Part shown: positions 1 through 64,000 of the stretch, one piece after another
Layout of the letters: each line of letters begins with the position of its first letter
Numbering within the stretch: position 1 is the stretch's first letter
Translations under genes and position numbers: made by a program
Notes under the pieces: generated by a model
What the model was told of the DNA's origin: nothing
The model's input: only the letters and a program-made list of their open reading frames with translations
Database searches by the model: none
IMG/VR virus record: IMGVR_UViG_3300031857_016701
Span: 1-64,000 of that record
From: a virus
Lineage: Duplodnaviria > Heunggongvirae > Uroviricota > Caudoviricetes
Strand: one strand, 5' to 3'
DNA: 64,000 nucleotides

Positions 1-1
1 T

Positions 2-805
2 CAGTGGGGTAGTCAGAAGGGAGTCAATGACTTTCCTCTTGTGACTGGTGGTGTCTTCTATAATCCTCTTACAGAAGATATCTATAAGTTCCCCACATTT
101 ATGCAAAATGCTGTGTGGGATAGGGCATCTGGTTCAAAGGAAAGTCCCGGCGATGATAGTGTTACATTCAATAGTATTGAGGGTGCAGTAGTTAATGCAG
201 ATATCGCACTTGCTTATACATTTGTGGCAGATAAGGTTCCACAAATCTTTGTTGAGTTCCGACAAGATCCAGACGTTATTACCCACGGATTTATGCGGAA
301 TGAAATCAATAACGCATTCAACCGAGTGGCTAGTACAATGAAGGCTAGTGATATCTTTGGTGAACGTAAGCAGTACCTTCTTGACAATGTAAAGAGTAAT
401 CTCAATACCCATCTTGGCCCCAAGGGATTCAAGTTTGAATTGATTAGTTTCCACGGTGGTCTTCGTGTAGACCAAAGTGTTCAAGCTCGTATCAATGCAG
501 TTCTTGAAGCATCACAACGTGCTATTGAAGCCGAGACTAAGGTCAAGCAGTCAAAGGCAGAGGCGGATCAAGTGATTGAAAAGGCTCGTGGTGAGAAGGA
601 AAGTAATATTGCTAAGGCAGAAGGTGAAGCAAAGAGTATTGCTCTAAAGGCAGAGGCTCAAGCAAAAGCTAACCTTGTGTTGGCACAGTCACTAACTCCG
701 TCACTAGTTCAGTATGAAGCTCTTCAGAGGTGGGATGGTAAGTTGCCGGTGTATAATGGTGGAGGTGTTGTTCCCTTCATTAATGTTGGAAATACCAACC
801 GATAA
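2..805 (+). CDS. SPFH/band-7 (stomatin/prohibitin-like) protein. The frame is open to the 5' window edge, so the gene is likely truncated at its 5' end. The first in-window start is GTG at 41.
   Basis: SPFH-like core followed by an Ala/Glu/Lys-rich coiled-coil tail (AEADQVIEKARGEKESNIAKAEGEAKSIALKAEAQAKA). No stop codon in frame between position 2 and 41. Confidence 0.55.
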   Translation, partial: QWGSQKGVNDFPLVTGGVFYNPLTEDIYKFPTFMQNAVWDRASGSKESPGDDSVTFNSIEGAVVNADIALAYTFVADKVPQIFVEFRQDPDVITHGFMRNEINNAFNRVASTMKASDIFGERKQYLLDNVKSNLNTHLGPKGFKFELISFHGGLRVDQSVQARINAVLEASQRAIEAETKVKQSKAEADQVIEKARGEKESNIAKAEGEAKSIALKAEAQAKANLVLAQSLTPSLVQYEALQRWDGKLPVYNGGGVVPFINVGNTNR

Positions 806-823
806 AAGGACAAATTAGTGGAG

Positions 824-856
824 AAACCCGACAGAGAAATCTGTCGGGTTTTTTGT
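824..856 (+). terminator. rho-independent terminator
   Basis: AAACCCGACAG-agaaat-CTGTCGGGTTT stem-loop followed by a T-run, directly after the stop of the band-7 gene. Confidence 0.7.
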
Positions 857-893
857 TGACTTTGTATAAACTCCGTGGTAACTTAGAGGAGTA

Positions 894-1211
894 ATGAATA
901 TCGTAGATTACATTGTACAGAACTGGGACACTCTTCCTAAGAGCAAGTTTGATGATGATGTCGTTGTCATTTTCAAGGAGATTGAGAATGAGAATTGGGG
1001 TTATGGTCATCACTCTTATGAGGGTGTTGGTGTAGACAAGGATGGTAACGTCACTTGGTGTTATAGCTCTGGTTGTAGCTGTAGTGGTGGACCTTCTACC
1101 GAGATTAAGAAGGATTTGAAGGTTTTTGTTGTTGATGGTGGTATTGATTTGGATGTAGATCCGTCTACTATCAATTTCAATTCACTTGATGTTGAGTTTG
1201 ACTCTTATTAA
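894..1211 (+). CDS. hypothetical protein (105 aa) with a CxxGCSCSGG Cys cluster
   Basis: ORF with an upstream GGAG-like RBS; tightly packed against the next gene. Confidence 0.35.
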   Translation: MNIVDYIVQNWDTLPKSKFDDDVVVIFKEIENENWGYGHHSYEGVGVDKDGNVTWCYSSGCSCSGGPSTEIKKDLKVFVVDGGIDLDVDPSTINFNSLDVEFDSY

Positions 1212-1227
1212 TTTAGAAAGGACAAAT

Positions 1228-2238
1228 ATGGAACGTAAATTGGCTAGTGTTGTAAAGATTGTTGACATTCAACCTATTGTTGGTGCTGATGCCATTGTTG
1301 TGGCTAATGTCAAGGGTTGGAAAGTTGTGGTAAAGAAGGATGAATATAAGGTGGGTGACTTGGCTGTTTATTATGAAATTGACAGCTTCTTACCTATCCG
1401 ACCTCAGTTTGAATTCTTGCGTAAGAGTAGTTTCAAGCGTATGGGAACCGCTGAAGGATTTCGTCTTAAGACCATCAAGTTGCGTGGACAATTGAGTCAA
1501 GGTCTATTGACTCCAATTCCAGATGGTATAATTGATCCAAAGGAGGGTGATGATTTGACAGAAGCTCTTGATATTGTCAAGTATGAACCTCCTATTCCTG
1601 CTCAATTGGCTGGAAAGATCAAGGGTACATTTCCTAGTTTTATTCCAAAGACAGATGAAACTCGTATTCAGAACTTTGAAAGTGACATTGGTTTTGTGCC
1701 TGTTGGAGAACGAGTGTATATCACTGAGAAGTTGGATGGTACTAGTTTCACCTGTTACTTCAACAATGGTGTATTTGGTGTTTGTGGACGTAATTGGGAA
1801 TTGAGTGAAACCAATGACAATAGTCTATGGCGTATGGCTAATATGCTTGAGTTGAAGGAGAAGTTGACTAAGTATGGCAAGAACATTGCGATTCAGGGAG
1901 AATTGATTGGTGCTGGTATCAATGGTAATTTGTATGGATTGAATGACCACAAGTTGTTTTTCTTTACTGGTTATGACATTGATAAGGGTCGCCGTATGTT
2001 CTATGATGAATTGGAGTGGTTGTTGTTTAGATTTGAAGTGCCTATGGTACCTGTACTTGAAAAGTATGGATATGTATTACCCACTGAAAACTTGGTGGAT
2101 AATATGTTGAAGTATGCTGAAGGTAAGAGTGTGTTGAATATGGGTGTTGATCGTGAAGGTGTAGTTGTTCGTGGTCTTGAAAGGGAGTTTAGTTTCAAGG
2201 CTATTAACAATACGTATCTTCTTGGAAGTAAGGAATAA
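1228..2238 (+). CDS. ATP-dependent RNA ligase (Rnl2-like nucleotidyltransferase)
   Basis: KxDG motif I (ITEKLDGTSF). EGVVVRG motif IV-like. Size about 337 aa. Start trimmed to MERKLAS with an AAAGGA RBS; the track ORF begins at 1186. Confidence 0.55.
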   Translation: MERKLASVVKIVDIQPIVGADAIVVANVKGWKVVVKKDEYKVGDLAVYYEIDSFLPIRPQFEFLRKSSFKRMGTAEGFRLKTIKLRGQLSQGLLTPIPDGIIDPKEGDDLTEALDIVKYEPPIPAQLAGKIKGTFPSFIPKTDETRIQNFESDIGFVPVGERVYITEKLDGTSFTCYFNNGVFGVCGRNWELSETNDNSLWRMANMLELKEKLTKYGKNIAIQGELIGAGINGNLYGLNDHKLFFFTGYDIDKGRRMFYDELEWLLFRFEVPMVPVLEKYGYVLPTENLVDNMLKYAEGKSVLNMGVDREGVVVRGLEREFSFKAINNTYLLGSKE

Positions 2239-2242
2239 CTAA

Positions 2243-2278
2243 AAGGGAGGTATGTAATAGTACCTCCCTTATTTTTAT
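2243..2278 (+). terminator. rho-independent terminator
   Basis: AAGGGAGGTA-tgtaatag-TACCTCCCTT followed by ATTTTTAT. Confidence 0.75.
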
Positions 2279-2507
2279 GAAATATAAGATTAAGACTAAT
2301 GGTATTGGTATGTGTATGAGTGTACGGTGTGATTTTTATCAGACTTGTGCGAATAATAGTGTTAACATGTATTATAAGACCAAACGAAAGTTTGAACCTA
2401 TACTTGAAGATAATGATTGTTTAAGTTTTGGTAGTGGGAAGAATACTGAAGTTTATCAAGACAATTGTTATCCCAAGGTTTTGAAGAAAATTTATAATTA
2501 TTCTTAA
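2277..2507 (+). CDS. hypothetical small Cys-containing protein (76 aa)
   Basis: ORF only. Confidence 0.25.
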   Translation: MKYKIKTNGIGMCMSVRCDFYQTCANNSVNMYYKTKRKFEPILEDNDCLSFGSGKNTEVYQDNCYPKVLKKIYNYS

Positions 2508-2513
2508 AACATA

Positions 2514-2912
2514 TTGATTTCAATGAATCGAAAGATTATCGGTCGCACCGTTGACATTGCGATGGCGTTGTGTCCGTTGAATTTGGAACATCGTTGTAGC
2601 CACATTGCTTTTTTAATTCGGTGTGGTAAAATTGTTCATATCGGCACCAACAGTTGTAAGAGTCATCCAGAGACTTTGAAATATGATTATAAAGATCATC
2701 AAAAGGTTGGAATTCATGCTGAATTGAGTGTTTGTATGAAGAGTGGCAAGGAAAATCTTAAGGATTATTCTATGGTTGTGTTGCGTGTTGACCGCAAGGG
2801 AAATCTGGCTAATAGTAAGCCGTGTTGTGGTTGTCAGAGCGTCATCAAACAGTTCAATATTGGAGAAGTTTGGTACAGTGACTCAAAGGGCGAAGTGGTG
2901 AAAAATTCTTGA
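2514..2912 (+). CDS. dCMP/cytidine deaminase (zinc-binding CDA fold)
   Basis: HAE...PCxxC zinc-ligand motifs (HAELSV ... PCCGCQSV). Size 132 aa. Confidence 0.6.
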   Translation: MISMNRKIIGRTVDIAMALCPLNLEHRCSHIAFLIRCGKIVHIGTNSCKSHPETLKYDYKDHQKVGIHAELSVCMKSGKENLKDYSMVVLRVDRKGNLANSKPCCGCQSVIKQFNIGEVWYSDSKGEVVKNS

Positions 2913-2936
2913 CTTTAACCGAAATTCTGATATTAT
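2909..2936 (+). promoter_or_regulatory. sigma70-like early promoter (TTGACT-16-TATTAT)
   Basis: -35 and -10 hexamers with a 16 nt spacer, 12 nt upstream of the DNA ligase ATG. Confidence 0.45.
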
Positions 2937-2947
2937 TTTTATAAGAT

Positions 2948-4045
2948 ATGAAACTACCTATGTTATTCGCTCGTACAAATACGGGTGCTGTCCAAACTTG
3001 GATCATTGAAGTTGAAGGAAACAAGTACCGTACTCATTACGGTCAAATTGACGGTGCAATTCAAATTACAGAATGGACTCTTTGTGCTGGTAAAAATACC
3101 GGTAAGAAGAATGCTACATCTGCTGAAGATCAAGCTGTAAAAGAAGCCAAATCCACTTGGAAAAAGAAGAAGGAAAGTGGTTATTTTGAAAATATCAATG
3201 ATATTGATGGTATTGGTTTTACTGAACCAATGCTTGCTAAGAGTTACGATGATTATAAGGATGAATTGAAGTATCCAGTTTATAGTCAACCCAAGTTGGA
3301 TGGTATTCGTTGTGTTGTAAAGAAGGATGGTATGTGGAGTCGTAATGGTAAACCTATTGTTTCTGCACCGCATGTATTGGTTGCATTGAAACCTTTCTTT
3401 GATAAGTTTCCCAATGCAATTCTTGATGGTGAACTGTATGCTGATAAGTTTGCCAATGATTTTAATGCTATTTGTAGTTTGGTAAAGAAGACCAAGCCTA
3501 CACCGGAAGATTTGACTGAGAGTGCAAAGAATATTCAATATTGGGTATATGACTGGATTGTACAGAAGACTTTTAGTGATCGTAATGCTGACATTACTAC
3601 TTATCTTGTTAATAACAATGTGGTTCGTCGTGTTCCGACTCACCTTGTGGACACGATTACACATTTGAATGAGTTGTATGAAAAGTACATTGACGAAGGT
3701 TACGAAGGTCAGATGGTTCGTACCGATGGGCCATATGAAAACAAGCGCAGTAAATACCTACTCAAGCGTAAAGAATTTCAAGATAGTGAATTCAAAATTC
3801 TTGATATTGTTGAAGGAATAGGCAACAAGAGTGGTATGGCTGGATATATGGTATTCAAGAATCATAAGGGAATTGAGTTCCATAGTAATATCAAAGGCAC
3901 TCGGGAATATCTAAAAGAACTCTTGAAGAATAAAAATAAACTTATTGGAAAGAGTGCTACGGTGAAATATTTTAATCTTACACCTGGTGATGAACTGCCC
4001 AGATTTCCGTATGTGACAAACATTGACCGTGAAAGTTATGAATAA
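2948..4045 (+). CDS. ATP-dependent DNA ligase (compact T7/T4-type)
   Basis: KxDG adenylation motif (KLDGIRC). Size 365 aa. OB-domain C-terminus. Confidence 0.75.
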   Translation: MKLPMLFARTNTGAVQTWIIEVEGNKYRTHYGQIDGAIQITEWTLCAGKNTGKKNATSAEDQAVKEAKSTWKKKKESGYFENINDIDGIGFTEPMLAKSYDDYKDELKYPVYSQPKLDGIRCVVKKDGMWSRNGKPIVSAPHVLVALKPFFDKFPNAILDGELYADKFANDFNAICSLVKKTKPTPEDLTESAKNIQYWVYDWIVQKTFSDRNADITTYLVNNNVVRRVPTHLVDTITHLNELYEKYIDEGYEGQMVRTDGPYENKRSKYLLKRKEFQDSEFKILDIVEGIGNKSGMAGYMVFKNHKGIEFHSNIKGTREYLKELLKNKNKLIGKSATVKYFNLTPGDELPRFPYVTNIDRESYE

Positions 4046-4226
4046 TAAAACTAAATCTGCTAAAATTGTATTGGAAATTGAATGGGAAGCTGTTGATGAT
4101 AGTGATCTACCAGCCCTATGGGATTGGAAACGCATCAAGATGCCTATGGATTTGACCAAGGTAAAGTATTTGGGTATTCATACATCAAATGGACCAGAGA
4201 ATGTAAGTAATTGGATGGGAAATTAA
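4023..4226 (+). CDS. hypothetical protein (67 aa)
   Basis: ORF overlapping the stop of the upstream gene. Translational-coupling layout. Confidence 0.3.
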   Translation: MTVKVMNNKTKSAKIVLEIEWEAVDDSDLPALWDWKRIKMPMDLTKVKYLGIHTSNGPENVSNWMGN

Positions 4227-4420
4227 ATTATATGACTATTGTAAAAACATCAGAAATTATTGAATGGGTTAAAAACGCAGTGGAAAAGAAGATGATTAAG
4301 GAACTAAATATACCTAATGCTAAGGTTTATCTTAGCTGTGATCGTCCAAATCCTGATGTAATTCTTGAAACCAAGAACGCTGATGGTGATCTGCAAATTG
4401 TAAGGTTTCTCATTATATGA
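4211..4420 (+). CDS. hypothetical protein (69 aa)
   Basis: ORF in a coupled array. Confidence 0.3.
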   Translation: MDGKLNYMTIVKTSEIIEWVKNAVEKKMIKELNIPNAKVYLSCDRPNPDVILETKNADGDLQIVRFLII

Positions 4421-4498
4421 ATGTTGATACACTATATTATGTATTGTGTTTTATTGGATTAATTTTAATAATCAGTGGATTTTTTATTTTAACAAAAG

Positions 4499-4696
4499 AT
4501 GACAACCAATAAGTTTTTTTTAACTCTAGCACGTACTATTGACCATCGTGTAGGTCATACAGATGAATGCAAGCCTGATGTGCCTGTATTGCCTGTAAGT
4601 TATGCTCTTGCTAGTTTTTTCTTGAGATTTATCATTGTTCTGGTAAACTTTATTACATGCGCTTTCATTATCGCAAACATTATTCATCACTGGTAA
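4499..4696 (+). CDS. hypothetical small membrane protein (65 aa)
   Basis: C-terminal hydrophobic helix (LASFFLRFIIVLVNFITCAFIIANII). Confidence 0.3.
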   Translation: MTTNKFFLTLARTIDHRVGHTDECKPDVPVLPVSYALASFFLRFIIVLVNFITCAFIIANIIHHW

Positions 4697-4700
4697 AATT

Positions 4701-4892
4701 ATGAGTGATCCAAAATATTATTTAAAAATTAATCTACCACCAAATTTCAATGATTTGGATGCGGAAGTTATTAAAAAAGATTTAATGACTTATATCAATA
4801 GCAGAAATCAATGGGGTGCTTTATATGGACCCAAATCTTCCAAGAAGGGTATTACCATTGATAAAGTAATTTACAGAACCAATGAAGACTAA
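4701..4892 (+). CDS. hypothetical protein (63 aa)
   Basis: ORF in an early small-gene array. Confidence 0.3.
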   Translation: MSDPKYYLKINLPPNFNDLDAEVIKKDLMTYINSRNQWGALYGPKSSKKGITIDKVIYRTNED

Positions 4893-5100
4893 CCAAGAAG
4901 TAATTAGTAGACTACGACAGTTCACAAGTTACAACTGCAATAATTTGCTTGATGCAAAACTGTGTGAAGACATTCGTTATCTGTGTGATGAAGTGGAACG
5001 ATTCAGTAAAGAAATCGTTAAAGCTAACAATCATATGGATGAAGATCACATTACAATTCAACGTTATAAAAACAAACTAAGTAAGTATGAATCGTTTTAA
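4882..5100 (+). CDS. hypothetical protein (72 aa)
   Basis: ORF. Start overlaps the upstream stop. Confidence 0.3.
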   Translation: MKTNQEVISRLRQFTSYNCNNLLDAKLCEDIRYLCDEVERFSKEIVKANNHMDEDHITIQRYKNKLSKYESF

Positions 5101-5311
5101 TAAAATTATAGTGGGGGGGCTAACAGCAATTCTATTGACTGCTATGACAGTAGAACCACCAAAACTTAAGGTATACCTCATTATGTCATATAGAGGAAAC
5201 GATCTGGCAATTGAGAAGGTATATCTCAAAAAAGAAAATGCTCAGAAATATTGTGATATGTACAAAGAAAGTCATAATTATTCAGTAGAAGAACGTGAGC
5301 TAACAGAATGA
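5087..5311 (+). CDS. hypothetical protein with an N-terminal TM helix (74 aa)
   Basis: IIVGGLTAILLTAMTV hydrophobic segment. Confidence 0.3.
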   Translation: MNRFNKIIVGGLTAILLTAMTVEPPKLKVYLIMSYRGNDLAIEKVYLKKENAQKYCDMYKESHNYSVEERELTE

Positions 5312-5553
5312 AGAATTTATTGATTATTGCATTGTTGTCTACTGGTTGTACTAGTGGAATGTATCTAAGATATAGTTATAATAGAGCATTAGAAAATCTA
5401 CCACCCTGTAGTAGAGTACATGCAATTAACAACGACTATATTACTTATAGTATGATTGAAAATTCAACAAACAGTGTATATACTGTGCATACCAATTATT
5501 ATAGAGCCTATTATAATTGTGACGGTAAAATTATTAACACTACTAAAAATTGA
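5308..5553 (+). CDS. hypothetical secreted protein or possible lipoprotein (81 aa)
   Basis: Signal-peptide-like N-terminus ending LLSTGC-TSG. The lipobox is imperfect. Confidence 0.3.
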   Translation: MKNLLIIALLSTGCTSGMYLRYSYNRALENLPPCSRVHAINNDYITYSMIENSTNSVYTVHTNYYRAYYNCDGKIINTTKN

Positions 5554-5762
5554 TGAAAGAACAAATTGATTCTATCATCAAAAAACATTGTTTGAAAATG
5601 CAAGAAGTAGATAAAACCAAAAGCATTCCAATGACAGTAAAAGATTTGGATCATATCGTATATGATATGTACAGAGAATTGTATGGATTGCGGGATATAC
5701 GTTCAAGTAACTATAATCTAAATAATTTTACTGCAGATGACAAGAAAGGACATTGTTGTTAA
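5550..5762 (+). CDS. hypothetical protein (70 aa)
   Basis: ORF. ATGA overlap with the upstream gene. Confidence 0.3.
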   Translation: MMKEQIDSIIKKHCLKMQEVDKTKSIPMTVKDLDHIVYDMYRELYGLRDIRSSNYNLNNFTADDKKGHCC

Positions 5763-6046
5763 TTATGAAAAAGAAACAAACTCCAGTGTGTCAGAAAGTG
5801 GAACTAGACAATTGTTTTAGTTGCAAAGTTGTTGCGGGTAAAATACACAAGAAAAAGTGTGACATTGAAAGATGTAGTGAATGTGGTGGACAAAAGTTAA
5901 GTTGTGAATGTGAAGGACATGATAAACAATTTAGCAGATGGACAGGATTCTGGCCTGGAGAGTTAGAATGTAAGTCATTGAATATGGATTTGAATACCTT
6001 TTATATGACTGGTATGCATAAGATATTCTTTGTTAAACCTTCCTAA
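5753..6046 (+). CDS. hypothetical Cys-rich (zinc-finger-like) protein (97 aa)
   Basis: Multiple CxxC pairs (CFSC, CSEC, CEC). Confidence 0.3.
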   Translation: MLLIMKKKQTPVCQKVELDNCFSCKVVAGKIHKKKCDIERCSECGGQKLSCECEGHDKQFSRWTGFWPGELECKSLNMDLNTFYMTGMHKIFFVKPS

Positions 6047-6464
6047 CTTTGTCGAAGAATTCAGAATTATAATTGGTGGTCATGTAAACTTTAATTTCTT
6101 TATCATTTAATTTAAAGAATTTCTTGGCTCTTTTATATAATTTTGTACCAATTCCTTGTCTACGGTACTTTCTTTTTATATAAACCATAAATTCAAACTT
6201 AAAATTTGTAGATCTAGATGATTTACGTTCTTTAATTACTGCCCATCCTATACAAACACCGTTATCTTTAACGATAAAAACTCTATTTTTTACTTTATGA
6301 CGGATGTCACAACATTCAACATACAATGTATAGATTGAACCGCTTGTAACAAGTTTGCTACAAGATTTTTCCTCCTCTAAATTGACTTTTAAAGCATCTT
6401 TAGAATAGATTCGGATCATAATTGACCGATTAATAAATATAAAAACAAAACTGTTGACATTCAA
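6033..6464 (-). CDS. GNAT family N-acetyltransferase
   Basis: Acetyl-CoA motif A RRQGIGTKLYKRA. Size 143 aa. Lone minus-strand gene in a plus-strand block. Confidence 0.55.
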   Translation of the reverse strand: MNVNSFVFIFINRSIMIRIYSKDALKVNLEEEKSCSKLVTSGSIYTLYVECCDIRHKVKNRVFIVKDNGVCIGWAVIKERKSSRSTNFKFEFMVYIKRKYRRQGIGTKLYKRAKKFFKLNDKEIKVYMTTNYNSEFFDKVRKV

Positions 6465-6481
6465 ACTAAATATTACTATAC
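6453..6481 (+). promoter_or_regulatory. sigma70-like promoter (TTGACA-17-TATACT)
   Basis: Near-consensus hexamers 19 nt upstream of the ATG at 6500. Confidence 0.5.
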
Positions 6482-6499
6482 TGTTAAAAATTAAATAAT

Positions 6500-6733
6500 A
6501 TGGAAAAAGAACTAACTATTAAAGACAAGGTAACCACCCCAATCATTATTCAACACGATGACTTGAAGTTTGATGGTAAAAACATCACTATTCCAAGATA
6601 TTACATTGATTCACTCTGTGAATATATTAAGGATTTTAAGACTGAAGGAGAATTACAAGCTGATATTGAAGACTATCAAGCATTTCGTAGTTTTCTATAT
6701 GATGTTCAAGAATACAAGAATGGAGGAAACTAA
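6500..6733 (+). CDS. hypothetical protein (77 aa)
   Basis: ORF downstream of a strong promoter-like site. Confidence 0.35.
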   Translation: MEKELTIKDKVTTPIIIQHDDLKFDGKNITIPRYYIDSLCEYIKDFKTEGELQADIEDYQAFRSFLYDVQEYKNGGN

Positions 6734-6736
6734 TTT

Positions 6737-7321
6737 ATGGGTATGTATGATGACATAGTATGTAAATACCCCCTTCCCTTACCAGAAGATACTAAGGGAT
6801 ATATTCCTAATGGATTTCAAACCAAAGATTTTGACAATGCTTTGGATCATTATGAAATCCGTGAAGATGGCACACTATGGTTGCATGAATGTGAGCGAGA
6901 ATATACTGAAGGCGATCCAAACGGTAAAACATTCTTTGAAAAGTATGGAATGGTAAAAGTAACCAAAGATTGGTGGACGCATGTAAAAACAACCAGTACC
7001 ATACTCATGTATCATTATAGCAATTATAATGATGGACCATATGACTATTGGGTTGAATTTGAAATTGTATTTATTGACGGAGTTATTGACAAAATTAAAC
7101 TAATTAAGTTTGATGCCACTGATAACTCTAAAAGAAAAGAAAACGATAGACAATTCATCGAAGAACTTAAAAAGAACAAAGAGTTTGAATCTACTAATCT
7201 TTATAAATTAGTTATCAAACCATATAATAAAATTATTAGGTTTATCTGTAGATTGTTGTATTCTACTGGTTCATTTTTGATTACTAATGTTTGGAAATTG
7301 GAACGTAAACTAATTGTATGA
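6737..7321 (+). CDS. hypothetical protein (194 aa)
   Basis: ORF. Confidence 0.35.
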   Translation: MGMYDDIVCKYPLPLPEDTKGYIPNGFQTKDFDNALDHYEIREDGTLWLHECEREYTEGDPNGKTFFEKYGMVKVTKDWWTHVKTTSTILMYHYSNYNDGPYDYWVEFEIVFIDGVIDKIKLIKFDATDNSKRKENDRQFIEELKKNKEFESTNLYKLVIKPYNKIIRFICRLLYSTGSFLITNVWKLERKLIV

Positions 7322-7572
7322 AAGATCAAGATTCAATATTTTTAATTTGTGATTGTTTTAGTCATGGCCTTCTCGTAGAGAAGTTCAAAGATGAAGAAGA
7401 AGTATCTTTGAGTTTATTTGAAAGAGGATTAAATGGTAGAGTTTTGGGATGGTCAGAAAGACTAAGATGGTGTTGGCAAATATTACGATATGGTAAACCT
7501 TGGTCTGACTTTATAATTCTAAATACAGAAAACCAAAAACAATTAAAGGAATTTCTAAATGAATGTAAATGA
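7318..7572 (+). CDS. hypothetical protein (84 aa)
   Basis: ORF. ATGA overlap. Confidence 0.3.
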   Translation: MKDQDSIFLICDCFSHGLLVEKFKDEEEVSLSLFERGLNGRVLGWSERLRWCWQILRYGKPWSDFIILNTENQKQLKEFLNECK

Positions 7573-7744
7573 ATTTGAACGCACTAAGCCTGTAGTTACG
7601 ATGCAGAAGATCAATGACTTAATTAAGTTGATTGAAGATGAACGTGTAAAAACAGAAATTTTGTACAAAGATCGTGTGCGTAGTCTTGATGATATTAGCA
7701 TTTTACTAAAAGATATGAAAGCTAGTTTCAAGAAAGGTGAATAA
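7559..7744 (+). CDS. hypothetical protein (61 aa)
   Basis: ORF. Confidence 0.25.
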   Translation: MNVNEFERTKPVVTMQKINDLIKLIEDERVKTEILYKDRVRSLDDISILLKDMKASFKKGE

Positions 7745-8010
7745 TGAAATTTAAGAATTTTGAAGGAGTTGAATATACAGTAAATTATAACAAACCACAT
7801 TATAGGTTAAGAGCTTCTGGTTTATGTGATAATCCTGACATTAAAAATCCACAAATTCATGTAGATCCAACATTAATGACTCGTAGACAACTAAATGTAT
7901 TGATTGAAGAAGTATTTCATGCTCATTTGTATGATTTACCAGAAAAGAAAGCACGTAAATTTGCAGCCAATTTAGGCAAATTGATTTACAATAGATTTTT
8001 AAAAAAGTGA
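7744..8010 (+). CDS. hypothetical protein (88 aa)
   Basis: ORF. Confidence 0.3.
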   Translation: MKFKNFEGVEYTVNYNKPHYRLRASGLCDNPDIKNPQIHVDPTLMTRRQLNVLIEEVFHAHLYDLPEKKARKFAANLGKLIYNRFLKK

Positions 8011-8162
8011 TGAGAATTATAGATTTGACAGTTGGACTAATCATAGGTAGTCTATTCGCAATAGCAATTTTATTAATACTTACAATTTTCTTTGTCGTAT
8101 TAATTCCTTTTCTATTTTATTTTACAGTAAGAGAAGTATTAAAACAATTAACAAAAAGATAA
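8010..8162 (+). CDS. small hydrophobic membrane protein (50 aa). Not in the supplied ORF track because it is under 60 aa.
   Basis: ATG overlaps the upstream TGA (tgATG). Translates to MRIIDLTVGLIIGSLFAIAILLILTIFFVVLIPFLFYFTVREVLKQLTKR. It exactly fills the gap before the next gene at 8164. Confidence 0.35.
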   Translation: MRIIDLTVGLIIGSLFAIAILLILTIFFVVLIPFLFYFTVREVLKQLTKR

Positions 8163-8163
8163 T

Positions 8164-8637
8164 ATGAACAAAATAAGTGAAAGCATCATAGTTACATACG
8201 CAAAAGCATTACGTAGAATTCAAACAGAACAAGTAGATCCATATATTGAACTAATTGAGAAAGAACTAATTAAACTTTATCCCGAATTGAAAGATCGTGA
8301 AGATAATGCTTTAAATTGGGCATATGATATTCTTAATGCGGATTCAACTTCAGAAGTAATTGAAACTCTTGACAGAATTAAACAAATTCTTGACGAAGAA
8401 CACAAAGAAAAGTGGGTGTGTTCTATTTGTCATGAAAGTACATACAATGTAGATAGTGATTATCTCGCAGGTACTAATCATTTGTCTTGTGTTCTTACAG
8501 AAGAAATTGAAAGTCTAAATAAAAAAGGATCATTTACAAATATCAAAAATGAACTTGAATCTTTGAAAAATTACACTAAACAACTTGAAGAACAAATTCA
8601 AAAATTAGAAGGCAATTACAATGAACCTACAAACTAA
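8164..8637 (+). CDS. hypothetical protein with a C-terminal coiled coil (157 aa)
   Basis: ORF. Contains a CSICHES...SCV Cys/His cluster. Confidence 0.35.
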   Translation: MNKISESIIVTYAKALRRIQTEQVDPYIELIEKELIKLYPELKDREDNALNWAYDILNADSTSEVIETLDRIKQILDEEHKEKWVCSICHESTYNVDSDYLAGTNHLSCVLTEEIESLNKKGSFTNIKNELESLKNYTKQLEEQIQKLEGNYNEPTN

Positions 8638-8827
8638 TATTCAAGTATCGAACATTGATGTTCACGCATATAAACTACGCAAAGTATTTGATGATTATGG
8701 TATTATAACATCATATCCTATCAATCGTGAACAATTTGTAAAAGATGTACTTAAAGTTGCAACTTCGGATAAAGTGTATGTCTTCAATGGAGAAGGTACC
8801 TGCGTCAACGTAGAAATTTCTCTTTAA
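8621..8827 (+). CDS. hypothetical protein (68 aa)
   Basis: ORF. Confidence 0.25.
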   Translation: MNLQTNIQVSNIDVHAYKLRKVFDDYGIITSYPINREQFVKDVLKVATSDKVYVFNGEGTCVNVEISL

Positions 8828-8869
8828 AAGGTTGACATTTAGAAAATTTTAGCGTAGTCTTGTCATCCA

Positions 8870-9121
8870 ATGATTACTTGTGGATGTGGAAATGAAATTC
8901 ATGCCGAAAGGTTTGAATTGGGTTACAAAATCTGTTTGAATTGCGGTGACAAGGCTGCGTTAAAGAACAAAAAATACGGTTATATGCACTTTGGTCATAA
9001 AACCGCCGGTAGTATCGTCGTCACTTCAAAACGAGCCGTAGAAAATTACCAAAAAGTATCCAAAAGAATGAATAAAGGTAGCAATATGGGTTATGCTAGC
9101 CGTTTGAGCACTTCATTCTAA
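8870..9121 (+). CDS. TraR/DksA-family C4 zinc-finger protein
   Basis: CGCGNEIHAERFELGYKICLNC matches the DksA/TraR CxxC-x17-CxxC finger. Confidence 0.5.
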   Translation: MITCGCGNEIHAERFELGYKICLNCGDKAALKNKKYGYMHFGHKTAGSIVVTSKRAVENYQKVSKRMNKGSNMGYASRLSTSF

Positions 9122-9133
9122 TATTTATACTAT

Positions 9134-9382
9134 ATGACTGCATCATTCTATAAGACAGTATATCAACGCAAATTCAACGAATTGCCACGATGGAAAAAGC
9201 TGGCAATCGTAGAAGATAGTGAAAGAAACAATTGGAGTGGTCTATTAACAGAATTTATTAAAGCCGTAATTGAAGAAGCAGAAAAGGATTACGCAAATTC
9301 CAAATCAACCGTTGTATCTCCATCTGGTCAATACGAAACAGTTCCACAAACGACTTCAAATTCTTTTAAGAAAAAGAATTGA
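9134..9382 (+). CDS. hypothetical protein (82 aa)
   Basis: ORF. Confidence 0.3.
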   Translation: MTASFYKTVYQRKFNELPRWKKLAIVEDSERNNWSGLLTEFIKAVIEEAEKDYANSKSTVVSPSGQYETVPQTTSNSFKKKN

Positions 9383-9415
9383 CTTTTTCTAAAATCATGA
9401 TAAATTGATTTCAAG

Positions 9416-9949
9416 ATGAATGTTTTGGATCATTTGAAGAGTTCGTCAGTTGACGATATTAAGTCCTATTGTAAGTCCACTTCCATTAACGCAGGTGTCG
9501 CAATGATGCATGTTAATGGTGACTTTAATCTATCTACTCTTGTTCGTAACGCCAATTTCTTTGGTTTTAAGGAAGCATTTTATGTAGGTGGTAGCAAGCA
9601 ATGGGATCGTCGTGGTACTGTTGGTACTCATCACTATACTGACTTAAAACATATTAAGACTGAAGAAGACTTTGTTACTTATATTAAGGATAATAATTAT
9701 ACACTAATTGCTGTAGAAAACAATATTCCCAAGTATAGTGACAAGACTGTATCTATCTTCAATCAATGGGTATTTACTGGTGTTGATAAGCCAATGTTTG
9801 TGTTTGGCGAAGAAAAGAGTGGATTGAGCGATTATATTCTTGACAACGCAGAATTTATCGTAACCATTCCAGCTTTTGGAAGCGTTCGTTCACTGAATGT
9901 TGGCACCACCAGCGGAATCGTGATGGCACATTACAGAAATAATTTTTGA
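9416..9949 (+). CDS. SpoU/TrmH-family (SPOUT) RNA 2'-O-methyltransferase
   Basis: SPOUT motifs: NxxxxxRxAxxFG (NLSTLVRNANFFG), FVFGEEKSGLS, SLNVGTTSGIVM. Confidence 0.6.
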   Translation: MNVLDHLKSSSVDDIKSYCKSTSINAGVAMMHVNGDFNLSTLVRNANFFGFKEAFYVGGSKQWDRRGTVGTHHYTDLKHIKTEEDFVTYIKDNNYTLIAVENNIPKYSDKTVSIFNQWVFTGVDKPMFVFGEEKSGLSDYILDNAEFIVTIPAFGSVRSLNVGTTSGIVMAHYRNNF

Positions 9950-9956
9950 AAAACCC

Positions 9957-9984
9957 TTGACGTTTTCCAAATCTAAGGTATAGT
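9957..9984 (+). promoter_or_regulatory. sigma70-like promoter (TTGACG-16-TATAGT) upstream of the NAD island
   Basis: Hexamers in a 114 nt intergenic gap before the NMNAT-Nudix gene. Confidence 0.4.
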
Positions 9985-10063
9985 TATGAATGTAGGGGAG
10001 ATAAGATTCAATAAGTCTTCACTACAATAAATCAAAAAAACATAGAAAGGTATAGATAAAACT

Positions 10064-11020
10064 ATGAAAGAAAAAGTTACAAAGGCTACTGATGTAGCTG
10101 TAATCGTTGGTCGTTTCCAGGTTAATGAACTCCATGAAGCTCATATTGACCTAATCACTTCAGTTCTGAATAAACATGACCGTGTGCTTTTGTTCTTGGG
10201 AAATAGCACTATCCGTAATACACTCAACAATCCTCTTGATTATCGTGCAAGACGTACAATGATTGCTGATAAGTTCCCCACAGTAGAGATTCATTATATC
10301 AATGATAATCCTTCTGATACTGCATGGACCAAGAATCTTGATAAGTTGATTGGTGAACAGTTGTTGCCAATGCAGACTGTTACACTATATGGTTCCCGTG
10401 ATAGTTTCTTGAAGTGTTATACTGGTAAGTACACTACTTGTGAGCTAGAAGCAACCACTTTTATTAGTGGTACAGAAGTTCGTCGTCGTGTATGTAACAA
10501 TTATCCTCCCACTGCAGATTATAGGGCTGGTATGATTGCTGCTACTGCATATCGTTTTCCTACAGCATTTCAGACTGTTGATATTGCTGTTGTAAATGAT
10601 AAGGGTGAACTGCTTTTGGCTCGTAAACCAGAAGAAAAGAAGTGGCGGTTTATTGGTGGATTTAGTGATCCTGCTTCTGTTTCTCTTGAAGAAGATGCTA
10701 AACGGGAAGTACAGGAAGAAGCTGGTGTAGAAGTTGGTAATATCACTTATCTTGGTTCTACACTTATCAATGACTGGCGTTACCGTGGAGAAATTGATAA
10801 GATTAAGACTGCATTGTTTGTTGCCAAGTATGTATTTGGCAAACCGGAGGGTGCAGATGATGTTGCAGAAGTGAAGTGGGTATCTATTAACAATTTGACT
10901 AAAAATGATATTGTTGAAACCCACCATGTTCTGATTGATATGTTCAATGAAAAGTTTGGAGCCAACCGGGAACTTCAGGAAAAGTTCTTCAAGCCAAATT
11001 TTGATGGAAAAATGCCTTGA
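10064..11020 (+). CDS. natV: bifunctional NMN adenylyltransferase / Nudix ADP-ribose pyrophosphatase (NatV/NadM-Nudix type)
   Basis: N-terminal nucleotidyltransferase with a GRFQ...H...H (HxGH-type) motif. C-terminal Nudix box (GGFSDPASVSLEEDAKREVQEEAGV). Confidence 0.75.
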   Translation: MKEKVTKATDVAVIVGRFQVNELHEAHIDLITSVLNKHDRVLLFLGNSTIRNTLNNPLDYRARRTMIADKFPTVEIHYINDNPSDTAWTKNLDKLIGEQLLPMQTVTLYGSRDSFLKCYTGKYTTCELEATTFISGTEVRRRVCNNYPPTADYRAGMIAATAYRFPTAFQTVDIAVVNDKGELLLARKPEEKKWRFIGGFSDPASVSLEEDAKREVQEEAGVEVGNITYLGSTLINDWRYRGEIDKIKTALFVAKYVFGKPEGADDVAEVKWVSINNLTKNDIVETHHVLIDMFNEKFGANRELQEKFFKPNFDGKMP

Positions 11021-11097
11021 CTTCGGGTGGAGTCTAGGGTAAAGTATTAAAAGTAAAGATTAAGGTACAGATAAAAATCATTACAGAAAGAAAAATT

Positions 11098-12495
11098 ATG
11101 AATAAAAACATTTGTTTGACTACGGATTCTTATAAGTTGAATCATTGGAATCAATATCCCAAGGGCACAGAAAAGGTTTATAGTTACTTTGAATGCCGTA
11201 AGGGATCTAAGTTTGCTGAAACTCCTTTCTTTGGACTTCAGTATATTATTAAGAACCACCTTGAAGGTGTTGTTGTGACCCGTCAGAAGATTGAGAATGC
11301 TGCTAAGGTGTGTAAGGCACATTTTGGTGATGAAAAGTATTTCAACCGTGAAGGTTGGGAATATGTTCTTAACAATTATGAAGGCAAGTTGCCTGTTGTT
11401 ATCAAGGCAGTTGAAGAAGGAACTGTTGTTCCTATCAACAATGTGCTTATGACTATTGAAAATACTGGCGGTGAAAAGACTGCTTGGTTGACCAATTTCC
11501 TTGAAACTATTTTGTCACAGGTTTGGTATCCTATTACAGTTGCTGCTTTGTCCCGTGAAGTGAAGGTTAATATCAAGGAATATCTTGATTTGACCAGTGA
11601 TGGTGGATTGCTTAACTTTGGTCTTCATGACTTTGGTTTCCGTGGAGCTAGCTCTTGGGAATCTGCTGGTATCGGGGGGGCTGCCCACTTGATTAACTTC
11701 TTGGGAACTGATACTGTTGTTGCTATGGAAGTGGCAATGAATTACTATAACGCTAATCTTGACGGTTTGGCATATAGTGTTGCTGCTACTGAACACTCTG
11801 TTATGACCGCACTTGGTAAGAATGGTGAAGAACAGGTTGTTGAGAATCTGTTGAATGAGTATCCTACTGGTATTCTGTCTGTTGTATCTGACAGCTATGA
11901 TATCTACAACTTTGTTGACAATATTGTTGGAAACAAGTTTAAGGTCCGTATTCTTGCCCGTGATGGTGTATTTGTAGTTCGTCCGGATTCTATTACTCCT
12001 ACTCACCCAACTCCTGAAGCAGAAATGGTTTGGATTATGCATAGTCTTTGGGATAACTTTGGTGGCACTATTAACAGCAAGGGTTATTGTGTTATCAATC
12101 CAAAGGTTCGTGTTCTTTGGGGTGACGGAATTGATATTGAAGGAATCAAGAAGATTCTGTATGCTGTTACCAAGGCTGGATTTGCAACTGAGAACATTGC
12201 TTGTTTTGGTATGGGTGGTGGATTGTTGCAGAAGGTTAACCGTGATACTCAGCGTTGTGCTTTTAAGTGTAGTGCTCAGTATCGTGATGGTCAGTGGTAT
12301 GACATTCAGAAGAATCCCAAGGATGTTTCCAAGGTTTCTAAGAAGGGTATTCTCAAGTTGATTAAGGTTGATGGTGAATTTGTTACTGTCAATGAAAATG
12401 AACCGGGAGAAGATTATTTGAAGGTTGTTTTTGAGAATGGTGTACTTGTCAAGGAAATTGATTTTGATACCGTTCGTAAAAATGCCGCTTTGTAA
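11098..12495 (+). CDS. nadV: nicotinamide phosphoribosyltransferase (NAMPT/NadV family; may act as a Namat-type enzyme)
   Basis: 465 aa with strong NAMPT-family similarity throughout (GLHDFGFRG, GTDT). Adjacent to the NMNAT gene. Confidence 0.8.
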   Translation: MNKNICLTTDSYKLNHWNQYPKGTEKVYSYFECRKGSKFAETPFFGLQYIIKNHLEGVVVTRQKIENAAKVCKAHFGDEKYFNREGWEYVLNNYEGKLPVVIKAVEEGTVVPINNVLMTIENTGGEKTAWLTNFLETILSQVWYPITVAALSREVKVNIKEYLDLTSDGGLLNFGLHDFGFRGASSWESAGIGGAAHLINFLGTDTVVAMEVAMNYYNANLDGLAYSVAATEHSVMTALGKNGEEQVVENLLNEYPTGILSVVSDSYDIYNFVDNIVGNKFKVRILARDGVFVVRPDSITPTHPTPEAEMVWIMHSLWDNFGGTINSKGYCVINPKVRVLWGDGIDIEGIKKILYAVTKAGFATENIACFGMGGGLLQKVNRDTQRCAFKCSAQYRDGQWYDIQKNPKDVSKVSKKGILKLIKVDGEFVTVNENEPGEDYLKVVFENGVLVKEIDFDTVRKNAAL

Positions 12496-12542
12496 TTGAC
12501 AACAAAAAGGTTTACGGTTATCCTTTAAAACCGTTTTTATTT

Positions 12543-12998
12543 ATGATTACAAATATTGATATAAACATTTTTGATTGTGACGCACACGGTATTATTCATC
12601 AAGCCAATTGTCAAAATACCATGCAAAGTGGTATTGCCAGACAAATTAGGGACAAGTATCCGGAGGCATATGAAGCAGATTGTAAAACAGTTGCGGGTGA
12701 TATTAAAAAACTGGGTACATTCAGTTGGGTAAAGACACATGATGATAAGTATATCTACAATTGTTATAGCCAATTTAGGTATGGAAAAGAACAACGTCAT
12801 ACAAATTATGAAGCAATTTATACTGGGTTGTCATCCATTAAAGACCACGCAAGCAGTATTGAGTTGACTTCTTTAAGTTTGCCATATAATATGGGATGCG
12901 CATTGGGTGGAGGGTCTTGGAATATTGTCAGAGCTATAATTCAAGATGTTTTTTATGATTCTGATATCAACCTTTTCATCTGCAAATATAACCCCTAA
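12543..12998 (+). CDS. macro-domain protein (ADP-ribose binding/processing)
   Basis: Macro signatures IIHQANCQNTMQSGIARQI and PYNMGCALGGGSWNIV (Gly-rich ADPR loop). Size 151 aa. Confidence 0.65.
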   Translation: MITNIDINIFDCDAHGIIHQANCQNTMQSGIARQIRDKYPEAYEADCKTVAGDIKKLGTFSWVKTHDDKYIYNCYSQFRYGKEQRHTNYEAIYTGLSSIKDHASSIELTSLSLPYNMGCALGGGSWNIVRAIIQDVFYDSDINLFICKYNP

Positions 12999-13001
12999 TT
13001 T

Positions 13002-13964
13002 ATGAAGACTATCAAGTTATTTTCAGGAACCAGTAATCTACCATTGGCACAGAAGATTTCACAAAATCTGAATGAACCTCTTGGTAAGATTTATCACCAC
13101 AAGTTTCCAAGTGGTGAAACCTATTGTCAATTCAAGGAAAATATCCGTGGCAGTGATGTATTTTTGATTCAAGGTATTACCAATCCAGCAAATGAAAACT
13201 TGATGGAATTGCTTGTAATGTCAGATGCTGCTAGACGGGCTAGTGCAGAACGTATTACTGCGGTAATTCCTTATTTTGGTTATGCTCGTCAAGACCGTAA
13301 GGATAAGAGCCGTGTTCCTATTACTGCTCGTCTTGTAATGGATTTGATTGCTACTGCTGGTATTGATAGGGTGGTGACTATGGATTTGCATAGTCCACAA
13401 GTGGGTGGATTTACTAATCTGCCATTTGATCATCTTACATTTGAACCAGTATTGAGTGAATATTTTAGGACCAAGTATCATTCATTAGATTTTAGGGATA
13501 ATGTTGTATTGATGGCACCGGATGTTGGTGCGGTTAAACGAGTGGAAAAGTATGCGGACTTGTTAAAGTGTGATTTTGGTTTTATCAGTAAGAAGCGTGT
13601 AAGTGATACCAAGGTAGAACTACAAAATGTTGTGGGCAATGTAAAAGATAAACATGTAGTTATTGTTGATGACCTCACTGAAAGTCTGGGAACAATGGTT
13701 CAAGCAGCAAAAGAATGTAAGAAACAAGGTGCTGTCAAAGTAACTTGTTCAGTAACTCATGGTTGTTTGACGGAGACAGGTATTCATAGATTGGCAGAGT
13801 CTATCAATGTAATTGATGAATTTATTCATAGTAATACAACAAATACATGGGGTAGTATTGGATTTAAGCCATCTAATGTTACTGAATTGGATGTAAGCAA
13901 CTTATTTGCTAAGGCTATTCGTAGTATCAACAAGAATGAAAGTGTAAGTGAATTATTCGTATGA
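13002..13964 (+). CDS. prs: ribose-phosphate pyrophosphokinase (Prs) homologue. The ribose-5-P loop is diverged, so it may be an ADP-ribose pyrophosphokinase (Adps-like).
   Basis: Near full-length colinearity with Prs (NLMELLVMSDAARRASAERITAVIPYFGYARQDRK, DLHSPQVGGF). The canonical DDxIDTGGT loop reads DDLTESLGT. Confidence 0.75.
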   Translation: MKTIKLFSGTSNLPLAQKISQNLNEPLGKIYHHKFPSGETYCQFKENIRGSDVFLIQGITNPANENLMELLVMSDAARRASAERITAVIPYFGYARQDRKDKSRVPITARLVMDLIATAGIDRVVTMDLHSPQVGGFTNLPFDHLTFEPVLSEYFRTKYHSLDFRDNVVLMAPDVGAVKRVEKYADLLKCDFGFISKKRVSDTKVELQNVVGNVKDKHVVIVDDLTESLGTMVQAAKECKKQGAVKVTCSVTHGCLTETGIHRLAESINVIDEFIHSNTTNTWGSIGFKPSNVTELDVSNLFAKAIRSINKNESVSELFV

Positions 13965-14491
13965 AATATATTGAAGCTCCTACTAAGTATAAAAATAAAC
14001 CAGGTATACCCTCTCTATTTTTAGGAGGTGGAATTAGTTCATGCAAAGATTGGCAATCCAAGTTGGTTGAAAAGTTGACGGATTATAATGTTACTATTTA
14101 TAATCCCCGTCGTAACGACTTTGATATCAACAATCCAAAAGCTAGTGAAGAACAAATCAAGTGGGAACATAAGTATCTACATGATGTAAATATTCTAGTG
14201 TTTTACTTTGCAGAAGAAACACTATGTCCAATTACATTGTTTGAATTGGGTGCTGCATTGGAACGAAACACTTATGCTACAATCAAACAAGATATTTTGG
14301 TATATTGTGAACCAGAGTATAAACGTAAGTTTGATGTAGAACTACAAATCAAGCTTGCAGTGAAAAATGCTAATCAACTATCTAAAAATAATGATGTTGC
14401 AGATGATTTGTGTGTATCATTTCATGATGATTATAGTGATTTTGTAGATGAATTGAAAGCAATTGTTGATATTGCTCAAGTTTATGTTTAA
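13961..14491 (+). CDS. nucleoside 2-deoxyribosyltransferase / DNPH1 (Rcl)-like N-glycosidase family protein
   Basis: FLGGGISS matches the YFxGxIxGG phosphate-binding motif. FELGAAL matches the catalytic YELG Glu motif of DNPH1/NDT. Size 176 aa. Confidence 0.5.
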   Translation: MKYIEAPTKYKNKPGIPSLFLGGGISSCKDWQSKLVEKLTDYNVTIYNPRRNDFDINNPKASEEQIKWEHKYLHDVNILVFYFAEETLCPITLFELGAALERNTYATIKQDILVYCEPEYKRKFDVELQIKLAVKNANQLSKNNDVADDLCVSFHDDYSDFVDELKAIVDIAQVYV

Positions 14492-14539
14492 CAAATATAA
14501 TATTGATTTAGTATCTATATGTTGATATAGTATTAACGT

Positions 14540-14851
14540 ATGAATAAATTAGTAATTATTGGATTGTTGTTGTCGGTTACAAATCTAAATGCGGGTATCT
14601 TTGCCAAGAAAAAGTCTGGTAGAACATGTATTGTATGTAAAGAACAAATGGCTTGGACAGATGGACATTTACTTACATTCCAGAATTATTTGGATGAAGA
14701 TGGTAAACATAAAGTGGTAATCGTCAAAACAGACAATTGTGTAAAAGAAGTATATGCTAACAAAGATTTGTATCTAAAAAAGAAACCATCCATTTGGTCT
14801 ATTAAAGATAATAAACATGGTGTAAGCATCAAAGAATTATTTAAAAACTAA
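14540..14851 (+). CDS. hypothetical secreted protein (signal peptide)
   Basis: MNKLVIIGLLLSVTNLNAG N-terminus. Sits downstream of a TTGATT-17-TATAGT promoter-like site. Confidence 0.35.
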   Translation: MNKLVIIGLLLSVTNLNAGIFAKKKSGRTCIVCKEQMAWTDGHLLTFQNYLDEDGKHKVVIVKTDNCVKEVYANKDLYLKKKPSIWSIKDNKHGVSIKELFKN

Positions 14852-14852
14852 T

Positions 14853-15269
14853 ATGGAAAAACTAAATCGTAAAGGGTTTTTCTCCACCCTATTTGGAGGA
14901 ATCGCAGGTGTTGTTGCTGGTTCAACTGTTAAAGCATCAGAACCTATTGTACCAACACCACCAGTTGAAAATGTTGTTACTTGTGACAAATTGATATTCA
15001 CAACTAGTGATGGTGCTAGTTGTGTAATGCAGTTTAGAGACAATGATAACTTTGAAATACGTGTAAATAATAGTGAGAATATTTCAATCAATATTTGTTC
15101 ACCACTAAATAAACCAACTACAATCAAAGCAGAATCTTCACCAAACTCATATGAGTATAGACAACACTCATTTTATAATGAACCACGACAACGATTGGTA
15201 ATTGCTTCAAATGGTAATATTGGATTGGGCACTCATACTCCTACAGCAAAACTTGATATTTGTGGTTGA
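14853..15269 (+). CDS. hypothetical exported protein with an RK-FF / Gly-rich hydrophobic N-terminus
   Basis: NRKGFFSTLFGGIAGVVAGS leader. Confidence 0.3.
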   Translation: MEKLNRKGFFSTLFGGIAGVVAGSTVKASEPIVPTPPVENVVTCDKLIFTTSDGASCVMQFRDNDNFEIRVNNSENISINICSPLNKPTTIKAESSPNSYEYRQHSFYNEPRQRLVIASNGNIGLGTHTPTAKLDICG

Positions 15270-15519
15270 TAAGAATCATTGTTGTTATATAGTTATTTGT
15301 GGGGACAACACCCTCTATTGTGGTTATAGTAATGATGTTGAAAAACGAATTAGTAACCATAATAGGGGGTGTGGTGCTAAATATACTAAGACACGATTAC
15401 CAGTTAGATTAGTATATACAGAATGTTTTGATAGTAAGAGTGAAGCAATGAAGAGAGAGTATCAAATCAAACAATTGACCCGTCAACAAAAGTTAAAACT
15501 AATAAGTGAAAAACAATAA
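15202..15519 (+). CDS. small GIY-YIG nuclease (UPF0213/YhbQ-like). True start uncertain; a GTG at 15262 would remove the overlap.
   Basis: CYIVICGDNTLYCGYSNDVEKRISNHN is a GIY-YIG core, with a downstream conserved E (KSEAMKRE). Confidence 0.5.
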   Translation: MLQMVILDWALILLQQNLIFVVDKNHCCYIVICGDNTLYCGYSNDVEKRISNHNRGCGAKYTKTRLPVRLVYTECFDSKSEAMKREYQIKQLTRQQKLKLISEKQ

Positions 15520-16006
15520 AGCATTTACATTAATAGAATTGGTATTAGCCATAACCATATTGCTTGGTATTATTGGTGCAATTGTTATTAACTATGATAG
15601 TTTGGTGGGCAATACCAGATATTTTGAAGCTAGAGAAAACTTAAAGACACTATTGATTAATCTCAAACATCAATCAGCATTTCAACAAAAGGAATTTGAA
15701 CTTACATTTGATGAAAATTATAATATGTACAGTACATTTGACGATTTCTATTTATTGGATGCTGTCACAAATGACTTGAAGATACTTGAATCAAGTTCTA
15801 CCAAAATTGTGTTTTTTCTTGACGGAAGCGTACAAGAGAGTTATATTGTTACTAGCAACTTGGAGGGAACCATCACCAACAAATTTATTATTAATGTTAT
15901 TGGTGGGGTAAATTACGAGGGTACAACAAATATTGTTTTAGAAAAAAATGAATCTAATTTACAAACAGACCAACAACCAGAAGTTCCACGTATTGACTCC
16001 GAATAA
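15506..16006 (+). CDS. type IV pilin / pseudopilin-like protein with a class III (prepilin) signal
   Basis: N-terminus MKNNKA-FTLIELVLAITILLGIIGAIV: a basic leader, Phe+1, Glu+5, then a hydrophobic helix. Size 166 aa. Confidence 0.6.
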   Translation: MKNNKAFTLIELVLAITILLGIIGAIVINYDSLVGNTRYFEARENLKTLLINLKHQSAFQQKEFELTFDENYNMYSTFDDFYLLDAVTNDLKILESSSTKIVFFLDGSVQESYIVTSNLEGTITNKFIINVIGGVNYEGTTNIVLEKNESNLQTDQQPEVPRIDSE

Positions 16007-16028
16007 TCATTTAGTTGGTGAACTTATT

Positions 16029-16184
16029 ATGGATGTTGACGGTTATTTCTATTTTTGGCCAAGTAACGATGGTTGCTGGCCGTCACATATAATGCGTTCT
16101 ATTGCTAACAAGTTGGATGATATCAACAAGCCTTGGAATGATGAAGTCACTGAATATTTCGATAAAGAAAAGATTATACTATGA
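16029..16184 (+). CDS. hypothetical small protein (start trimmed to MDVDGYF)
   Basis: ORF. The track version starts at 15948 and overlaps the pilin-like gene. Confidence 0.25.
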   Translation: MDVDGYFYFWPSNDGCWPSHIMRSIANKLDDINKPWNDEVTEYFDKEKIIL

Positions 16185-16672
16185 AAGCGATTATTGCGAT
16201 GGCAGAAAATAGGGTTATAGGCAAGAATGGTGGATTGCCATGGCCAAGTATCAAGGAGGATTTTAAGCACTTTAAAGAATTTACAATGGGTAATACACTT
16301 ATTGTGGGTAAAAATACATTTGATACATTACCACTTCTAAAAAATAGAGAATGTCTTGTACTAGTCAAAGAAGACAAAATAATGGCAGCGAATCCAAATC
16401 AATATCTAGTAAACAATAATTCTATGACGGGTAAACTGATTACGATGACAGATATTGAATCTTATAGTCAATTTAGAAAAGACTATTTGATTGTTGCTGG
16501 TGGTGCTAAAACTTATATTAATTTGTTACCATACATTACAGAGTTTTATGTTACGCATGTAAATGGTAAATATGATGGTGATACATTTATGCCACCATTT
16601 GAAGATTTGTTTACACATAAAGAAGTTGTAAAAGAATTTGACCTACACAAAGTTATAATGTATACTAAATGA
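16181..16672 (+). CDS. folA: dihydrofolate reductase
   Basis: MKAIIAMAENRVIGKNGGLPW N-terminal DHFR signature. Size 163 aa. Immediately upstream of thymidylate synthase. Confidence 0.8.
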   Translation: MKAIIAMAENRVIGKNGGLPWPSIKEDFKHFKEFTMGNTLIVGKNTFDTLPLLKNRECLVLVKEDKIMAANPNQYLVNNNSMTGKLITMTDIESYSQFRKDYLIVAGGAKTYINLLPYITEFYVTHVNGKYDGDTFMPPFEDLFTHKEVVKEFDLHKVIMYTK

Positions 16673-16673
16673 T

Positions 16674-17816
16674 ATGAATAGTTACGAAGAACAATATATC
16701 AATCTACTTTCAGAAATCTACAACGGGGGCACTTATTCCAAAAATAGAACCGGAATAAACACTCGTAAAATTTGGGGGGCTCAAATTCATGTAGATTTAT
16801 TGCATGAAGGATTTCCTCTACTTACCACAAAGAAAATGCACTGGAAGAGTGTAGTGCATGAACTATTGTGGATGATTAAAGGAGATACTAACATTCAGTA
16901 TCTTCTAAAGAATGGTGTTACATTCTGGACAGAATGGCCCTATCAAAAGTATCTTAACCATTGCAAAACACTCACTGAACCCGATTATGATGTTCATATC
17001 GAGGATCTTGAAAAAAATTGTGTGCGTGAAATGACACAAAAAGAATTTGAACAAGAAATCATCAATAACGATGAATTTGCCAAAAAGTGGGGTAGCATTG
17101 GACAATATGGTTATGGTGGAATGTGGAGAAACTTTCCACATCGTATTAACCCAATTGGTCAAAATAATGGTGATCACATGATCGTCAAAGGGTGGTCTGT
17201 TGAAACCGTGGATCAACTTAAAAATGCAATTAATGAACTAAACACTAATCCAGATAGTCGCCGGATTATCATCACTGCATGGCATCCGTATCATAGTAAT
17301 AACCGAGAAGATGCTCTATTGCCAGCCTGTCACAATTATATTCAGTTTGGTACTGAAGAATTGACACTAGAAGAAAGATTTAATATTTTTTCAAATGGAT
17401 GGAATGTAGAAGAATCAAAAAATGAGTGGAATAAAAATGGATTTACAGATTATGATTCCCTTCTTACAGATCATTATATTCCAAAATATCGTTTGAATTG
17501 TTACTTTAATATGAGAAGTAATGATGTACCACTTGGTTTACCATACAACATCGCTTTTTATGCTCTATTTACTCACTTGATGGCTCATTGTTTAAATATG
17601 ATTCCAAGTCAATTAGTTTATAGTGGTGCTGATGTTCATATCTATGAAAACCAACAAGAAGGAATTGTAGAACAATTGACTAGAACTCCCGGTAAATTGC
17701 CTAAGTTAGTTCTTAAACCAGGATGTCCTACCAATTTGTTTGATATTAAGTTTGACCACATTGATATTGTGGACTATAATCCTCAATCACACATTAAAAT
17801 GCCTGTAGCAGTATGA
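16674..17816 (+). CDS. thyA: thymidylate synthase (ThyA family) carrying two large insertions (380 aa)
   Basis: RTGINTRKIWG...FPLLTTKK...HELLWMIKGDTN. Active-site LPACH Cys. RSNDVPLGLPYNIAFYAL, with Asn at the dUMP-specificity position. Confidence 0.7.
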   Translation: MNSYEEQYINLLSEIYNGGTYSKNRTGINTRKIWGAQIHVDLLHEGFPLLTTKKMHWKSVVHELLWMIKGDTNIQYLLKNGVTFWTEWPYQKYLNHCKTLTEPDYDVHIEDLEKNCVREMTQKEFEQEIINNDEFAKKWGSIGQYGYGGMWRNFPHRINPIGQNNGDHMIVKGWSVETVDQLKNAINELNTNPDSRRIIITAWHPYHSNNREDALLPACHNYIQFGTEELTLEERFNIFSNGWNVEESKNEWNKNGFTDYDSLLTDHYIPKYRLNCYFNMRSNDVPLGLPYNIAFYALFTHLMAHCLNMIPSQLVYSGADVHIYENQQEGIVEQLTRTPGKLPKLVLKPGCPTNLFDIKFDHIDIVDYNPQSHIKMPVAV

Positions 17817-17998
17817 AATACAAATATACTATAAAAATACATACAGTCATTGATTATTCAGATCTTGAAAAGATAATGAATGATTATGGAACAAAAGGAT
17901 ATCGTGTAGTCAAAGCTGAATTTGTTGGTGATGTGTTTGAAAGTGGTAGACCGATGAAAAAGTTCGTGGTATACTTGGAAAAGAAGATTAATAAATGA
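17813..17998 (+). CDS. hypothetical protein (61 aa)
   Basis: ORF. ATGA overlap with thyA. Confidence 0.3.
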   Translation: MKYKYTIKIHTVIDYSDLEKIMNDYGTKGYRVVKAEFVGDVFESGRPMKKFVVYLEKKINK

Positions 17999-18201
17999 AA
18001 ACAAATTACTACGTTATAATTTTAGATCAAAACAACAATCTATGTGTTGATTCATTAGGCGAATGTTTCAGTGAAGACGCTTCATTAACTGAAGCAAATA
18101 AGTATCGTAAGAAACATAAAGCAGATGTACTCTGGACTTGCACAGAAAGTGCATTAAAAACACTAAAAGAATCACTTAAAAAATATGATAACCAACTATA
18201 A
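17995..18201 (+). CDS. hypothetical protein (68 aa)
   Basis: ORF. Confidence 0.3.
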   Translation: MKTNYYVIILDQNNNLCVDSLGECFSEDASLTEANKYRKKHKADVLWTCTESALKTLKESLKKYDNQL

Positions 18202-18565
18202 TTTATTTCTCGATGACAACCGCATTCCAACGAATGTCACTTGGGTTAATATTCCAAAAGATCAACATTACTCTGTGGTAAGAAATTATCAAGAGTTTGT
18301 TGACTTGATTACACTTCGTGGACTTCCTAAGTTTGTAACTTATGACCATGATTTGTCAGACTGCCACTATGGTCATGGTTTGAATAACGATGATATTCCA
18401 TATGACAAGTATACAGAAAAGACTGGATATGATTGTGCTAAATGGCTTGTGGAATATTGTATGAATAAGGGTGTTAAACATCCACCATATATGGTACATT
18501 CTATGAATCCCGTGGGTAAACAAAATATTATTAGTTATGTGGAATCGTATAACAAATCTGTTTAA
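18185..18565 (+). CDS. hypothetical small Rossmann/receiver-like domain protein (126 aa)
   Basis: Conserved-looking FLDDNR ... YDHDLSD ... DCAKWLVE ... HSMNPVG pattern. Confidence 0.3.
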   Translation: MITNYNLFLDDNRIPTNVTWVNIPKDQHYSVVRNYQEFVDLITLRGLPKFVTYDHDLSDCHYGHGLNNDDIPYDKYTEKTGYDCAKWLVEYCMNKGVKHPPYMVHSMNPVGKQNIISYVESYNKSV

Positions 18566-18743
18566 AGAAATTGCTAGTGGGTGTATAGTTATCTTTTTGT
18601 TTTATTTCGCTATTGCAAGTGTTGTCTTTGCACTTAGACATCCTTGGGCTACTAGAACAGAGCAAATGATTCATATTGGTGACGCTTTAATGTTTAATAA
18701 GGTATCTTACAAAGAAATGAGAGGTATGTATGAAGAGCGCTGA
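18537..18743 (+). CDS. hypothetical small membrane protein
   Basis: IVIFLFYFAIASVVFAL hydrophobic segment. Confidence 0.3.
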   Translation: MWNRITNLFKEIASGCIVIFLFYFAIASVVFALRHPWATRTEQMIHIGDALMFNKVSYKEMRGMYEER

Positions 18744-18924
18744 TAATGTAGTTGAATTAACCGAATCAGATATCAAAAAGTATACCAAGTTAAAAGAGGG
18801 TACTAAGATTGAAGTGGATGATTTGGTTCATGTATATGACAATACTTATGCAAAACTAAGTAAAGGCAGTCGTGTTTGCAAAGAAAGTGTGAGTAAGTTT
18901 AATACTATTTTGAGAAAAAAATGA
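18730..18924 (+). CDS. hypothetical protein (64 aa)
   Basis: ORF. Confidence 0.25.
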   Translation: MKSADNVVELTESDIKKYTKLKEGTKIEVDDLVHVYDNTYAKLSKGSRVCKESVSKFNTILRKK

Positions 18925-19262
18925 CCAAGTTATTATTAGGAGTAACAATACTAATTACAGTCTATGTAATTGGATGGCACCAATTATATGGTCAGTTTAT
19001 TCATAACTTTTATAAGAAGTATGAACTGTGGTTGATATGGTTGAGTGTACCTACTACATGGTTAACAATTTATGCAACTAGATTGTTAACTGAATATTTT
19101 GACGGTAAAATGTGGCCAAATAGAATATTCACATTTAGTATTGGTATTATCATGTTTACTATATTAACTACTATTTATTTCAATGAACGATTAAGTGTTA
19201 AAACTTTGACTTTAATCGGACTGTGTGGGTTAATAGTAACACTACAAGTTTTATGGAAATAA
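18921..19262 (+). CDS. hypothetical polytopic membrane protein (113 aa)
   Basis: 3-4 predicted TM helices. Confidence 0.35.
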   Translation: MTKLLLGVTILITVYVIGWHQLYGQFIHNFYKKYELWLIWLSVPTTWLTIYATRLLTEYFDGKMWPNRIFTFSIGIIMFTILTTIYFNERLSVKTLTLIGLCGLIVTLQVLWK

Positions 19263-19265
19263 ATT

Positions 19266-19442
19266 ATGAATAATAATATTGAAAAACTATCTAACGGTGA
19301 CTTTAAAGTTAGTGAAATGGATGAATGTATTGTCTGTGGAGTAGAAACAAATGAACCCAAAGATAAACACATTGATTATAGATATAATTATGTAGAAGGA
19401 GCTGGTCAACTTTGCAGTAAATGTGCTGAAAAATATGAATGA
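19266..19442 (+). CDS. small zinc-ribbon protein (58 aa). Not in the ORF track.
   Basis: MNNNIEKLSNGDFKVSEMDECIVCGVETNEPKDKHIDYRYNYVEGAGQLCSKCAEKYE with CxxC...CxxC. Fills a 160 nt gap. Its stop overlaps the next ATG (ATGAATGA). Confidence 0.35.
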   Translation: MNNNIEKLSNGDFKVSEMDECIVCGVETNEPKDKHIDYRYNYVEGAGQLCSKCAEKYE

Positions 19443-19836
19443 ACTAACAAAACCAAATGCTTTTGCGTTTAAAGCAAGAGTAGGAGAATCACAAGAAATT
19501 CAATTATGTATCTGTATTCGTGAAAACGATAAATGGATGGAAAATGAAATATTTTCTGTACCAGAAGGTCATCCAGAATTAAGTCCATATATTGATGAAC
19601 AATTATTTAACATCGTATTCATCGGATATGAACGAGACGAAAATAAAGAAGGATTTTGGATTAGTAATCAAAATTCATATTATATGAAGAGTGATACAAT
19701 CTTAACAGAAGATTTATTTAATAACGGAGAATTTTTTAAAACAGTAGAGAAAGGATATCAATCATTTTATGAGCAATCAATCACATCAGAACGGGAAGGG
19801 GAGCAAACCTCGACCAGTGAACAAGAAAAACTATAA
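19435..19836 (+). CDS. hypothetical protein (start moved to the ATG; the track start at 19423 is GTG)
   Basis: ORF. Confidence 0.3.
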   Translation: MNELTKPNAFAFKARVGESQEIQLCICIRENDKWMENEIFSVPEGHPELSPYIDEQLFNIVFIGYERDENKEGFWISNQNSYYMKSDTILTEDLFNNGEFFKTVEKGYQSFYEQSITSEREGEQTSTSEQEKL

Positions 19837-19893
19837 TTCCAATTACGATAAAATTAATTGGGGAGATAAAAATAAGTCCAAATCCACCGAAAA

Positions 19894-20139
19894 GTGAAAA
19901 AGTTAATTCTAACCAAACTTGAATATGATTTTCTAACCGAATGTTTAGAAAAATTGGAGAAACATACAGATGATTCACCAGCAGATTCAAAATGGTTAGA
20001 AAAAATGGAACAAACTCGTAGACTTTATGAATTGGAGATGGATCATTTTAATATCAAAAAATACGGTGAACCATCTACCAAATATCAAATGGTCAAATGG
20101 ATACTAACAAAAGTTAAGACCAAATCACTTGACTTTTAA
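19894..20139 (+). CDS. hypothetical protein (81 aa)
   Basis: ORF. Confidence 0.3.
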   Translation: MKKLILTKLEYDFLTECLEKLEKHTDDSPADSKWLEKMEQTRRLYELEMDHFNIKKYGEPSTKYQMVKWILTKVKTKSLDF

Positions 20140-20155
20140 AATAATCCTGTTATAC
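20128..20155 (+). promoter_or_regulatory. sigma70-like promoter (TTGACT-16-TATACT)
   Basis: Good hexamers 8 nt upstream of the ATG at 20163. Confidence 0.5.
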
Positions 20156-20162
20156 TGTCAAT

Positions 20163-20942
20163 ATGCTAAAGTTTAGTTCAAATAAACAAAAAATTGTAAT
20201 TGTTGCTGATCCTCACAATCATTACACAAAGTTGGATACTATCCTCAAGAAAGAGGACGGTGATATAAACATTTGTTTGGGTGATTGGTTTGATAGTTTC
20301 AATTTGGATGATGTTTCTGACTATATTGCTACAGCCAAATATCTAAGAGATATATTTCTTCCCAACCCAAAGAACTATACTCTATTTGGTAATCACGATA
20401 TACATTATTTGTTTAATGCTCCTATATCTTGGTGTAGTGGTTATGAACAATGGAAGTATGATGCAATTGATAAAGTCATTGGCAAAGTCAGAGGAGATAT
20501 ACAAGAAAAGTTTAATTGGTTAATTGCTGTTGACGATATTCTATTAACCCATGCTGGATTGGATAGACGATTGTTACCTCCAATTTGTGCCACTAATGAA
20601 ATTATCTTCAAGTATCTGGATGAAAATGACAATGATGCTAGAACCAAACTAAAGATCAATGAACCACATTGGTTTTATGGTGCTGGTCGTGCAAGAGGTG
20701 GTAGAAACAAGTGTGGTGGTATTGTTTGGTGTGATTTTAATGAAGAGTTTCAACCTATTGATGAGTTGAGACAAATTGTAGGTCATACAAATCAATGGCG
20801 AACTGGTAAAGCCGCACAATATCATAGAGAAGGATTTACAAATATTACCGAAGCAAATAACATTTGTATTGATTGTAATCTTAGTCAGTATATTACTATT
20901 ACAAATGGTAAGATGGAGTTAAAGAACTATAGTGACCTATAA
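20163..20942 (+). CDS. calcineurin-like metallophosphoesterase
   Basis: DPHNH, LGDWFD, GNHD, LTHAG and VGHT metal-ligand motifs in canonical order. Confidence 0.65.
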   Translation: MLKFSSNKQKIVIVADPHNHYTKLDTILKKEDGDINICLGDWFDSFNLDDVSDYIATAKYLRDIFLPNPKNYTLFGNHDIHYLFNAPISWCSGYEQWKYDAIDKVIGKVRGDIQEKFNWLIAVDDILLTHAGLDRRLLPPICATNEIIFKYLDENDNDARTKLKINEPHWFYGAGRARGGRNKCGGIVWCDFNEEFQPIDELRQIVGHTNQWRTGKAAQYHREGFTNITEANNICIDCNLSQYITITNGKMELKNYSDL

Positions 20943-20963
20943 TCAATTGTAACGATATTCTGT

Positions 20964-20998
20964 GGGGTGTAACGATTAAGTTACACCCCTTTTCTTTT
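20964..20998 (+). terminator. rho-independent terminator
   Basis: GGGGTGTAAC-gattaa-GTTACACCCC followed by TTTTCTTTT. Confidence 0.8.
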
Positions 20999-21024
20999 GC
21001 ATTTAGTATGATATTTTATTTACT

Positions 21025-21219
21025 ATGGAAGATATCACTGTATCATGTAATTATTGTAATACTCCTGCTAAAATAAAAAGAGACAAGATTTACATGCAAT
21101 GTCATTGTGATGATGACCGTCGTATCATTGATATTCGTGAATATCTTATAGAAGATAAACATCATGATTATCTATATAGCATGTTTAATGATGAATATGA
21201 GTATGTAAATGCAAAATAG
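21025..21219 (+). CDS. hypothetical zinc-ribbon protein (64 aa)
   Basis: CNYCNTPAKIKRDKIYMQCHC. Confidence 0.3.
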   Translation: MEDITVSCNYCNTPAKIKRDKIYMQCHCDDDRRIIDIREYLIEDKHHDYLYSMFNDEYEYVNAK

Positions 21220-21228
21220 TGGGGGGTG

Positions 21229-21238
21229 GGGGTACCCC
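21229..21238. terminator. short GC palindrome (GGGGTACCCC) between convergent genes. Possible bidirectional terminator.
   Basis: Perfect 10 nt palindrome in a G-rich run. Weak U-tract. Confidence 0.25.
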
Positions 21239-21246
21239 TAAAATAA

Positions 21247-22023
21247 TTATTTTAAATTTAGACATTTAAATCCACGATATAATTTTATATGTCCATTTAT
21301 TAATTGTGATAAACATTTTTTATTTAAATTATAATTTTTTCTTAAATTATACATAGTATCTTTTATAATATCTTTTGTATTTTGATTTTCTAAAATATAT
21401 ATTGTTTTATCATAAGATGAATTTTTTGATCCTCTTCTTTGTTTACTGAATAATTCTTTTGTTTCATTTGAATGTTTTTTACCAAAATTAGGTGCATTTT
21501 TACCTATCATTTCCATTCTTTTATTTTTTAATTTTTGTTTATGGTTTTTACTTAATTTTTTGCCTTTATGTAATTTTGAAATTTTTTCTTTCATTTCAAT
21601 TGTCCAATCCACTCTTCCGGCCAAAAATGTTTTATTATAACATAAATTTTTATTTAATTTAGCTATATTTAAATAATTTTGTTCTGTTTTTAATAGATCA
21701 GATTCTTTACAATATTGGATAATAATCCATTCAAAATTATCTTCACCATATTTATTCCACGCATTTTGAAGATGTAAATTGTGGTGTATATTTTTGTTTA
21801 AATAATATTTATGTTTATACCATCTTCCATAATTACCGTTGATGTTTTTAGAACTGCCAATATAATATTTCCCATCAATTTTACTAATTATTTTATAAAT
21901 TCCTATAGATTTTATTATATCGTTCTCTTGCTTTAAATCTTTCTTTTTCCACATTTTTCCAATAAGATTGCATTCTATATTTTCTATATCGGTTGAGTTT
22001 TTGATCTTTAGTTTCATTTTCAT
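21247..22023 (-). CDS. GIY-YIG homing endonuclease (I-TevI/Seg-like)
   Basis: GIYKIISKIDGKYYIGSS ... NIHHNLHLQNAWNKYGEDNF GIY-YIG core. Lys-rich C-terminal DNA-binding region. Extremely AT-rich gene. Confidence 0.7.
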   Translation of the reverse strand: MKMKLKIKNSTDIENIECNLIGKMWKKKDLKQENDIIKSIGIYKIISKIDGKYYIGSSKNINGNYGRWYKHKYYLNKNIHHNLHLQNAWNKYGEDNFEWIIIQYCKESDLLKTEQNYLNIAKLNKNLCYNKTFLAGRVDWTIEMKEKISKLHKGKKLSKNHKQKLKNKRMEMIGKNAPNFGKKHSNETKELFSKQRRGSKNSSYDKTIYILENQNTKDIIKDTMYNLRKNYNLNKKCLSQLINGHIKLYRGFKCLNLK

Positions 22024-22087
22024 ATATTTTTTTTCTCCCCATAAAAATAAATATTACAAAAATATTACAAAGTATATATATATCTAT

Positions 22088-22402
22088 ATGGAAGGGTATA
22101 TATACATAATAACAAATAAATCATTCCCAGGTTGGGTAAAAATTGGCGTTACTGAAGACATAAAATCAAGGTTGCGTACATATCAAACAAGTAGTCCATT
22201 AAGAAACTACAAAATAGAGTATTATATACATCATCCAGATTGTTATGGTGCTGAAAAAGACATACACGAACAAATGAGATATTTTGCAACCAACATTAAA
22301 AATGAATGGTTTGAAATTGGTAGTTTACAGATGGTAATTGATAGAATAGATGAAAGTCTACAACCAAAAGAAAAAATTTCTCTTGACCTTTATAAAAAAT
22401 AG
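22088..22402 (+). CDS. T5orf172 / GIY-YIG-like (MUG113) domain protein
   Basis: GYIYIITNKSFPGWVKIGVTEDIKSRLRTYQT. Start trimmed from 21968 to the Met preceding the domain. Confidence 0.5.
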   Translation: MEGYIYIITNKSFPGWVKIGVTEDIKSRLRTYQTSSPLRNYKIEYYIHHPDCYGAEKDIHEQMRYFATNIKNEWFEIGSLQMVIDRIDESLQPKEKISLDLYKK

Positions 22403-22428
22403 ACTATACTTATTTTGTAAGGTGAGTT

Positions 22429-23070
22429 ATGAATACTGTTGCGAATAAATTAATCTGTTTAAATCTAAATGCTAGTTGGCAACCTGTAGGGTTTAAGACC
22501 GTTAAAGATGCTATTGTGGATCTTTGTGGTTCTGAATCTAATGGTAAACCGTCTACAATGGCATTGGATATTGAATATGAATTGGATGAAAATGGACAAC
22601 CCATCTTTGATGAAGCAAAGAGTATGAATCCAGTTTCATGGGATGAATGGATGATGTTGCCTATTAGACCGTGGGATTTGGCTATAAATAGTCCTACTAG
22701 AAGCATTAGGGTTCCAACTGTTATCATCGCTACAAATTTCAACAAGATGCCTATTAAGTCATTTAAAGGAAAGCCTAGCAAAGATGGTATTTGGAATAGA
22801 GATCAAGGCATTTGTCAATATACTGGTAAGAAGTTGTCAAAAGATCAATCTACTATTGACCATGTAATTCCTCGTAGTAAAGGTGGTGGAGACACTTGGA
22901 CTAATATGGTTGTATGTGACAAAACTCTTAATAGTAAAAAAGGCAATAAACTAAACAGTGAAATGGGGTTGAAGTTAAGAAAAGATCCAATTGAACCAAA
23001 TCCAATGCCAGTGTCTGCTTTGATTAGAGAAGCAAAACATCACACTTGGAAACATTTTTTAACTATTTAA
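22429..23070 (+). CDS. HNH endonuclease
   Basis: DHVIPRSKGGGDTWTNMVVCDKTLNSKKGNK HNH motif. Confidence 0.7.
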   Translation: MNTVANKLICLNLNASWQPVGFKTVKDAIVDLCGSESNGKPSTMALDIEYELDENGQPIFDEAKSMNPVSWDEWMMLPIRPWDLAINSPTRSIRVPTVIIATNFNKMPIKSFKGKPSKDGIWNRDQGICQYTGKKLSKDQSTIDHVIPRSKGGGDTWTNMVVCDKTLNSKKGNKLNSEMGLKLRKDPIEPNPMPVSALIREAKHHTWKHFLTI

Positions 23071-23090
23071 TAAAAAAATTGTAACGAAAA

Positions 23091-23125
23091 CTTCTGATGA
23101 CATACTTATTCATCAGAAGTTTTTT
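23091..23125 (+). terminator. rho-independent terminator
   Basis: CTTCTGATGA-9 nt loop-TCATCAGAAG followed by TTTTTT. Confidence 0.75.
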
Positions 23126-23269
23126 ATGCGTAAAAGTAAAGTTGATAAAATCAGATTGCTGAATGAAGAACATGACTTGGAAGTCACAAGTGATATTATC
23201 AACGCATATAAAAACAACACCACCAGAAAAAGAGTTACAAAAAAAGGATTAGAAAAGTATTATAACAAT

Positions 23270-23716
23270 CTAATCCAATTTATGAACAGTAGATTTATTT
23301 GACATATCTTTAATAGATACATAACCTTTTTTCTTTTTGTAATCTTCTAAAGCTGCACTTAAGGCTTCATGTGCGAGTACACTGCAATGAATTTTCACTG
23401 GAGGCAATCCACCTAAAGCATTTACGATATCATCATTGCTAAAACATCTTTCCAATTCATCAATTGATTTACCCTTGATTAGTTCAGTAGCCATAGATGA
23501 AGCAGCAATTGCACTACCACAACCAAAAGTCTTAAATCTAGCATCCATTACAGTTCCAGTAATATCATCAATTTTAAGACTAATTTTCATTATATCACCA
23601 CATGCTGCAGCACCAACTTCACCAACTGCATCTGCATCTTTTATATCACCCATATTACGTGGGTTCATAAAATGATCCATTACCGTTTTATTATATAGTG
23701 TATAAGATTCACTCAT
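23270..23716 (-). CDS. iscU: IscU/NifU-type Fe-S cluster assembly scaffold
   Basis: NPRNMG, GAAACGD, FKTFGCGSAIASS and HC motifs (three conserved Cys plus LPPVK). Confidence 0.8.
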   Translation of the reverse strand: MSESYTLYNKTVMDHFMNPRNMGDIKDADAVGEVGAAACGDIMKISLKIDDITGTVMDARFKTFGCGSAIAASSMATELIKGKSIDELERCFSNDDIVNALGGLPPVKIHCSVLAHEALSAALEDYKKKKGYVSIKDMSNKSTVHKLD

Positions 23717-24879
23717 AGTCCGATTTGTTTAAGATCGTTTTTGACCATTTTATCAACAAGTTGTTCAAATGAAGTTTCTGGTTTCCATCCCAGTTCTTTT
23801 CTAGCTTTGGTGCTATCACCTAGTAATAGGTCTACTTCAGCAGGTCTATAAAACTTAGGATTGATTTTAACCAAGACAGAAACTAATGGATCATATTTGA
23901 TAGCATCTTTTGTGGTAATACTAAACTCCATAGATTCAGCCTCTCCATGCCATCCACCATCAATATCAGCGGCTTTAAATGCATACCATACAAATTCCGC
24001 AATAGTATGTGTTTCATTACTGGAAAGTACATATTCTTCAATTTGCATGTTACTATCCATGTCAACTCTACATTTTTCTTGATTCATCATCAACCAAATG
24101 CCTTTGACAAAATCTTCAGCATCACTCCAATCTCTTCTAGCTTTTACATTTCCCAATTCAATTGGTTGAAATGATTTACCTTCAAGTATAGCTTTTTTGA
24201 TTCTAGCTACCCCTTTTGTAATTTTACGAGTAACAAATTCTTCTCCTCTTCTAGTGCCTTCGTGATTAAATAACAATCCTTGAATTGCATATAAATGATA
24301 CGATTCTCTATATACTTTTACCAATTGTCTAGCTGCAGATTTACTTGCTCCATATGGACTACGAGGTCTTGCAGGATGATTTTCATCTTGTGGTGTATAA
24401 ACAACATTGCCATATTCTTCACTACTACCTGCGTTATAAAATCTACATGATGGTTTGTGTTGACGAATTGCTTCAAGAATATGAATTACTCCAGTTGTAT
24501 TACATTCCCATGTTTGTGATGGAAAATCCCAACTACTACCAACGAATGTTTGAGCTGCCAAATTAATAAAATAATCTGGTTTCAATGATTCTACGATCTT
24601 ACTAATACTATGCGCATCACTTAAATCAAAATTTACCAAATGAAATCTTGGATTATTTTCTAAATGTCCAATGTTTTCATGATTTTTAATGCTTAATCGT
24701 CTGGCACCACCAAAAATTAAATAATCAGTAGTTTTAAGAAGAAAATCAACCATATGACTTCCATCTTGTCCAGTTACACCAGTAACAAATACAACTTTAT
24801 TATTACCGATTATATTTTTTGCATCATTGATATTCAATATTTCCATAGTAACCTCTTCATTTTTTGTAGTAAAAACCAT
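23713..24879 (-). CDS. gmd: GDP-mannose 4,6-dehydratase
   Basis: VTGVTGQDGSHMVDFLL Rossmann motif. YGASKSAAR (YxxxK). About 388 aa, colinear with Gmd. Confidence 0.8.
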   Translation of the reverse strand: MVFTTKNEEVTMEILNINDAKNIIGNNKVVFVTGVTGQDGSHMVDFLLKTTDYLIFGGARRLSIKNHENIGHLENNPRFHLVNFDLSDAHSISKIVESLKPDYFINLAAQTFVGSSWDFPSQTWECNTTGVIHILEAIRQHKPSCRFYNAGSSEEYGNVVYTPQDENHPARPRSPYGASKSAARQLVKVYRESYHLYAIQGLLFNHEGTRRGEEFVTRKITKGVARIKKAILEGKSFQPIELGNVKARRDWSDAEDFVKGIWLMMNQEKCRVDMDSNMQIEEYVLSSNETHTIAEFVWYAFKAADIDGGWHGEAESMEFSITTKDAIKYDPLVSVLVKINPKFYRPAEVDLLLGDSTKARKELGWKPETSFEQLVDKMVKNDLKQIGL

Positions 24880-24905
24880 ATTAAAAATAACATAATTGTT
24901 AGTAT

Positions 24906-25304
24906 ATGTATATATATGAATATATGGTTACAAAAGAAATTATATTGGATATATTAAATGATAAAGACAATTTTGTCAATATAGTAAAAGAATTTCCTGG
25001 TTTATATTCATCGTGTGTAACTATAAAACAAAATGTATCCAAAGAAAATGTTGATATAGCTATGAATAAAATACTGGCTTTTATAGATAAAAATGAAAAG
25101 TTCAAGAACTTAATTCAAAGTTTAATACCAAAAATAAAAGAAAAAGAAACCGAAAAGAATAGTGTATCAGGTCTTGTTCTTGAAATAGATAAAAACGATG
25201 AAAGTTATTCTAAACTAATAGAAAAATCCAAGAAAGAAAAATGGAATTACAAAGGACTTACTATTGTTGATGGATATGATAAATTGAAAGTATATTTTTA
25301 TTAA
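24906..25304 (+). CDS. hypothetical protein (132 aa)
   Basis: ORF. Confidence 0.3.
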   Translation: MYIYEYMVTKEIILDILNDKDNFVNIVKEFPGLYSSCVTIKQNVSKENVDIAMNKILAFIDKNEKFKNLIQSLIPKIKEKETEKNSVSGLVLEIDKNDESYSKLIEKSKKEKWNYKGLTIVDGYDKLKVYFY

Positions 25305-25816
25305 AATTCGTCTTCGTCTCCGTAATCTTCGTCTTCTTCATCGTCAAAATCATCAAAGTCTTCTTCTTCATCATGCATATAATTTGGATTATGTTTTTGA
25401 TGAAAGTTCTTAAAATCTGCATCAGACAATCCCAATGAGTTAATCATTGAAATAAGAATAAAACACATTTGTTCTTTTGGTGCCTTTTTATCCAATATTT
25501 TTTTGGATAATAAATTTGAAAGAATCATCAATGAAATTACCTTTTTATCGTCTTTCATGAAACTATTATCCATGAATTTTTCTTTCACTATTTCTGTCTT
25601 TGACATTATTAAACCAGGAACATCAGTCAACTTCATAGAATCCATCGTATTTCTTTTGATTTCTTCTTCTAATAATTGATTCCGTGTTTTCTTGTCACCA
25701 CCCAATTTATTGATTTCATCACTAATCGTTTTAATACTTTCACGATTTAACTTTTTAGCTATACTAAAAGATATTAATACACCGTGTTGAGCAATTAAAT
25801 GATTAAATGTTTTCAT
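25301..25816 (-). CDS. hypothetical protein with a strongly acidic C-terminal tail
   Basis: C-terminus DEEEDFDDFDDEEDEDYGDEDEF. Confidence 0.4.
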   Translation of the reverse strand: MKTFNHLIAQHGVLISFSIAKKLNRESIKTISDEINKLGGDKKTRNQLLEEEIKRNTMDSMKLTDVPGLIMSKTEIVKEKFMDNSFMKDDKKVISLMILSNLLSKKILDKKAPKEQMCFILISMINSLGLSDADFKNFHQKHNPNYMHDEEEDFDDFDDEEDEDYGDEDEF

Positions 25817-25853
25817 AAAGTATAAATATCATCAATGATATAATAACTTTATT

Positions 25854-26627
25854 TTAAAATCTAGCTCGTATTGGTTTTTTTGCACCTTGAATTACATCAG
25901 GATCCATATTAAAATGAATTGTTCCCCGTCTAATATATCCTCTACCACTACAAAATGTACAATTGTAACATAGAATCTTTAAATTTTCTATATTGTGATT
26001 GGTTTTATTACCATCTTCAAAATTTAACAACAATGGAATCTTACCATCAGTAATTCTTCTTTCACCATACCCACATTGTTCACATTCAGCCTTCTTTGTA
26101 CCTGACCTAATCAATTTATCTTTTAATCTATGTACTGGGAAATTAGGACACTTACCGGCCAATATCTTACTCAACGGATATTTTCCTTTATGCGGGTCAA
26201 TTGTACTATTTAAATCTCTTGTTTTTCTTACTGTAGGATCACATACAACGTGAACACCATACATTCTAGCATATTTTTTATATGTAGTATAACTTACACC
26301 TAACTTTTTAGAACATTCTTTCGCACTTCTACTACTTGCTCTTGCTTCTTTAATTTCCGATTCCAATAATACTCTTGCAACACCAACCTTTTCAGTTCTT
26401 TTTGGAAACAATACAGATTCCGCTTGTTTTTCCAAGTGGGGAATACTAACACCGTTTTCCTTTAATTGATTTACTTCTTCGGCTACTTCTTTCGCAACAT
26501 CTTCACCTATACTACTAATTTCTTTTATTTCTTTAACATCTTTCTTAAGTGATTGTAAATCATTTAACTGTTTTTGCATTTCGGCCATTTGGGCCAATAT
26601 TACATTTATATCTGGAACATTACTCAT
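25854..26627 (-). CDS. HNH-type homing endonuclease-like protein with an N-terminal coiled coil/HTH
   Basis: C-terminal CEQCGY ... EDGNKTNHNIENLKILCYNC (HNH with a zinc finger). Confidence 0.5.
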   Translation of the reverse strand: MSNVPDINVILAQMAEMQKQLNDLQSLKKDVKEIKEISSIGEDVAKEVAEEVNQLKENGVSIPHLEKQAESVLFPKRTEKVGVARVLLESEIKEARASSRSAKECSKKLGVSYTTYKKYARMYGVHVVCDPTVRKTRDLNSTIDPHKGKYPLSKILAGKCPNFPVHRLKDKLIRSGTKKAECEQCGYGERRITDGKIPLLLNFEDGNKTNHNIENLKILCYNCTFCSGRGYIRRGTIHFNMDPDVIQGAKKPIRARF

Positions 26628-26629
26628 AA

Positions 26630-26944
26630 TTAACCTTTAATTGGTTCATCTGCCAAATCAACTTTAGTCTTTGATAAGAACACTGACCTTAAAATTTCTG
26701 CTTTACTATGAAATCCTGCGTTAATTAATATCTTATATGTATTGTATACGGATACATTTTTCTTAGACTTTGAATTTTTTGGTTCAACCCAACATTGTAG
26801 TAAAGCAGTTACCGTTAAACTTCCATTATTTATTGCTCTTTCCATTGCTTGAGTACACGCTTCTAATTTATAATCATCAAATATTGTTTCGTCTACTTCA
26901 ATCGTTTCTTTCCAGTTAATACTGGTTACTACAACTTTTTTCAT
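26630..26944 (-). CDS. hypothetical protein (104 aa)
   Basis: ORF. ATGA coupling to the helicase gene. Confidence 0.3.
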   Translation of the reverse strand: MKKVVVTSINWKETIEVDETIFDDYKLEACTQAMERAINNGSLTVTALLQCWVEPKNSKSKKNVSVYNTYKILINAGFHSKAEILRSVFLSKTKVDLADEPIKG

Positions 26945-28554
26945 AAGTCCAAATCTCCGTCATTTAGTAGGTCCATGTTGTCCAGTTTGCGTTTTACACT
27001 TTCACAAACCTTTTCTTCTACTGTATTAGCAACAAAGACAATTTTCTGAATACTCTTACTCTTGGCACTATCACGCCAAACTCTTCCAGTTGATTGTCTC
27101 ATTAATACAGCAGAATAACTGGGTGATATAATAGACATTCTAGGATGTTTACCGTTCAAATCATGTAAACTTAAACCAGCACCACCAGCCTGAATATTTA
27201 CCAATATTACCCGTTCTTTATCTGCTTGAAAATCGTCAATATTTTGTTGTCTTGCTTTTGCATACTTAGCTTCACCATTAACAATACACTTTGTATTCAA
27301 TCTTTCTGATAAAGCATCAATAGTTTCTGTAAAATTACAAAATACAACCACACTCATTCCACTTTCAACTGCTTCTTCAATCATTTCAATGAATAATGGA
27401 ACTTTTACCAATTCTACTTTTTGTCTCGCCCTAAGAATTGCCGTCAATTCACTAGTATTTTCTTTAATTTCCTTCTTTATCTTCTTTTGTAACTTAGCCA
27501 GTTCTGCTTCCATTTCCGCATAAATGCCGTTAATTTTATTTTGGGCATCTTCTTCCATGTTATAACATTCAGCGTCAATTTGACTTTCTGGAAAGTTTGG
27601 AATTGTATCTCTAGATAATCTTACACCCCTATTAACAAAAATATCATTGTGTAATTTCTTTAATACTTCTTTATCATTATTAAATTGTAATCCAAATCTA
27701 CCTTTAGTTACACCATGCGCATATAACCAAGTATAATACTGTTTACTATTTTCAAACAATTTAATTGCCATACCCACTGTCTTTAATTCCAGTGGATTTG
27801 TTGCATTAGTAGCACTACAGAACAACATCTTATATCCTTGTTTTAATGCTTCCAAACAAGTTTCACTGTTTTTTGTATTTGCACCCTTTAATTTTTGACT
27901 TTCATCCCAAATAATTAATGTGGATTTAGGTATTTTCCATACGAATTCATTACGTCTAGTATCTCTTCTCTTTACATAAGAAGCTATCATACTGTCTTTC
28001 TTACCCATTCTCAACATTTCATAGTTAATAACTCCTATTAATCTATGATTTATTTTAAAATGATTCTTAATTACTCGTTTCCAAGATTCCATTACTGCTT
28101 TTGGACATACTACAAGAATATCCATATCCAATTCTCTTGCAGTACCACATGCATTATATGTTTTGCCAACGCCAACGTCACTACCATCAATTGCACATCC
28201 CCATTTCTTAATGGCAGCACATAATTTTGATACCGCATTAACTTGCCATGGACGTAAACCATCCGATACTTTTACTTCATATGGTTTAAGTGGTTCGTCA
28301 GATTTAACAGTATCAGTTGTTTTCTTTTTAGAAAACTGTTCTTTGGTTGTATGGGTTTCTGTTAATAACCAATCATTGTCTACTTTTTTGACACCGTAAC
28401 CTTTATCTTTTAATTTAAAGCTGTTACCTTTCCAGTAAACAAAGAATTCATTACGATAATTTACTGGAATCAACCAATGTCTTGTCCAAAGAGGTATTCC
28501 ACTCTTTGATTCAATTTCATAAACATCACTCCATTTTACATCCAAATTAATCAT
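26941..28554 (-). CDS. SF2 (SNF2/DEAD-like) helicase
   Basis: Walker A GSDVGVGKT. DExx box IIWDESQKL. Motif VI QSTGRVWR. Confidence 0.65.
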   Translation of the reverse strand: MINLDVKWSDVYEIESKSGIPLWTRHWLIPVNYRNEFFVYWKGNSFKLKDKGYGVKKVDNDWLLTETHTTKEQFSKKKTTDTVKSDEPLKPYEVKVSDGLRPWQVNAVSKLCAAIKKWGCAIDGSDVGVGKTYNACGTARELDMDILVVCPKAVMESWKRVIKNHFKINHRLIGVINYEMLRMGKKDSMIASYVKRRDTRRNEFVWKIPKSTLIIWDESQKLKGANTKNSETCLEALKQGYKMLFCSATNATNPLELKTVGMAIKLFENSKQYYTWLYAHGVTKGRFGLQFNNDKEVLKKLHNDIFVNRGVRLSRDTIPNFPESQIDAECYNMEEDAQNKINGIYAEMEAELAKLQKKIKKEIKENTSELTAILRARQKVELVKVPLFIEMIEEAVESGMSVVVFCNFTETIDALSERLNTKCIVNGEAKYAKARQQNIDDFQADKERVILVNIQAGGAGLSLHDLNGKHPRMSIISPSYSAVLMRQSTGRVWRDSAKSKSIQKIVFVANTVEEKVCESVKRKLDNMDLLNDGDLDL

Positions 28555-28557
28555 GTT

Positions 28558-28863
28558 TTAATCACCCATTTCGGTACGGTATTTGCTATAATGTGCAACA
28601 TCATGGATGTTACAGCTTTTTAGTATACCACCTTTTCCTACAATGCCAATGTTAAATGTTGTTCTCATTGATTCTGTAAAATTTCTACCGTTATTGTCAT
28701 CTTCGCCATGACCCAAATCAATTAGATTTTGCATATAAAGGTCTCTAGTTTTTCCAAACTTTCGTTTAACTGTACCTTCTAAATGTTTTACTAAACCTTG
28801 TATATTTTCAAATATCAAAGGTGAATTCGTTAATGTAGTATCTATAATGTAAAATTTATTCAT
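28558..28863 (-). CDS. hypothetical protein (101 aa)
   Basis: ORF. Confidence 0.3.
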   Translation of the reverse strand: MNKFYIIDTTLTNSPLIFENIQGLVKHLEGTVKRKFGKTRDLYMQNLIDLGHGEDDNNGRNFTESMRTTFNIGIVGKGGILKSCNIHDVAHYSKYRTEMGD

Positions 28864-28937
28864 ACATTTATATATAGTCGTATATGTGTATATATTACAA
28901 TATAATAAATGAAAATCAAGTTATTATTAATCACATA

Positions 28938-29345
28938 TTACGAATTAGTTTTTTCTATTAAACCACGAATAATTTCTTGCAATGATTCTTTATAACTTAC
29001 TCTTACAGGAGCTTTACCTTTACCACCATCACCTTTTTCCCCTCTACCAGCTTTTCGTTGTGCAGATTTCTTTCTTTTTACCCAATTGGCAATAGCTTTT
29101 TTACCACCTTTGGATCGTAATCTAGCTGCATATTTTTTACCCAAACAAGCACTATAACTGCTTCCTTTTTTAGCATCACCACATTTACCAGCTTTTTTAC
29201 CACTACTGTCATATCTATCCCAACCACCTCCTGAACTACTACCTACACCGCCTTTGCCAAACCATCTACCCAATCCACTGTTGGCATAAATTTCATCTAT
29301 CAAATCAATCATTTGATTTTCTAATTTCTCAATTGGGTAAGACAT
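28938..29345 (-). CDS. basic Gly/Lys/Ser-rich low-complexity protein (possible DNA-binding or internal protein)
   Basis: GKGGVGSSSGGGW...KKAGKCGDAKKG...RKKSAQRKAGRGEKGDGGKGK. Confidence 0.35.
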   Translation of the reverse strand: MSYPIEKLENQMIDLIDEIYANSGLGRWFGKGGVGSSSGGGWDRYDSSGKKAGKCGDAKKGSSYSACLGKKYAARLRSKGGKKAIANWVKRKKSAQRKAGRGEKGDGGKGKAPVRVSYKESLQEIIRGLIEKTNS

Positions 29346-29373
29346 AATCGTTTATAAATATAATGTAATTAAG

Positions 29374-29381
29374 TATAAATA
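29374..29381 (+). promoter_or_regulatory. T4-type late promoter-like TATAAATA box, 18 nt upstream of the fibre gene. A second copy lies at 29353-29360 and a minus-orientation copy at 29387-29394.
   Basis: Exact TATAAATA octamers in a divergent intergenic region. The octamer is expected by chance in AT-rich DNA, so confidence is low. Confidence 0.3.
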
Positions 29382-29398
29382 TTCAATATTTATAAAAT

Positions 29399-31429
29399 AT
29401 GGCAAGTGCTAAAGACATCAGGTTTGACCAGAGAAATGTAACCAATACCGCATATCAAGAAAAATATGTAAACGGTAACAGTCTCATAATAAGAACAGAT
29501 TCTACAGGATCTGTTGTTGGTGCATCTACATTAGAAGGTGTTGCGATTGGAACAACTACACCAAGCACAGCAAATTTTACCAATGTTACCGCATCAGTAA
29601 TTAGTTCTTCTATATTAATTGGTAATTTAAGTGGAAGTTTGTCTGGCAGCAATATAATCGCAAATAATATTAGTTCCAGTACTCTTTATGTTAGTCAAAA
29701 CATTATAAATGATGGTACGTTGACTGTTGTTGGAAACAGCACATTATCAAATGTTACAGCAAGCAACATAAGCGCAAGCGGTAATATTAGTTCTTCAAAT
29801 TTATTCGTTTCTAACAATACCACATTAGGAAATGATGTAAATGATTTAATTAAAATCACTGGAAGTTTGTCTTTATCAGGTTCAACTTCTACAAATTCAT
29901 CATCATTTGTTGATTTAACCGCAAATAGAGTTGTTTATACTGATAATAATAGAATATTGTCAACTGATGATGATTTAATATTTGATGGCAATGCTTTAAC
30001 CGCTTCAAATTTATTAGCAAATACTGTTGATATTAATGGCGGTACTATAGATGGAACTACTATTGGTTTAACATCCGCAACAACCGCTAAATTCACAGAA
30101 ATAACAGCAAGCAACATAAGCGCAAGCGGTAACATTAGTTCTTCTACAGCAGATTTTAACACTCTAACTTCAATTTCGTCAACATTATTTAATGTTACAA
30201 GTAGTAATATTTCTGCAAGTGGTTATATTTCTGCATCTACTGTAGATACTACCAATTTAATATCTGTAAATAATATATTGACTAATATTACATCCAGTAA
30301 TATAAGTGCAAGTGGTAATACAGAACTAAACACATTATCAGTAAAAGGTAGTACAGTATTATATGGAGACTTAACTGTATATGGAAGCAGTTCAGTGGTT
30401 AACATCAGTTCAAGTACAGTAATCATAGGTGATAATAGAATACAATTAAATGCTTGGAGTACTGGTTCTTTAAGTCAAAGATATGCGGGGTTAGATTTAA
30501 CAGACAGTGGTAGCAATAATGCGGTAACTAGTTCATTATTATGGGATAGTGCAAACAATTACTGGTTATTGACCAACAATCAAACTGGTTCTAATCCTGT
30601 AGTAACAAGTAGTGCTTTAATATTACAAGGACCAGTAAGTAATTTTGGAAATGAAAAACAAGTTCCAATTAATACATTCTTAAAAGTTGAAACTACAGTT
30701 GGCAATTTAACTGCTTCAAATCTATCAGAAACAGGAAATACATTAACATATGATGGTACTGTTAGTTCTTCTGCTATTAGTGCATCATCTGCATTTTTTA
30801 GTTTGGATGTATTAATAAGTGGTGTACTAAAAGTAGTTAATAAAATTTACGCATATGCAGGTATCATTGGTGATATTACAGGTAGTTTATCTGGTAGTAA
30901 CATAATTGTTAATACAATAACAAGTAGTGTAATTACTGCTTCCAACATCATTTCAACTAATAACGATTTGTTTGTTGTTACATCCAGTGTAATTAGTTCA
31001 TCCACATTAATATCAAATAACAACACATTAGTTAATGTTACATCAAGTAATATAAGTGCAAGTGGTTATGTAAGCGCATCTTTTGCTAATTTTAATACAC
31101 TTACTTCAGTAAATAATATATTCACTGACGTAACATCTAGTAATATTAGTTCATCTACACTAATATCAAATAATAATATATTAGTCAATGTAACATCAAG
31201 TAATATAAGCGCAAGTGGATACATCAGTGGGTCCAATATATATGTTGAAAATACAATTACTGCAGATACTGGTTCATTTATATATTTTAACATAAATAAT
31301 ACTGGTTCTGCACCAACAAATTATACATCATCAGGAATGCCTGGTGAAGTAAGATTTGATAATAATTTTATTTATATATACGCTAACAATTTATGGGTTA
31401 GAACACCAATTGTTAGATGGTCAGATTAA
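29399..31429 (+). CDS. Ser/Thr/Asn-rich repetitive fibrous structural protein (tail fibre/whisker-like)
   Basis: 676 aa. Many copies of the NISASGNISSS / VTSSNISASGYISAS motif. The only plus-strand gene in a minus block. Confidence 0.55.
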   Translation: MASAKDIRFDQRNVTNTAYQEKYVNGNSLIIRTDSTGSVVGASTLEGVAIGTTTPSTANFTNVTASVISSSILIGNLSGSLSGSNIIANNISSSTLYVSQNIINDGTLTVVGNSTLSNVTASNISASGNISSSNLFVSNNTTLGNDVNDLIKITGSLSLSGSTSTNSSSFVDLTANRVVYTDNNRILSTDDDLIFDGNALTASNLLANTVDINGGTIDGTTIGLTSATTAKFTEITASNISASGNISSSTADFNTLTSISSTLFNVTSSNISASGYISASTVDTTNLISVNNILTNITSSNISASGNTELNTLSVKGSTVLYGDLTVYGSSSVVNISSSTVIIGDNRIQLNAWSTGSLSQRYAGLDLTDSGSNNAVTSSLLWDSANNYWLLTNNQTGSNPVVTSSALILQGPVSNFGNEKQVPINTFLKVETTVGNLTASNLSETGNTLTYDGTVSSSAISASSAFFSLDVLISGVLKVVNKIYAYAGIIGDITGSLSGSNIIVNTITSSVITASNIISTNNDLFVVTSSVISSSTLISNNNTLVNVTSSNISASGYVSASFANFNTLTSVNNIFTDVTSSNISSSTLISNNNILVNVTSSNISASGYISGSNIYVENTITADTGSFIYFNINNTGSAPTNYTSSGMPGEVRFDNNFIYIYANNLWVRTPIVRWSD

Positions 31430-31704
31430 CCTTTTAATAAAGACTTATTTTCAACAATGGGTTTTTCTTCATTTGGAATACCCATTCTCATTTTAAGCAT
31501 TCTTAATGCTGCTTTTGGATGCATTCGTCCACAATTAAACCCTATAATACCATACTTACGACAAAATGATTCCAATTCATTAATGTCTTGTTGTGGAAAT
31601 TCTTGTATAGGTGGTAGATTTGTATCTTCACCTTGTTGTTTTCTACGAACCAAACTTTGAAAAATCGGATCGTTTAATGTAGTTGGAATTTCAGGAAAGT
31701 TCAT
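31426..31704 (-). CDS. hypothetical protein (92 aa)
   Basis: ORF. Confidence 0.3.
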   Translation of the reverse strand: MNFPEIPTTLNDPIFQSLVRRKQQGEDTNLPPIQEFPQQDINELESFCRKYGIIGFNCGRMHPKAALRMLKMRMGIPNEEKPIVENKSLLKG

Positions 31705-33547
31705 ACATTTCTTGTAACTTCAAAAATCTGTGTTTACCATAGTCAGCAACTACTTTGTTTGAATCATACCAAGATGGTAAATTGCCACCCTTACGTTGTT
31801 GTTTAGTCAATTCTACATTTAAAAAGTGATTTGCACCCTTAGTAATATCCTTTAATGATCCACTCTTTGCTTTATTTACTAAATCTAAAGCACCTTTAAA
31901 CTTTGAATGGTTGCGTTTAGAATCAATAAATTGTTTAATAGATTCAGGATCTTTCTTATTTATTTTATTCCATCCACTAAATTGTTTAGGTTTTAAACAT
32001 TCAACTGCCGCTTGACGAATGTTTCCTTTAGCACGATTCATAATTACATTCAATACAGCATGCATTCCATCAATTGGATTCTTTTCACCACCGGCTTCAT
32101 CTACAAGTGTAGCAGCAACAATTTCTTCAATTGTATATGGTTGTCTTACTTGCGAAACCGCAGTTGTTTCTGGTCTAGTTAATGTAGGAGCTGCTTGAAC
32201 ATCTGGTGTACCAAACATAGTAGATGCAGCTAATGCAGCCGTAGCTAGTTTACTTTTCCAATTTTCTGTAATTTGATTTTCTTCAATGCTACTAAAATCT
32301 TTTATAATTTTACCTTTACCAGTTGCAGTTAGTAAAATAGCTTTATCCGCAATAAAGTTTTTGATTGCATCTTTTACAGATGAATTTACTGCGGGTATAT
32401 TAGAATCTCCATTCATAGAAAAATCATAATTTTGCATATTGGATAATGTCAAGAAATTATGATTTAAATCCAATACTGCTCTAATATAACCTTTTTTTAC
32501 CGCATTATCATACGTGTCAATCAATGTAGCACCAACAAGTGATGAATCATGGTTTCTAATCCATTCTTCATGACTATATCCAGCTTCAACTACTTTACCA
32601 TCAGGTGTAAACCAATATTTCTTTTCTGGTGATACTGTGGTATTAAAACGCAACATTCTTTGTTGTCTTTCTTTTTGTTTATCTTCGTAGTAACCTTCAT
32701 CAAGAGTTCTACCTTCTGCTCCAAAATGATCCAAATGATGATAAACATCATCAAGATATTCACCTGCAAGATTCAATTTAGCTTTTACCCAATCTTCCAA
32801 TTGAGTATTTGGTTGCAACATTGTTTCCAATTCTTTTGCATCACTATTAAGTTGTTTTAACGCACCCATTGCCATTGAACTATTTTGTTCTTTTAATAGT
32901 TCTTGAAGTGCTTCTTTATAATATTCTTTAACTGATTTACTTGAAGTTTGTCCACCAGCTTGTCTTTTTTTTCTACCTAGACAATGTGCTTTTTGACTAA
33001 ATCCTTTTGCGTTGCTACAATCTATTGATTTTTTATACTTATTTGACCACTTTTCTTCAATATTTTGTGTACCTTTTTGTTTTTCTTCATTGTAAAACTT
33101 AAGATAATCTCTTACTGTAGCTACATAATCACATGCATGATTCAATTTAGCCTTTACCCAATCTTCTAAGTTATCGTTAACATCAAACATAGATTGTAGT
33201 TTTTCACTATAATCAATGATTTTGGTAATATCACTTTGAGCCATTTCAGCATTTTCATCAAGTACACCTTGAATACTAGATGACTTATGGGTTAAAGCAG
33301 TATCTTTGAGTGACACTAATTTTTCCGCAACTTGTTTTTGTGCAGGAGTAAGATTTTGAAATCCGTTACTTTCACCCAATCCGTGTAGAATTGAATCAAC
33401 ACCACTTTTGGTAATCAATTTCAATCCAGCTTCACGAATTTTATCGGCTAATTTCTTACCTTTTAAAGATTTCTTGAAATCGGCCAATTGTTCCAATTCA
33501 TCAATTGCTTTTTTAGCGTAATTAGTATATGTAGTATAGTCACTCAT
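31691..33547 (-). CDS. large protein with a C-terminal SleB/Hydrolase_2-type cell-wall hydrolase domain
   Basis: GMHAVLNVIMNRAKG...AAVECLKPKQFSGWNK matches the SleB family. Internal repeat LEDWVKAKLN x2. Start trimmed to MSDYTT to remove the overlap. Confidence 0.5.
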   Translation of the reverse strand: MSDYTTYTNYAKKAIDELEQLADFKKSLKGKKLADKIREAGLKLITKSGVDSILHGLGESNGFQNLTPAQKQVAEKLVSLKDTALTHKSSSIQGVLDENAEMAQSDITKIIDYSEKLQSMFDVNDNLEDWVKAKLNHACDYVATVRDYLKFYNEEKQKGTQNIEEKWSNKYKKSIDCSNAKGFSQKAHCLGRKKRQAGGQTSSKSVKEYYKEALQELLKEQNSSMAMGALKQLNSDAKELETMLQPNTQLEDWVKAKLNLAGEYLDDVYHHLDHFGAEGRTLDEGYYEDKQKERQQRMLRFNTTVSPEKKYWFTPDGKVVEAGYSHEEWIRNHDSSLVGATLIDTYDNAVKKGYIRAVLDLNHNFLTLSNMQNYDFSMNGDSNIPAVNSSVKDAIKNFIADKAILLTATGKGKIIKDFSSIEENQITENWKSKLATAALAASTMFGTPDVQAAPTLTRPETTAVSQVRQPYTIEEIVAATLVDEAGGEKNPIDGMHAVLNVIMNRAKGNIRQAAVECLKPKQFSGWNKINKKDPESIKQFIDSKRNHSKFKGALDLVNKAKSGSLKDITKGANHFLNVELTKQQRKGGNLPSWYDSNKVVADYGKHRFLKLQEMYELS

Positions 33548-33551
33548 AAAA

Positions 33552-34340
33552 TTATCTCCAACTTCCACCTTTAGATTTGTACCATTTAGCTGCCCATGCA
33601 TTGGCATAAGCACTAGGATATACATCAAACTTTGATCTTGCTAATGATTTGGCTCTTGACCATAGTTTACTGTTTGTTGCTTTTGCACCTTTTTTCTTTT
33701 TCTTTGTCTTTGCTTCGTTTAAAGTAGGTTCTTCAATATCAATTTCAACCGTTTTATCAACTATTGGATTGCTTCTTCTTCCTTCTACTTGTCCATTTGA
33801 TGTTTTACCTATAGTACCGCCCATATTACCACCATCAACATTGTTATTTCCTACTCTTGATTTATCATTTAAGCTTTGTTTTGGATCACCTAAACCAGAA
33901 TTAGTAGTTGGTTTAAATTCGGTTGCAAGTCCTGCATCTACTAATTTAGAATAATATTCGGGATCTTCAGTTAAATGGTCCATTGCAATTTCAGTTGCAA
34001 TTTTTGGATCATTTGTATGTTCCATTTCTACTTGTACACCAATTGCTAATTCTTTGGTATCTACATTAGATGGCGCAGTTGTATCACCTACACCACCTGT
34101 AAGTTCTGTAACTTCTTCAGTTAAATGTTCATAAAATTCTCTATAAGATACATCCCAATCATTGTGTTCAGTATCTGTCCATTTATCAAATTCGTTAAGT
34201 TTTTTCATTTTAGCAATTTTTTTGAAAGTTTTACCGTCATCCCAATATGGGTCAATCATCCATCTTCTACCCTTCATTCTAGGGTCACCGACTAATGGAT
34301 CGTTTGGTTCTTTTTTAGGCTTTTGGGAATCGTTTTTCAT
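33552..34340 (-). CDS. hypothetical protein (262 aa), Lys-rich C-terminus
   Basis: ORF. Confidence 0.35.
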   Translation of the reverse strand: MKNDSQKPKKEPNDPLVGDPRMKGRRWMIDPYWDDGKTFKKIAKMKKLNEFDKWTDTEHNDWDVSYREFYEHLTEEVTELTGGVGDTTAPSNVDTKELAIGVQVEMEHTNDPKIATEIAMDHLTEDPEYYSKLVDAGLATEFKPTTNSGLGDPKQSLNDKSRVGNNNVDGGNMGGTIGKTSNGQVEGRRSNPIVDKTVEIDIEEPTLNEAKTKKKKKGAKATNSKLWSRAKSLARSKFDVYPSAYANAWAAKWYKSKGGSWR

Positions 34341-34911
34341 ATTTCTTTTGTGCCATTTCTCTAATTATTTTACCGATTTCCTTTTCTTGTGGTGTACGAT
34401 AATCTACAACTTCTTGTTGTGGAGTAGCCATTAAATTATATGGTTCTGCTTTTGATTCTGGTCCCATAAATGATGGTTTTACTGGTAACTTGTCGTCATC
34501 ATCAATGTTCAACATATGTAATTTACTGTAGTATTTGTTATCTTCTTTAAGATTTCTTACTACTAATTCTTTAGCCAAGTCTTTTCTTTTAAACACCATT
34601 TTCTTCAATTCATATTGTAAACCGGCTAAAACTTCATCTGGTGTTACTTTGTATTTGATGTCTTGAACATCTTGTTCATATTGACCTGGGTCATATGTGG
34701 ATTTATTATCATAATCATCAGGTGGTGGTGTACTGATATCACTTGCAGAACCAGCTATAGATGGCGCATATTTGAATGAATTAGGATTTTGAGATACATC
34801 TGGTGAACTATATGTATCCAAACCAGACGCACCGCCTAATCCACCTTGTATATAGGATTGACCTGTATACATTCTATCTCCCAAATCATTTTCATTTATA
34901 GTTTTCGACAT
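34315..34911 (-). CDS. hypothetical protein (198 aa)
   Basis: ORF. Confidence 0.35.
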   Translation of the reverse strand: MSKTINENDLGDRMYTGQSYIQGGLGGASGLDTYSSPDVSQNPNSFKYAPSIAGSASDISTPPPDDYDNKSTYDPGQYEQDVQDIKYKVTPDEVLAGLQYELKKMVFKRKDLAKELVVRNLKEDNKYYSKLHMLNIDDDDKLPVKPSFMGPESKAEPYNLMATPQQEVVDYRTPQEKEIGKIIREMAQKKYEKRFPKA

Positions 34912-34951
34912 AACTATAAATATAAGTAAACAACAGTTAATATCTATTATT

Positions 34952-35656
34952 TTAGATTATAGTTTTGATTGGATGATAATAACCGTTGACATTTTTATCA
35001 AATGTAATATTTTCGTATTTCCAGTTAATGTAATTATCTGATTCAGTAAAAGGTTTTTGTAATGTATATCCTGATTGTTGTAATAACGTTCCTAATCTGA
35101 TTTCCGAAAACATATTATCGTATAATCTAGGATTATCATACATTCTATTTACCATTGATGATAATACTGATTTAGTAAAGAATAATCCTGACGTTGGTCC
35201 CATTCCTCCAATATTAGATGTAAGTTTTTGATTTTCGGATAGTTGTGTATACCAATACCAATCATTTAATTTTTCTTGTGGATATATCATATGACTAAAA
35301 TGAGTCATATTCAATGCATTACTATAAAAGGTTTCTAAAGAACAATTCGAATAGGTATCCCATTCTATCACTAAATAAGTTGGTAGATTTGGATAATTTA
35401 AATAAAAATCATATATCAATAAATCAGCTTCACTCCAGTATTCAATTTTCTTATTTTCGTTTAAAATATTATTTTTAGGATATAAGTCTTTTTTTGAAAC
35501 AATATGGGAACCACTAATTAAATTATGATTTTCAAATCCAACCGGATAAATATTTTTAGTTGGATTGTATTTTTTTAACAATTCATAATTTTGAATAGTT
35601 ACATCATTAACTGAATAATGTAAAAATAATATACATATTCTATTTTTTAGTATCAT
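34952..35656 (-). CDS. hypothetical protein, paralogue A of a tandem pair (glycan locus)
   Basis: Aligns with the next gene (NMFSEIRLGTLLQQSG / NMLSEIRGGTLVSQF; YHPIKTI / YHPYKYI). Start trimmed to MILKNRIC. Confidence 0.4.
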   Translation of the reverse strand: MILKNRICILFLHYSVNDVTIQNYELLKKYNPTKNIYPVGFENHNLISGSHIVSKKDLYPKNNILNENKKIEYWSEADLLIYDFYLNYPNLPTYLVIEWDTYSNCSLETFYSNALNMTHFSHMIYPQEKLNDWYWYTQLSENQKLTSNIGGMGPTSGLFFTKSVLSSMVNRMYDNPRLYDNMFSEIRLGTLLQQSGYTLQKPFTESDNYINWKYENITFDKNVNGYYHPIKTII

Positions 35657-35660
35657 ATTA

Positions 35661-36353
35661 TTAAATATATTTGTATGGGTGATAAAAATGAGGTATTTTC
35701 GTATCGATATTGATATCATCAACCGTCCAACTTATATATTTTTCAATATCATCTCGTCCACTTTTAAGAAATGTAAACTGACTTACTAATGTACCACCTC
35801 TAATTTCCGATAACATATTATCATATAAAGATTTATTTTTTAATATTTCTTCAGTACATTTTTTTAGAATATGATTTTTAAAATATATACATGTAGATTG
35901 TCCATATGAATGTAAATTATTAAATTTGTGATTATTTGGATTTAATTTTCTATATTGTTTCACCCACCACCATTCTTCATCTGCCGGACTTCGTATTCCA
36001 TTTCCAAAAAAATCAACATTTGTATCAAAAAATTCTTCTATACCAACATTACTAATTGTATCATATTCATATAAAAAATATTCATCATAATTTGGAAACT
36101 CAGAATAACCACTGTATAAAAAGAAATCGGGATTTGACCAATCTTCGGTGTGTAAATTGTCTATTTCAACCAATTCTTTGTTTTTAGGATATATTTCTCT
36201 ATTAACAAATAATGAATTTGGTAATAAATCATATCCACGGAATCCAACTGAAACAACATCCCATGTAGGATTTAATCGTTTAACAAGATTAAATCTATTA
36301 ATTGTCAATTCATCTACTTTATGATGACTAAATAATATAATCTTTGTATTCAT
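35661..36353 (-). CDS. hypothetical protein, paralogue B of the tandem pair
   Basis: See paralogue A. Confidence 0.4.
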   Translation of the reverse strand: MNTKIILFSHHKVDELTINRFNLVKRLNPTWDVVSVGFRGYDLLPNSLFVNREIYPKNKELVEIDNLHTEDWSNPDFFLYSGYSEFPNYDEYFLYEYDTISNVGIEEFFDTNVDFFGNGIRSPADEEWWWVKQYRKLNPNNHKFNNLHSYGQSTCIYFKNHILKKCTEEILKNKSLYDNMLSEIRGGTLVSQFTFLKSGRDDIEKYISWTVDDINIDTKIPHFYHPYKYI

Positions 36354-36356
36354 AGA

Positions 36357-37238
36357 TTAAATTATATATTTTATTGTATTTAACAATTTTCGTTTATTTT
36401 TCTCATTTACTTCCAAAAAATGATGTCTGATATTATCACAATTGTTTTTTTGAAATTCAAATAGATATTCTTTATTATTCAATGTATCTTCAAATTTTGA
36501 TTTATCTACAAAATAACCTTTTCTAAGTTTATATAGTGGATTTGATAAATATTCATAATTTATTACAGATGTATAAATTGATTTAATTGGAATAAATTTA
36601 ACCAAATTAGGATCTAAATATTCTTTAAATACAGGTATTTCACTGCAAATTACTAATTTACCACAACTCATTGCTTCCCATAAATAATGTCCCCATGCTT
36701 CATATAAGCTACAACATATATGAATGTTATGGTTATTAAGTTCATATACTAATTCATTTTCATTTAAATATTTATGATTAGCATCAAGAATATTAATTTT
36801 TTCTTTATAATTCCGAATCAATTCATGATTTTTTTGTATAGACTTTCCTTTTAAGAATAATATTTCTTTATTATTTTTTGTAAAAAAATATCTATCTAGA
36901 CTAAAAAATCCAGTAATAATTATATTTTTATGATATTGATCTAATATTGATTTGGCATATTTAGATTTAACAAATATATAATCAAAATTATGTAGATAAA
37001 TCAATTCATCATTAGACAACCACTCTTCATTTGGAATTAAAATATTAATTTTATTATCATTCATATATGTTTCATATATGTTTTGTATAAAAATTCCAAT
37101 ATCACTTTTTCTATTTATGATTTCTTTTGAAATATCGTATATAACCACATCAAATTCTTTTAAAACTTGAGTTAATAAAATTATGTCATTTTTTAAACCG
37201 ACTCCATTGTTCCAATAATATATGTTGACTTTAATCAT
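36357..37238 (-). CDS. GT4-like glycosyltransferase
   Basis: YEAWGHYLWEAMSCGKLVI (E-x7-E GT4 C-domain motif). Confidence 0.5.
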   Translation of the reverse strand: MIKVNIYYWNNGVGLKNDIILLTQVLKEFDVVIYDISKEIINRKSDIGIFIQNIYETYMNDNKINILIPNEEWLSNDELIYLHNFDYIFVKSKYAKSILDQYHKNIIITGFFSLDRYFFTKNNKEILFLKGKSIQKNHELIRNYKEKINILDANHKYLNENELVYELNNHNIHICCSLYEAWGHYLWEAMSCGKLVICSEIPVFKEYLDPNLVKFIPIKSIYTSVINYEYLSNPLYKLRKGYFVDKSKFEDTLNNKEYLFEFQKNNCDNIRHHFLEVNEKNKRKLLNTIKYII

Positions 37239-37278
37239 GATGTTTTACAATTTAAATTAAATAAAATTAAGATATTGT

Positions 37279-37947
37279 TTATACCGAATTGTATAAAAAT
37301 TTCATACATTCTTCATTTGTAACATAATGAAAAGAATATAAATTACTTATATCATTTGTATTATTTAATTTTGAATAGTCTCTACAACAGTTATCTTTGT
37401 TTATTAATTTAATGTTATTATTTCTAAAATTAATTCCAATACTTACATCAGTATATCCGAATTTAAAATTTTTAAAATTAATTTGTTTTATAATTTTACT
37501 ACTTATAAAAAATCCCGTCCCGCCGGCTATATAAGAAAAGTCTGAAGGTATATCTTTATGTTTAAATATTGGATTATCTGTGTTATTATTTTTATTTAAA
37601 ATATAACCGTAAACATTATCTTCATTAAAATTTTTAATCATTGTAAATACAAGTTTGTAATTTACAAAAGTATCATCATCAACAAAATACATCCATTTAT
37701 ATAAATCTAAAATATATTCGTTATTCTTTTTTATATTTATTAACGAATTTAAAATATTAATACCTTTTTCTTCATTACTACTATAACTATCATCGTCAGA
37801 TACTTTTATAATATTGTTATCTACATCATAATGATCTGAATAATACAAATGATCCATATGTTTTGCCCATGTATTTTTAACCGAAAGTATTCTTTCTTGA
37901 TTTTTATGGGTAGTTGATATTAGAACAAATAACATATTATCATACAT
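37279..37947 (-). CDS. Fringe-like / GT31-type glycosyltransferase
   Basis: WMYFVDDDTFV DxD motif in a Fringe-like context. Confidence 0.45.
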   Translation of the reverse strand: MYDNMLFVLISTTHKNQERILSVKNTWAKHMDHLYYSDHYDVDNNIIKVSDDDSYSSNEEKGINILNSLINIKKNNEYILDLYKWMYFVDDDTFVNYKLVFTMIKNFNEDNVYGYILNKNNNTDNPIFKHKDIPSDFSYIAGGTGFFISSKIIKQINFKNFKFGYTDVSIGINFRNNNIKLINKDNCCRDYSKLNNTNDISNLYSFHYVTNEECMKFLYNSV

Positions 37948-37976
37948 ATATATAAATTAATTATATTATTTTTTAT

Positions 37977-38678
37977 ATGAAATATTTTATTAATTATGCT
38001 GATAAGTTTTATTTTAAAAGTCAACTATTATCATTAAATTGTGCTAAAGACTTCGGATTCAAATGTCAATCATATTCAAAAAATGATATCGATAATGATT
38101 TTATTGAAAAAAATAAAATTATTATAGATTGTACGAGAGGGGCGGGATATTGGTTATGGAAACCATATTTAATTCTTAAAAAATTAAATGAAATAGACTA
38201 TGGTGAATATCTTGTCTATATGGATTCGGGTGCCAATTTTATTAAACCAGTAGATGATTTATTAGAAAGTATCGATGATAAGGGTATATTGGCGTTTCAA
38301 CTTAAAAATAATAAAAATAATAAATGGATAAAAGGAGATTGTTTTTTTGCAATAAATTCTATTAATGATGTATACAAATTTAAAGATGATGAACAAATAT
38401 TAGCATCATTTATTTTTTTCAGAAAAACCGATTTCTGTATAAATTTTGTTAAAAAGTGGTTATATTATGCAGAACAAAAAAACGTAATTATGGATTTACC
38501 AAATGTATTTTTTCCAAATTGTAATGGATTTATTGATCATAGACACGATCAAGCTATATTTTCATTATTGTGTTATAATTATAATATAACATGTATACCA
38601 GATATATCACAACACGGATTAATATATGATAATATAACAACGGATAGTGTTAGAATAAATCATCATAGGAATTCTTAA
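37977..38678 (+). CDS. hypothetical protein, possible GT-A-like transferase (233 aa)
   Basis: ORF on the opposite strand within the glycan locus. Confidence 0.3.
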   Translation: MKYFINYADKFYFKSQLLSLNCAKDFGFKCQSYSKNDIDNDFIEKNKIIIDCTRGAGYWLWKPYLILKKLNEIDYGEYLVYMDSGANFIKPVDDLLESIDDKGILAFQLKNNKNNKWIKGDCFFAINSINDVYKFKDDEQILASFIFFRKTDFCINFVKKWLYYAEQKNVIMDLPNVFFPNCNGFIDHRHDQAIFSLLCYNYNITCIPDISQHGLIYDNITTDSVRINHHRNS

Positions 38679-38690
38679 ATAGTTTATTTA

Positions 38691-39725
38691 CTAATTATTT
38701 AATATTTCTTCGGTTATATGCTCTAAATTTTTAGTAATTTTAAATTGAGGATAATCATTTTTTAATTTTGTTAAATCGCTATAATAACAAATATGATCTC
38801 CTTTTCTATTTTCATCTACATATTCGTAATTAAATTTTTTTCTGCCTATATGTTCCAACATTGATATACATTCTATGATTGAACATGAATTGGATTTACT
38901 TCCGCCAATATTATAAACAGCAGCAATTTGTGGATTGTTAATAAACAATTGCATGAAATTAACAACATCAAATGAATGTATATTATCACGTACTTGTTTT
39001 CCTTTATAACCATATATTTTGTATAAGGTATCGGATTTATAACATTTAACCAGATAATTTAAAAATCCGTGTAATTCTACACCACTATGATTTCTCCCAG
39101 TAAGACACCCACCACGTAAACAAACAGTTGGAATTTTAAAATATCTACCATATTCTTGCACTAAAATATCAGCTGCAACTTTTGATGCACCAAATAATGA
39201 ATGTGTTGAATGATCTATCGATAACATTTCAGAAATGCCATTATTAAAGTTATCATCGTCATAGTCATATCTAGTGTTCAATTCTTTCAATTTAATTTCA
39301 TTTGGTTTGTCACCATATACTTTATTAGTTGACATGTGAATAAACACGCAATCTTTATTAGTTTGTCTAGTTGATTCCAATAAATGTAACGTTCCATTAG
39401 CATTTGTTTCAAAATCATCAAATGGTATAGATGATGATTTATCATGACTTGGTTGTGCGGCAGTATGAATAACTACATCAAATTTAATGGTTTTAAAAAG
39501 GTTATTGACTTCTTGTTTATTACGTATATCAATAAAATAATTTCTAAAATTAGAATGTGTATTTATTAGAACATTAAGTCTATTTAAAGTGCTTCCTTTT
39601 TCACCGAAAAATATTTGACGTTGATTATTTTCGATACCATAAATTTTATGTCCTTGTGTTGCAAAATAACTAACTGCTTCTGATCCAATCAATCCTCCTG
39701 CGCCTGTTATTAACATTGTCTTCAT
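38691..39725 (-). CDS. NAD-dependent sugar epimerase/dehydratase (extended SDR). The catalytic Tyr of YxxxK is replaced by Phe.
   Basis: ITGAGGLIGS Rossmann motif. HTAAQPSHD. The motif reads LFGASKVAAD instead of YxxSK. Confidence 0.6.
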   Translation of the reverse strand: MKTMLITGAGGLIGSEAVSYFATQGHKIYGIENNQRQIFFGEKGSTLNRLNVLINTHSNFRNYFIDIRNKQEVNNLFKTIKFDVVIHTAAQPSHDKSSSIPFDDFETNANGTLHLLESTRQTNKDCVFIHMSTNKVYGDKPNEIKLKELNTRYDYDDDNFNNGISEMLSIDHSTHSLFGASKVAADILVQEYGRYFKIPTVCLRGGCLTGRNHSGVELHGFLNYLVKCYKSDTLYKIYGYKGKQVRDNIHSFDVVNFMQLFINNPQIAAVYNIGGSKSNSCSIIECISMLEHIGRKKFNYEYVDENRKGDHICYYSDLTKLKNDYPQFKITKNLEHITEEILNN

Positions 39726-40348
39726 TAAAAATTATTAATATAAATATCATCACATCCTAAAGAGATAACTTTTCTAAAGTTGTTTGATGATAACAATTCA
39801 TAGACATCATTGCTTTGATAGTTATTTTCTACAGATATAGATTTAATTTTAATGTTTTTAAAATCAATTGTTTTTAAAATGCAATATTCAGCTCCTTCAA
39901 CATCTAAACTTAGATAATCAATTTTATTACATTGATATTTTTTTATTATGTCTTGAAAAGTAATTGTTTGGACTTCTATAATTTCTACAGATTTACCATG
40001 TATAAGTAATTCATTAAAAATTCTACTTAAATGTTCGGGTTTTTGTTCACATAATAGTCCGCTTAATCCTTTTATGTATCCATCGCATGATAAAAATTTA
40101 AATATGCCTGATTCTTTATATATTGCTACATTTTCCACAGGAGATTTTCTTTTATTTTTTAAATTTTCTAATTCTTGTTTTCTTGGTTCAATTAATATTC
40201 CATTCCATCCCAAATCTTCAAAGAAAAAAGTGTTATTTTGATATTCGTGTTCAGACGCCCCAATATCTATAAAAAATCCATCTGTTACGTTTTTAAAAAA
40301 ATTTTCATATAAAAATTGATCTTGTTTATATTGACTTTTATATTTCAT
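39725..40348 (-). CDS. FkbM-family methyltransferase
   Basis: GFFIDIGASEHEYQNN FkbM signature. Confidence 0.5.
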   Translation of the reverse strand: MKYKSQYKQDQFLYENFFKNVTDGFFIDIGASEHEYQNNTFFFEDLGWNGILIEPRKQELENLKNKRKSPVENVAIYKESGIFKFLSCDGYIKGLSGLLCEQKPEHLSRIFNELLIHGKSVEIIEVQTITFQDIIKKYQCNKIDYLSLDVEGAEYCILKTIDFKNIKIKSISVENNYQSNDVYELLSSNNFRKVISLGCDDIYINNF

Positions 40349-41168
40349 TTAAATAATTTTCTTTTATGTATTTCCACGGATACAAAAATGGTTCTGCTTT
40401 AATAAAATTTTCTTTTATTACTTCAATTCTATCGTTATAATAATTAACATCTGTATAAGATAAAATATCAATTAATTCTTCTGGTTCTGTAAATAAAATT
40501 ATTCCATCTTTATTAAAATAATTAATAATCTCGGGATCTCCTTTGTAAATTGGTATAGTTCCTGTTCTAAAACAATCTAATATTTTTTCTGTAAAATATC
40601 CTTTTACAAAACAATTTTCTACTGCAATAGAATATCTGTAATCCTTATGCCATTTAAGTTTTTGTTCAACAGGATCTCCATATTTATAACCATCTAACAA
40701 TTTTTTTGTCAATTCAAAACACTTATGCCTAAAATGATGTCCGTCAGTCCATAGTTTAGATGAACAAACTATACTTGAATTTTTATTTTTTTCATATATT
40801 TTTTGTTCATTCAAAGGAATAAAATAAGAACCCCAAGGATACCAAAATCCATTTTGTATAGAATTACAAAAATCTCTATTATGTGAAAAAACTTTTTTAA
40901 ATTTAGTATTTTCTTTTATGGCTAGTTGATATATGTGCGGATGAATTACTTCTGGTTCCGTAATCCATAAGTAAATATTTTTTGATTTAAGTTGATTTAG
41001 ATAATTTAAAGCAGCTTTATCAGTAATGACAATATTTTCACTATTATTTAGTTCTTGTATTTCAAATGTGTGTTTAAAACAATAATTTAAATCTAACAAC
41101 TCCGCTTCTTTTTGAAAATTAACCGGATTTAAATTTGCTTCAAAATCAAAAAATAATATTTCTTTCAT
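40338..41168 (-). CDS. GT10 alpha-1,3-fucosyltransferase-like glycosyltransferase
   Basis: YRYSIAVENCFVKGYFTEKILD matches the GT10 FucT motif (YxFxLxFENSxxxxYxTEK). Confidence 0.5.
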   Translation of the reverse strand: MKEILFFDFEANLNPVNFQKEAELLDLNYCFKHTFEIQELNNSENIVITDKAALNYLNQLKSKNIYLWITEPEVIHPHIYQLAIKENTKFKKVFSHNRDFCNSIQNGFWYPWGSYFIPLNEQKIYEKNKNSSIVCSSKLWTDGHHFRHKCFELTKKLLDGYKYGDPVEQKLKWHKDYRYSIAVENCFVKGYFTEKILDCFRTGTIPIYKGDPEIINYFNKDGIILFTEPEELIDILSYTDVNYYNDRIEVIKENFIKAEPFLYPWKYIKENYLNEI

Positions 41169-41198
41169 TTTATAAAATATCTACAATATTAAACTCAT

Positions 41199-41855
41199 TC
41201 AAGTGGTTGTAAATTCATCAATAGAATGATTATTTTTTATAAACAAATCATAATTTTCTAAAGATGGTTTTGTTACAGTTTCAGTAAAAATGCCTGTTTG
41301 ATAAAAAAATGGTCTTGATAAACCATAGATATTATACTTATATTGTTCTTGTGATGTATAATAATCAATACCCATTCCATTTGGTTGACATATAACGGGA
41401 TACATTTTACCAATTTCTTTTAAAGAATTTAAATATTTGTCGGTTAAAAACAAAACAGCATGAAAACTAGTCATACAATTTAATTTAAAATACGAATCAT
41501 TATATTTTTCTAATTCAAAATTATAAAGCTTAGATTCTCCATTTTTAACACCCCATAATGAAGTTCCTAAATATATAGCATCAGAATCATCGGGGACATC
41601 GATATTTAATTTAAAATCTTCGGTCACAAAACAATCATCTTCTAATACTAATGCGGGTAATTTTATTTTATTCCACAATTTAATAAGTGATATGTCACAT
41701 CCAATAGGATGTGGTAAACAAATACCATGAAAAATTTCAAATGACAATTTATTTTTAAGTTGTAATGTTAATTGATTCAATCTTTCCACATTTTGTGGTA
41801 TTGTAAGTATGTAAACATTTATATTTTTTAAGTCAATTTTCATATTAACAATCAC
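41199..41855 (-). CDS. GT25-like glycosyltransferase
   Basis: YILTIPQNVERLNQL ... GCDISLIKLW ... LVLEDDCF. Confidence 0.45.
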   Translation of the reverse strand: MIVNMKIDLKNINVYILTIPQNVERLNQLTLQLKNKLSFEIFHGICLPHPIGCDISLIKLWNKIKLPALVLEDDCFVTEDFKLNIDVPDDSDAIYLGTSLWGVKNGESKLYNFELEKYNDSYFKLNCMTSFHAVLFLTDKYLNSLKEIGKMYPVICQPNGMGIDYYTSQEQYKYNIYGLSRPFFYQTGIFTETVTKPSLENYDLFIKNNHSIDEFTTT

Positions 41856-42624
41856 AATGTCTTATCTCAAATTTAATACAACCATATATATTAAACCCAA
41901 GTTTTTTTGCATTTTCAGAAAAACTAACTCCTTCTAATTTACAAGGAATTACATTTCCACATAAGTCTGTGTATTCGTCATCTACAAATAAATATCTTAA
42001 TCCACTATCAAAAACTTTACGATTAATAAATGCTGCACATTCACATCTTTCTAATTCTATTATTTCTTCGTTTGGAAATATATGAGTAAGTTCATACAAT
42101 CTAGTTACTTTACCATTTAAATTTGTATAAGATGCACAATCATGATATCCATATGTGTTATGTGTATATAAAGGCATTACAATATCTTTATTAAGTGATA
42201 ATAAATATTCTATTGAATTTTCTTGAAAATTTTCTACATCTATATCTAACCACCACAAATAATCATTATTTTTTAAATAATTATTCACGATAAAATTTCT
42301 TAAAATAACTAAATTATTAATTCTTTGTTGATAATGTTCAATTTGATACCTACATTCATGTTTTAACAAAAATCCTAAATCTAATTTTAAAATTGTAATA
42401 TCTTTATATTCATGTATAGGTATTTTCTTACTTATAATTTCATTTAATATACTCCAAGTATCATCTTCACTGTCATTTTCTATAAAACATAACGATATAT
42501 TTTCTTTTGGGTATGATAAATTATTAAGTTTATTCAAAAAATTATCTAAAAATTTAGCTCCATTTTTAACTGGAGTACCTATTAATATATTTTTATTATT
42601 CATAATGCCCATCCTTTTGCCCAA
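41845..42624 (-). CDS. GT2-like glycosyltransferase
   Basis: IGTPVKNGAKFL ... ENDSEDDT (GT-A N-terminal motifs). Confidence 0.4.
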   Translation of the reverse strand: MGKRMGIMNNKNILIGTPVKNGAKFLDNFLNKLNNLSYPKENISLCFIENDSEDDTWSILNEIISKKIPIHEYKDITILKLDLGFLLKHECRYQIEHYQQRINNLVILRNFIVNNYLKNNDYLWWLDIDVENFQENSIEYLLSLNKDIVMPLYTHNTYGYHDCASYTNLNGKVTRLYELTHIFPNEEIIELERCECAAFINRKVFDSGLRYLFVDDEYTDLCGNVIPCKLEGVSFSENAKKLGFNIYGCIKFEIRHCDC

Positions 42625-43247
42625 TGATGTACTGAATATGATTCAGGTGAAGTTATATTAAAATCCTCATTTCTTCTTTCCATTTCATACCAAGAATATG
42701 GATAAAAATATTTAATATCATAAAATTTATATGTTGGATTATTTAAATATGGATTTAAAAATTGTGTAAAAAATTCAGGACCACTAATTTTCCATATTTC
42801 ACTACTTACTTTACCGTTATAAGTAAATTTTTTAATGTTTTCTAATACAGAATCAACATAAAAGCTAACAAGAGATTCATTGACCTTAGATCCCATAATA
42901 CCTATTGCAATTTCATTATTAGGTTGATAACCTGAAAAAAAGTTGTAATTGAGTATTTCATCTGGCATTCTTTTTAATGGTTCAGTGTCCACATCAACAT
43001 ATATTCCTCCAAATTTTTCTAATATTTTAAATCTAAGTAAATCTGCTTTTAATCCAATATTATAATCACCATAATAATATTGTTTAATATCACTACTTAA
43101 AATATCAGTTGATTCAACTAATTGATTATCCCAAAAAATAAAATTATAATCTGGATATAAAATTTTCCACTTTTTTAAAAAATTAATATAATCGGAAGGA
43201 AATGGTTTATCACCTATCCATATATGATGTATGAATTTTGGTATCAT
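42600..43247 (-). CDS. GT32-type (DXD sugar-binding region) glycosyltransferase
   Basis: IPKFIHHIWIGDKPFP ... GGIYVDVDTEP. Confidence 0.55.
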   Translation of the reverse strand: MIPKFIHHIWIGDKPFPSDYINFLKKWKILYPDYNFIFWDNQLVESTDILSSDIKQYYYGDYNIGLKADLLRFKILEKFGGIYVDVDTEPLKRMPDEILNYNFFSGYQPNNEIAIGIMGSKVNESLVSFYVDSVLENIKKFTYNGKVSSEIWKISGPEFFTQFLNPYLNNPTYKFYDIKYFYPYSWYEMERRNEDFNITSPESYSVHHWAKGWAL

Positions 43248-43930
43248 ATATATTTTGAATCAAGTGTTAATGAATCAAATGTAGTATCATCAAAATCATA
43301 TTTATCAGGATTTCTTTGTTTTAGCAAACTTACTTGTTCAACTAATGGAGGCATAAACACATAATGTTTAAGTATCTTTAGTGTTTTCTTTTGTATTTGT
43401 ATATCAACTGCTGCCCAAGCTTGATGATTAGTATCAAGTAAAACTGGAATACTTGATTTTTTAATCATATAAGCATGTGTACACATAGGTGCATGTGTAG
43501 TTGTAATAATGTTATTAGTTACTTTTAATTGATAATCTTCTGGAGGTAAACAACAATGCCCAACAAAAACATATTGCCAATCATCAGGAAGTTGTTTTTT
43601 AAATTCTAAAAATCTTTCATGAAAATTTTCACATAAAAATGCATCATCTTCTAAGATAAGAATTTCTTCATGATGTAAATGCCAAAGAGTTTGCCATAAC
43701 ATATAATGAGACAATAAACATCCAATTCTACCTTGTTTAATAAAATAGTCATCTCCGTCTGGATTATCATCTTTATATGGTATTGTAGTTTTCAATCCAA
43801 ACTTTGTACCATTAATTCCTTCAAAAAATTCAACATCTAATCCATGTTGTTTAAAATGTTGTTCTGCATACTCTTTTCTTTTAGGAGTATCTTTCAATGT
43901 TAAACAAAATATTTTTGGTAAATTATTCAT
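43244..43930 (-). CDS. GT25 (LPS beta-1,4-galactosyltransferase Lic2A/LgtB-like) glycosyltransferase
   Basis: IFCLTLKDTPKRKEYAEQHF ... GRIGCLLSHYMLWQ ... LILEDDAF. Confidence 0.6.
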   Translation of the reverse strand: MNNLPKIFCLTLKDTPKRKEYAEQHFKQHGLDVEFFEGINGTKFGLKTTIPYKDDNPDGDDYFIKQGRIGCLLSHYMLWQTLWHLHHEEILILEDDAFLCENFHERFLEFKKQLPDDWQYVFVGHCCLPPEDYQLKVTNNIITTTHAPMCTHAYMIKKSSIPVLLDTNHQAWAAVDIQIQKKTLKILKHYVFMPPLVEQVSLLKQRNPDKYDFDDTTFDSLTLDSKYI

Positions 43931-44654
43931 TTTTATATATGTCTGTCCAATTACTTCCCCATTTTAATATTATTTCATGTAAACCATCATTAGAATAATA
44001 ATCTTGATTTGCATGCATATGAGTTCTGCCTCCAAAATGATCTACTCTACTATTATATACAATTCCGTTTGTAATAGATGAATCTTTTTGTTTAATATAA
44101 TTTAAATACAAATCAAAATCTTTATCTTGATAATGTGCTTTTATATTTTCATCCCATTTATAATTTGATGATCTTTTAAGACAATAAAACCAAGCGGGTA
44201 TATGAACTCTATTAATAAATATTTTTTTATACGTTACATCAGTTCGATATACATCATACAATGGTGGTTCCCAATCAAATGATTTTGTAAACGGTGAAAC
44301 TACAAACAAGTTATTAATAATATCAAACCAATTAATTAAATTATAATACCAATCATGTTGAAACATTAAATCACTATTAGCATACATTACATATTCATTG
44401 TTACATAATTTAGCACCTTCATTATATAATTTACTTAAATTAAAATCAAAAGGCATATATACAAAATTTTGTTTTTTTGATTGTACATAATCTTTAAATC
44501 TTGAATGTGAGTCAGAATCTGAATTGTTTTCAATAATCCACAGTTTACATTCATCAGGAGTATTTTTAACAAATGAATCTATCATTTCTACTTGAAATTC
44601 TTCAATCTTTTCATTTCTTGTAGAGCACGGCATTATTATATCAGAATATTTCAT
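43923..44654 (-). CDS. GT2-like glycosyltransferase
   Basis: LWIIENNSDSDS. GT-A N-terminal pattern. Confidence 0.4.
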   Translation of the reverse strand: MKYSDIIMPCSTRNEKIEEFQVEMIDSFVKNTPDECKLWIIENNSDSDSHSRFKDYVQSKKQNFVYMPFDFNLSKLYNEGAKLCNNEYVMYANSDLMFQHDWYYNLINWFDIINNLFVVSPFTKSFDWEPPLYDVYRTDVTYKKIFINRVHIPAWFYCLKRSSNYKWDENIKAHYQDKDFDLYLNYIKQKDSSITNGIVYNSRVDHFGGRTHMHANQDYYSNDGLHEIILKWGSNWTDIYKNE

Positions 44655-44698
44655 GTTTTTTGTCTTTTAATGATAAACAAAATATTTTTGGTACCATA

Positions 44699-45526
44699 TT
44701 AAAAATGATATTTATTTCTAAAAAATAAATAATTTATATCAGAAAAAGAATCTGAATGATGGTATATTTCCGGATAATTTTTGTTTCTTCCAATTTTTAA
44801 AATTTTATATTTATTAAAATCAATTAAATTTAATAAATCATTGTGATTATCTTCACAAAAATCATGAAGTTCAATCCAAAGATTTGGAGTATAATCTTTT
44901 AATATTTTTTTTGTTCCGTTTAATACTTTTATTTCTTCTCCTTCAGTATCTATTTTTATAATAGAATTATCTGTAATATCAGAATAAAAATTATCTAAAC
45001 ATAAAGTCTTACAATCTTTAATTGGTTGATATAAATCATTATTAAATCTATAAAAGTCTTCTTTACTAAATGTTTGTATTCCATTTTTATTAGAAACAAA
45101 AGCATTATAAATTTCTACATTTTTAATATTATTTAATTTAATATTTGTTTTCAAAATATTATAATTATTAGTATCTGGTTCGAGTGAAATTACTTTTTTT
45201 GCGATTCTTGAAAAATTAAGAGTATAATGTCCATGATGAGCACCAACATCAATTATAGTATCTATATTATTATTTAAATCAACATTCAATGTTTTATACA
45301 TTTCAATCAAATATGCATTTATATCATTTTGATTTGAAATATCATTCCAATCAATTTTATTATAAAAATATAATATACCATATAATATTTCCAGAGAAAT
45401 ATAATCTCTATATCCTTCATAGTCTTGTTCTCCTACATCATACCATATTTTTCCTGTTCCATCATCAATAAAAAAATTAAATTTATTGTGTGGCAATCCA
45501 CATCTTGTTTTTATTATTTTATTCAT
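44699..45526 (-). CDS. FkbM-family methyltransferase (second copy)
   Basis: IIDVGAHHGHYTLNF. Confidence 0.5.
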   Translation of the reverse strand: MNKIIKTRCGLPHNKFNFFIDDGTGKIWYDVGEQDYEGYRDYISLEILYGILYFYNKIDWNDISNQNDINAYLIEMYKTLNVDLNNNIDTIIDVGAHHGHYTLNFSRIAKKVISLEPDTNNYNILKTNIKLNNIKNVEIYNAFVSNKNGIQTFSKEDFYRFNNDLYQPIKDCKTLCLDNFYSDITDNSIIKIDTEGEEIKVLNGTKKILKDYTPNLWIELHDFCEDNHNDLLNLIDFNKYKILKIGRNKNYPEIYHHSDSFSDINYLFFRNKYHF

Positions 45527-46718
45527 TTTTATATAAATACATATTTAGGTTATCATTTTCAATTGTCTTGATACAATTGTAATTTTTTATTTCTATAATA
45601 TCTTTTCTAAAAATTAATATATAATTTGAATCAATATAATTTATAATATCAACATCACAATCTTTATTTATAACCAACAAATCTGTTTTTTGTTTTATTA
45701 TATCACTAGTATTTAATAGTTTTATACTAATATTATAATTAAAAAGATAATTTAAATGATGACATATATCATGACAAAGATCAAATTTATCATCGTATGA
45801 TATTAATTCTTTAGGATTTAAATGTAAAAGTAAACGAGACACATAAGCTCTTTGTGTTTTATATTCAACAATATTAGTTATGTTTAGTTCTTTTAATTTT
45901 AAAATTTCATCTACAAATGGATATATATAATTTTCTTTGTTGTATAGATTCAAATCTTTTATTTTGTTTTTGCTATATTCGATTTCGAATTTATATAAAT
46001 CTACATCTTTTTGATTTATACAATAATTGATTGTATTTTCATGTATATCATTAGCACTTAAATTGTTTTCTTTCCATTTAAAAAGAAAATAATATAAATT
46101 TCTTTGTTTAAAATCAGAATAATAAGGAGCAATCAAAACTTCTCCTGTTCCTCTTCTATTTCCGATTACTTCAGTTTCTTCACAATTATTTATATAACTT
46201 ATAGATTTGTAACCGATACAATTGTGAGAAATAGTTGAATTTGCTTTTTTTCTTATCGTTTCTGTCAAGTCTGAATCTTCATGGTAACATGGCCATATAT
46301 TATCATCAAATAATCCAACACATTTAATCCACTCTTTTGATGCTATAAATGATGCCCAATGATTACACCATATTAAATGAATATTATTATTTTTTTCTTC
46401 CGTAAATTTATTAAAAATTGATTCTAATGATGTGTTTTTAATAAAATAATTATCATCACACATAAATAAAATGTCTTCGTTTTGATTTAACTTAATAATT
46501 TCATTAGTTCCTCTACATGTACCATAATTATAAGCATTTTTAATTATGGTAATAGGTATATCAATTTTTTCTTTTAGATGATATCCGATTCCATTATCAC
46601 TAATATAAATTTGTTTTGGCCATACATTTTGTATAATAATATCTTTAATTAGATCATCCAAATAATCATACCGATTATATGTTATAATTCCGATAATAAA
46701 ATTTTTTGTTACATTCAT
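45519..46718 (-). CDS. GT2-family glycosyltransferase
   Basis: IGIITYNRYDYLDDLI ... MCDDN. Confidence 0.5.
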   Translation of the reverse strand: MNVTKNFIIGIITYNRYDYLDDLIKDIIIQNVWPKQIYISDNGIGYHLKEKIDIPITIIKNAYNYGTCRGTNEIIKLNQNEDILFMCDDNYFIKNTSLESIFNKFTEEKNNNIHLIWCNHWASFIASKEWIKCVGLFDDNIWPCYHEDSDLTETIRKKANSTISHNCIGYKSISYINNCEETEVIGNRRGTGEVLIAPYYSDFKQRNLYYFLFKWKENNLSANDIHENTINYCINQKDVDLYKFEIEYSKNKIKDLNLYNKENYIYPFVDEILKLKELNITNIVEYKTQRAYVSRLLLHLNPKELISYDDKFDLCHDICHHLNYLFNYNISIKLLNTSDIIKQKTDLLVINKDCDVDIINYIDSNYILIFRKDIIEIKNYNCIKTIENDNLNMYLYKNE

Positions 46719-49216
46719 ATCTTTATAATTCCTGTCTTTTCATCATTTAATCCGAAGCTAACAACAAATTTACCATCTTTTTCAATTGCACCACATGGAA
46801 AAACTACTAACGGACTAATTTCATCCAAAATTCTTTCATCTGCTTCATTTCCATGTAAAATTGGTTCACTATCAATATGAACAATTTTAAATGGAGGAAT
46901 ACTTTCAAATTTGTAATATCCCATAAAGTATTGTCTTTTAGGAAATCTCCAAGGTAAACTACTATGGAAAAAATTGTGGTAATATCCATCTTTTAATATT
47001 GGATTACTTCCCATTCTACATTCACCAAAAATCCATTCTTTACTAATATCATGAAAATTTTTATATTCGGTTATTACCTTATTTGTTTTTAAATCTACTT
47101 CAATAAGAACATGTGGATTCATTCTATATACAACCATTAAATTTCCATTATATATAAAGAAAGTCCAATTTTTTTGATGATTTTTATTTTCATTTATACT
47201 ATTTCCATTACCATCATATTCTATATGAATATTATCAATGTGATTGAAATTTTTATCAAATACTAATATTTTTTGATGTATAAATTTTACTTTATTAAAT
47301 TGATAATTAGCACACCCAACATAATATTTATTATCATGAACTAATACTCTAGGATCTTCATATTGTTCATTATCAATTTCATCGATAATTTTTAAATTCA
47401 AATCTTTTATTATATTATAGTTTTCATCCAATTCATATAATTTTAAAGTATTTTTAAACTTTTTAAATCCTATTAATATAGACTCTCTCGTCATTAATAA
47501 TAATTTATTATCATAACCTTTAAAAATACAAGAGTTAAAATAAAAGTTTTTATTTGTATATGGTAAATCTACAATTTTTACATCATTCGATTGATTGAAA
47601 ACACTATCTTGTAGTTTGGATGATATATATCCATGTAAATTTTTTTCAATTATATTATAGATATATTTATCAATATGATTGATATCTTTAATAGAAAATG
47701 TTTTAAACGTATTATCAATATAATTCACTTTAATATTAAATAATTTAAATGATAATTCTCTTTCATCATCTAACTCTGGCTTTATTTTTTTAGGAACAAA
47801 ATATGGTTGAAAAGTTTCTATTTTGGAACCTTCAATTGTAACTTTATTAATTCCATTATAAACTATTTTTCTTTCACCATTTATTTCTATAAATGTTTCT
47901 TTATCAAGAGATTCAAATTCTAATTCAATTGACTTTATTGAAGAATGATATATATAAAATTCACTTGATTTACCCATCCATCTAAATGGTATTTTATTAT
48001 CATATTCTATATCATGGAATCCGTTTCCAATTGATATCTGATATCTTTCATAGAATGTTTCATTTTTTCCAAATAATGTACAATTTAACAATTTACTGGC
48101 GTGTTTTTTATCTGCTATAGCCCATTTATATGTGTCGTCTAATTTAAATTGGAAAAAAACACTTTCATTTTTATCTAATGAATTAAGTTTATAATCCACT
48201 AAACCATCATAATCTTTACCTAGATATTCCGTATGTCCACCATAACCAGTAATAATTACTTTTTTATCATTATTAAACGCATCAAATGCACCTAAACAAA
48301 ATCCTTCGGTCTTAGTTAAATGAAAATAACAATCTCCGATATCATGTAAAGATTTAATTTCGTCATAATTTAAATTATCTTTAATATAAATGATTGGTGC
48401 ATGATTATATCCACTCGTTACTTTTATTATTTCTTCTACACATTTATCTTGTTCTTCTTTAGAATAATTTAATTTAAATGTTTTTACTATTAAAAGTACA
48501 TTATCATCTGATGTAAAGGTATTACAATATGATTCAATTGTATTTAGTATTCCTTTTCTTTCAATTAATTGACCTATACAATAAAATTTATAAGAATTTT
48601 CTAAATTTACAATATCATCGGATTTACATAAAATCATACTCTTAGATAAAAGATGTTTTAATCCAGTTTTTTTGTAAGGATAATCTACATAAATGTGTGG
48701 TTCAACTATAATAGGTTTAGTTACTCCACTATTAATAAAACACTTTTTGTTCCATTCAGTGGGTACGCTTACAATATCAACTATACTAGCATTAATAGAA
48801 TCAACCCAAGATGGTAATAATTTTTCAAATTCCCATACCGTTCTACCAATAAGAGTTTTTCCTTCTAAATTGACATTAGGAGCATTTTTAATTACATTAG
48901 TCCAAATATCAGGGGTAGAATGTACAATAATTGTATTGTAATTAATATTAACTGATGTACATGAATTTAAATATTGATGAAATCTATCATTTTCATTAAC
49001 TTCATCACTGCAATTAAAGTATTGAGTTTTTACAGGTATCTTTTTACTAATGTAGTCGTAGATATATCCTTTAGCCGCATTAGCATATCCACTAGTACCA
49101 TTCTGACAAATATACAATATAGATTTATCTTTATATAAAAAAGTATTAGCCATTGTAACATTATTCTTTCTAAAGATATAACTATGTAGTAAATTAAATT
49201 TGTCAGTAGAAACCAT
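46715..49216 (-). CDS. two-domain glycan enzyme: N-terminal GT4-like glycosyltransferase fused to a C-terminal GH130/DUF377-like (beta-propeller glycoside phosphorylase/transferase-like) domain
   Basis: EGFCLGAFDAFNNDKKVIITGYGG (E-x7-E). C-terminal half ends VVFPCGAIEKDGKFVVSFGLND, resembling the GH130 C-terminus. Size 833 aa. Confidence 0.4.
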   Translation of the reverse strand: MVSTDKFNLLHSYIFRKNNVTMANTFLYKDKSILYICQNGTSGYANAAKGYIYDYISKKIPVKTQYFNCSDEVNENDRFHQYLNSCTSVNINYNTIIVHSTPDIWTNVIKNAPNVNLEGKTLIGRTVWEFEKLLPSWVDSINASIVDIVSVPTEWNKKCFINSGVTKPIIVEPHIYVDYPYKKTGLKHLLSKSMILCKSDDIVNLENSYKFYCIGQLIERKGILNTIESYCNTFTSDDNVLLIVKTFKLNYSKEEQDKCVEEIIKVTSGYNHAPIIYIKDNLNYDEIKSLHDIGDCYFHLTKTEGFCLGAFDAFNNDKKVIITGYGGHTEYLGKDYDGLVDYKLNSLDKNESVFFQFKLDDTYKWAIADKKHASKLLNCTLFGKNETFYERYQISIGNGFHDIEYDNKIPFRWMGKSSEFYIYHSSIKSIELEFESLDKETFIEINGERKIVYNGINKVTIEGSKIETFQPYFVPKKIKPELDDERELSFKLFNIKVNYIDNTFKTFSIKDINHIDKYIYNIIEKNLHGYISSKLQDSVFNQSNDVKIVDLPYTNKNFYFNSCIFKGYDNKLLLMTRESILIGFKKFKNTLKLYELDENYNIIKDLNLKIIDEIDNEQYEDPRVLVHDNKYYVGCANYQFNKVKFIHQKILVFDKNFNHIDNIHIEYDGNGNSINENKNHQKNWTFFIYNGNLMVVYRMNPHVLIEVDLKTNKVITEYKNFHDISKEWIFGECRMGSNPILKDGYYHNFFHSSLPWRFPKRQYFMGYYKFESIPPFKIVHIDSEPILHGNEADERILDEISPLVVFPCGAIEKDGKFVVSFGLNDEKTGIIKI

Positions 49217-50166
49217 TATTTTAAATCTTTAAGTAACTTTGCAATACAAGCCATGAAAGTAATCTCACGATTAACCACCATAGCACTTTGATATATATAT
49301 TCTGCCAAAGTTAAAATCACAAGAGTCTGTTTACCGTTTGAATATTCATCTACCTTATCAAACAATACTTCATATATCTCTTCATAATGTTTAATATCAC
49401 TATCCGCAATCAATTGTCTAATATCATTAAACGCAGTTGAACTACGAATCTTCAATAATTCAACAATCTTATTTTTAACATCAACATTGGTACTGTTCAA
49501 TTCACTAATCTTAACCTTACCATTGATAACACTCTGTTGACTATAATTGAGAATCTTACGAATGTCTGGATAATATGTATTGACAATATAACCCAAATCT
49601 TCTGGTGTATATTGTACTGTTTCTTTATCAAGAATATTCTTCAAATGTACCGCAACTTCTTTCTTGCTCAATGGTTCAATCTTATATGTCTGACAACGAG
49701 AAACAAGAGCTGGAATGATCTTTTCTACATAGTTACAAGTCAAAATAAACCGTGTAGTCAAACTATAGGTTTCCATCATGTTACGAAGAGCAGCTTGAGC
49801 TTCTGGACTCAAGAAGTCAGCTTCATCAAGAATAATAACCTTAATCTTCCTAAAACCAACACTACTAGCAAAGCTTTTAATCTTAGTTCGTACATTTTCT
49901 ACACTGTTTTCATCTGATGCATTGATATACATTACATCACAATCAATATTCTTTGTAATAGCCTTAGCCAAGGTAGTCTTACCAGTACCAGCAGTACCAT
50001 AAAACAACAAATGGGGAATATCCTGTTTCTCAATATAACCCTTTACAGTGTCCTTTAACTGTTGATTTCCAATGTAATTTTCTAATGTGTTGGGACGGTA
50101 CTTCTCAACCCATAGATAATGTTGCGTTTCAGTCTGTTTAACTTCTTCAAATGCAATAAAACTCAT
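49216..50166 (-). CDS. clamp loader ATPase subunit (T4 gp44/RFC-like)
   Basis: Walker A GTAGTGKTT. Walker B ILDEADFL. SRC sensor motif (VSRCQT). Confidence 0.8.
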   Translation of the reverse strand: MSFIAFEEVKQTETQHYLWVEKYRPNTLENYIGNQQLKDTVKGYIEKQDIPHLLFYGTAGTGKTTLAKAITKNIDCDVMYINASDENSVENVRTKIKSFASSVGFRKIKVIILDEADFLSPEAQAALRNMMETYSLTTRFILTCNYVEKIIPALVSRCQTYKIEPLSKKEVAVHLKNILDKETVQYTPEDLGYIVNTYYPDIRKILNYSQQSVINGKVKISELNSTNVDVKNKIVELLKIRSSTAFNDIRQLIADSDIKHYEEIYEVLFDKVDEYSNGKQTLVILTLAEYIYQSAMVVNREITFMACIAKLLKDLK

Positions 50167-50204
50167 ATCTTTAATAGTTTACCATACAAAATCCAAATGT
50201 CAAC

Positions 50205-50240
50205 CAACAAAAAACCCCGTATACTTTGAAATATACGGGG
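50205..50240 (-). terminator. rho-independent terminator on the minus strand between the clamp and clamp-loader genes
   Basis: CCCCGTATA-8 nt loop-TATACGGGG followed (minus sense) by TTTTTTGTTGG. Confidence 0.65.
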
Positions 50241-50260
50241 TAACATTTCATTAATAATGA

Positions 50261-50998
50261 TTAATCAATACTCTTGACTTCAACTAGGTAATATTCGGCA
50301 GTAATATCACCACATACGAATTCAACACTTGCCAATCCAGCTTCACTTACCTTCAAGTGAGCATTAGTACAATCCCTATTAGCAACAAGGATTTCCTTCA
50401 AGTGATTTGCATTGAAGTTGATGTTCTTGGTAACAGTATCCTTACCTTCAACCGCATTTACTGCCAATTTAATACGATTACTATTTATACTTGAATAACC
50501 AATAATCATCTCCAACTTACCCTTCTTGTTCATTGTTAATGTAAATGTATCTACATCGGCCAATGCACCCTTAGATGATACGAACTTAGAAATAAAGTCA
50601 GCATCCAAAGGAATTTCAACAGTAAATGGTGGAACCTTCTTAAGTGGAGGAGCAGATGGAATTACACTCAAATCTGCAATAACATACTGTACATCAGTAT
50701 TATCATCACTAAATACAACACTAGTAATCTTATCACCAGTCTTATTATATTCTGACTTGATTTCATCCTTCAAAACACCAAGAAGTTTAACCAACTTAGA
50801 TGTATCGTTAATACCCAACTCACCGTCAGGCAATTCATTGAAGTTGTTTAGTGTAACCTTCAATAGAACATTCTTATCCTCTGTAATCGCATTTGTAATC
50901 AATTGTTTGTTTGATGTATTTGCAACCCACTTTACGGATTCAACTGTTCCACCTAGATAATACTTATTAATGAATGTTTTTAATGTTTCTTTTGTCAT
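50261..50998 (-). CDS. sliding clamp (T4 gp45-like)
   Basis: Size (245 aa), position next to the clamp loader, and gp45-like architecture. Weak direct motif evidence. Confidence 0.5.
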   Translation of the reverse strand: MTKETLKTFINKYYLGGTVESVKWVANTSNKQLITNAITEDKNVLLKVTLNNFNELPDGELGINDTSKLVKLLGVLKDEIKSEYNKTGDKITSVVFSDDNTDVQYVIADLSVIPSAPPLKKVPPFTVEIPLDADFISKFVSSKGALADVDTFTLTMNKKGKLEMIIGYSSINSNRIKLAVNAVEGKDTVTKNINFNANHLKEILVANRDCTNAHLKVSEAGLASVEFVCGDITAEYYLVEVKSID

Positions 50999-51040
50999 AA
51001 CTTTTTTAATTTACCACTGTTTTTTTGTTTTGTCTATTTT

Positions 51041-51457
51041 TTATTTTGATTCGAAGTCAAAAAATTCTTTAGCTGTTTCTGTATAATCGTCAGGCAAAAT
51101 CATACAAGAAGAACCGTCAACTTTATATAAATCACTTGGTGAAATATAAAAGCATCCAATCTTGTAGTCTGCATAAGCTACACTTCTCATTTGATAATAC
51201 ACTTTTACATCAAAATCTGCTGTTCTAAATTCAATATAATATACTTTTGGGTCACTTAATCTATATAACTGACTATTTGGTATATACAATGCATTACAAC
51301 GGATTTGATTTTTATCAAATTCCACATATGGTCCCCGTTGTCCTATAACCACTCTGTTATAACCCTTAGAAATAACAAAATGTGGAGCATTTAGATACAG
51401 AGGTATATTTGATCCATCCTCTATTGGGATGGTTAACATTTCTTTATATTTACTCAT
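51041..51457 (-). CDS. hypothetical protein between the polymerase and clamp genes (possible clamp-loader small subunit or RegA-position gene)
   Basis: Positional inference only. Confidence 0.3.
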   Translation of the reverse strand: MSKYKEMLTIPIEDGSNIPLYLNAPHFVISKGYNRVVIGQRGPYVEFDKNQIRCNALYIPNSQLYRLSDPKVYYIEFRTADFDVKVYYQMRSVAYADYKIGCFYISPSDLYKVDGSSCMILPDDYTETAKEFFDFESK

Positions 51458-51462
51458 AACAA

Positions 51463-53997
51463 TTAAAATCCGAAAAATTCACTGGCTTTAGCATCATTTT
51501 CATTAGGATAATCCCAACCAAGAACCTTATAGAAATCTTCTAATTTACTCTTTAGTTCTTGTTCATACATTGCTTCACGATCAACATATTTCAAAATGAA
51601 TTCCATGATTTGATCTGGATCAGTACCGTCAGCTTTCATAGCCAATCCTTCAATGCCATATTCATTTTGTTTCATATATACCCATTTGATTTTCTGTCCA
51701 TGAAGAATCTTAGGAACAGTCTTAACCAAATTCCACTTAACAAGTAGATCATTATAAGCCAAAGCTGCTTTAGCTTGTGCTGGAGTACCACTTACAAACT
51801 TAAATGATGGTCGTTTGTTACTATCATACACTTTGGTTTTGTCTTGACTGCTAAATTTAACACTGGTGTTCTTAGCAATATCAACAACATTCAATGTCTT
51901 GATACTTTCTTTGAATTCCAAGATGTTCTTATCAATAGTCTCTTTTTCCACTTTTTTCAATAAGTCAATCAAGAAACCATGCATGAATGTTCTGAATTTG
52001 GCTGGAAATGATGTTCTAACAACGTCAATACCCTTTACTTCCAATTCATCACACACTACACCACCCTTATTGATAATAAACTGTGCGTAACGTTTCTTAG
52101 CTAACCAGAATGATGTCTTCGCAATAACTTCTTGTTTAGCGTCAAACCGATGTTTTTGAACATTAAACATACGGTCTGCCATGATATCAAACATCTTGTT
52201 TACGAAAGATTGTACCTCACCACAAACTTTCAAGATTGCTTTGGTCATTTGTTCTTCATCTTTGAGATCAATATCTGGCATTGTCTTTTGAATGATAGGT
52301 AAAGCGCTAGCAAAACAAGAGTCGGTATCAGTGTAAATAAGATAATCACCATCTTCCTTTAGTGTAGTTTTATAGTATTGATTGATAGATTTACCCGCAG
52401 TCTTAATGATATCAACGCCAGTCAATGTTACTGCTTCAGCGTTGTCCTTATCATAAAAACGGAATACAGGTAGACCCAAACATCCATAAATAGAGTTAAG
52501 CAAAATCTTTTGAATCTTTTGACGGTTATCATAAAATTCATACTGTTCCCATTCTTTAGCATCTGCATGTTTCTTAGCCAACTTTCGTAAATTCTTACGT
52601 TCATCGAACCACTTGACTAGAATACTAGGAATAGTTCCCATATCACCATTTTCTTCTGGTTTCTTATAAAGAACACCGTTACTAGCAATACTCAAATTGT
52701 TTTCCGTCAACATTGATTTAAAATCTGTAGGAGTATATGGTGTTCCTGAAATGTATATACTATTCAATCCATTCTTAACATATTCTTCGACGTTCCAATT
52801 GTCTACCTTACCTACTTTAGTCTCTGGACTGATGTTAAGTGAGATGATGATATTCGGATACATTGATGTAAGGTCCAAGTCAAACACCCAATCATAACGA
52901 CCGGGAATAGGATCTTTAACATAAGCACCTTCAAAACCTTCTTCATTTTGTTCCAATTGGTTTTCATATTCAGCCCGGCCTTCTAATGACTTATTAGGAG
53001 CAACTTGTTTCTTTCTGCGTAGATAAATAAGAATAGCACCTTCTAGAAACCTAGAACTCATACCGAAATTTTCATAACCTACATGTCCAGTATGACAAAT
53101 ACCCCTAGCCAAATCAATGAATTGTAACTTTTCATCAAGAGCAACAACAATCTTAACGTCATTTAAGTTATATTCAATGTACTTGTTAATATCTTCCTTA
53201 TACAAATCATTCAAACTACCTTTGTAACTGATCTTATCAATATTAACAACTTTCTTACCAATAGCACCTAGAGCATAACTTGGTTCGTTCTTACCACTGA
53301 ACTTCTTGTATAGAATCATATAATCTAAACAAGATACACCTGCAATAGTCATTCGTTCTTGGAACTTATTAAAGTAACAAATACCAATTGAACTCAATCG
53401 TTTTGCATTTGTTTCACCCACAACACGCTTTGCACGGTTGTACAAGTAAACCATATCGAAGTTATCAATGTTCCACCCAGTAACAATAGTTGGTTGAATT
53501 TCCTCCCACTTGGTAAAGAAATGCATCAACAATGATTCTTCGTTATCATACGATTTGATTTCAACACCATTGCTAATACTATCTTTCAACTTCATTTCTT
53601 TATCCAAAATGAATGCGGTGTATTGTTTTGTAGCATCATCGTAAATAGCAATAGCAGTAATTTCTTTATCACCTTCTTCAATGACTGGAAATCCACCTTC
53701 TGAACTAACTTCGATATCGATAGTAACTACACGATGTCCTTTTGATGGTTCATCACTATCTTCGTATGCATCAATTAGAATACGAGTTTCGGTTGGAACA
53801 TCACTTTCAAACAATGATGGGTCTCTTGGATTAAAGTTATAAATCTTTTCTAACTTATCACCATAAATTGAACGGTAAATGCCATTTGGACTCTTTCTAT
53901 AAGCATAATGTCTAAATGGAAATGTTACATAACCCTTTTCATCGTCCCAAAGATGAACAATGTTTTCTTTCTTATCTACGAATATATTTTGATACAT
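51463..53997 (-). CDS. family B DNA polymerase (T4 gp43-like)
   Basis: DLTSMYPNII (motif A), KILLNSIYG (motif B), YTDTDS (motif C), exonuclease motifs. Size 844 aa. Confidence 0.9.
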   Translation of the reverse strand: MYQNIFVDKKENIVHLWDDEKGYVTFPFRHYAYRKSPNGIYRSIYGDKLEKIYNFNPRDPSLFESDVPTETRILIDAYEDSDEPSKGHRVVTIDIEVSSEGGFPVIEEGDKEITAIAIYDDATKQYTAFILDKEMKLKDSISNGVEIKSYDNEESLLMHFFTKWEEIQPTIVTGWNIDNFDMVYLYNRAKRVVGETNAKRLSSIGICYFNKFQERMTIAGVSCLDYMILYKKFSGKNEPSYALGAIGKKVVNIDKISYKGSLNDLYKEDINKYIEYNLNDVKIVVALDEKLQFIDLARGICHTGHVGYENFGMSSRFLEGAILIYLRRKKQVAPNKSLEGRAEYENQLEQNEEGFEGAYVKDPIPGRYDWVFDLDLTSMYPNIIISLNISPETKVGKVDNWNVEEYVKNGLNSIYISGTPYTPTDFKSMLTENNLSIASNGVLYKKPEENGDMGTIPSILVKWFDERKNLRKLAKKHADAKEWEQYEFYDNRQKIQKILLNSIYGCLGLPVFRFYDKDNAEAVTLTGVDIIKTAGKSINQYYKTTLKEDGDYLIYTDTDSCFASALPIIQKTMPDIDLKDEEQMTKAILKVCGEVQSFVNKMFDIMADRMFNVQKHRFDAKQEVIAKTSFWLAKKRYAQFIINKGGVVCDELEVKGIDVVRTSFPAKFRTFMHGFLIDLLKKVEKETIDKNILEFKESIKTLNVVDIAKNTSVKFSSQDKTKVYDSNKRPSFKFVSGTPAQAKAALAYNDLLVKWNLVKTVPKILHGQKIKWVYMKQNEYGIEGLAMKADGTDPDQIMEFILKYVDREAMYEQELKSKLEDFYKVLGWDYPNENDAKASEFFGF

Positions 53998-53999
53998 AA

Positions 54000-54227
54000 T
54001 TAATAACCCAACTTACTCTTCAACGAATTGTAAATTTCAATATACTCTGGTTTGACATATTTGTCAAATTGAATCACTCGGTCTTTGAGTTTGTGTTCTT
54101 TTATAAATGGAAAGAGTGAAGGTTCCATTTGTTGTCCAGTTAACACGGGCGGATTTCCCATGTTAACGATACCCCAAAGCATTGCAACTTCATCTTCCGT
54201 AAATGATTGTAACTGGTCTAATGTCAT
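54000..54227 (-). CDS. hypothetical protein (75 aa)
   Basis: ORF coupled to the pol gene. Confidence 0.3.
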   Translation of the reverse strand: MTLDQLQSFTEDEVAMLWGIVNMGNPPVLTGQQMEPSLFPFIKEHKLKDRVIQFDKYVKPEYIEIYNSLKSKLGY

Positions 54228-54958
54228 TTTAGTTTAATACCAAATATATTGGTACTATAACTAACGAACAAAACATTGTCAAGTTTATTTTTTAGTTTTT
54301 CTAATTCTTTTGTATGAATTTCTTTTTCTGCATCATCTACTTCTTTGACGCTGAAACTATTTCCAGTACTAATACCTACATTGCTTCTTGGACTTAGATT
54401 AACTTGTGGAGTAATAACTAAATAATCTCCTTCTTTTAATTGTTTCATTTTACTGGATTTACCATCCAATACTAGAATTGTACCTTCTACTACATATATG
54501 TGTGTATATTTTGCACCGGATTTAGCAAAGAACTTACATTTACCACAGTTAATAAATCCCATAGCAGTACCGATATTGTATACATTTGTAGTTGCGTTGA
54601 CGCAATAAATTTCACCGTCAAATGTAAAATTAAACAAACTGTCTTTTACTCTAACGATGTCTGGTAATTTGAAATCGTTTTCATACACTGTTTGGGTTTG
54701 ACTAAAATATACAGATGTATTTTCTAATTGATTTACTGCAATTTTGTGTGGAAATACATAACTGGCATAATCATTGGTTTTGGTAGCAATGGATAAACCA
54801 TTTGATAATGTGAATGTTTTACCACTGGTAGTTGGTAATAAATTTAATTTGTTATCAATGACTTCGGATATTTCAGTCTTTTCGTTTGCGTCATATAAAA
54901 ATAATTCGTTGGCAAACAAGGACATACAGCTTAATAGGATGATTATAATATTCTTCAT
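54224..54958 (-). CDS. hypothetical secreted protein (signal peptide)
   Basis: MKNIIIILLSCMSLFANE leader. Confidence 0.35.
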   Translation of the reverse strand: MKNIIIILLSCMSLFANELFLYDANEKTEISEVIDNKLNLLPTTSGKTFTLSNGLSIATKTNDYASYVFPHKIAVNQLENTSVYFSQTQTVYENDFKLPDIVRVKDSLFNFTFDGEIYCVNATTNVYNIGTAMGFINCGKCKFFAKSGAKYTHIYVVEGTILVLDGKSSKMKQLKEGDYLVITPQVNLSPRSNVGISTGNSFSVKEVDDAEKEIHTKELEKLKNKLDNVLFVSYSTNIFGIKLK

Positions 54959-55015
54959 ATACGATAAATAGTTGTTATAAATTGACTTATGTTAATTATA
55001 GTGTAAAGTATACAA

Positions 55016-55924
55016 ATGGAATTACAAGAAATAAAAAAGAAAAAAGTAAGTTTCAGTCAATATTCTATGTGGATGAAGTGTCCGTATAGTTGGAAACTTA
55101 ACTATCTGGAAGGTAAACGAATCTATGATGCGAGTTTAAATATCTTCTTTGGTACTGCTATTCATCATTCAGTTCAAACATTTTTACAAACATTGTATAC
55201 AGAATCCGTTGAAAAGGCTGATAGTCTCAATCTGTATGAATTGTTCAAAGTTAAATTTGAAGAAGAAATCCAAAAAGAAAAAGCTAAACCAGGATCCAAG
55301 TTTACTTATACGGATGATGAATATACCGAGTTCGTATTTGATGGTGAAGATATCTTAAAGACTTTCCTAAGTTCAAAGAATCGTCTCAAATACTTTCCGT
55401 CACAGAAATATGAATTTATTGGTATTGAAGTACCATTGGATATGTCTATTAAAAACAATGTAGACTTCATTGCATATCTAGACTTGGTTCTTAAAGATAA
55501 AGAAACTGGTAAGTACAAGATTTATGACTTTAAAACCAGTTCTAATGGGTGGAATAAGTATCAAAAGGAAGATCCAGCGAAGTTTAGTCAAATCTTACTA
55601 TATAAAGCATTTTATGCGAAGAAGTTCGCTGTAGATTTGAACATGATAGAAGTAGAATTCTTCATCTTGAAGAGAAAACTATATGAAAATGCCGATTTCC
55701 CACAAAGTCGTATTCAAATCTTTGAACCAATGCATAATAAACAAGCCGTAATATCTACCATCAATGACTTTGGTACGTTTGTAACGGAATGTTTTACTAC
55801 AGAAGGAACTTATAATGTTAATGGTTCTTATCCAAAGATTCCTGGTAAAGCTAAGAAAAACTGTAAATACTGTTCTCATCACAAGGTAAATTGTAACGGT
55901 AAAGAAGACAAATTATTAAATTAA
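55016..55924 (+). CDS. Cas4-like PD-(D/E)xK nuclease with a 4-Cys Fe-S cluster
   Basis: N-terminal Cys (MKCPYSW). D...DFK core. QILLYKAFY (QxxxY). C-terminal CKYCSHHKVNC. Confidence 0.6.
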   Translation: MELQEIKKKKVSFSQYSMWMKCPYSWKLNYLEGKRIYDASLNIFFGTAIHHSVQTFLQTLYTESVEKADSLNLYELFKVKFEEEIQKEKAKPGSKFTYTDDEYTEFVFDGEDILKTFLSSKNRLKYFPSQKYEFIGIEVPLDMSIKNNVDFIAYLDLVLKDKETGKYKIYDFKTSSNGWNKYQKEDPAKFSQILLYKAFYAKKFAVDLNMIEVEFFILKRKLYENADFPQSRIQIFEPMHNKQAVISTINDFGTFVTECFTTEGTYNVNGSYPKIPGKAKKNCKYCSHHKVNCNGKEDKLLN

Positions 55925-55932
55925 AATTAATA

Positions 55933-55952
55933 TATATGTAATTGTACATATA
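55933..55952. repeat. perfect inverted repeat TATATGTA-attg-TACATATA in an intergenic gap
   Basis: Seen directly. Possible operator or small hairpin. Confidence 0.4.
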
Positions 55953-55964
55953 CGTATATGTTGT

Positions 55965-56195
55965 ATGAAATATGATAGTATAACAACAATTAAAGTAAAT
56001 AAACAGTTATATGATTCATTTAAGATTGATAATATCAAGAGCAAGTTCAACCTACAAGATTTGGTAAGTCGTTCAATGTATTTGTATATGAACGACAAAG
56101 ATTTTAGAGATAGACTTTATAATTTAATATTGCCAGTATTAAGTGAAGCTTCACAACAAACCGTTTTAAACATTTCAGGATCTAAAAAAGTATGA
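55965..56195 (+). CDS. hypothetical protein (76 aa)
   Basis: ORF. Confidence 0.3.
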   Translation: MKYDSITTIKVNKQLYDSFKIDNIKSKFNLQDLVSRSMYLYMNDKDFRDRLYNLILPVLSEASQQTVLNISGSKKV

Positions 56196-56722
56196 GTAAA
56201 AAGAAAATTCTATTATTGTCTGATGATTTGCGTATGCATAGTGGTATTGCTACTATGTCCCGAGAATTGGTATTGGGTACTGTTCATCATTATGATTGGG
56301 TACAAATTGCAGGAGCAATTAAACATCCAGAAGCAAATAAGGTTGTTGATTTGAGTCAAGCAACAAGAGATATGGTTAAAATTCCAGATGCGTATGTTAA
56401 ATTATATCCTACTGATGGTTATGGTAGTGACCAGATGTTATTTGCTGTAATGCAAGCGGAAAAACCAGATGCAATCATGCATTTTACCGATCCTAGATTT
56501 TGGGGATGGTTGTACGCAATTGAAAAACAAGTTAGAGCTAAAGTACCACTAACATATCTTCATATTTGGGATGATCTACCATATCCAATGTGGAACAGAC
56601 CATTCTATCAGAGTTGTGATGCGTTGTTTGCTATTAGTAAACAGTCAAACAATATTGCTAAACATGTATTAGGTGCAGAAAACTGTTTCTCACTAGACGA
56701 AGTTAACAATCAACCAGTTTAA
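56192..56722 (+). CDS. GT4-family glycosyltransferase, N-terminal domain only (split gene or frameshift)
   Basis: GT-B N-domain-like sequence. Ends 7 nt before the C-domain ORF, which is in another frame. Confidence 0.45.
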   Translation: MSKKKILLLSDDLRMHSGIATMSRELVLGTVHHYDWVQIAGAIKHPEANKVVDLSQATRDMVKIPDAYVKLYPTDGYGSDQMLFAVMQAEKPDAIMHFTDPRFWGWLYAIEKQVRAKVPLTYLHIWDDLPYPMWNRPFYQSCDALFAISKQSNNIAKHVLGAENCFSLDEVNNQPV

Positions 56723-56729
56723 TAAAGTT

Positions 56730-57716
56730 ATGCCATTTAAAAATAAAAAACATTTGTTACATTTAGTTCCACACGGTATCAATAGTGATGTATTTAGACC
56801 ACTAAGTTCCACCGAAAAACTTGTTAAAGATAAGAAGAAACAATTATTCGGTGATAAACAATATGACTTCGTATTGTTTTACAATAGTCGTAATGTACAA
56901 CGCAAAAAGACAAGTAATGCAGTATTAGCTTTTAGAGCTTTTTGTGATAATCTTACAACCGAACAAGCAGCTAAGTGTGTATTTGTATTACATACCGAAA
57001 AAGTACAAGATGCAGGTACTGATCTGCCAGAAGTAATTAAAGCATTATGTCCTAACTATGACGTAGTATTTGTTGAAAACAAGATTAGTCCAGAAGAAAT
57101 GTGTGCAATGTATAATATTGCAGATGCAACAATTTTAACTAGCTCCAATGAAGGGTTTGGATTAAGCATTGCAGAATCAATTATGTGCGGTACTCCAGTA
57201 ATTGTTAATGTTACTGGTGGATTACAAGATCAGATCGGTCAAGTAGATGATAACGGTAAACCAGTTGAATTTGATTTGAATTTTGGTACCAATAGTGTTG
57301 GCAAATATAGAAATCACGGTGTATGGGCTAAACCTATTTGGCCATGTGTAAAAACAATTCAAGGAAGTGTACCAACACCATATATCTTTGATGATGTTTG
57401 TACATGGGAAGAATCCGCAGAAGCAATTATGTATTGGTATTTAATGTCAAATGACCAACGTGAAAAGTGTGGTTTGGAAGGTCGTCGTTGGGCAATGAAT
57501 GAAGGTGGCATCAATGCAAAGAATATGTGTGATCAATTTATTAAAGCAATGGATTATACTATTAACAACTTTGTTCCAGAACAAGGATTTGATTTGTTTA
57601 CTTTAAATGATCATGTTGGTAATTATCAACCACATAATAGTATTGGTTTAGAAATTCCAAAGATTGATATTGACAAATTGAAGAATGACATTAATACTAC
57701 AGTAGCTAAACTATGA
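56730..57716 (+). CDS. GT4-family glycosyltransferase, C-terminal domain
   Basis: HLVPHGINSDVF hinge motif. SSNEGFGLSIAESIMCGTPVIV (E-x7-E). Confidence 0.55.
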   Translation: MPFKNKKHLLHLVPHGINSDVFRPLSSTEKLVKDKKKQLFGDKQYDFVLFYNSRNVQRKKTSNAVLAFRAFCDNLTTEQAAKCVFVLHTEKVQDAGTDLPEVIKALCPNYDVVFVENKISPEEMCAMYNIADATILTSSNEGFGLSIAESIMCGTPVIVNVTGGLQDQIGQVDDNGKPVEFDLNFGTNSVGKYRNHGVWAKPIWPCVKTIQGSVPTPYIFDDVCTWEESAEAIMYWYLMSNDQREKCGLEGRRWAMNEGGINAKNMCDQFIKAMDYTINNFVPEQGFDLFTLNDHVGNYQPHNSIGLEIPKIDIDKLKNDINTTVAKL

Positions 57717-58393
57717 AAATTCAAGTTTTAAAAAACGAAACTTATCAATCTGTAGATGATCTACCAAAGAAAGGTACTAATAGAGCTACTGGTTTTGATG
57801 TAATTGTTACAAGTGGTCCAGAGATAATTGGGGAAACATATGATAACGGTGCATACAAACGAGTAGATTATATTCAATATAAGACCAATCTTAAACTAGC
57901 TGTACAAAAAGAAAAAGTGTTTAGTAATTTTGGTCATACCGATTTAGACTATGATATTCTAGCATTTCCTCGTAGTAGTGTTAGCAAGTACAATTTAGTA
58001 TTGGCTAACTGTATTGGATTGATCGATGCAGATTACCGTGGAGAAGTATTACTTCGTTTTAAATATCAATGGCAACCAGAAGACTATAAAATTAGAACCG
58101 ATAATCTATTAGAAGGAACGGTAAATTACAGTAAACTATACAATAAAGGCGACAAAGTTTGTCAACTTAAAGTTACTAAAGTAGAAAATGTAGAATTCGT
58201 CATTGTTGATGAATTAGATTCTACTAATAGAGGTGAAGGTGGATTTGGTAGTACCGATACTAAATCAACAGAACAACCTAAACAAACAATGAAAAACATT
58301 GCGGATTTGTATGAAAAAATTAGTGGAAATATTACCACTCCATCAAAAAAATATGTAGATTCAATTAAAGAAAGAGAAAGACAATTAGGATAA
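57713..58393 (+). CDS. dut: dUTPase (long form, 226 aa)
   Basis: RATGFDV (motif 1), RSSVSKYNL (motif 2), GLIDADYRGEV (motif 3). Confidence 0.65.
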   Translation: MKIQVLKNETYQSVDDLPKKGTNRATGFDVIVTSGPEIIGETYDNGAYKRVDYIQYKTNLKLAVQKEKVFSNFGHTDLDYDILAFPRSSVSKYNLVLANCIGLIDADYRGEVLLRFKYQWQPEDYKIRTDNLLEGTVNYSKLYNKGDKVCQLKVTKVENVEFVIVDELDSTNRGEGGFGSTDTKSTEQPKQTMKNIADLYEKISGNITTPSKKYVDSIKERERQLG

Positions 58394-58397
58394 ATTT

Positions 58398-59705
58398 ATG
58401 AGCAAACCATTATGTGTAATTCAAGGTCCAGTCTTCAATAGAAGCGGATATGGTGATTTAGCAACCGATTTAGCAAAGAGTATTGTTAGATACGGTAAGT
58501 ATGATGTAAAAATCAATCCTACTAGATGGGGTGGATGTCCATCTAAAGCAACAGTTGAAGATTTATCATCTGATGAGGATAGACAATTAGCAACAATGTT
58601 TCTTACTCAACAATTAAATAAACAACCCGATTTGTTCATTCAAATTAGTATCCCAAATGAATTTCAACCAGTAGGCAAATATAATGTCGGAATTACTGCT
58701 GGTATTGAAACTACAATGGCATCTGGACAATTCGTTGAAGGATTGAATCGTATGAACATGAATATTGTTACCAGTAATCATGTCAAGAAAGTATTTGAAT
58801 CTGCTCAATATCAAAAACAATTTGAGGATGGTCGAAAAGAACTTCTTAAGAGTGAAAAACCAATGGAAGTATGTTTTTGGGGTGCAGATACAACAGTTTA
58901 TAAGAAAACCGATGAAAAGGTTGAATCAATTGAAAGTGTACTTTCTTCTATTCCAGAAAAGTTTGCATTCTTATTCGTAGGACAATGGACTCATAGAAGT
59001 TTATACAATGATCGTAAAGACATTGGTAATCTTATTAAGACATTTAGTAATGCATTTAAGAACAAATCTCCAGAAAATAGACCATGTTTATTATTAAAGA
59101 CAAGCGGAGTTAATTTCTCCGTAGTAGATCGTGATGAAATCTTAGGAAGAATCAAACAAATCCAAGCAGAAGTTGGTGATAATTGTCCAAATGTATATTT
59201 ACTTCACGGTGAATTAACTCCTACGGAAATTAACGGACTATTGAATCATGAAAAAGTAAAAGTACACGTTAGTTTTACTCACGGTGAAGGATTTGGACAT
59301 CCATTGTTGTTGGCTTCATTGAGTGGTAAACCAGTATTATCATCAAATTGGAGTGGACATTTAGATTTCTTGAATCCAAAGTATACATCTTTCTTTGAAG
59401 GTACATTGAAACAAATTGATCCTGCATCTGCAAATGATTGGTTGATTAAAGAATCTAGTTGGTTTTATGTTGCTTATGGATTGGCTGAAGATAAGTTTAA
59501 ACAATATTATCATAGTTACACCCAATCTTTTACAGATAAAGCAGAACAACTTCGTCTTGAAAATGTTGAAAAGTTTAGCCTTCAAGCAATGGATACAAAA
59601 TTGTGGGGAATTTTGGACAAATATGTTCCAGAATTTGCTGTGGAAAAGAAGATTGTACTACCTAAATTGAAGAAGATCGAACTTCCAAAATTAAATAATG
59701 TTTGA
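58398..59705 (+). CDS. GT4-like glycosyltransferase (435 aa)
   Basis: FTHGEGFGHPLLLASLSGKPVL (E-x7-E type motif). Confidence 0.5.
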   Translation: MSKPLCVIQGPVFNRSGYGDLATDLAKSIVRYGKYDVKINPTRWGGCPSKATVEDLSSDEDRQLATMFLTQQLNKQPDLFIQISIPNEFQPVGKYNVGITAGIETTMASGQFVEGLNRMNMNIVTSNHVKKVFESAQYQKQFEDGRKELLKSEKPMEVCFWGADTTVYKKTDEKVESIESVLSSIPEKFAFLFVGQWTHRSLYNDRKDIGNLIKTFSNAFKNKSPENRPCLLLKTSGVNFSVVDRDEILGRIKQIQAEVGDNCPNVYLLHGELTPTEINGLLNHEKVKVHVSFTHGEGFGHPLLLASLSGKPVLSSNWSGHLDFLNPKYTSFFEGTLKQIDPASANDWLIKESSWFYVAYGLAEDKFKQYYHSYTQSFTDKAEQLRLENVEKFSLQAMDTKLWGILDKYVPEFAVEKKIVLPKLKKIELPKLNNV

Positions 59706-60379
59706 TGATTATGTCAAAACCATTCATATCATATTTAGTAACTACTAAAAATACAGGATTTGAACTTCAACTTCTGTTAGAAAGACTATACAAATATGGT
59801 CAAAATAATGAATGTATTATTTTAGATGATTATAGTGATAATCCAGATACGTTACAAATATTAGATAACGTATCTGGTAATAATTTCTTTAAAGTTCATA
59901 AACACAAACTGGATAGAAATTATAGTGAACACAAAAATTATGGTAAAAGTCAATGTCAAGGAGATTATATTTTTCAAATTGATGACGACGAATTGCCATC
60001 TGAAATATTGTTAGATTCATTAAAAGAATTAATTGAATTAAATAGTGACGTTGATTTGTTTTGGATTCCTCGTATAAATGATTTTAAAGGAGTTAATATT
60101 GAAAACTCTAAACAGTGGGGATGGCGATTAACATCCTATGAAGATAGATTAATCGTTAATTGGCCAGATCCACAAGGTAGATTATTTAAAAATGTACATT
60201 ACATTGAATGGAAACGTAGACTACATGAAAAAGTAGAAGGTGCAAAAACATATGTACATTTACCGTCAGTATATGAATTAGCTTTACATCATAATAAAAC
60301 AATTCAAAAACAAATTGAAACTAATGTAAAATATAATAAATTATTTACGGAAGAAGAAAATAAAGGATTTAAAGTATGA
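59702..60379 (+). CDS. GT2-family glycosyltransferase
   Basis: IILDDYSDNPDT and QIDDDE (DxD motifs). Confidence 0.5.
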   Translation: MMIMSKPFISYLVTTKNTGFELQLLLERLYKYGQNNECIILDDYSDNPDTLQILDNVSGNNFFKVHKHKLDRNYSEHKNYGKSQCQGDYIFQIDDDELPSEILLDSLKELIELNSDVDLFWIPRINDFKGVNIENSKQWGWRLTSYEDRLIVNWPDPQGRLFKNVHYIEWKRRLHEKVEGAKTYVHLPSVYELALHHNKTIQKQIETNVKYNKLFTEEENKGFKV

Positions 60380-60425
60380 TATTTTTATGTAATGTATTTA
60401 AAAAAATACAAATATCAAATATAAT

Positions 60426-62294
60426 ATGAATATAGTAATTCCACTTGGAGGAAAAGGAGAACGATTTAAAAATGAAGATTATAATTTACCAAAAGTATTA
60501 ACTCCTGTTTTTGGAAAAAAGATTATATCATGGGTAATAGAATCTTTTAAATTAAATAAAAATGATTGTTTTACTATAATTTATAATAATCATTTGGATC
60601 AATATAATTTTGAAGACGTTTTAAAAAAAGAATATAATTTTAACTTTAATTTCATTAAGTTACCGTTTCAAACATCAGGTCCAGTTGAAACTATTCTATA
60701 TGGTCTATCAAAGTTAGATAATTCAATTTTAGATGAACCACTTATTATTCATGATGGCGATTCATTCATTAAAAATAATATAGTACAAAATATAAACAGC
60801 AAATCAAATACAATATTATATACAATTGATACAAATCCAAATCCTATATTCAGTTATATTCAATTGGATGAACATAATTATGTAACCGATATAAAAGAAA
60901 AATCTAAAATTAGCAATTTTGCTAATATTGGATGTTATACATTTAAAAATTCTCATATCTTTAAAAAATATGCATCTCAATGTGATCAATCATTGAACGA
61001 AATTTATATTTCTCATGTATATAAAAAAATATTAGATAATAAATTAGAAAATGTTATTGGTTATGAAGTAGCAAAAAATGAATATGTATGTTTGGGCACA
61101 CCACTACAAGTAATCGAATTTTGTAGAAACAATACAATTAATTCGTCATCAAAGTTTTGTTTTGATCTTGATAATACATTGGTTACGTATCCAAAAGTAA
61201 ATGGTGATTATACTACAGTCGAACCAATTCAAAGAAATATTGATTTTTTAAATCATCTAAAATCACAAGGACATTATGTTATAATTCATACTGCACGTAG
61301 AATGAAAACGCATAGTGGAAATGTATCTAAGGTAATAAAAGATATTGGAAAAATTACATTCGATACATTAGATAAATTCAACATTCAATATGATGAATTA
61401 TGTTTCGGTAAACCTCACGCAGACTTTTATATTGATGATTTAGCAGTAAATTCATTTTCAAATTTAGAAAAATCAACAGGATTTTATATCAATACTATTA
61501 CTCCAAGAAGTTTTAATACAATTAAAACGACAGAGAATTCTATTATTAAAACATCTGAAAAAGATTTATCGGGGGAAATTTATTATTATAAAAATATACC
61601 AAAAGAAATTTCAGATTTATATCCAAACTTAATTAATTGCGATAATTCTTATTTAGAAATTGAAAAAATTAACGGTACAGTAATGTCTATAATGTATTCA
61701 CATAAAGAATTTACATCTAAACATTTAGATATGTTGTTTAATGTGTTGGATAGAATTCATTCGGTAAATATTGATGATATAAATAATATTAATATTTACG
61801 AAAATTATTCATCAAAATTAAAAAATAGATATGATAACTATAATTATTCCAGATTCAAAAATTCAAAATTGATTTATGACAAAATTCTAAAAAATTTAAA
61901 TGAATATGAAATAAATGGAAAAGGATATAAATCAGTAATTCACGGTGACTTTGTATTTTCTAATATCATTCTAACTGATACTTCAATTAAATTAATTGAT
62001 ATGAGAGGAAAAATTGCAAATAAGGCTACTATATTAGGTGATAAATTTTACGATTATGCAAAGTTATATCAGTCTTTAATAGGTTATGATTTTATATTAA
62101 ATAATAAATCAATTTCATTTTCATATATAGATACATATATCAAATCATTTGAATCAAAATTCGTTTCAATGTATGATGAAGAACAACTTAAATATTTAAA
62201 GAGTTTAACTGCTAGTTTGTTGTTTACATTAATTCCTCTTCATAACGATCATAAATGTGAAGATTACTATAATCTAATAAATTACCTAATTTAA
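60426..62294 (+). CDS. trifunctional fusion: sugar-phosphate nucleotidyltransferase + HAD-family phosphatase + APH/choline-kinase-fold sugar kinase
   Basis: N-terminus MNIVIPLGGKGERF...LPKVLTPVFGKKII (G-x-G-x-R). Middle FDLDNTL...IHTAR...GKP...YIDD (HAD motifs I-IV). C-terminus IHGDFVFSNIIL...LIDMRG (Brenner HGDxxxxN plus D-x-x-G). Confidence 0.55.
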   Translation: MNIVIPLGGKGERFKNEDYNLPKVLTPVFGKKIISWVIESFKLNKNDCFTIIYNNHLDQYNFEDVLKKEYNFNFNFIKLPFQTSGPVETILYGLSKLDNSILDEPLIIHDGDSFIKNNIVQNINSKSNTILYTIDTNPNPIFSYIQLDEHNYVTDIKEKSKISNFANIGCYTFKNSHIFKKYASQCDQSLNEIYISHVYKKILDNKLENVIGYEVAKNEYVCLGTPLQVIEFCRNNTINSSSKFCFDLDNTLVTYPKVNGDYTTVEPIQRNIDFLNHLKSQGHYVIIHTARRMKTHSGNVSKVIKDIGKITFDTLDKFNIQYDELCFGKPHADFYIDDLAVNSFSNLEKSTGFYINTITPRSFNTIKTTENSIIKTSEKDLSGEIYYYKNIPKEISDLYPNLINCDNSYLEIEKINGTVMSIMYSHKEFTSKHLDMLFNVLDRIHSVNIDDINNINIYENYSSKLKNRYDNYNYSRFKNSKLIYDKILKNLNEYEINGKGYKSVIHGDFVFSNIILTDTSIKLIDMRGKIANKATILGDKFYDYAKLYQSLIGYDFILNNKSISFSYIDTYIKSFESKFVSMYDEEQLKYLKSLTASLLFTLIPLHNDHKCEDYYNLINYLI

Positions 62295-62295
62295 A

Positions 62296-63342
62296 ATGTC
62301 ATATAAAATTATAAATTTTGATATTCCATATCATACCGCTGGTAAAAACAGAGAATTCTGTATAGAATACAATAACATTTATATTATCAATAAACAAGGA
62401 GATGACTGTATTATTGATGCGTTTCATAATGGTAAAAAAGTAATAGGTGGTATTGATAAACACCATCAAATGATAGGAAACAGATCGATCATTTACGATA
62501 GTAATGTAACAAACACAAACGAGTCATATGATGTATACGAATCAGACCCTTCATTTTTATTATACGATGCTGCAGGATTAAATTATATTCATTTTTTCTT
62601 TTGTTTCTTTGGTAAATGTTATTACTATGACGAATTGACTAAAGACAACAAAATTAAATTGTATATACCTGAACAATTATATAGAGATACAGGCAAAAGT
62701 AATTTTATCAAACAGTGGTTATCATTGTATTATGAAAAAATTGAAGTTAATATTTTAAAAACAAATATTAGATATAAATTTAATAGTTTAATATTACCAA
62801 ATGCATTTTATAACTTCCCACAACCTTACGGATATGATGCAATATACCCTATGATCCGAAAAGTAACGGATAAAATACCTGTAAATGAATCTTTAAAAAA
62901 TAAAGGAGTCTACATTTCTAGACAAGATACTATAAAAAGAGGGTGGTATCATAATAGAGTTCTAGAAAATGAATTGGAACTAATAGAAAAAATTAAAAAT
63001 AAATTAAACTATGACATCATAGAATTGATGGATTATGACATGGCAGATAAAATTAAACTTTTTAAATCATATAAAACAATAGTTCAACAATCTAGTGCAT
63101 CAGTTATAGGAATATTATTTTCAAATAAAACAACAAATCATATAATTTTAGAACATCCTAAGATGAATTGGTGGTTGACACCAAAATGTAAAGAATTTTC
63201 AAACTTAACAAAATCAACATTAGTTACAGTAGAAGGTTTTGGTGAATTAGTACAATCAGAAAAACAAGTGGACGATAACAACTATCCGTGGAAATTAATT
63301 GAATTAGATTATTTAATTGACAATATAGCTTCTGTATCATAA
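62296..63342 (+). CDS. GT61/DUF563-like glycosyltransferase
   Basis: HFFFCFFGKCYYY ... RVLENELELIEKI ... KIKLFKSYKTIVQQSSASVIGILFSNKTTNHIILE pattern typical of DUF563. Confidence 0.4.
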   Translation: MSYKIINFDIPYHTAGKNREFCIEYNNIYIINKQGDDCIIDAFHNGKKVIGGIDKHHQMIGNRSIIYDSNVTNTNESYDVYESDPSFLLYDAAGLNYIHFFFCFFGKCYYYDELTKDNKIKLYIPEQLYRDTGKSNFIKQWLSLYYEKIEVNILKTNIRYKFNSLILPNAFYNFPQPYGYDAIYPMIRKVTDKIPVNESLKNKGVYISRQDTIKRGWYHNRVLENELELIEKIKNKLNYDIIELMDYDMADKIKLFKSYKTIVQQSSASVIGILFSNKTTNHIILEHPKMNWWLTPKCKEFSNLTKSTLVTVEGFGELVQSEKQVDDNNYPWKLIELDYLIDNIASVS

Positions 63343-63351
63343 CATAAATCT

Positions 63352-64000
63352 ATGAATAATATACTTGAATCAGTAAAATCTTATATTTTAGAAAAACAAT
63401 CAAATAAAAAATGGGAAGCAGGAAAAGATTGGGTCCAATACGCAGGACCATTCTTTGATGATAAAGAATATGTAGCAGCTATTCAATCATTATTAAATGA
63501 ATGGTTAGTCTTAGGACAAGATGCAATTACATTCGAAACAAATTTTCCCAAATTATTTAACAAAGAATATGGAATTCTTACAAATAGCGGTAGTAGTTCT
63601 AATTTATTGATGATGTTGGCAATGACATCAAAAAGATTATACAATCTACCAAAAGGAACCAAAGTAATTACTCCTATTGCAGGATTTCCTACTACTTTAA
63701 ATCCTATTTTTCAAGTGGGATTTGAACCAGTATTCGTTGATATTGATTTGGGTACACTTAATCTCAATTTAGATCAAGTCGAAGAAGCATCAAAGAAAGG
63801 TGCAAAAATTATTACATTTGCACATGTTTTGGGAAACCCACCAAATATGAATCGTTTAATGGAAATCATTAAACAATACAATTTAATTCTTCTAGAAGAC
63901 TGTTGTGATGCGCTTGGATCGACATATGATGGTAAACCATTAGGAAGTTTTGGTGAATTATCAAGTTGTAGTTTTTATCCAGCACATCATATGACGATGG
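63352..64000 (+). CDS. DegT/ColD/E1-family PLP-dependent sugar 3-dehydratase/aminotransferase (3' end truncated by the window)
   Basis: LTNSGSSSNLLMMLA, EDCCDALGSTYDGKPLG, SFYPAHH (His in place of the PLP Lys, as in ColD/E1 dehydratases). Confidence 0.55.
   Translation, partial: MNNILESVKSYILEKQSNKKWEAGKDWVQYAGPFFDDKEYVAAIQSLLNEWLVLGQDAITFETNFPKLFNKEYGILTNSGSSSNLLMMLAMTSKRLYNLPKGTKVITPIAGFPTTLNPIFQVGFEPVFVDIDLGTLNLNLDQVEEASKKGAKIITFAHVLGNPPNMNRLMEIIKQYNLILLEDCCDALGSTYDGKPLGSFGELSSCSFYPAHHMTM

Follow-up and report, generated by a model that had tools for sequence, protein, structure and literature searches.

NARP2, the closest described counterpart of the locus analysed here, consists of the Nampt NadV and the bifunctional Nmnat/Nudix protein NatV of Vibrio phage KVP40. 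It does away with both Thoeris and DSR2 defence; consumption of PRPP is named as its drawback (Osterman et al., bioRxiv 10.1101/2024.02.11.579819). A second pathway, NARP1, combines Adps with Namat, and in NARP1-AP of Vibrio phage Gary these are accompanied by the Macro phosphatase Adpp, a validated phage ADPR-1''-phosphate phosphatase that has hitherto been described only with NARP1; aRES is defeated by NARP2 without a phosphatase (bioRxiv 10.64898/2026.01.28.702374). A route from ADPR through Rib-P, PRPP and NMN to NAD was proposed for two kinds of bacterial operon in the NrtR regulon, prs-nadV and nadM(Nudix)-nadV (Rodionov et al. 2008, PMC2330246).

The window analysed here, the whole 64,000-nucleotide stretch of IMG/VR record IMGVR_UViG_3300031857_016701 (positions 1 to 64,000), derives from an uncultured T4-like phage. 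Its early-gene region carries a predicted NARP2 pair together with a putative genuine PRPP synthetase, an Adpp-type Macro protein and an NDT-fold enzyme, a set that could regenerate NAD+ from the products of its degradation. With a probability of roughly 0.7, we regard this as an extended form of NARP2 that serves NAD+ salvage and reconstitution, its enzyme activities and counter-defence role all being predicted from homology. The NARP2 core is the known part, whereas its combination with Prs, Macro and NDT-like genes has not been described as such; the initial annotation had suspected as much, and no description of the five-gene composition was found in the literature searched.

Like NARP2, the cluster places a Nampt-type NadV beside an NMNAT-Nudix protein, lacks Adps, and is predicted to convert nicotinamide and PRPP via NMN to NAD+; the canonical Prs, the Adpp-type Macro and the NDT-like protein are extra, none of them belonging to NARP2 as defined. 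As in NARP1-AP, an Adpp-homologous Macro is set among NAD+ reconstitution genes, but its partners are Nampt, Nmnat-Nudix and Prs rather than Adps and Namat, and ADPR would need Nudix splitting and re-activation by Prs instead of direct pyrophosphorylation. NARP1 likewise rebuilds NAD+ from cleavage products with Prs-fold and Nampt-fold proteins, yet the route predicted here runs through free ribose-5-P and PRPP, not ADPR-PP. The cluster resembles the NrtR-regulon operons in coupling both a dedicated Prs paralogue and NadM-Nudix to NadV. However, those operons are cellular, stand under the ADPR-responsive repressor NrtR and occur as separate types in different bacteria, whereas the phage holds all three genes together, plus Macro and NDT-like.

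Organisation of the cluster

The five contiguous, co-oriented ORFs (10064-14491, + strand) were recovered at exactly the coordinates first listed, and Pfam, NCBIfam and PHROGs concurred on the domain assignments of all five. Together with two neighbours, they are:

9416..9949, + strand: SpoU/TrmH-family 2'-O-methyltransferase (PF00588, E 1.4e-22), directly upstream of the cluster
10064..11020, + strand: NatV, predicted divergent NMNAT (N-terminal) and Nudix hydrolase (C-terminal), 318 aa (NUDIX PF00293, E 4e-14)
11098..12495, + strand: NadV, predicted nicotinamide phosphoribosyltransferase (Nampt type), 465 aa (NAMPT_N and NAPRTase)
12543..12998, + strand: Macro-domain protein of the Adpp family, predicted ADP-ribose-1''-phosphate phosphatase, 151 aa (PF01661, E 1e-7)
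13002..13964, + strand: Prs, predicted class I ribose-phosphate diphosphokinase (PRPP synthetase), 320 aa (NF002320, 354 bits; cutoff 297)
13961..14491, + strand: NDT-like protein (NDT/DNPH1/'DrHyd' superfamily), 176 aa (Nuc_deoxyri_tr2 PF15891, E 9e-21)
18185..18565, + strand: cREC_REC (cyclic-phosphate processing receiver) protein (PF20274, E 1.2e-18, above cutoff)

Successive spacers between the first four ORFs measure 77 bp, 47 bp and 3 bp. At the Prs/NDT-like junction, a 4-bp ATGA overlap lays the NDT-like start codon over the Prs stop codon, and Macro, Prs and NDT-like are thus tightly packed. The exact five-gene order was seen again in at least six independent metagenome contigs with an identical Macro protein, which rules out an assembly artefact.

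The SpoU/TrmH gene occurs in L115-L119 and is absent upstream of NatV in other close relatives; it co-travels with the Macro-bearing genotype and probably lies outside the pathway. The cREC_REC gene, 3.7 kb downstream of the contiguous island, occupies a corresponding place in close relatives, and its product is a possible accessory of the cluster, cREC being counted among the domains that process ADPr derivatives (Iyer et al. 2022). Nucleotide-synthesis genes (DHFR/ThyA) adjoin the cluster and an RNA ligase gene lies nearby. A large glycan-synthesis island in the window encodes NAD-dependent epimerase/dehydratases.

The NatV and NadV core

The matches of NatV to NMNAT/NadM-Nudix proteins were weak but co-linear. 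NadM-Nudix NCBIfam models spanned both halves at 61.7 bits (cutoff 449), and both Francisella NadM-Nudix (2qjt/2r5w) and archaeal NMNAT (1f9a) aligned co-linearly with the protein. It retains the motifs GRFQ..H-x-(A/G)-H, SGTEVR and REx2EE, and shares 22-25% identity with annotated NadM-Nudix proteins. Its identity reached 41% with Tunturi_5 gp218 and 40% with a protein of megaphage LR756502, both of which adjoin NadV. In a departure from NARP2 itself, a tblastn search with NatV at E <= 1e-3 did not detect KVP40-type NatV. These data assign NatV to a divergent subfamily of NMNAT-Nudix proteins, so that the ADPR specificity of its Nudix domain is not readable from sequence.

NadV scored 544.6 bits with NF006629 (cutoff 405), matched phrog_448 (E 2e-154) and was 42-48% identical to NadV of NARP2-type phages, including KVP40-like Vibrio phages. 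The adjacency of NatV and NadV recurs in the same order in Tunturi_5, BUCT-ZZ01 and LR756502. Judged by homology, the pair corresponds to KVP40 NARP2, a known phage counter-defence pathway, as had been proposed.

The PRPP synthetase

The initial annotation called the fourth gene 'Prs/Adps-like'; the Prs part of that label stood and the Adps part did not. The protein contains Pribosyltran_N, Pribosyltran and Pribosyl_synth domains, and over its full length it aligns at similar scores (229-255 bits) with PRPS from Thermus, human, B. subtilis and E. coli. Also present is the alpha11-alpha12 module at the C-terminus; its loss is the defining feature of Adps. By these features it is unambiguously assigned to the canonical PRPP synthetases, and the cluster is therefore not predicted to mix NARP1 and NARP2 chemistry. 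A hybrid in which the Prs homologue acts as Adps (ADPR pyrophosphokinase) and NadV as Namat, joining ADPR-PP and nicotinamide directly, could draw on the homology between Adps and Prs and on the formation of some NAD+ from ADPR-PP by KVP40 Nampt in vitro. It is already disfavoured, and we consider it highly improbable, given the passed Prs cutoff, the full-length PRPS similarity, the retained module and an identity of only ~27% to the PRPS-like genes of phages such as BPS15Q2, Arno162 and Wc4, which are taken as Adps-type. Moreover, NadV falls with Nampt-type enzymes and is partnered by Nmnat, which speaks against a Namat role.

The Macro protein

A Macro domain (PF01661) had been recognised from the outset, and a more specific relative, itself already known, is Adpp. 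The protein matched phrog_335 'phosphatase' (E 7e-44) and shared 33% identity with the validated Adpp of Vibrio phage Gary (E 3e-23), 40% with a further Macro associated with NARP1 and 43% with the phi92-like/JohannJBalmer Macro, which directly follows a PRTase-type gene. The best PDB matches were TARG1/OARD1 and the DarG macro domain, the match to Poa1p being weak. Homology thus clearly points to an Adpp-type protein. The defeat of aRES by NARP2 alone is a point against a strict need for Adpp.

The NDT-like protein and its linkage to NAD genes

The fold of the fifth protein is confidently of the NDT/DNPH1/MilB type and matches nucleotide N-glycosidases, among them the ribonucleotide-specific MilB. 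Within the NDT/DNPH1/MilB superfamily of nucleoside(tide) N-glycosyl hydrolase-transferases ('DrHyd'), PF15891 (PDB 4mcj) is a separate family with invariant motifs of its own (NPRR, QIxWE and YxRxxD) and no characterised member.

Among 52 de-replicated viral lineages, 23 (44%) carried the NDT-like gene within 10 kb of NadV, NatV or Prs, against a rough estimate of a few percent expected by chance for a random large-phage gene. The shortest spacings were 31 bp to NadV (L171) and 69 bp to Prs (L157), and clusters holding the gene include NadV..Nudix-NMNAT-PncA-like-hyp-NDT in Phosso and Nudix-Nudix-NDT-NadV in L033. The other 29 of the 52 lineages had no NAD gene nearby, and in some a dCMP deaminase gene adjoins NDT. 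The link is weak in cellular genomes, where 80 NDT loci yielded one NadV, three Prs and eight Nudix neighbours. None of NDT, DNPH1 and MilB is known for a recurrent phage-specific association with NadV, NatV, Prs and NADAR, and NDT linkage to NadV, NatV or Prs does not figure in a 2022 survey of NAD/ADP-ribose domains in viruses. The recurrent linkage of this family to the latter three genes in phages is the new finding.

Predicted pathway

The loop from ADPR through ribose-5-P, PRPP and NMN to NAD+ put forward in the initial annotation is chemically coherent and has the bacterial precedent cited above (PMC2330246). The cluster is most likely a PRPP-self-sufficient extension of NARP2 that would recycle both ADPR and ADPR-1''P. 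Going by the characterised homologues from KVP40, NadV would join nicotinamide and PRPP to NMN, which the NMNAT domain of NatV would adenylate to NAD+. Prs would make PRPP from ribose-5-phosphate, freeing the pathway from host PRPP, reliance on which is considered the cost of NARP2. The NatV Nudix domain may cleave ADP-ribose to AMP and ribose-5-phosphate, and through this step ADPR released by SIR2, TIR and SEFIR NADases would feed Prs. RES-type NAD+ phosphorylases, aRES among them, produce ADPR-1''-P; the Adpp-type Macro would strip off its 1''-phosphate and thereby admit this product to the same loop. The least certain step is that of the NDT-like protein, in all likelihood an N-glycosidase with a phosphorylated ribonucleotide as its substrate; for example, it may split AMP or another NMP into base and ribose-5-P as a supply for Prs, to which its gene would be translationally coupled. 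The net reaction would be ADPR (or ADPR-1''P) + nicotinamide + 2 ATP -> NAD+.

The genes might instead boost metabolism generally, supplying NAD+ and PRPP for replication and for phage NAD(P)-dependent enzymes irrespective of any NAD+-depleting defence in the host. NARP2 raises NAD+ even in defence-free cells, PRPP is also a nucleotide precursor, and both the epimerase/dehydratases of the glycan-synthesis island and the adjoining DHFR/ThyA would fit such a role. Although compatible with reconstitution, it is unlikely as the explanation: the Adpp-type Macro, Nudix, cREC and, in sister lineages, NADAR are predicted to act on NAD+ cleavage products and not on precursors, so recovery from NADase attack would fit better than simple overproduction.

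Variation among relatives

Close relatives keep NatV-NadV...Prs...NDT, with PTH2 and small ORFs in the Macro slot; the Macro gene was absent from all seven of the closest IMG/VR relatives. Prs is missing from two lineages and the NadV allele is swapped in one relative, a homing endonuclease and allele swaps marking rapid turnover of the region. In sister lineages, Prs (67-72% identity), NDT (50-53%) and Macro (69-71%) share one neighbourhood with Nudix and NADAR genes. The five genes are thus no fixed module or conserved unit, and the absences of Macro and Prs indicate that the full loop is dispensable.

Such turnover also suits a partly coincidental neighbourhood, a mosaic early-gene hot spot in which only NatV and NadV, with or without Prs, would serve NAD+ synthesis. 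Macro would then join cREC, RNA ligase, SpoU and PTH2-type genes in clearing ADPR-1''P or Appr>p left over from RNA repair, and NDT-like would act in (deoxy)nucleotide metabolism with DHFR, ThyA and dCMP deaminase. The co-variation of SpoU with Macro, the presence of RNA ligase, cREC and SpoU genes in the window and of SpoU, Thg1 and PTH2 nearby on sister contig L026, and the NDT lineages that have dCMP deaminase or lack NAD neighbours agree with this, as does the abundance of Adpp-like Macro proteins (2957 phage records, far more than NARP1 carriers). The adjoining DHFR/ThyA and nearby RNA ligase suggest a possible part for some members in nucleotide metabolism or RNA repair. We nonetheless find this partial coincidence doubtful, since Macro lies between NadV and Prs, ending 3 bp before the latter, the NDT gene begins within the Prs stop, experiments have established a role for Adpp homologues alongside NAD+ reconstitution genes, and the 44% linkage of viral NDT lineages far exceeds the few percent roughly estimated. 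The preferred reading, NAD+ reconstitution, draws on what was observed directly: gene order, family membership, motif conservation and linkage that recurs in other phages.

Promoter-like sites and hairpin

A weak hairpin after nadV had been noted; its 6-bp stem and following U-run are present (12514-12534), but its stability is no better than that of shuffled sequence (z = -0.04). Three promoter-like sites precede genes of the cluster:

9957..9984, + strand: sigma70-like promoter candidate upstream of NatV, TTGACG-N16-TATAGT (10/12 consensus positions)
11017..11045, + strand: second sigma70-like promoter candidate, upstream of NadV
12496..12534, + strand: promoter-like site TTGACA-N17-TATCCT, overlapping the hairpin in the NadV-Macro spacer

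The site at 9957 is real but not unique as the island's own promoter, similar sites standing before NadV and Macro; there are several promoter-like sites and no single island promoter. The strict motif TTGAC-N16-18-TANAGT occurs four times in the window against 0.88 expected, the 9957-9984 site being one of the four.

Layout and genomic setting of the island

NAD+ depletion is among the commonest bacterial strategies against phages. Phages are known to answer it with NARP1 (Adps plus Namat), NARP1-AP (NARP1 plus Adpp), NARP2 (NadV plus NatV) and NARP3, each with a stated weakness. The best-supported reading of the five-gene island is that it encodes an extended NARP2. The predicted genes are as follows.

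10064-11020, + strand: ORF 1, NatV, 318 aa; NUDIX domain PF00293 (E 4e-14) and a weak NMNAT/NadM-Nudix match
11098-12495, + strand: ORF 2, NadV, 465 aa; NAMPT_N and NAPRTase domains; NF006629, 544.6 bits (cutoff 405)
12543-12998, + strand: ORF 3, Macro, 151 aa; PF01661 (E 1e-7); phrog_335 (E 7e-44)
13002-13964, + strand: ORF 4, Prs, 320 aa; three PRPS domains; NF002320, 354.3 bits (cutoff 297)
13961-14491, + strand: ORF 5, NDT-like, 176 aa; PF15891 Nuc_deoxyri_tr2 (E 9e-21)

The initial annotation had placed five contiguous, co-oriented genes here, and all were recovered at exactly these positions. Every domain it had named was borne out by Pfam, NCBIfam and PHROGs, the NMNAT-Nudix match lying far below the NCBIfam equivalog cutoffs. 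From NatV to the NDT-like gene, the ORFs were separated by spacers of 77 bp, 47 bp and 3 bp and then joined by a 4-bp ATGA overlap, so that Macro, Prs and the NDT-like gene are tightly packed. The G+C content across 10-14 kb was 36.5-38.3%, compared with 29-33% in the flanks. The window also carries genes for a T4-type family B DNA polymerase, RNA and DNA ligases, a SNF2 helicase, DHFR/ThyA and homing endonucleases, and is a portion of a large dsDNA phage genome; no tRNA genes were found in it. When the island was searched by Megablast, none of 50,697 phage records matched, and none of these genomes was near-identical to the window. The nearest isolate by PolB was Microcystis phage Mel-JY01 (45%); among cultured phages, a close relative is lacking.

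A sigma70-like promoter at 9957 and a weak hairpin after nadV had been proposed to frame the island. The promoter-like site is genuine (10 of 12 positions), but NadV and Macro each have a comparable one in front of them, at 11017 and 12496. Against an expectation of 0.88, the window holds four copies of the strict motif TTGAC-N16-18-TAnAGT; two lie directly before NatV and NadV, and the remaining two are found upstream of other genes in the correct orientation. The sites look like a set of early-type promoters rather than one island promoter. The hairpin is present, with a 6-bp stem and a U-run, but its stability does not exceed that of shuffled sequence (z = -0.04), and a terminator scan detected none after nadV or after NDT. 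A single island promoter with a terminator was ruled out by the several promoter-like sites, the missing terminator and the shuffle-like hairpin.

NadV and NatV form a NARP2-type core

Clade calls for NadV (Nampt or Namat) and for Prs or Adps were based on best hits, curated thresholds and architecture. NadV fell in the Nampt clade, as opposed to the Adps-associated Namat clade: it passed NF006629, and its best phage matches were the NadV proteins of NARP2-type phages, with 42% identity to KVP40-like Vibrio phages and 46-48% to RsoM2USA and a megaphage. The Nmnat homologue that NARP2 pairs with NadV in the same phage is represented by the adjoining 318-aa NatV, in which the NMNAT region is N-terminal and the Nudix domain C-terminal. 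In KVP40, Nmnat is fused to a Nudix domain (NARP preprint, bioRxiv 10.1101/2024.02.11.579819).

NatV was co-linear in alignment with Francisella NadM-Nudix (2qjt/2r5w) and archaeal NMNAT. It keeps GRFQ...H-x-(A/G)-H (with a 2-residue insertion), SGTEVR and the Nudix REx2EE core; past the Nudix box it reads DWRYRGE, compared with DYPDRSVRGR in Francisella NadM-Nudix, the REx2EE core being intact. Nevertheless, it fails the NCBIfam NadM-Nudix equivalog thresholds (best NF003787, 61.7 bits against a cutoff of 449). Because architecture and motifs match while the thresholds are failed, NatV probably represents a separate, divergent NMNAT-Nudix subfamily that is predicted to work like NadM-Nudix. 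Homologues were found by tblastn in only 28 phage records, comprising a closer group at 32-41% (Tunturi_5, megaphages) and a farther group at 22-25% (annotated NadM/ADPR-pyrophosphatase proteins); no KVP40-type NatV was detected in this tblastn search. A homologue lies directly 5' of NadV in Tunturi_5, BUCT-ZZ01 and LR756502.

The fourth gene encodes a canonical Prs

The fourth gene had been described as Prs/Adps-like, but by curated threshold and C-terminal module it is a canonical class I Prs. It passes TIGR01251 (339 bits, cutoff 113), holds all three Pfam PRPS domains, and aligned end to end with PDB PRPS structures from Thermus, human, B. subtilis and E. coli (229-255 bits). The alignment spans the C-terminus, with query residues 4-319 matching 3-307 of a 316-aa PRPS chain. 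Adps is distinguished as a PRPS-like enzyme without the C-terminal alpha11-alpha12 module and with a remodelled PP loop (PMC13586617). The window protein retains the alpha11-alpha12 module and so differs from the Adps of NARP1. An Adps identity was therefore ruled out by the Prs cutoffs, the full-length PRPS alignment and the retained module, and NARP1-like chemistry through Adps was rejected as an explanation of the island. The 'prs' of Microcystis phage MaAM05 was set aside as a precedent for phage Prs because its neighbours look bacterial (dinB, trpG, gsiC).

The Macro protein is an Adpp homologue

Macro is homologous to the Adpp of Vibrio phage Gary (BLASTP, 33% identity over 135 aa, nearly full length, E 3e-23) and shares 40% identity (E 6e-30) with a second NARP1-associated Macro protein. 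Gary Adpp, whose ADPR-1''-phosphate phosphatase activity has been validated experimentally, extends NARP1 to counter the aRES defence (bioRxiv 10.64898/2026.01.28.702374). The best solved-structure matches of the window protein were TARG1/OARD1 and the DarG macro domain (E ~4e-7), and that to Poa1p was weak (E ~0.3-0.6). The protein falls in the TARG1/DarG/Poa1p-like class; from its homology to Adpp it is a candidate ADPR-1''-phosphate phosphatase. The gene sits between the Nampt-type NadV and the canonical Prs; no Adps was found near it, nor an Adps+Namat operon within two genes. A homologue with 43% identity lies directly 3' of a PRTase-type gene in the phi92-like phage JohannJBalmer.

Gene turnover around the NadV-Prs interval

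Seven IMG/VR contigs were close relatives (80-94% amino-acid identity). Their gene order is NatV, NadV, a 117-aa ORF, PTH2, a 77-aa ORF, Prs, a HAD-like ORF of 140 aa and NDT, and Macro is absent from all seven. Prs is missing from two close-relative lineages. At 1950-3326 of the compared loci L005/L014, the NadV allele is only 47% identical to that of the window, although NatV and Prs on either side keep 92-93% identity; one gene of the pathway seems to have been replaced there by recombination. Within another relative, a GIY-YIG homing endonuclease (L007 7174-8055) splits PTH2 inside the NAD cluster. Given this turnover among close relatives, the NadV-Prs interval is a variable slot, filled by Macro in the window genotype.

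The HAD-like ORF of the relatives was located as follows (140-155 aa; L-numbers are compared loci or contigs).

L004 3238-3660: HAD-like ORF
L026 6381-6842: HAD-like ORF
L027 9355-9822: HAD-like ORF
L029 9540-10004: HAD-like ORF

In at least four lineages this conserved ORF lies directly 5' of the NDT-like gene, and the two often overlap. It carries DLHDT in place of DxDGT and matches PDB 2obb and phrog_1238. The window lacks it, and Prs there adjoins NDT directly.

The exact Macro protein of the window was indexed in 57 metagenome-collection blocks. All six of the longest contigs carrying it showed the order NatV-NadV-Macro-Prs-NDT, and five had SpoU upstream; the Macro-bearing genotype is real and widespread. 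The SpoU gene occupies the following position.

9416-9949: SpoU/TrmH-family 2'-O-methyltransferase, directly 5' of NatV only in the Macro-bearing genotype

In distant sister lineages (contigs of 188-229 kb), Prs (67-72%), NDT (50-53%) and a Macro orthologue (69-71%) share one neighbourhood. Macro is there located downstream of NDT, and the neighbourhood also holds NUDIX, NADAR and DSPc-like genes as separate units. One sister contig opens mid-gene in a NadV with 90% identity to that of the window.

The NDT-like family and its linkage to NAD genes

The NDT-like protein passes the Pfam threshold of PF15891 and has a Rossmann-like NDT fold (structure model pLDDT 94.3). The motifs GGGI, NPRR, QIxWE, ETLCPITLFELG and YxRxxD are invariant, as is E95 in PITLFELG among 24 NDT-like sequences. 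These motifs would suit a glutamate nucleophile and a ligand that bears a phosphate, and E95 would, by motif resemblance, be the counterpart of the NDT/DNPH1 nucleophile. A literature search on PF15891 yielded nothing, and a 2022 survey of viral NAD/ADPr domains, in which Prs is unmentioned, states that viruses hold only ARC-type members of the NDT/DNPH1 superfamily.

The scan of IMG/VR for this family retrieved 80 loci, which were reduced to 52 lineages by de-replication at 70% identity.

Genes within 10 kb of the NDT-like gene in 52 lineages
NadV, NatV or Prs (any): 23 of 52
NadV: 16 of 52
NatV: 13 of 52
Prs: 13 of 52
NADAR: 11 of 52

Of medium and jumbo phages, 22-33% carry NadV, from which a random gene would be expected to have NadV within 10 kb in a few percent of cases, as a rough estimate. 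The tightest spacings to NDT were 31 bp for NadV (locus L171), 69 bp for Prs with 209 bp for NadV (L157), and 252 bp for NadV (L169). Independent gene arrangements, most of them in named phages, also link NDT to NAD genes. Sinorhizobium jumbo phage Phosso has the order NadV...Nudix-NMNAT-(isochorismatase/PncA-like)-hyp-NDT, NadV and NatV lie ~6 kb from NDT in Brevundimonas phage Kikimora, and NatV lies ~11 kb from it in Erythrobacter phage L02. A 211-kb contig carries cREC-NADAR...NMNAT-like-Nudix-Nudix-NDT-NadV...Macro. In Tunturi_5, gp225 (L002 4953-8741; 1262 aa, annotated Nudix) adjoins the portal gene ~6 kb from NatV/NadV and has an N-terminal NDT-like domain with 41% identity to the window protein; it may be a virion-packaged polyvalent protein joining NDT-like and Nudix activities. 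Among 80 cellular PF15891 loci, Nudix was nearby in 8, Prs in 3 and NadV in 1, a weak association.

The Phosso 'hydrolase' between NMNAT and NDT (L003 3866-4513) is isochorismatase/PncA-like (PF00857, E 1.5e-7). PncA-like matches accompany NadV, NatV and NDT in three IMG/VR lineages, an odd companion for a Nampt-type NadV.

The island could also be a partly coincidental mosaic, in which Macro, cREC, SpoU, PTH2 and RNA ligase serve RNA repair and NDT serves nucleotide metabolism. The variable NadV-Prs slot speaks for such a mosaic, as do the 2957 phage records that carry the Macro family and the NDT lineages without NAD genes nearby: 29 of the 52 have no NadV, NatV or Prs in their vicinity, and dCMP deaminase stands beside NDT in two lineages. 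We consider this rather unlikely.

A proposed route for NAD+ reconstitution

In an extended NARP2, NadV would combine nicotinamide and PRPP into NMN, from which the NMNAT domain of NatV would form NAD+ with ATP, as described for the KVP40 enzymes in the NARP preprint (bioRxiv 10.1101/2024.02.11.579819). The Nudix domain of NatV would cleave ADPR into AMP and ribose-5-phosphate, and Prs would convert the latter with ATP into PRPP. An ADPR-to-Rib-P-to-PRPP loop was proposed in 2008 for bacterial prs-nadV and nadM-nadV operons (PMC2330246). Since the cost of NARP2, according to its authors, is PRPP consumption (bioRxiv 10.1101/2024.02.11.579819), a co-encoded Prs would address that cost. Macro would convert ADPR-1''P into ADPR, on the basis of Gary Adpp (bioRxiv 10.64898/2026.01.28.702374). 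RES-type enzymes make ADPR-1''P, and an Adpp homologue beside Nudix and Prs suggests a second ADPR-1''P recycling route besides NARP1-AP.

A further protein could act ahead of Macro.

18185-18565: cREC_REC protein, PF20274 (E 1.2e-18), just past ThyA

This stand-alone domain protein is conserved in close relatives, where its relative position is unchanged. It could turn ADPR-1'',2''-cyclic phosphate into ADPR-1''P and may join Macro in acting on ADPR cyclic phosphates or the 1''-phosphate; a role in RNA repair fits equally well.

The NDT-like protein is proposed, with low confidence, to be a ribonucleotide N-glycosidase whose cleavage would supply ribose-5-phosphate to Prs. A role in feeding Prs is suggested by its MilB-type fold, invariant arginines, translational coupling to Prs and genomic association. 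The precedent here is MilB, which hydrolyses ribonucleotides. Since AMP is released as a by-product by Prs and by the Nudix domain alike, it is a candidate substrate. More broadly, the NDT-like protein may be a new catalytic part of phage NAD+ reconstitution and, together with Prs, form a widespread 'PRPP-self-sufficient' extension of NARP2, a tentative reading to which we give a probability of about 0.3. It would free ribose-5-phosphate for Prs from AMP, other NMPs or an ADPR-derived nucleotide, or alternatively destroy an NAD+-derived immune signal. If this holds, then with Nudix and an Adpp-type Macro, NAD+ could be rebuilt from ADPR, ADPR-1''P or plain nucleotides without host PRPP. That the island is a general NAD+/PRPP booster seems unlikely, and would be compatible with an extended NARP2.

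The NatV+NadV core, the coupling of Prs and nadV in bacteria, and Adpp with NARP1 are already known. In the literature searched, no description was found of NARP2 combined with a canonical Prs in phages, of an Adpp homologue in a NARP2 and Prs context, or of a recurrent PF15891 link to phage NAD+ salvage/ADPR-processing genes, and the NARP literature yielded no mention of a genuine phage-encoded Prs as a PRPP remedy. A genuine phage Prs in a NARP2 cluster is an obvious remedy for PRPP drain, and the island thereby offers a rationale for phage-encoded Prs. The NDT-NAD linkage provides a concrete candidate for a new enzymatic step, open to direct testing with purified proteins. If confirmed, these additions would improve the prediction of anti-defence content from phage genomes and supply parts for engineered phages tolerating NAD+-depleting hosts.

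Other features of the window and its relatives

SpoU, the PTH2 of the slot and an RNA ligase hint at a tRNA-repair/tRNA-modification theme interleaved with the NAD genes.

1186-2238: RNA ligase, window

In the sister contig L026 (12106-13519), SpoU occurs with a Thg1-like gene and PTH2, ~5 kb from NDT.

ThyA (window 16674-17816) is unusually long, with 380 aa against a 266-position Pfam model. Its identity across relatives (L004-L010, L015) is 28-42%, compared with 64-87% for the adjoining DHFR, which suggests allele replacement or insertions. An ORF at 15506-16006, whose N-terminus (MKNNKAFTLIELVLAI...) is type IV pilin-like, shows 85-88% conservation among relatives. Homing-endonuclease-type genes were found at 15202-15519, 21247-22023 and 22429-23070, the kinds represented being a small GIY-YIG overlapping the preceding ORF, GIY-YIG+NUMOD3 and HNH.

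A glycan-biosynthesis island extends over 34000-50200 (minus strand), with further parts at 23713-24879 and 58398-62294, and its extent is unusual for a phage. Its G+C content is very low, at 21-25% compared with ~30% elsewhere. Besides tandem glycosyltransferases (GT1, Fringe-like/GT31, GT10-like, Anp1/GT2, GT25), it encodes two FkbM methyltransferases, NAD-dependent epimerase/dehydratases and a GDP-mannose 4,6-dehydratase, as well as a fusion protein in which an NTP-transferase is joined to a phosphoheptose-isomerase-like domain.

What the first reader, a model, noticed from the sequence alone, without database searches (positions are those of the whole stretch)
12543..12998. Stand-alone macro-domain protein embedded between NAMPT and Prs-like genes
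Macro domains bind or hydrolyse ADP-ribose derivatives. Known activities include O-acetyl-ADPR deacetylation, ADPR-1''-phosphate phosphatase, and removal of ADP-ribose from protein or DNA (as the DarG antitoxin does). Placed inside an NAD-recycling island, it could do either of two things.
- It could funnel ADPR derivatives back to free ADPR. These would be products of SIR2 or TIR NADases, or gcADPR-like signals.
- It could reverse DarT-type DNA ADP-ribosylation.

The second would be a separate counter-defence activity.
Basis: inference. Interest (0 to 1): 0.55.

Follow-up and report, generated by a model that had tools for sequence, protein, structure and literature searches.

The report
Phage macro-domain ADP-ribose hydrolase gene
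This is a real, probably active, small macro-domain enzyme of a very common phage family whose tested members strip either a phosphate or DNA from ADP-ribose to defeat bacterial immunity, and its place between two NAD-salvage genes is recent and changeable, so it is a fairly ordinary new member of a known kind.

Summary
The ORF at 12543-12998 (+), 151 aa, is a real stand-alone macro domain (Pfam Macro above threshold; AlphaFold pLDDT 95.8; nearest folds TARG1, DarG, Poa1p). It belongs to a huge family of about 150-aa phage proteins (phrog_335; homologues in 2,744 of 50,697 phage records).

Two members have been tested. T4 Tk.4/AdfM counters DarTG2. Vibrio phage Gary Adpp is an ADPR-1''-phosphate phosphatase that counters RES NADases. 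The window protein keeps the family's conserved residues: H19 (= Adpp H24, essential), N22 (= DarG N22) and Q77 in place of the TARG1/DarG lysine, as in both T4 AdfM and Adpp.

Its neighbours are a canonical NAMPT, a canonical Prs and a NadM-type NMNAT-Nudix. That is NARP2 plus Prs, not NARP1.

The position is labile. Orthologues at 70-74% identity lie 5-7 kb away, or next to Gad2. The NAMPT-Prs junction carries unrelated cargo in relatives.

Phylogeny cannot separate the two activities. My best reading is a hydrolase acting at C1'' of ADP-ribose that releases free ADPR. Here it most likely works as an Adpp-type phosphatase feeding Nudix, Prs, NAMPT and NMNAT. An AdfM-type anti-DarT2 role is nearly as likely, and both may hold.

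The parts
12543..12998 (+). Stand-alone macro-domain protein, 151 aa, of the phage Tk.4/AdfM-Adpp family (phrog_335). Conserved residues include H19, N22, G30, D46, N73, Q77, Y89, G123-G124 and W126.
   Evidence: ORF and sequence. Pfam, PHROG and PADLOC hits. AlphaFold model pLDDT 95.8. Foldseek hits to TARG1, DarG and Poa1p. Residue conservation across 144 representatives.
12496..12542 (+). Intergenic element downstream of NAMPT. It has a promoter-like TTGACA (12496-12501), a 17-nt spacer and TATCCT (12519-12524). It also has a 6-bp hairpin, 12514-12519 pairing with 12529-12534, followed by a T run. The same element precedes Prs directly in relatives that have no macro gene here.
   Evidence: Promoter scan. 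Sequence comparison with L019 and L009, which shows one compensatory A-T to G-C change. The hairpin energy is no better than shuffled sequence. This is weak evidence.
11098..12495 (+). Canonical nicotinamide phosphoribosyltransferase (Nampt/NadV type, not Namat).
   Evidence: Pfam NAMPT_N + NAPRTase. NCBIfam PRK09198 at 544 bits against a cut-off of 405. Human NAMPT structures score 407-416 bits, against 230-250 bits for three more distant chains (9w5x, 9w5w, 9ke8) also deposited as NAMPT. 41% identity to the KVP40-type NAMPT of Vibrio phage V09 and 29% to a NARP1 Namat.
13002..13964 (+). Canonical class-I ribose-phosphate pyrophosphokinase (Prs, not Adps). Its start codon lies 3 nt after the macro stop codon.
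   Evidence: NCBIfam PRK01259 at 354 bits against 297, and TIGR01251 at 339 bits. Solved Prs structures score 230-255 bits over the full length. Adps-clade phage proteins reach only 25-30% identity over partial length.
10064..11020 (+). Bifunctional NadM-type NMN adenylyltransferase with a C-terminal Nudix domain, the likely ADP-ribose pyrophosphatase. Together with NAMPT it forms the NARP2-type core.
   Evidence: Pfam NUDIX. NCBIfam hits to bifunctional NMNAT/Nudix models, all far below their cut-offs. Weak PDB hits to 2qjt and 2qjo, NadM-Nudix enzymes. Phage homologues are annotated as NadM / ADP-ribose pyrophosphatase. The Nudix box REVQEEAGV and the motifs GRFQ...HEAH and ISGTEVR can be read directly in the translation.
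13961..14491 (+). Nucleoside 2-deoxyribosyltransferase-like (PF15891) gene. It overlaps the Prs stop codon and travels with Prs in most relatives. Its function is untested.
   Evidence: Pfam PF15891, E=9e-21. Synteny in L009-L011, L018-L022, L101 and L106-L114.

Best explanation
The gene encodes a catalytically competent member of the widespread phage stand-alone macro family that includes T4 Tk.4/AdfM and the NARP1-associated Adpp. These enzymes bind ADP-ribose and hydrolyse whatever is attached to the C1'' of its distal ribose, releasing free ADPR.

In this T4-like phage the gene sits in one compact, same-strand array:
- NadM-Nudix
- NAMPT
- a promoter-like intergenic element
- the macro gene
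- Prs, starting after a 3-nt gap
- an NDT-like gene

I commit to this working model:
1. The macro enzyme acts as an Adpp-type ADPR-1''-phosphate phosphatase. It turns the product of RES-type NAD+ phosphorolysis into ADPR.
2. The Nudix domain splits ADPR into AMP and ribose-5-phosphate.
3. Prs makes PRPP.
4. NAMPT makes NMN from PRPP and nicotinamide.
5. The NMNAT domain remakes NAD+.

What is shown: fold, family membership, conservation of the active-site residues, the identities of the neighbours and the gene order.

What is inferred: the substrate, and every step of the coupling to the neighbours.

The same enzyme may also remove DarT2-type ADP-ribose from thymine in phage ssDNA.

My confidence that it is an active C1''-directed ADP-ribose hydrolase of this family is about 0.85. 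My confidence that ADPR-1''P recycling is its main role here is about 0.4, and that is the figure given below.
For: Family and catalytic competence:
- Pfam, PHROG and PADLOC hits.
- Model pLDDT 95.8, with TARG1, DarG and Poa1p as the nearest folds.
- All family-invariant residues are present. Across 144 representatives the frequencies are H19 91%, N22 99%, D46 94%, Q77 99%, Y89 99% and G123/G124 94-96%.

Link to Adpp:
- 33% identity, E=3e-23, to the biochemically tested Gary Adpp.
- 30-40% identity to eight other NARP1-linked macro proteins from Table S1 of that paper, and 28% to a ninth, phage phi 3.
- Adpp H24A abolishes the anti-aRES effect, and the equivalent H19 is conserved here.
- 15% of NARP1 operons carry a gene for a Macro-domain protein. 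The NARP1-linked members in my tree fall in several separate groups rather than one. This suggests that the phosphatase activity is generic to the family.
- One relative, P0134, is fused to DUF4326. Iyer et al. 2022 predict that DUF4326 removes terminal phosphates from ADPr derivatives (PMC9503650).

Context:
- The genes are on the same strand, with 3 nt between the macro stop and the Prs start.
- The order NAMPT-macro-Prs recurs in L009-L011 (macro 83% identical) and in L101. In L101 the macro is 85% identical while NAMPT is only 46% identical, so the arrangement has outlasted strong NAMPT divergence.
- The neighbours supply every enzyme needed to take ADPR to NAD+.
- There is precedent for accessory enzymes, placed inside NAD+ reconstitution operons, that convert ADPR derivatives into linear ADPR: Adpp and RyDEP.
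Against: - The position is not conserved. Orthologues at 71-74% identity lie 5-7 kb downstream of a directly adjacent NAMPT-Prs pair, after two glycosyltransferase genes (L018-L022, L012/L013). Others lie in regions with no NAMPT or Prs within 8 kb (L005, L024). Those at 70-72% identity overlap the start of an anti-Gabija Gad2-like gene (L014-L017, L102-L104).
- Only 6 of 80 IMG/VR loci with family members have NAMPT or Prs within 8 kb.
- None of 14 loci with a closely related NAMPT (79-93% identity) has the macro gene in the NAMPT-Prs slot. That slot is empty or holds a Pth2-like gene, a homing endonuclease or NADAR. Adjacency could therefore be a chance insertion into a hyperplastic junction.
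- NARP2 already overcomes aRES without a phosphatase, because it uses PRPP rather than ADPR.
- The only tested family member from a T4-like phage, T4 Tk.4, is an anti-DarTG2 factor.
- Phylogeny does not place the window protein nearer to Adpp than to AdfM. The deep nodes have bootstrap support below 50%.
- Both key papers are preprints.
Confidence: 0.4

Rival explanations
1. AdfM-type counter-defence. The enzyme acts on its own to remove DarT2-type ADP-ribose from thymine bases in phage single-stranded DNA, as proposed for T4 Tk.4. Its place between NAMPT and Prs is then an accident of gene shuffling in a hyperplastic region. This does not exclude the best explanation, because one enzyme could do both.
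For: - T4 tk.4 is the single hit that sensitises T4 to DarTG2. It belongs to the same family: 28% identity, E=7e-20, with the same H, N and Q residues.
- The window phage is T4-like, with a gp43-type polymerase and clamp loader.
- The DarG profile hits are the strongest defence-related matches, and DarG macro domains are among the top fold matches.
- Most family members are not next to NAD genes.
- Close orthologues sit beside other anti-defence genes. Gad2 or a Gad2-like gene follows the macro in L014-L017, L102-L104, L025, L052 and L069.
- NADAR, the domain of the anti-DarT1 factor AdfN, lies within 8 kb in 7 of 80 loci. It occupies the same NAMPT-Prs slot in L116 and L119.
- The stand-alone TARG1-like macro SCO6735 also hydrolyses thymine-linked ADPr.
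Against: - The catalytic lysine of DarG (K80), PhiKZ AdfM (K78) and TARG1 (K84) is a glutamine (Q77) here and in 99% of the family.
- De-ADP-ribosylation of DNA has been shown biochemically only for the lysine-containing PhiKZ AdfM. That protein is only 25% identical, E=1e-7, and branches apart from the rest of the family in the NJ tree, though that split has only 54% bootstrap support.
- For T4 Tk.4 the mechanism is inferred from genetics and fold.
- There is no NADAR or other recognisable anti-DarT gene in the window.
- The tight coupling to Prs is left unexplained.
Confidence: 0.35
2. A general de-MARylating or deacylating macro enzyme. It would remove ADP-ribose from host or phage proteins or from RNA ends, or deacetylate O-acetyl-ADPR made by sirtuins, as TARG1 and MacroD-type enzymes do.
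For: - TARG1 is the best match by both sequence and fold.
- JGI annotates several homologues as 'O-acetyl-ADP-ribose deacetylase'.
- T4-like phages encode ADP-ribosyltransferases, and macro domains can act on many 1''- or 2''-linked substrates (PMC9503650).
Against: - The TARG1 catalytic dyad K84/D125 is replaced by Q77/G122.
- The sequence shows no MacroD-type motifs, by inspection of the loops MQSGIA and GCALGGGSW.
- The JGI names are automatic labels.
- No family member has been shown to have these activities.
Confidence: 0.1
3. A hydrolase or sponge for cyclic ADPR-type immune signals (1''-2' or 1''-3' gcADPR from Thoeris TIR proteins). It would end the signalling and yield ADPR for recycling.
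For: - The glycosidic bonds of gcADPR involve C1'', the position this family attacks.
- Iyer et al. 2022 predicted that some macro domains target cADPR.
- RyDEP shows that such an enzyme can sit in a NAD+ reconstitution operon.
Against: - The RyDEP study states that no enzyme was previously known to cleave these signals.
- No member of this family has such activity on record.
Confidence: 0.05

Closest known systems
Adpp, the ADPR-1''-phosphate phosphatase of the NARP1-AP operon (Vibrio phage Gary KNV71_gp137; Osterman et al., bioRxiv 10.64898/2026.01.28.702374)
   Same: - The same family of about 150-aa stand-alone macro proteins.
- 33% identity, E=3e-23.
- The same motifs: HQxNC, GxGIA, xAD, KLG, NxYxQ and GCxLxGGxW.
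- The essential His (H24 in Adpp, H19 here) is conserved.
- It lies inside a NAD+ rebuilding gene cluster.
   Different: - The neighbours here are a canonical NAMPT and Prs plus NadM-Nudix, which is NARP2-type. They are not Adps and Namat.
- ADPR would therefore have to be broken down to ribose-5-phosphate rather than pyrophosphorylated directly.
- NARP2 does not need the phosphatase to beat aRES.
- The activity has not been tested for this protein.
T4 Tk.4 / AdfM, an anti-DarTG2 factor (HIDEN-SEQ preprint, bioRxiv 10.1101/2025.11.20.689424)
   Same: - The same family: 28% identity, E=7e-20.
- The same H, N and Q residues.
- A stand-alone protein of about 155 aa in a T4-like phage.
- It sits among small accessory genes.
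   Different: - T4 has no NAD-salvage genes next to tk.4.
- The T4 phenotype is genetic and the substrate is inferred.
- Phylogeny does not group the window protein specifically with Tk.4.
DarG2 antitoxin macrodomain and the chimallivirus AdfM (PhiKZ gp104; PMC13309987)
   Same: - Macro fold with TM about 0.82 to DarG.
- N22 is equivalent to DarG N22 and PhiKZ N23.
- The glycine-rich loop GCxxGG is shared.
   Different: - There is no catalytic lysine: DarG K80 and PhiKZ K78 correspond to Q77 here.
- There is no C-terminal DarT-binding domain. NCBIfam DarG scores 49.7 bits against a cut-off of 250.
- Identity to PhiKZ gp104 is only 25%.
Human TARG1/OARD1 and Streptomyces SCO6735 (ALC1/TARG1-like macro class)
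   Same: - The best solved-structure match by sequence (E=4e-7) and by fold (E=1e-12).
- A similar size of about 150 aa.
- The His corresponding to H19 is present in TARG1 (H32).
   Different: - TARG1 K84 and D125 align with Q77 and G122.
- TARG1 is a cellular protein or nucleic-acid de-ADP-ribosylase, not a phage gene.
Yeast Poa1p, an ADP-ribose-1''-phosphate phosphatase (PDB 6LFQ)
   Same: - Fold TM 0.81.
- The H-x-x-N-C motif is shared. A Poa1p H23A mutant structure is deposited (PDB 6lfs). Placing H23 opposite window H19 relies on my recollection of the Poa1p sequence.
- It is the reference enzyme for the reaction proposed here.
   Different: - Sequence similarity is marginal (E about 0.3-0.6).
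- By the same recollected alignment, Poa1p S30 and F152 correspond to T26 and G122 here.
- Poa1p works in tRNA-splicing by-product clearance, not in conflict with viruses.

Membership tests
Macro domain (Pfam PF01661) | A score above the Pfam gathering threshold over the whole domain, and a macro fold. | tested here: met
   32.3 bits against 22, covering profile positions 2-117 of 118. Model pLDDT 95.8. Among the 50 best Foldseek hits all natural proteins are macro domains; the remainder are de novo designed serine hydrolases.
Phage Tk.4/AdfM-Adpp family (phrog_335) | A significant full-length match to the family profile and to its tested members. | tested here: met
   phrog_335 E=7e-44. Gary Adpp E=3e-23. 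T4 Tk.4 E=7e-20. phi92 gp185, annotated 'Tk.4-like', E=9e-35.
Phage Tk.4/AdfM-Adpp family (phrog_335) | The family signature residues: H19, N22, G30, D46, N73, Q77, Y89, G123-G124 and W126. | tested here: met
   All are present in the window protein. Each is conserved in 91-99% of 144 representatives clustered at 50% identity.
Adpp (NARP1-AP ADPR-1''P phosphatase) | The essential histidine (H24 in Gary Adpp). | tested here: met
   The H24A mutant is listed in the paper's construct table, and mutations in the macro protein abolish the anti-aRES effect. H24 aligns with window H19.
Adpp (NARP1-AP ADPR-1''P phosphatase) | Encoded within or within two genes of an Adps-Namat (NARP1) operon. | tested here: not met
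   The neighbours are a canonical NAMPT and a canonical Prs. The only window matches to the Adps and Namat queries are weak ones (25% and 29% identity) that fall on those two genes themselves.
Adpp (NARP1-AP ADPR-1''P phosphatase) | Hydrolysis of ADPR-1''-phosphate to ADPR. | not testable with these tools
   This needs an enzyme assay.
DarG type II antitoxin (NCBIfam NF048014) | A full-length match above the cut-off, that is, a macro domain plus a C-terminal DarT-binding domain. | tested here: not met
   49.7 bits against a cut-off of 250. Only profile positions 7-144 of 338 match. The protein is 151 aa.
DarG2-like macro hydrolase (DarG, PhiKZ AdfM) | The active-site Asn (N22/N23) and Lys (K80/K78). 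| tested here: inconclusive
   The Asn is present (N22). The Lys is replaced by Q77. T4 Tk.4, which counters DarTG2 genetically, also has Gln at this position, so the Lys may not be required in this family.
TARG1/OARD1 | The catalytic dyad Lys84 and Asp125. | tested here: not met
   In the phmmer alignment K84 aligns with Q77 and D125 with G122. The residue numbering follows my count of the TARG1 sequence.
NARP2 (the context of the gene) | A Nampt that matches canonical NAMPT better than Namat, together with an Nmnat in the same phage. | tested here: met
   NAMPT. An adjacent NadM-type NMNAT-Nudix. Substrate preference was not tested.
NARP1 (the context of the gene) | An Adps-clade Prs homologue next to a Namat. 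| tested here: not met
   The Prs scores above the canonical Prs cut-offs and is only 25% identical to an Adps. The NAMPT is only 29% identical to a Namat.

The most novel reading that the evidence does not exclude
Two linked claims make up the most novel reading that the evidence allows.

1. The macro gene is the entry point of an undescribed closed-loop extension of NARP2. ADPR-1''-phosphate or ADPR would go to ribose-5-phosphate through the macro enzyme and the Nudix domain. Prs would convert that to PRPP, NAMPT to NMN, and NMNAT to NAD+. This would make NARP2 independent of host PRPP and able to recycle the debris left by both classical and RES-type NADases.

2. The Gln-type phage macro family is bifunctional. 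One small enzyme would defeat both RES-type NAD+ phosphorolysis and DarT2 DNA ADP-ribosylation.
Probability: 0.2. Interest if true: 0.6.

Novelty: new member of a known kind. Interest (0 to 1): 0.35.

Why it matters
Phage macro proteins are very common. Iyer et al. 2022 found them in 41% of myoviruses, and this particular family is in 2,744 of 50,697 phage records. Only two members of the family have a tested function, and those functions differ: anti-RES phosphatase and anti-DarT2.

This window shows a member captured in a NARP2-plus-Prs cluster. I found that arrangement in none of the papers I could search. If the coupling is real, it adds a salvage route from ADPR derivatives to NAD+ through PRPP.

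The comparative data also carry a caution. Gene position in the hyperplastic regions of T4-like phages is labile, so guilt by association from a single genome can mislead.

The useful open question raised here can be tested directly: is one Gln-type macro enzyme both an ADPR-1''P phosphatase and a DNA de-ADP-ribosylase?

Tried and rejected
- NARP1-AP operon. I asked whether NAMPT/macro/Prs is really Namat/Adpp/Adps. Rejected: both neighbours score as canonical enzymes and are only 25-29% identical to an Adps and a Namat.
- Phylogenetic assignment to Adpp or AdfM. An NJ tree with 300 bootstraps on 30 sequences leaves the deep nodes at 5-54% support. T4 AdfM is not separated from the NARP1-linked macros, so no assignment is possible. 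A first attempt with Biopython timed out.
- Net charge and pI as a hint of DNA binding. Uninformative: both DNA-acting AdfMs are acidic.
- A repeated promoter/stem-loop cassette that might explain the gene's mobility. The intergenic element has no second copy in the window, and its hairpin is no more stable than shuffled sequence.
- Near-identical DNA in known phages. None found.
- KVP40-type and megaphage NAMPT loci. No macro or Prs gene nearby.
- ICP1 AdfB as a relative. Rejected: it is a 77-aa DarT binder, not a macro domain.
- Domain fusions among longer homologues. Only one informative case, DUF4326+Macro.
- The odd-looking ribose-5-phosphate loop of Prs (DDLTESLGT). The best solved Prs has an equally divergent loop (DDEISTAGS), so I dropped the point.
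Full report

Yes. An ATG-to-TAA ORF lies at exactly 12543-12998 on the + strand and encodes 151 aa.

- It passes the Pfam Macro threshold: PF01661, 32.3 bits against 22, over almost the whole profile.
- It matches phrog_335 at E=7e-44.
- It matches the macro half of the DarG profiles: PADLOC E=8e-18, NCBIfam E=3e-13.
- An AlphaFold2 model built on 71 homologues has mean pLDDT 95.8 and pTM 0.90.
- Its best Foldseek matches in the PDB are TARG1 (E=1e-12, TM 0.81-0.88), the DarG macrodomains of Thermus aquaticus and Mycobacterium tuberculosis (TM 0.82-0.83) and yeast Poa1p (TM 0.81).
- The word-indexed search found 141 homologues.
- The exhaustive search found 7,495 cluster representatives at E<=1e-3. 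Nearly all are single-domain proteins of 150-170 aa.

**2. What are the neighbours?**

- 11098-12495 is a canonical NAMPT. NCBIfam PRK09198 gives 544 bits against a cut-off of 405. Human NAMPT structures score 407-416 bits, against 230-250 bits for three more distant chains (9w5x, 9w5w, 9ke8) also deposited as NAMPT. It is 41% identical to the KVP40-type enzyme of Vibrio phage V09 and 29% to a NARP1 Namat.
- 13002-13964 is a canonical class-I Prs. PRK01259 gives 354 bits against 297. Solved Prs structures score 230-255 bits over the full length. It is only about 25% identical, over partial length, to the Adps clade.
- 10064-11020 is a NadM-type NMN adenylyltransferase fused to a Nudix domain.
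- 13961-14491 is a nucleoside 2-deoxyribosyltransferase-like protein (PF15891) that overlaps the Prs stop codon.

In the terms of Osterman et al. (bioRxiv 10.1101/2024.02.11.579819), this is a NARP2-type pair (Nampt + Nmnat) with an added Prs. It is not NARP1.

The window as a whole comes from an uncultured T4-like myovirus. It has a gp43-type DNA polymerase, a clamp loader and many glycosyltransferases. It is distantly related to Flavobacterium phage immuto and Microcystis phage Mel-JY01.

**3. Which macro subfamily?**

The protein belongs to a very large family of phage stand-alone macro proteins. Homologues occur in 2,744 of 50,697 phage records. One is phi92 gp185, annotated 'Tk.4-like' and 43% identical. 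Two members have a tested function.

- *T4 Tk.4.* The HIDEN-SEQ preprint renamed it AdfM. It is the single T4 gene whose loss sensitises the phage to DarTG2. The window protein is 28% identical to it, E=7e-20.
- *Adpp of Vibrio phage Gary.* This macro protein is encoded between Adps and Namat. The purified protein converts ADPR-1''-phosphate, the product of RES-domain NAD+ phosphorolysis, into ADPR. The extended NARP1 pathway then overcomes aRES defence. The window protein is 33% identical to it, E=3e-23. It is 30-40% identical to eight other NARP1-linked macros listed in that paper's Table S1, and 28% to a ninth, phage phi 3.

The lysine-containing DarG2-like AdfM of PhiKZ removes ADP-ribose from DNA in vitro (PMC13309987). 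It is much more distant, at 25% identity and E=1e-7. It branches apart from the rest of the family in the NJ tree, though that split has only 54% bootstrap support.

**4. Active-site residues**

Across 144 representatives clustered at 50% identity, the family signature is:

| Residue (window numbering) | Conserved in |
|---|---|
| H19 | 91% |
| N22 | 99% |
| G30 | 99% |
| D46 | 94% |
| N73 | 97% |
| Q77 | 99% |
| Y89 | 99% |
| G123 / G124 | 94% / 96% |
| W126 | 92% |

The window protein has every one of them.

- H19 aligns with Adpp H24. The H24A mutant abolishes the anti-aRES effect.
- N22 aligns with DarG N22 and PhiKZ AdfM N23.
- The catalytic lysine of TARG1 (K84), DarG (K80) and PhiKZ AdfM (K78) is a glutamine here (Q77). 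TARG1 D125 aligns with G122.
- The same glutamine is found in both T4 AdfM and Gary Adpp. It therefore defines the family and does not separate the two activities.

**5. Can phylogeny decide between the two activities?**

No. In a neighbour-joining analysis with 300 bootstraps:

- The window protein groups firmly only with its close relatives: 97% with P0005, and 71% for the clade down to about 67% identity.
- All deeper nodes have 5-54% support.
- T4 AdfM is not separated from the NARP1-linked macros. Its nearest neighbour, with 43% support, is the NARP1-linked macro of Acinetobacter phage phiAbaA1.
- The NARP1-linked members fall in several separate groups.

This pattern fits a family whose members share one chemistry, hydrolysis at C1'' of ADP-ribose, and are recruited to different contexts. 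It does not prove that.

**6. How much does the position between NAMPT and Prs mean?**

Points in favour of a functional link:

- The array is compact and on one strand.
- Only 3 nt separate the macro stop from the Prs start.
- The order NAMPT-macro-Prs recurs in three ENA contigs where the macro is 83% identical (L009-L011).
- It recurs in a Logan contig (L101) where the macro is 85% and Prs 73% identical but NAMPT only 46% identical.

Points against:

- Orthologues at 71-74% identity lie 5-7 kb downstream of a NAMPT-Prs pair that is directly adjacent, with about 50 nt between the genes. They follow two glycosyltransferase genes (L018-L022, L012/L013).
- Others lie in regions with no NAMPT or Prs within 8 kb (L005, L024).
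- Orthologues at 70-72% identity overlap the start of an anti-Gabija Gad2-like gene (L014-L017, L102-L104).
- Of 80 IMG/VR loci with family members, only 6 have NAMPT or Prs within 8 kb. Seven have a NADAR gene and four a Gad2-like gene. None has Adps or Namat.
- Starting from NAMPT, none of 14 loci with a NAMPT 79-93% identical has the macro gene in the NAMPT-Prs slot. The slot is empty, or holds a Pth2-like ORF plus a 77-aa ORF, a GIY-YIG endonuclease, or NADAR with other genes.

The 47-nt element after NAMPT has a promoter-like TTGACA-17-TATCCT and a short hairpin. It is conserved, and it precedes Prs directly in L019 but the macro gene in the window and in L009. So the macro ORF lies precisely between that element and the Prs start codon.

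The junction is therefore a hyperplastic slot, and adjacency alone is weak evidence of function.

**7. Mechanism**

What is shown:

- The fold and the family.
- Conservation of the catalytic residues.
- The identity and order of the neighbouring genes.

What follows from homologues:

- The enzyme cleaves a group from C1'' of ADP-ribose and releases ADPR.

What I infer, at about 0.4:

1. Here the enzyme serves as an Adpp-type ADPR-1''P phosphatase.
2. Its product is split by the Nudix domain into AMP and ribose-5-phosphate.
3. Prs turns that into PRPP.
4. NAMPT joins PRPP to nicotinamide to give NMN.
5. The NMNAT domain adenylylates NMN to NAD+.

[quoted passage not shown] The two are compatible if the enzyme is bifunctional.

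Minor rivals are protein or RNA de-ADP-ribosylation or OAADPR deacetylation (0.1) and gcADPR cleavage or sequestration (0.05). The last is disfavoured because the only reported 2'/3'cADPR-cleaving activity, among lysates of cells infected with 72 phages, came from an unrelated RyR-domain protein (PMC13232231).

One point against the need for Adpp here: NARP2 by itself already overcomes aRES.

**8. Comparison with what is known, and novelty**

The protein is a new member of a known family. It is not a DarG antitoxin: it scores 49.7 bits against a cut-off of 250, and it has no DarT-binding domain and no catalytic lysine. It lacks the TARG1 catalytic dyad.

Its context meets the criteria for NARP2, not NARP1. 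I found no description of a macro gene inside a NARP2-plus-Prs cluster in the searchable literature. That absence is limited to the library I could search.

Iyer et al. 2022 had already predicted that phage Macro, NADAR, Nudix and DUF4326 domains divide the work of processing soluble ADPr derivatives, including ADPr-1''P (PMC9503650). One relative, P0134, is a DUF4326-Macro fusion. Macro domains are present in 41% of myoviruses, so finding one here is not surprising in itself.

**9. Verdict**

Both proposed activities are the documented ones in this family. The positional argument is weak, and the choice between them needs an assay.
- Interest is moderate to low, at 0.35. The one idea worth testing is that a single Gln-type macro enzyme defeats both RES-type NAD+ phosphorolysis and DarT2, and that here it closes a loop from ADPR through PRPP to NAD+.

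Both key functional papers, on Adpp and on T4 AdfM, are preprints.

Noticed in passing
window 12496-13001; L106-L119 between NAMPT and Prs: The NAMPT-Prs junction is a variable slot. In 14 loci with a NAMPT 79-93% identical, it is empty (about 50 nt) in some. In others it holds a Pth2-like ORF of 124-140 aa plus a 77-aa ORF, a GIY-YIG homing endonuclease, or NADAR with a radical-SAM-like gene and others. The macro gene fills it only in the window, L009-L011 and L101.
   Followed up: yes
window 12496-12542; L019 1189-1238; L009 5955-6000: The intergenic element after NAMPT is conserved. It has a promoter-like TTGACA-17-TATCCT and a 6-bp hairpin (12514-12519 pairing with 12529-12534) followed by a T run. 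L009 carries one compensatory change, GCGGTT/AACCGC. The hairpin is no more stable than shuffled sequence, and there is no second copy in the window.
   Followed up: partly
window 13961-14491: The nucleoside 2-deoxyribosyltransferase-like gene (PF15891, 'DrHyd' type) overlaps the Prs stop codon. It stays downstream of Prs in most related loci and persists in L005/L024, where Prs is absent. It may act on an N-glycosidic bond of a nucleotide or an NAD-derived molecule. Its function is unknown.
   Followed up: partly
L014-L017 and L102-L104 (macro stop overlaps the next start); L025, L052, L069: In phages whose macro is 70-72% identical, the gene is translationally coupled to a Gad2-like gene (PF26128, anti-Gabija). 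More distant loci also have a Gad2-like gene just downstream. This suggests that the macro gene often sits in anti-defence clusters.
   Followed up: partly
L005/L024 1956-2480; L029; L116 10145-10669; L119 8977-9504: NADAR genes, the domain of the anti-DarT1 factor AdfN, lie within 8 kb of the macro gene in 7 of 80 loci. In two relatives NADAR lies between NAMPT and Prs, the same slot the macro gene occupies in the window. The window itself has no NADAR.
   Followed up: partly
protein P0134 (259 aa): This is a DUF4326 + Macro fusion among the family representatives. Iyer et al. 2022 predict that DUF4326 (rhodanese-phosphatase superfamily) removes terminal phosphates from ADPr derivatives.
   Followed up: partly
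L117 10949-11875: A 308-aa ORF with an SGGxDS motif, resembling NAD+ synthetase (NadE), lies about 2.5 kb downstream of NAMPT in a relative that has no Prs within the 7 kb of downstream sequence retrieved. This identification is by eye only.
   Followed up: no
L101 1-1092: In this contig the NAMPT upstream of macro-Prs is only 46% identical to the window's NAMPT, while the macro is 85% and Prs 73% identical. Either NAMPT was replaced or it diverged much faster than its neighbours.
   Followed up: no
window 15948-16184: A 78-aa ORF with the motif DVDGYFYFWP looks homologous to the 77-aa ORF found in the NAMPT-Prs slot of L110, L113 and L114. This is another sign of small genes moving around within this region. 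The comparison is by eye only.
   Followed up: no
window 9416-9949, 15202-15519, 16181-17816: Other accessory genes around the island: a SpoU-type RNA methyltransferase just upstream of the NMNAT-Nudix gene; downstream, an ORF at 15202-15519 that reads like a GIY-YIG nuclease, and ORFs at 16181-16672 and 16674-17816 that read like dihydrofolate reductase and a long thymidylate synthase. Only the SpoU gene was checked against Pfam; the rest is by eye.
   Followed up: no

Follow-up and report, generated by a model that had tools for sequence, protein, structure and literature searches.

A phage-borne class I PRPP synthase encoded beside Nampt and NMN adenylyltransferase genes: a probable PRPP source for a NARP2-type NAD+ pathway

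[quoted passage not shown] No intergenic terminator was found inside the cassette, and a scan for sigma-70 promoters returned 41 sites versus 31.8 +/- 4 expected, a signal too weak to define an operon. When the 5.3-kb cassette was searched by megablast against 50,697 phage records no match was obtained, that is, no close sequenced relative was present in that collection.

Table 1. Predicted features of the cassette, with positions in the window.
Feature	Position	Strand	Remarks
NatV/NadM-like bifunctional NMN adenylyltransferase with Nudix domain (putative)	10064..11020	+	Pfam NUDIX 4e-14
Nicotinamide phosphoribosyltransferase (Nampt/NadV type), putative PRPP consumer	11098..12495	+	NAMPT_N and NAPRTase domains; NF006629 545 bits
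Macro domain protein (TARG1/OARD1- and DarG-like)	12543..12998	+	Pfam Macro 1e-7; stop 3 nt before Prs start
Class I ribose-phosphate pyrophosphokinase (Prs, predicted PRPP synthase)	13002..13964	+	Pfam and NCBIfam matches above cut-offs; member of a phage-borne clade
Predicted ribose-5-phosphate binding loop DDLTESLGT of Prs, residues 223-231	13668..13694	+	Aligns to E. coli D220-T228
Nucleoside 2-deoxyribosyltransferase-like (NDT-like) protein	13961..14491	+	Pfam Nuc_deoxyri_tr2 9e-21; start overlaps Prs stop by 4 nt

The presence of a NAMPT gene in the neighbourhood of prs, as claimed in a preliminary description of this DNA, was confirmed by its domain and family matches. The encoded protein is 42% identical to the Nampt of Vibrio phage nt-1, a member of the Straboviridae which was used as a stand-in for KVP40 and which we take to be related to it, versus 34-36% identical to three Namats. 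Its motif is GMGGGLLQKVNRD and not the GxGS[YF]TYQYxTRD of Namat (GIGSYTYQYVTRD, GIGSFTYQYNTRD and GVGSYTYQYMTRD), and the window has no other gene of the NAMPT family. The NCBIfam models for bifunctional NMNAT/Nudix proteins matched both halves of the NMNAT-Nudix protein, all of them below their cut-offs, and its best match in the PDB was Francisella NadM-Nudix (2QJT), a weak one (whole-chain E 3.7e-08, with neither half significant alone). For the Macro domain protein, the NCBIfam DarG model was matched at 3e-13, below its cut-off, and OARD1 was matched in the PDB at 4e-7.

The prs ORF starts with ATG and encodes a protein of 320 aa, which matched the Pfam families Pribosyltran_N (PF13793; 1.7e-50, 170 bits), Pribosyl_synth (PF14572; 3.4e-19, 70 bits) and Pribosyltran (PF00156; 2.2e-13, 50 bits) and the NCBIfam models NF002320 (354 bits, cut-off 297) and TIGR01251 (339 bits, cut-off 113). 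Prs chains from the PDB matched residues 1-319 at 1e-74 to 1e-58, and 42% identity to E. coli Prs was detected by BLASTP (239 bits). The colinearity with class I Prs stated in the preliminary description was thus borne out, with a homology far beyond chance. Compared to the reference enzymes of this class (7XMU and 6ASV of E. coli, 1DKR of B. subtilis, 7PN0 and 5T3O of T. thermophilus Prs II and human PRPS1), the phage protein has equal length and the same domain order, with 39-43% identity over the full length; unlike them, it is a phage product, and its gene neighbours are Nampt and NMNAT-Nudix genes instead of housekeeping genes. An AF2 model (pLDDT 87.2), in which C-terminal helices were predicted at residues 299-310 and 316-319, superposed at full length on solved Prs structures: Foldseek gave TM values of 0.84-0.91 to the Thermus, E. 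coli, human and B. subtilis enzymes, and the top 50 matches were all Prs/PRPS chains (TM 0.82-0.91 over 307-320 columns). In a distance-based neighbour-joining (NJ) tree without bootstrap, the clade of the phage protein nests within class I Prs, adjoining cellular Prs of the PVC group. Judged from sequence and model, the gene most likely encodes a genuine full-length class I PRPP synthase, which would transfer the beta,gamma-diphosphate of ATP to C1 of ribose-5-phosphate (R5P), giving PRPP and AMP. The 'prs' of Microcystis phage MaAM05 (40% identical) was tried as a phage comparator and dropped; it lies beside dinB and trpG and thus probably comes from a bacterium.

The residues of the substrate-binding sites support this assignment. 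In E. coli Prs (7XMU), R5P is contacted by D170, D220, D221, T225 and T228 (PMC9232217). Since the phage loop aligns to E. coli D220-T228, its D223, D224, S228 and T231 match D220, D221, T225 and T228, and with D174 all the R5P ligands are represented, the change from Thr to Ser being the sole one. The ATP-site residues F35, R99 and H131 of E. coli correspond to F35, R99 and H130, and the catalytic Lys and Arg of the flexible loop (K197 and R199 in B. subtilis) are conserved as K197 and R199. Canonical residues are also present in the allosteric-site-1/C-terminal motif ESVSELF (ESxSxLF in class I Prs), at R49 and in the RF loop (YARQDRKDKSRVPI), and the segment containing helices alpha11-alpha12 and the allosteric-site-1 motif, LFAKAIRSINKNESVSELF, aligns to MLAEAIRRISNEESISAMF of E. 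coli.

Compared to DDMIDTGGT in E. coli, the R5P loop of the phage Prs carries three substitutions within its last five residues (D to E, T to S and G to L). The preliminary description had considered this loop as rewritten; the loop is present as described, but the term was overstated, as the change is conservative at two of the positions, and the remaining one lies where ordinary Prs have A, G or C. Furthermore, E. coli D224, at the position of the Glu, is not among the listed R5P ligands (PMC9232217). The Glu-Ser pair was kept by 119 of the 120 closest homologues found, the loop not being found in the remaining one, and these homologues lie on phage-like or virus-catalogue contigs wherever the context was read. 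Representatives 47-57% identical to the phage Prs still keep [TS]E[ST], and more distant TES-type representatives (P0124-P0136) are known as protein sequences alone. The preliminary description had stated that its proposal of an ADP-ribose pyrophosphokinase would be refuted if such a change were common in ordinary Prs, and this was observed in part: Glu occupies the Asp position in a Coraliomargarita Prs (DDMTETAGT) with the chromosomal context BamA-Skp-LpxD-Prs, and 35% of the 128 nearest family representatives with a readable loop lack Asp there. Ser is found at this position in the Thermus Prs II chains 7PN0/5T3O (DDEISTAGS), the best sequence and fold matches of the phage Prs. The consensus of the lineage, DD[LM]TES[LCAG]GT, is on this sequence evidence probably a harmless signature that would keep the chemistry of the loop, with a carboxylate followed by a hydroxyl, then a residue that is small or variable, and Gly-Thr.

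The changed loop had led to the proposal that the enzyme is an Adps of the NARP1 pathway, which converts ADP-ribose (ADPR) to ADPR-PP, from which the neighbouring NAMPT-family enzyme would make NAD+ directly with nicotinamide. The Adps enzymes, which are homologous to Prs, long carried the annotation Prs (10.1101/2024.02.11.579819). They share with the phage Prs the superfamily fold and the invariant residues F35, R96, D98, R99, H130, D174, K197, R199, D223 and D224, and they too are encoded by phages in the vicinity of a NAMPT-family gene. The phage prs lies two genes from such a gene, as adps lies beside namat, and its loop is unlike the commonest DTGGT form. Despite this, the comparison, based on sequence and on the published text on the ICP1 structure (PMC13586617), revealed in the phage protein none of the Adps features that can be read from sequence or model. 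Loss of the C-terminal alpha11-alpha12 is described as a defining signature of Adps (PMC13586617), and both helices are absent from the Adps of ICP1, SPbetaL1 and Bas63 but present in the phage Prs; the Adps proteins, of 272-293 aa, also lack the N-terminal strand-helix. In the solved ICP1 Adps, ADPR extends over what were the sites for ATP and R5P, and the loop now binds the ATP donor as a remodelled PP loop (C215-S220), followed by an aromatic cap (F221 and F223) (PMC13586617); the premise that a changed R5P loop would create an acceptor pocket for ADP-ribose was thus wrong. The phage loop is also unlike those of Adps (DDICDGAAS-F, DDLSSFGGT-F and DDICDGGRT-F), which have G or F, without a hydroxyl, at the position of E. 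coli T225 and a Phe after the loop, whereas the phage Prs has S228 and M232, as in Prs, and no aromatic cap. Neither the TG[DE]I hairpin nor the PHS motif of Adps is present.

The alignment proposed in the preliminary description gave the same outcome: identity to the three Adps was 24-28% over partial alignments (49-63 bits), far below the values obtained with E. coli Prs, and in the NJ tree the Adps sequences form long branches outside class I Prs, apart from the phage protein. A search of the PDB with SPbetaL1 Adps returned Prs chains only, no Adps structure being present in the copy searched. The partner genes are also of the other type. A Namat, recognisable by GSxPhixPhixPhiTRD, is nearby in 97% of Adps, and in ICP1, SPbetaL1 and Bas63 it adjoins Adps directly or one gene away, whereas the partner of the phage Prs has the Nampt motif GGGLLQ and not the adenine clamp GSxTxQxxTRD of Namat, and no second Prs-like or NAMPT-like gene was found in the window. 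Finally, a putative Nmnat of NARP2 is present, and Osterman et al. found no phage with both pathways (10.1101/2024.02.11.579819). An Adps function for this protein is therefore highly improbable. Phage Prs-like genes beside NAMPT-like genes are now often read as NARP1, and the case of this Prs indicates that neither gene order nor a single unusual loop is enough to call the pathway; a real Prs can be told apart from Adps by its full length with the C-terminal helices, by the hydroxyl of the phosphate loop and by the Nampt or Namat motif of the partner.

The phage Prs could also be a Prs with altered properties, either insensitive to feedback or with a broadened acceptor range, as a result of clade substitutions in the R5P loop, in the flag region and around allosteric site 2. 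In 13 columns of the alignment, a residue other than that of the canonical consensus is conserved to at least 90% within the clade, and the fixed residues include S37, at a position that is canonically D or N and where E. coli D37 forms a hydrogen bond with the nucleotide of the ATP site, G135 and T138 instead of Q136 and F139 (E. coli numbering), and E227/S228, where most class I Prs have Asp-Thr. The site-2 residues E133, F147, S149 and R178 of E. coli are replaced by P132, T146, E148 and E182, so regulation of the phage Prs may differ, and Adps provides a precedent for phages stripping regulation from the Prs fold (PMC13586617). Against this stand the canonical site 1, R49 and RF loop, and the absence of any pointer in the sequence to a specific alternative acceptor. 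As site-2 residues vary in cellular Prs too (for example, in Coraliomargarita), their loss was kept only as a low-confidence sign of deregulation, and altered properties are on balance unlikely.

The genomic context of related genes was then compared. Among 21 viral loci with a Prs at least 64% identical, NatV and Nampt genes lie upstream of prs on the same strand in 19. Twelve related viral loci have an NDT-like gene downstream of prs, and some related loci contain a Macro domain gene within 8 kb. NARP2 was described as a two-gene pathway, Nampt plus Nmnat, that draws on host PRPP (10.1101/2024.02.11.579819), and it is costly or toxic because it starts from PRPP (10.1101/2024.02.11.579819; PMC13464706). 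By sequence, both genes of the module, a Nampt and an NMN adenylyltransferase with putative activities, are found in the window, as in the NARP2 of Vibrio phage KVP40 and its relatives; the Nampt carries the same GGGLLQ motif as that of nt-1, and the NMNAT-Nudix gene lies immediately upstream. What the phage locus adds to the described pathway is the prs gene downstream, with the Macro gene here and the NDT-like gene. TES-type Prs proteins 50-56% identical to the phage enzyme are encoded in a different conserved cassette, NAPRTase (PncB-type)-PNK/HAD-Prs; this association with a second PRPP-consuming partner was seen in two further lineages.

A Prs might instead serve the general nucleotide supply of a large lytic phage (purine/pyrimidine salvage, de novo synthesis, DNA replication), its adjacency to Nampt being a mere clustering of auxiliary genes. 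The + strand block with prs also holds genes for DHFR, a thymidylate synthase family protein, RNA ligase and DNA ligase, and in some loci the TES-type prs has other neighbours: in L059/L063 it lies among SpoU, NDT-like and RNA ligase genes, none of the ten larger ORFs scanned around it (~5 kb) encodes a phosphoribosyltransferase, and neither there nor in L052 was a Nampt found within 8 kb. However, NatV and Nampt genes are immediately upstream in nearly all of the closer loci, an independent link to PncB-type NAPRTase is seen in the two further lineages, and no purine/pyrimidine phosphoribosyltransferase was seen beside prs in any locus examined, making nucleotide supply as the main role quite unlikely. 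Synteny with Nampt is not a proof of metabolic channelling, and the PRPP could equally serve nucleotide salvage.

Taken together, the data favour, with a probability of roughly 0.8, a genuine class I PRPP synthase of a phage-borne lineage that supplies PRPP to the phage Nampt in a NARP2-type pathway. This was the fallback reading of the preliminary description, a bona fide Prs boosting PRPP for NadV, and family, residue, fold and synteny evidence agree with it, activity and flux being those expected from homology and gene order. If the phage Prs supplies PRPP in this way, NAD+ reconstitution would neither starve on nor drain the host PRPP pool, and the reliance on this pool, known as a weak point of NARP2, would be lifted. 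The case points to a trait of freshwater T4-like and jumbo phages that would be widespread and has apparently not been described so far, namely a PRPP synthase of their own encoded together with NARP2-type or NAPRTase genes.

More tentatively, a lineage of T4-like and jumbo phages may have extended NARP2 into a self-sufficient, closed cassette for NAD+ recycling. The Nudix domain of KVP40 NatV reportedly hydrolyses ADPR, as described by Lee and colleagues. In such a cassette, the Macro domain would free ADP-ribose, the Nudix half of NatV, on the basis of distant homology and of this report, would split it into AMP and R5P, the phage Prs would convert this R5P to PRPP, and Nampt and NMNAT would rebuild NAD+, both NADase products being returned. 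Given its TES loop and altered allosteric site 2, the Prs may escape host feedback control. Such a closed ADPR -> R5P -> PRPP -> NMN -> NAD+ cycle, if true, would constitute a third phage route for recycling NADase products, reaching the end of NARP1 through canonical chemistry and leaving host PRPP undrained, and the NAPRTase-Prs cassette of other jumbo phages would be a parallel nicotinate version.

The Prs-like ORF starts with ATG and encodes a protein of 320 amino acids, referred to here as the query. It matched all three ribose-phosphate pyrophosphokinase domains of Pfam (Pribosyltran_N, 1.7e-50; Pribosyl_synth, 3.4e-19; Pribosyltran, 2.2e-13), exceeded the curated NCBIfam cut-offs of NF002320 (354 bits vs. 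297) and TIGR01251 (339 bits vs. 113), and could be aligned over its whole length with Prs chains of known structure (E = 1e-74 to 1e-58), confirming the colinearity with class I Prs noted in the preliminary description. BLASTP with E. coli Prs gave 239 bits and 42% identity. C-terminal helices were predicted at residues 299-310 and 316-319 of the AlphaFold2 model (pLDDT 87.2), and Foldseek matched only Prs chains (TM 0.84-0.91, full length) in a PDB set without an Adps structure. In a distance-based neighbour-joining tree of 137 sequences, without bootstrap, the query clade of phage-borne Prs fell inside class I Prs, with Adps on long outside branches. Sequence, predicted structure and active-site residues all identify the query as a class I Prs, an already known enzyme class.

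The possibility that the query is instead an ADP-ribose (ADPR) pyrophosphokinase had been raised from its ribose-5-phosphate (R5P) loop, under the assumption that a changed loop fits an ADPR acceptor. However, in the structures of ICP1 Adps, ADPR spans the ATP/ADP and R5P sites of Prs, whereas the counterpart of this loop has taken on the binding of the donor ATP through its triphosphate, with Phe221 and Phe223 capping the donor adenine; the C-terminal alpha11-alpha12 module is missing throughout the family, and the allosteric sites are degenerate (PMC13586617). The query, E. coli Prs and relatives were aligned with the Adps of ICP1 and SPbetaL1, whose activity has been measured, and of Bas63, supported by NARP1 gene deletion. 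The three Adps are shorter (272-293 amino acids) and lack both the N-terminal FSGxSNxxLA element and the C-terminal helices, whereas the query has both (ending in ...LFAKAIRSINKNESVSELF). Their loops (DDICDGAAS-F, DDLSSFGGT-F and DDICDGGRT-F) have Gly or Phe at the position of E. coli T225 and are followed by Phe, compared to Ser and Met in the query (DDLTESLGT-M), and their hairpin motif TG[DE]I and PHS motif are absent from the query, which shows DLHS for the latter. BLASTP of the three against the query produced only partial alignments (49-63 bits, 24-28% identity). The Adps reading, at odds with the query in every testable respect (length, helices, loop, motifs, tree and partner), was rejected as highly improbable.

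Compared to DDMIDTGGT of E. coli, the loop of the query carries Asp to Glu, Thr to Ser and Gly to Leu changes. It does differ, but it was not rewritten as had been proposed, as two changes are conservative and the third falls where E. coli has Gly, human PRPS1 Cys and Thermus Prs Ala. The residues hydrogen-bonded to R5P in the cryo-EM structure 7XMU of E. coli Prs, D170, D220, D221, T225 and T228 (PMC9232217), align with D174, D223, D224, S228 and T231 of the query, so that every R5P ligand is retained, with a single Thr-to-Ser change. The E. coli residue D224, replaced by Glu in the query, is not listed among these ligands, and Ser occupies its position in the Thermus Prs II chains 7PN0 and 5T3O (DDEISTAGS), the best sequence and fold matches of the query. 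F35, R99 and H130 of the ATP site and K197 and R199 of the catalytic loop are also conserved, and the equivalent of E. coli D37 is Ser. Thirteen alignment columns, among them S37, G135, T138, E227 and S228, are fixed in the query clade and unlike the canonical consensus. As the ADP ligands of allosteric site 2 in E. coli Prs, E133, F147, S149 and R178 (PMC9232217), are replaced by P132, T146, E148 and E182, regulation of the query may differ; cellular Prs also vary at these positions. A broadened acceptor range may be compatible with the sequence.

The 120 closest homologues, all metagenomic, were 68-99% identical; 119 of them had the Glu-Ser pair, and in the remaining one the loop was not found. 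DDLTESLGT appeared in 65 and DDLTESCGT, which differs from human DDMADTCGT by conservative changes only, in 44; the other 10 either carried A, G or S as the seventh residue or showed I/M/A variants at positions three and four. A library of 1.84 billion proteins supplied the 150 cluster representatives closest to the query, of which 128 had a loop that could be parsed. The position of E. coli D224 was D in 83, S in 18, E in 15 and other residues in 12, a non-Asp fraction probably inflated because the survey took the sequences nearest to the query; that of T225 was T (108), S (19) or G (1), and that of G226 was A (63), G (46), C (13), L (3) or other (3). The best match among 185,579 GTDB species genomes, only 49% identical, was a Coraliomargarita (Verrucomicrobiota) Prs with the loop DDMTETAGT, whose gene is flanked by lpxD and a DegT aminotransferase gene, with bamA and skp upstream, on a 3.06-Mb chromosome. 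Therefore, Glu at this position occurs in what appears to be an ordinary chromosomal Prs. Other PVC-group genomes showed DDLTSTAGT, DDMTSTAGT and DDLVTTAGT, and in the tree the phage clade seems to branch off from sequences of this kind. The annotated 'prs' of Microcystis phage MaAM05 (MW495066.1; locus L065) is flanked by dinB and trpG, in a part of the 274-kb record that looks like bacterial chromosome.

From its gene content, the window (G+C ~30%) is assigned to a T4-like phage, with a family-B DNA polymerase (phrog_262, 596 bits), a clamp loader, RNA and DNA ligases, DHFR and a thymidylate synthase family gene; no close relative was found among 50,697 deposited phage genomes. The Prs gene lies in a co-oriented block, 3 nt after the Macro domain gene and with its stop overlapping by 4 nt the start of the gene for a nucleoside 2-deoxyribosyltransferase-like (NDT-like) protein, which suggests possible co-expression of the three. 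The NDT-like gene also follows Prs in 12 related viral loci (L037-L043, L047-L049, L051, L052).

Coordinates of the genes and loci discussed (L-numbers denote comparison loci)
Feature	Sequence	Positions	Strand	Remarks
SpoU methylase	window	9416-9949	+	co-oriented block
NMNAT-Nudix	window	10064-11020	+	co-oriented block
Nampt	window	11098-12495	+	co-oriented block
Macro domain	window	12543-12998	+	co-oriented block
Prs	window	13002-13964	+	co-oriented block
DDLTESLGT loop of Prs	window	13668-13694	+	residues 223-231
NDT-like (PF15891)	window	13961-14491	+	co-oriented block
Prepilin-like protein	window	15506-16006	+	166 aa
Thymidylate synthase family	window	16674-17816	+	380 aa
cREC_REC protein	window	18185-18565	+	126 aa
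RNA ligase	window	1186-2238		
Homing-endonuclease-like genes (GIY-YIG + NUMOD3; HNH) and small stand-alone GIY-YIG protein	window	21247-22023; 22429-23070; 15202-15519	-; +; +	
Sugar-modifying genes	window	~23700-24900; 36000-48000; 56700-59700	-; -; +	
ICP1 Adps	L066	11542-12384		
SPbetaL1 Adps	L006	35312-36130		
Bas63 Adps	L007	12747-13628		
NAPRTase-Prs cassette	L055	5622-11513		365-kb contig
NAPRTase-Prs cassette	L061	5541-11586		214-kb contig
Larger NAD+ cassette	L003	1-16966		56.8-kb JGI 3300042691 contig

The NAMPT-family neighbour of Prs reported in the preliminary description was confirmed (NF006629, 545 bits). Its identity was 34-36% to three Namats, the partners of Adps, vs. 42% to the Nampt of nt-1, a Vibrio phage of the Straboviridae that we take as a stand-in for the presumably related KVP40. 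At the position of the Namat adenine-clamp motif, GSxPhixPhixPhiTRD (PMC12774641), the window protein (GMGGGLLQKVNRD) and nt-1 (GMGGGLLQQLDRD) are alike, and the three Namats show GIGSYTYQYVTRD, GIGSFTYQYNTRD and GVGSYTYQYMTRD. By these comparisons the neighbour is a predicted Nampt, not a Namat, and no second Prs-like or NAMPT-like gene was detected in the window. As the protein encoded upstream is a predicted NMNAT-Nudix fusion of the NadM/NatV type, the window holds a NARP2-type pair. The starting substrate of NARP2 is PRPP, which has been given as the reason why the pathway is costly (10.1101/2024.02.11.579819; PMC13464706).

Prs is syntenic with these NARP2 genes: among 21 related viral loci whose Prs shares at least 64% identity with the query, 19 have a co-oriented Nampt upstream of Prs, usually accompanied by NatV; of the other two, one extends only 2 kb upstream. 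More distant Prs with T-E-S in the loop (50-56% identical; DDLTESAGT, DDMTESGGT) were found in jumbo phages (contigs of 214 and 365 kb), in a conserved cassette with a PncB-type NAPRTase, a PNK/HAD kinase-phosphatase, YopX, an OGFr_N-like gene and a WGR-PARP-like protein. Therefore, this Prs lineage is tied to two different PRPP-consuming pyridine phosphoribosyltransferases, as expected for a PRPP supplier. The recurrent NatV-Nampt-Prs arrangement and the parallel NAPRTase-Prs one are mildly new, no description of either being found in the literature searched. In the jumbo-phage cassette, the PARP-like enzyme adjoins the NAD+ salvage genes.

Prs features, the Nampt-type partner and the conserved linkage favour the alternative also considered at the outset, a Prs feeding NadV, and we infer that the query makes PRPP from ATP and R5P, mainly for the phage Nampt. 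More speculatively, the Macro domain, which is OARD1/TARG1- and DarG-like, could liberate ADP-ribose, which the Nudix half of NatV could cleave to AMP and R5P, and Prs would re-activate the R5P, closing a cycle in which both products of NADase defences would be recycled. As a guess from family membership, the NDT-like protein might add R5P for Prs through nucleotide N-glycosidase activity. A larger NAD+ cassette, in which Prs is 75% identical to the query, was found in locus L003; it includes Nudix, NMNAT, Nampt, NADAR, two PTH2-like proteins, Prs, a second Nudix, His_Phos_1, Metallophos, Macro and an Anti-Pycsar Apyc1-like protein, and looks like an anti-defence island around NAD+/ADPR metabolism.

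Regarding other genes of the window, the thymidylate synthase family protein spans the whole 266-position Pfam profile with insertions of ~110 amino acids, and its versions in related viral loci are 37-42% identical, vs. 74-79% for the adjacent DHFR. A protein starting with MKNNKAFTLIELVLAITILL, the N-terminal methylation motif of type IV pilins and pseudopilins (PF07963, 2.7e-5), was unexpected in a T4-like phage. The gene of a protein matching the cREC_REC 'cyclic-phosphate processing receiver' domain (PF20274, 1.2e-18) shares a block with the RNA ligase and the SpoU methylase, and homing-endonuclease-like and stand-alone GIY-YIG genes are scattered among the auxiliary genes. A large set of sugar-modifying genes comprises several glycosyltransferases, a nucleotide-sugar epimerase and GDP-mannose 4,6-dehydratase; the G+C content of the 36-48 kb block is 21-25% vs. 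~30-38% in the rest of the window, and this block may have been acquired separately, as an island for glycan synthesis.
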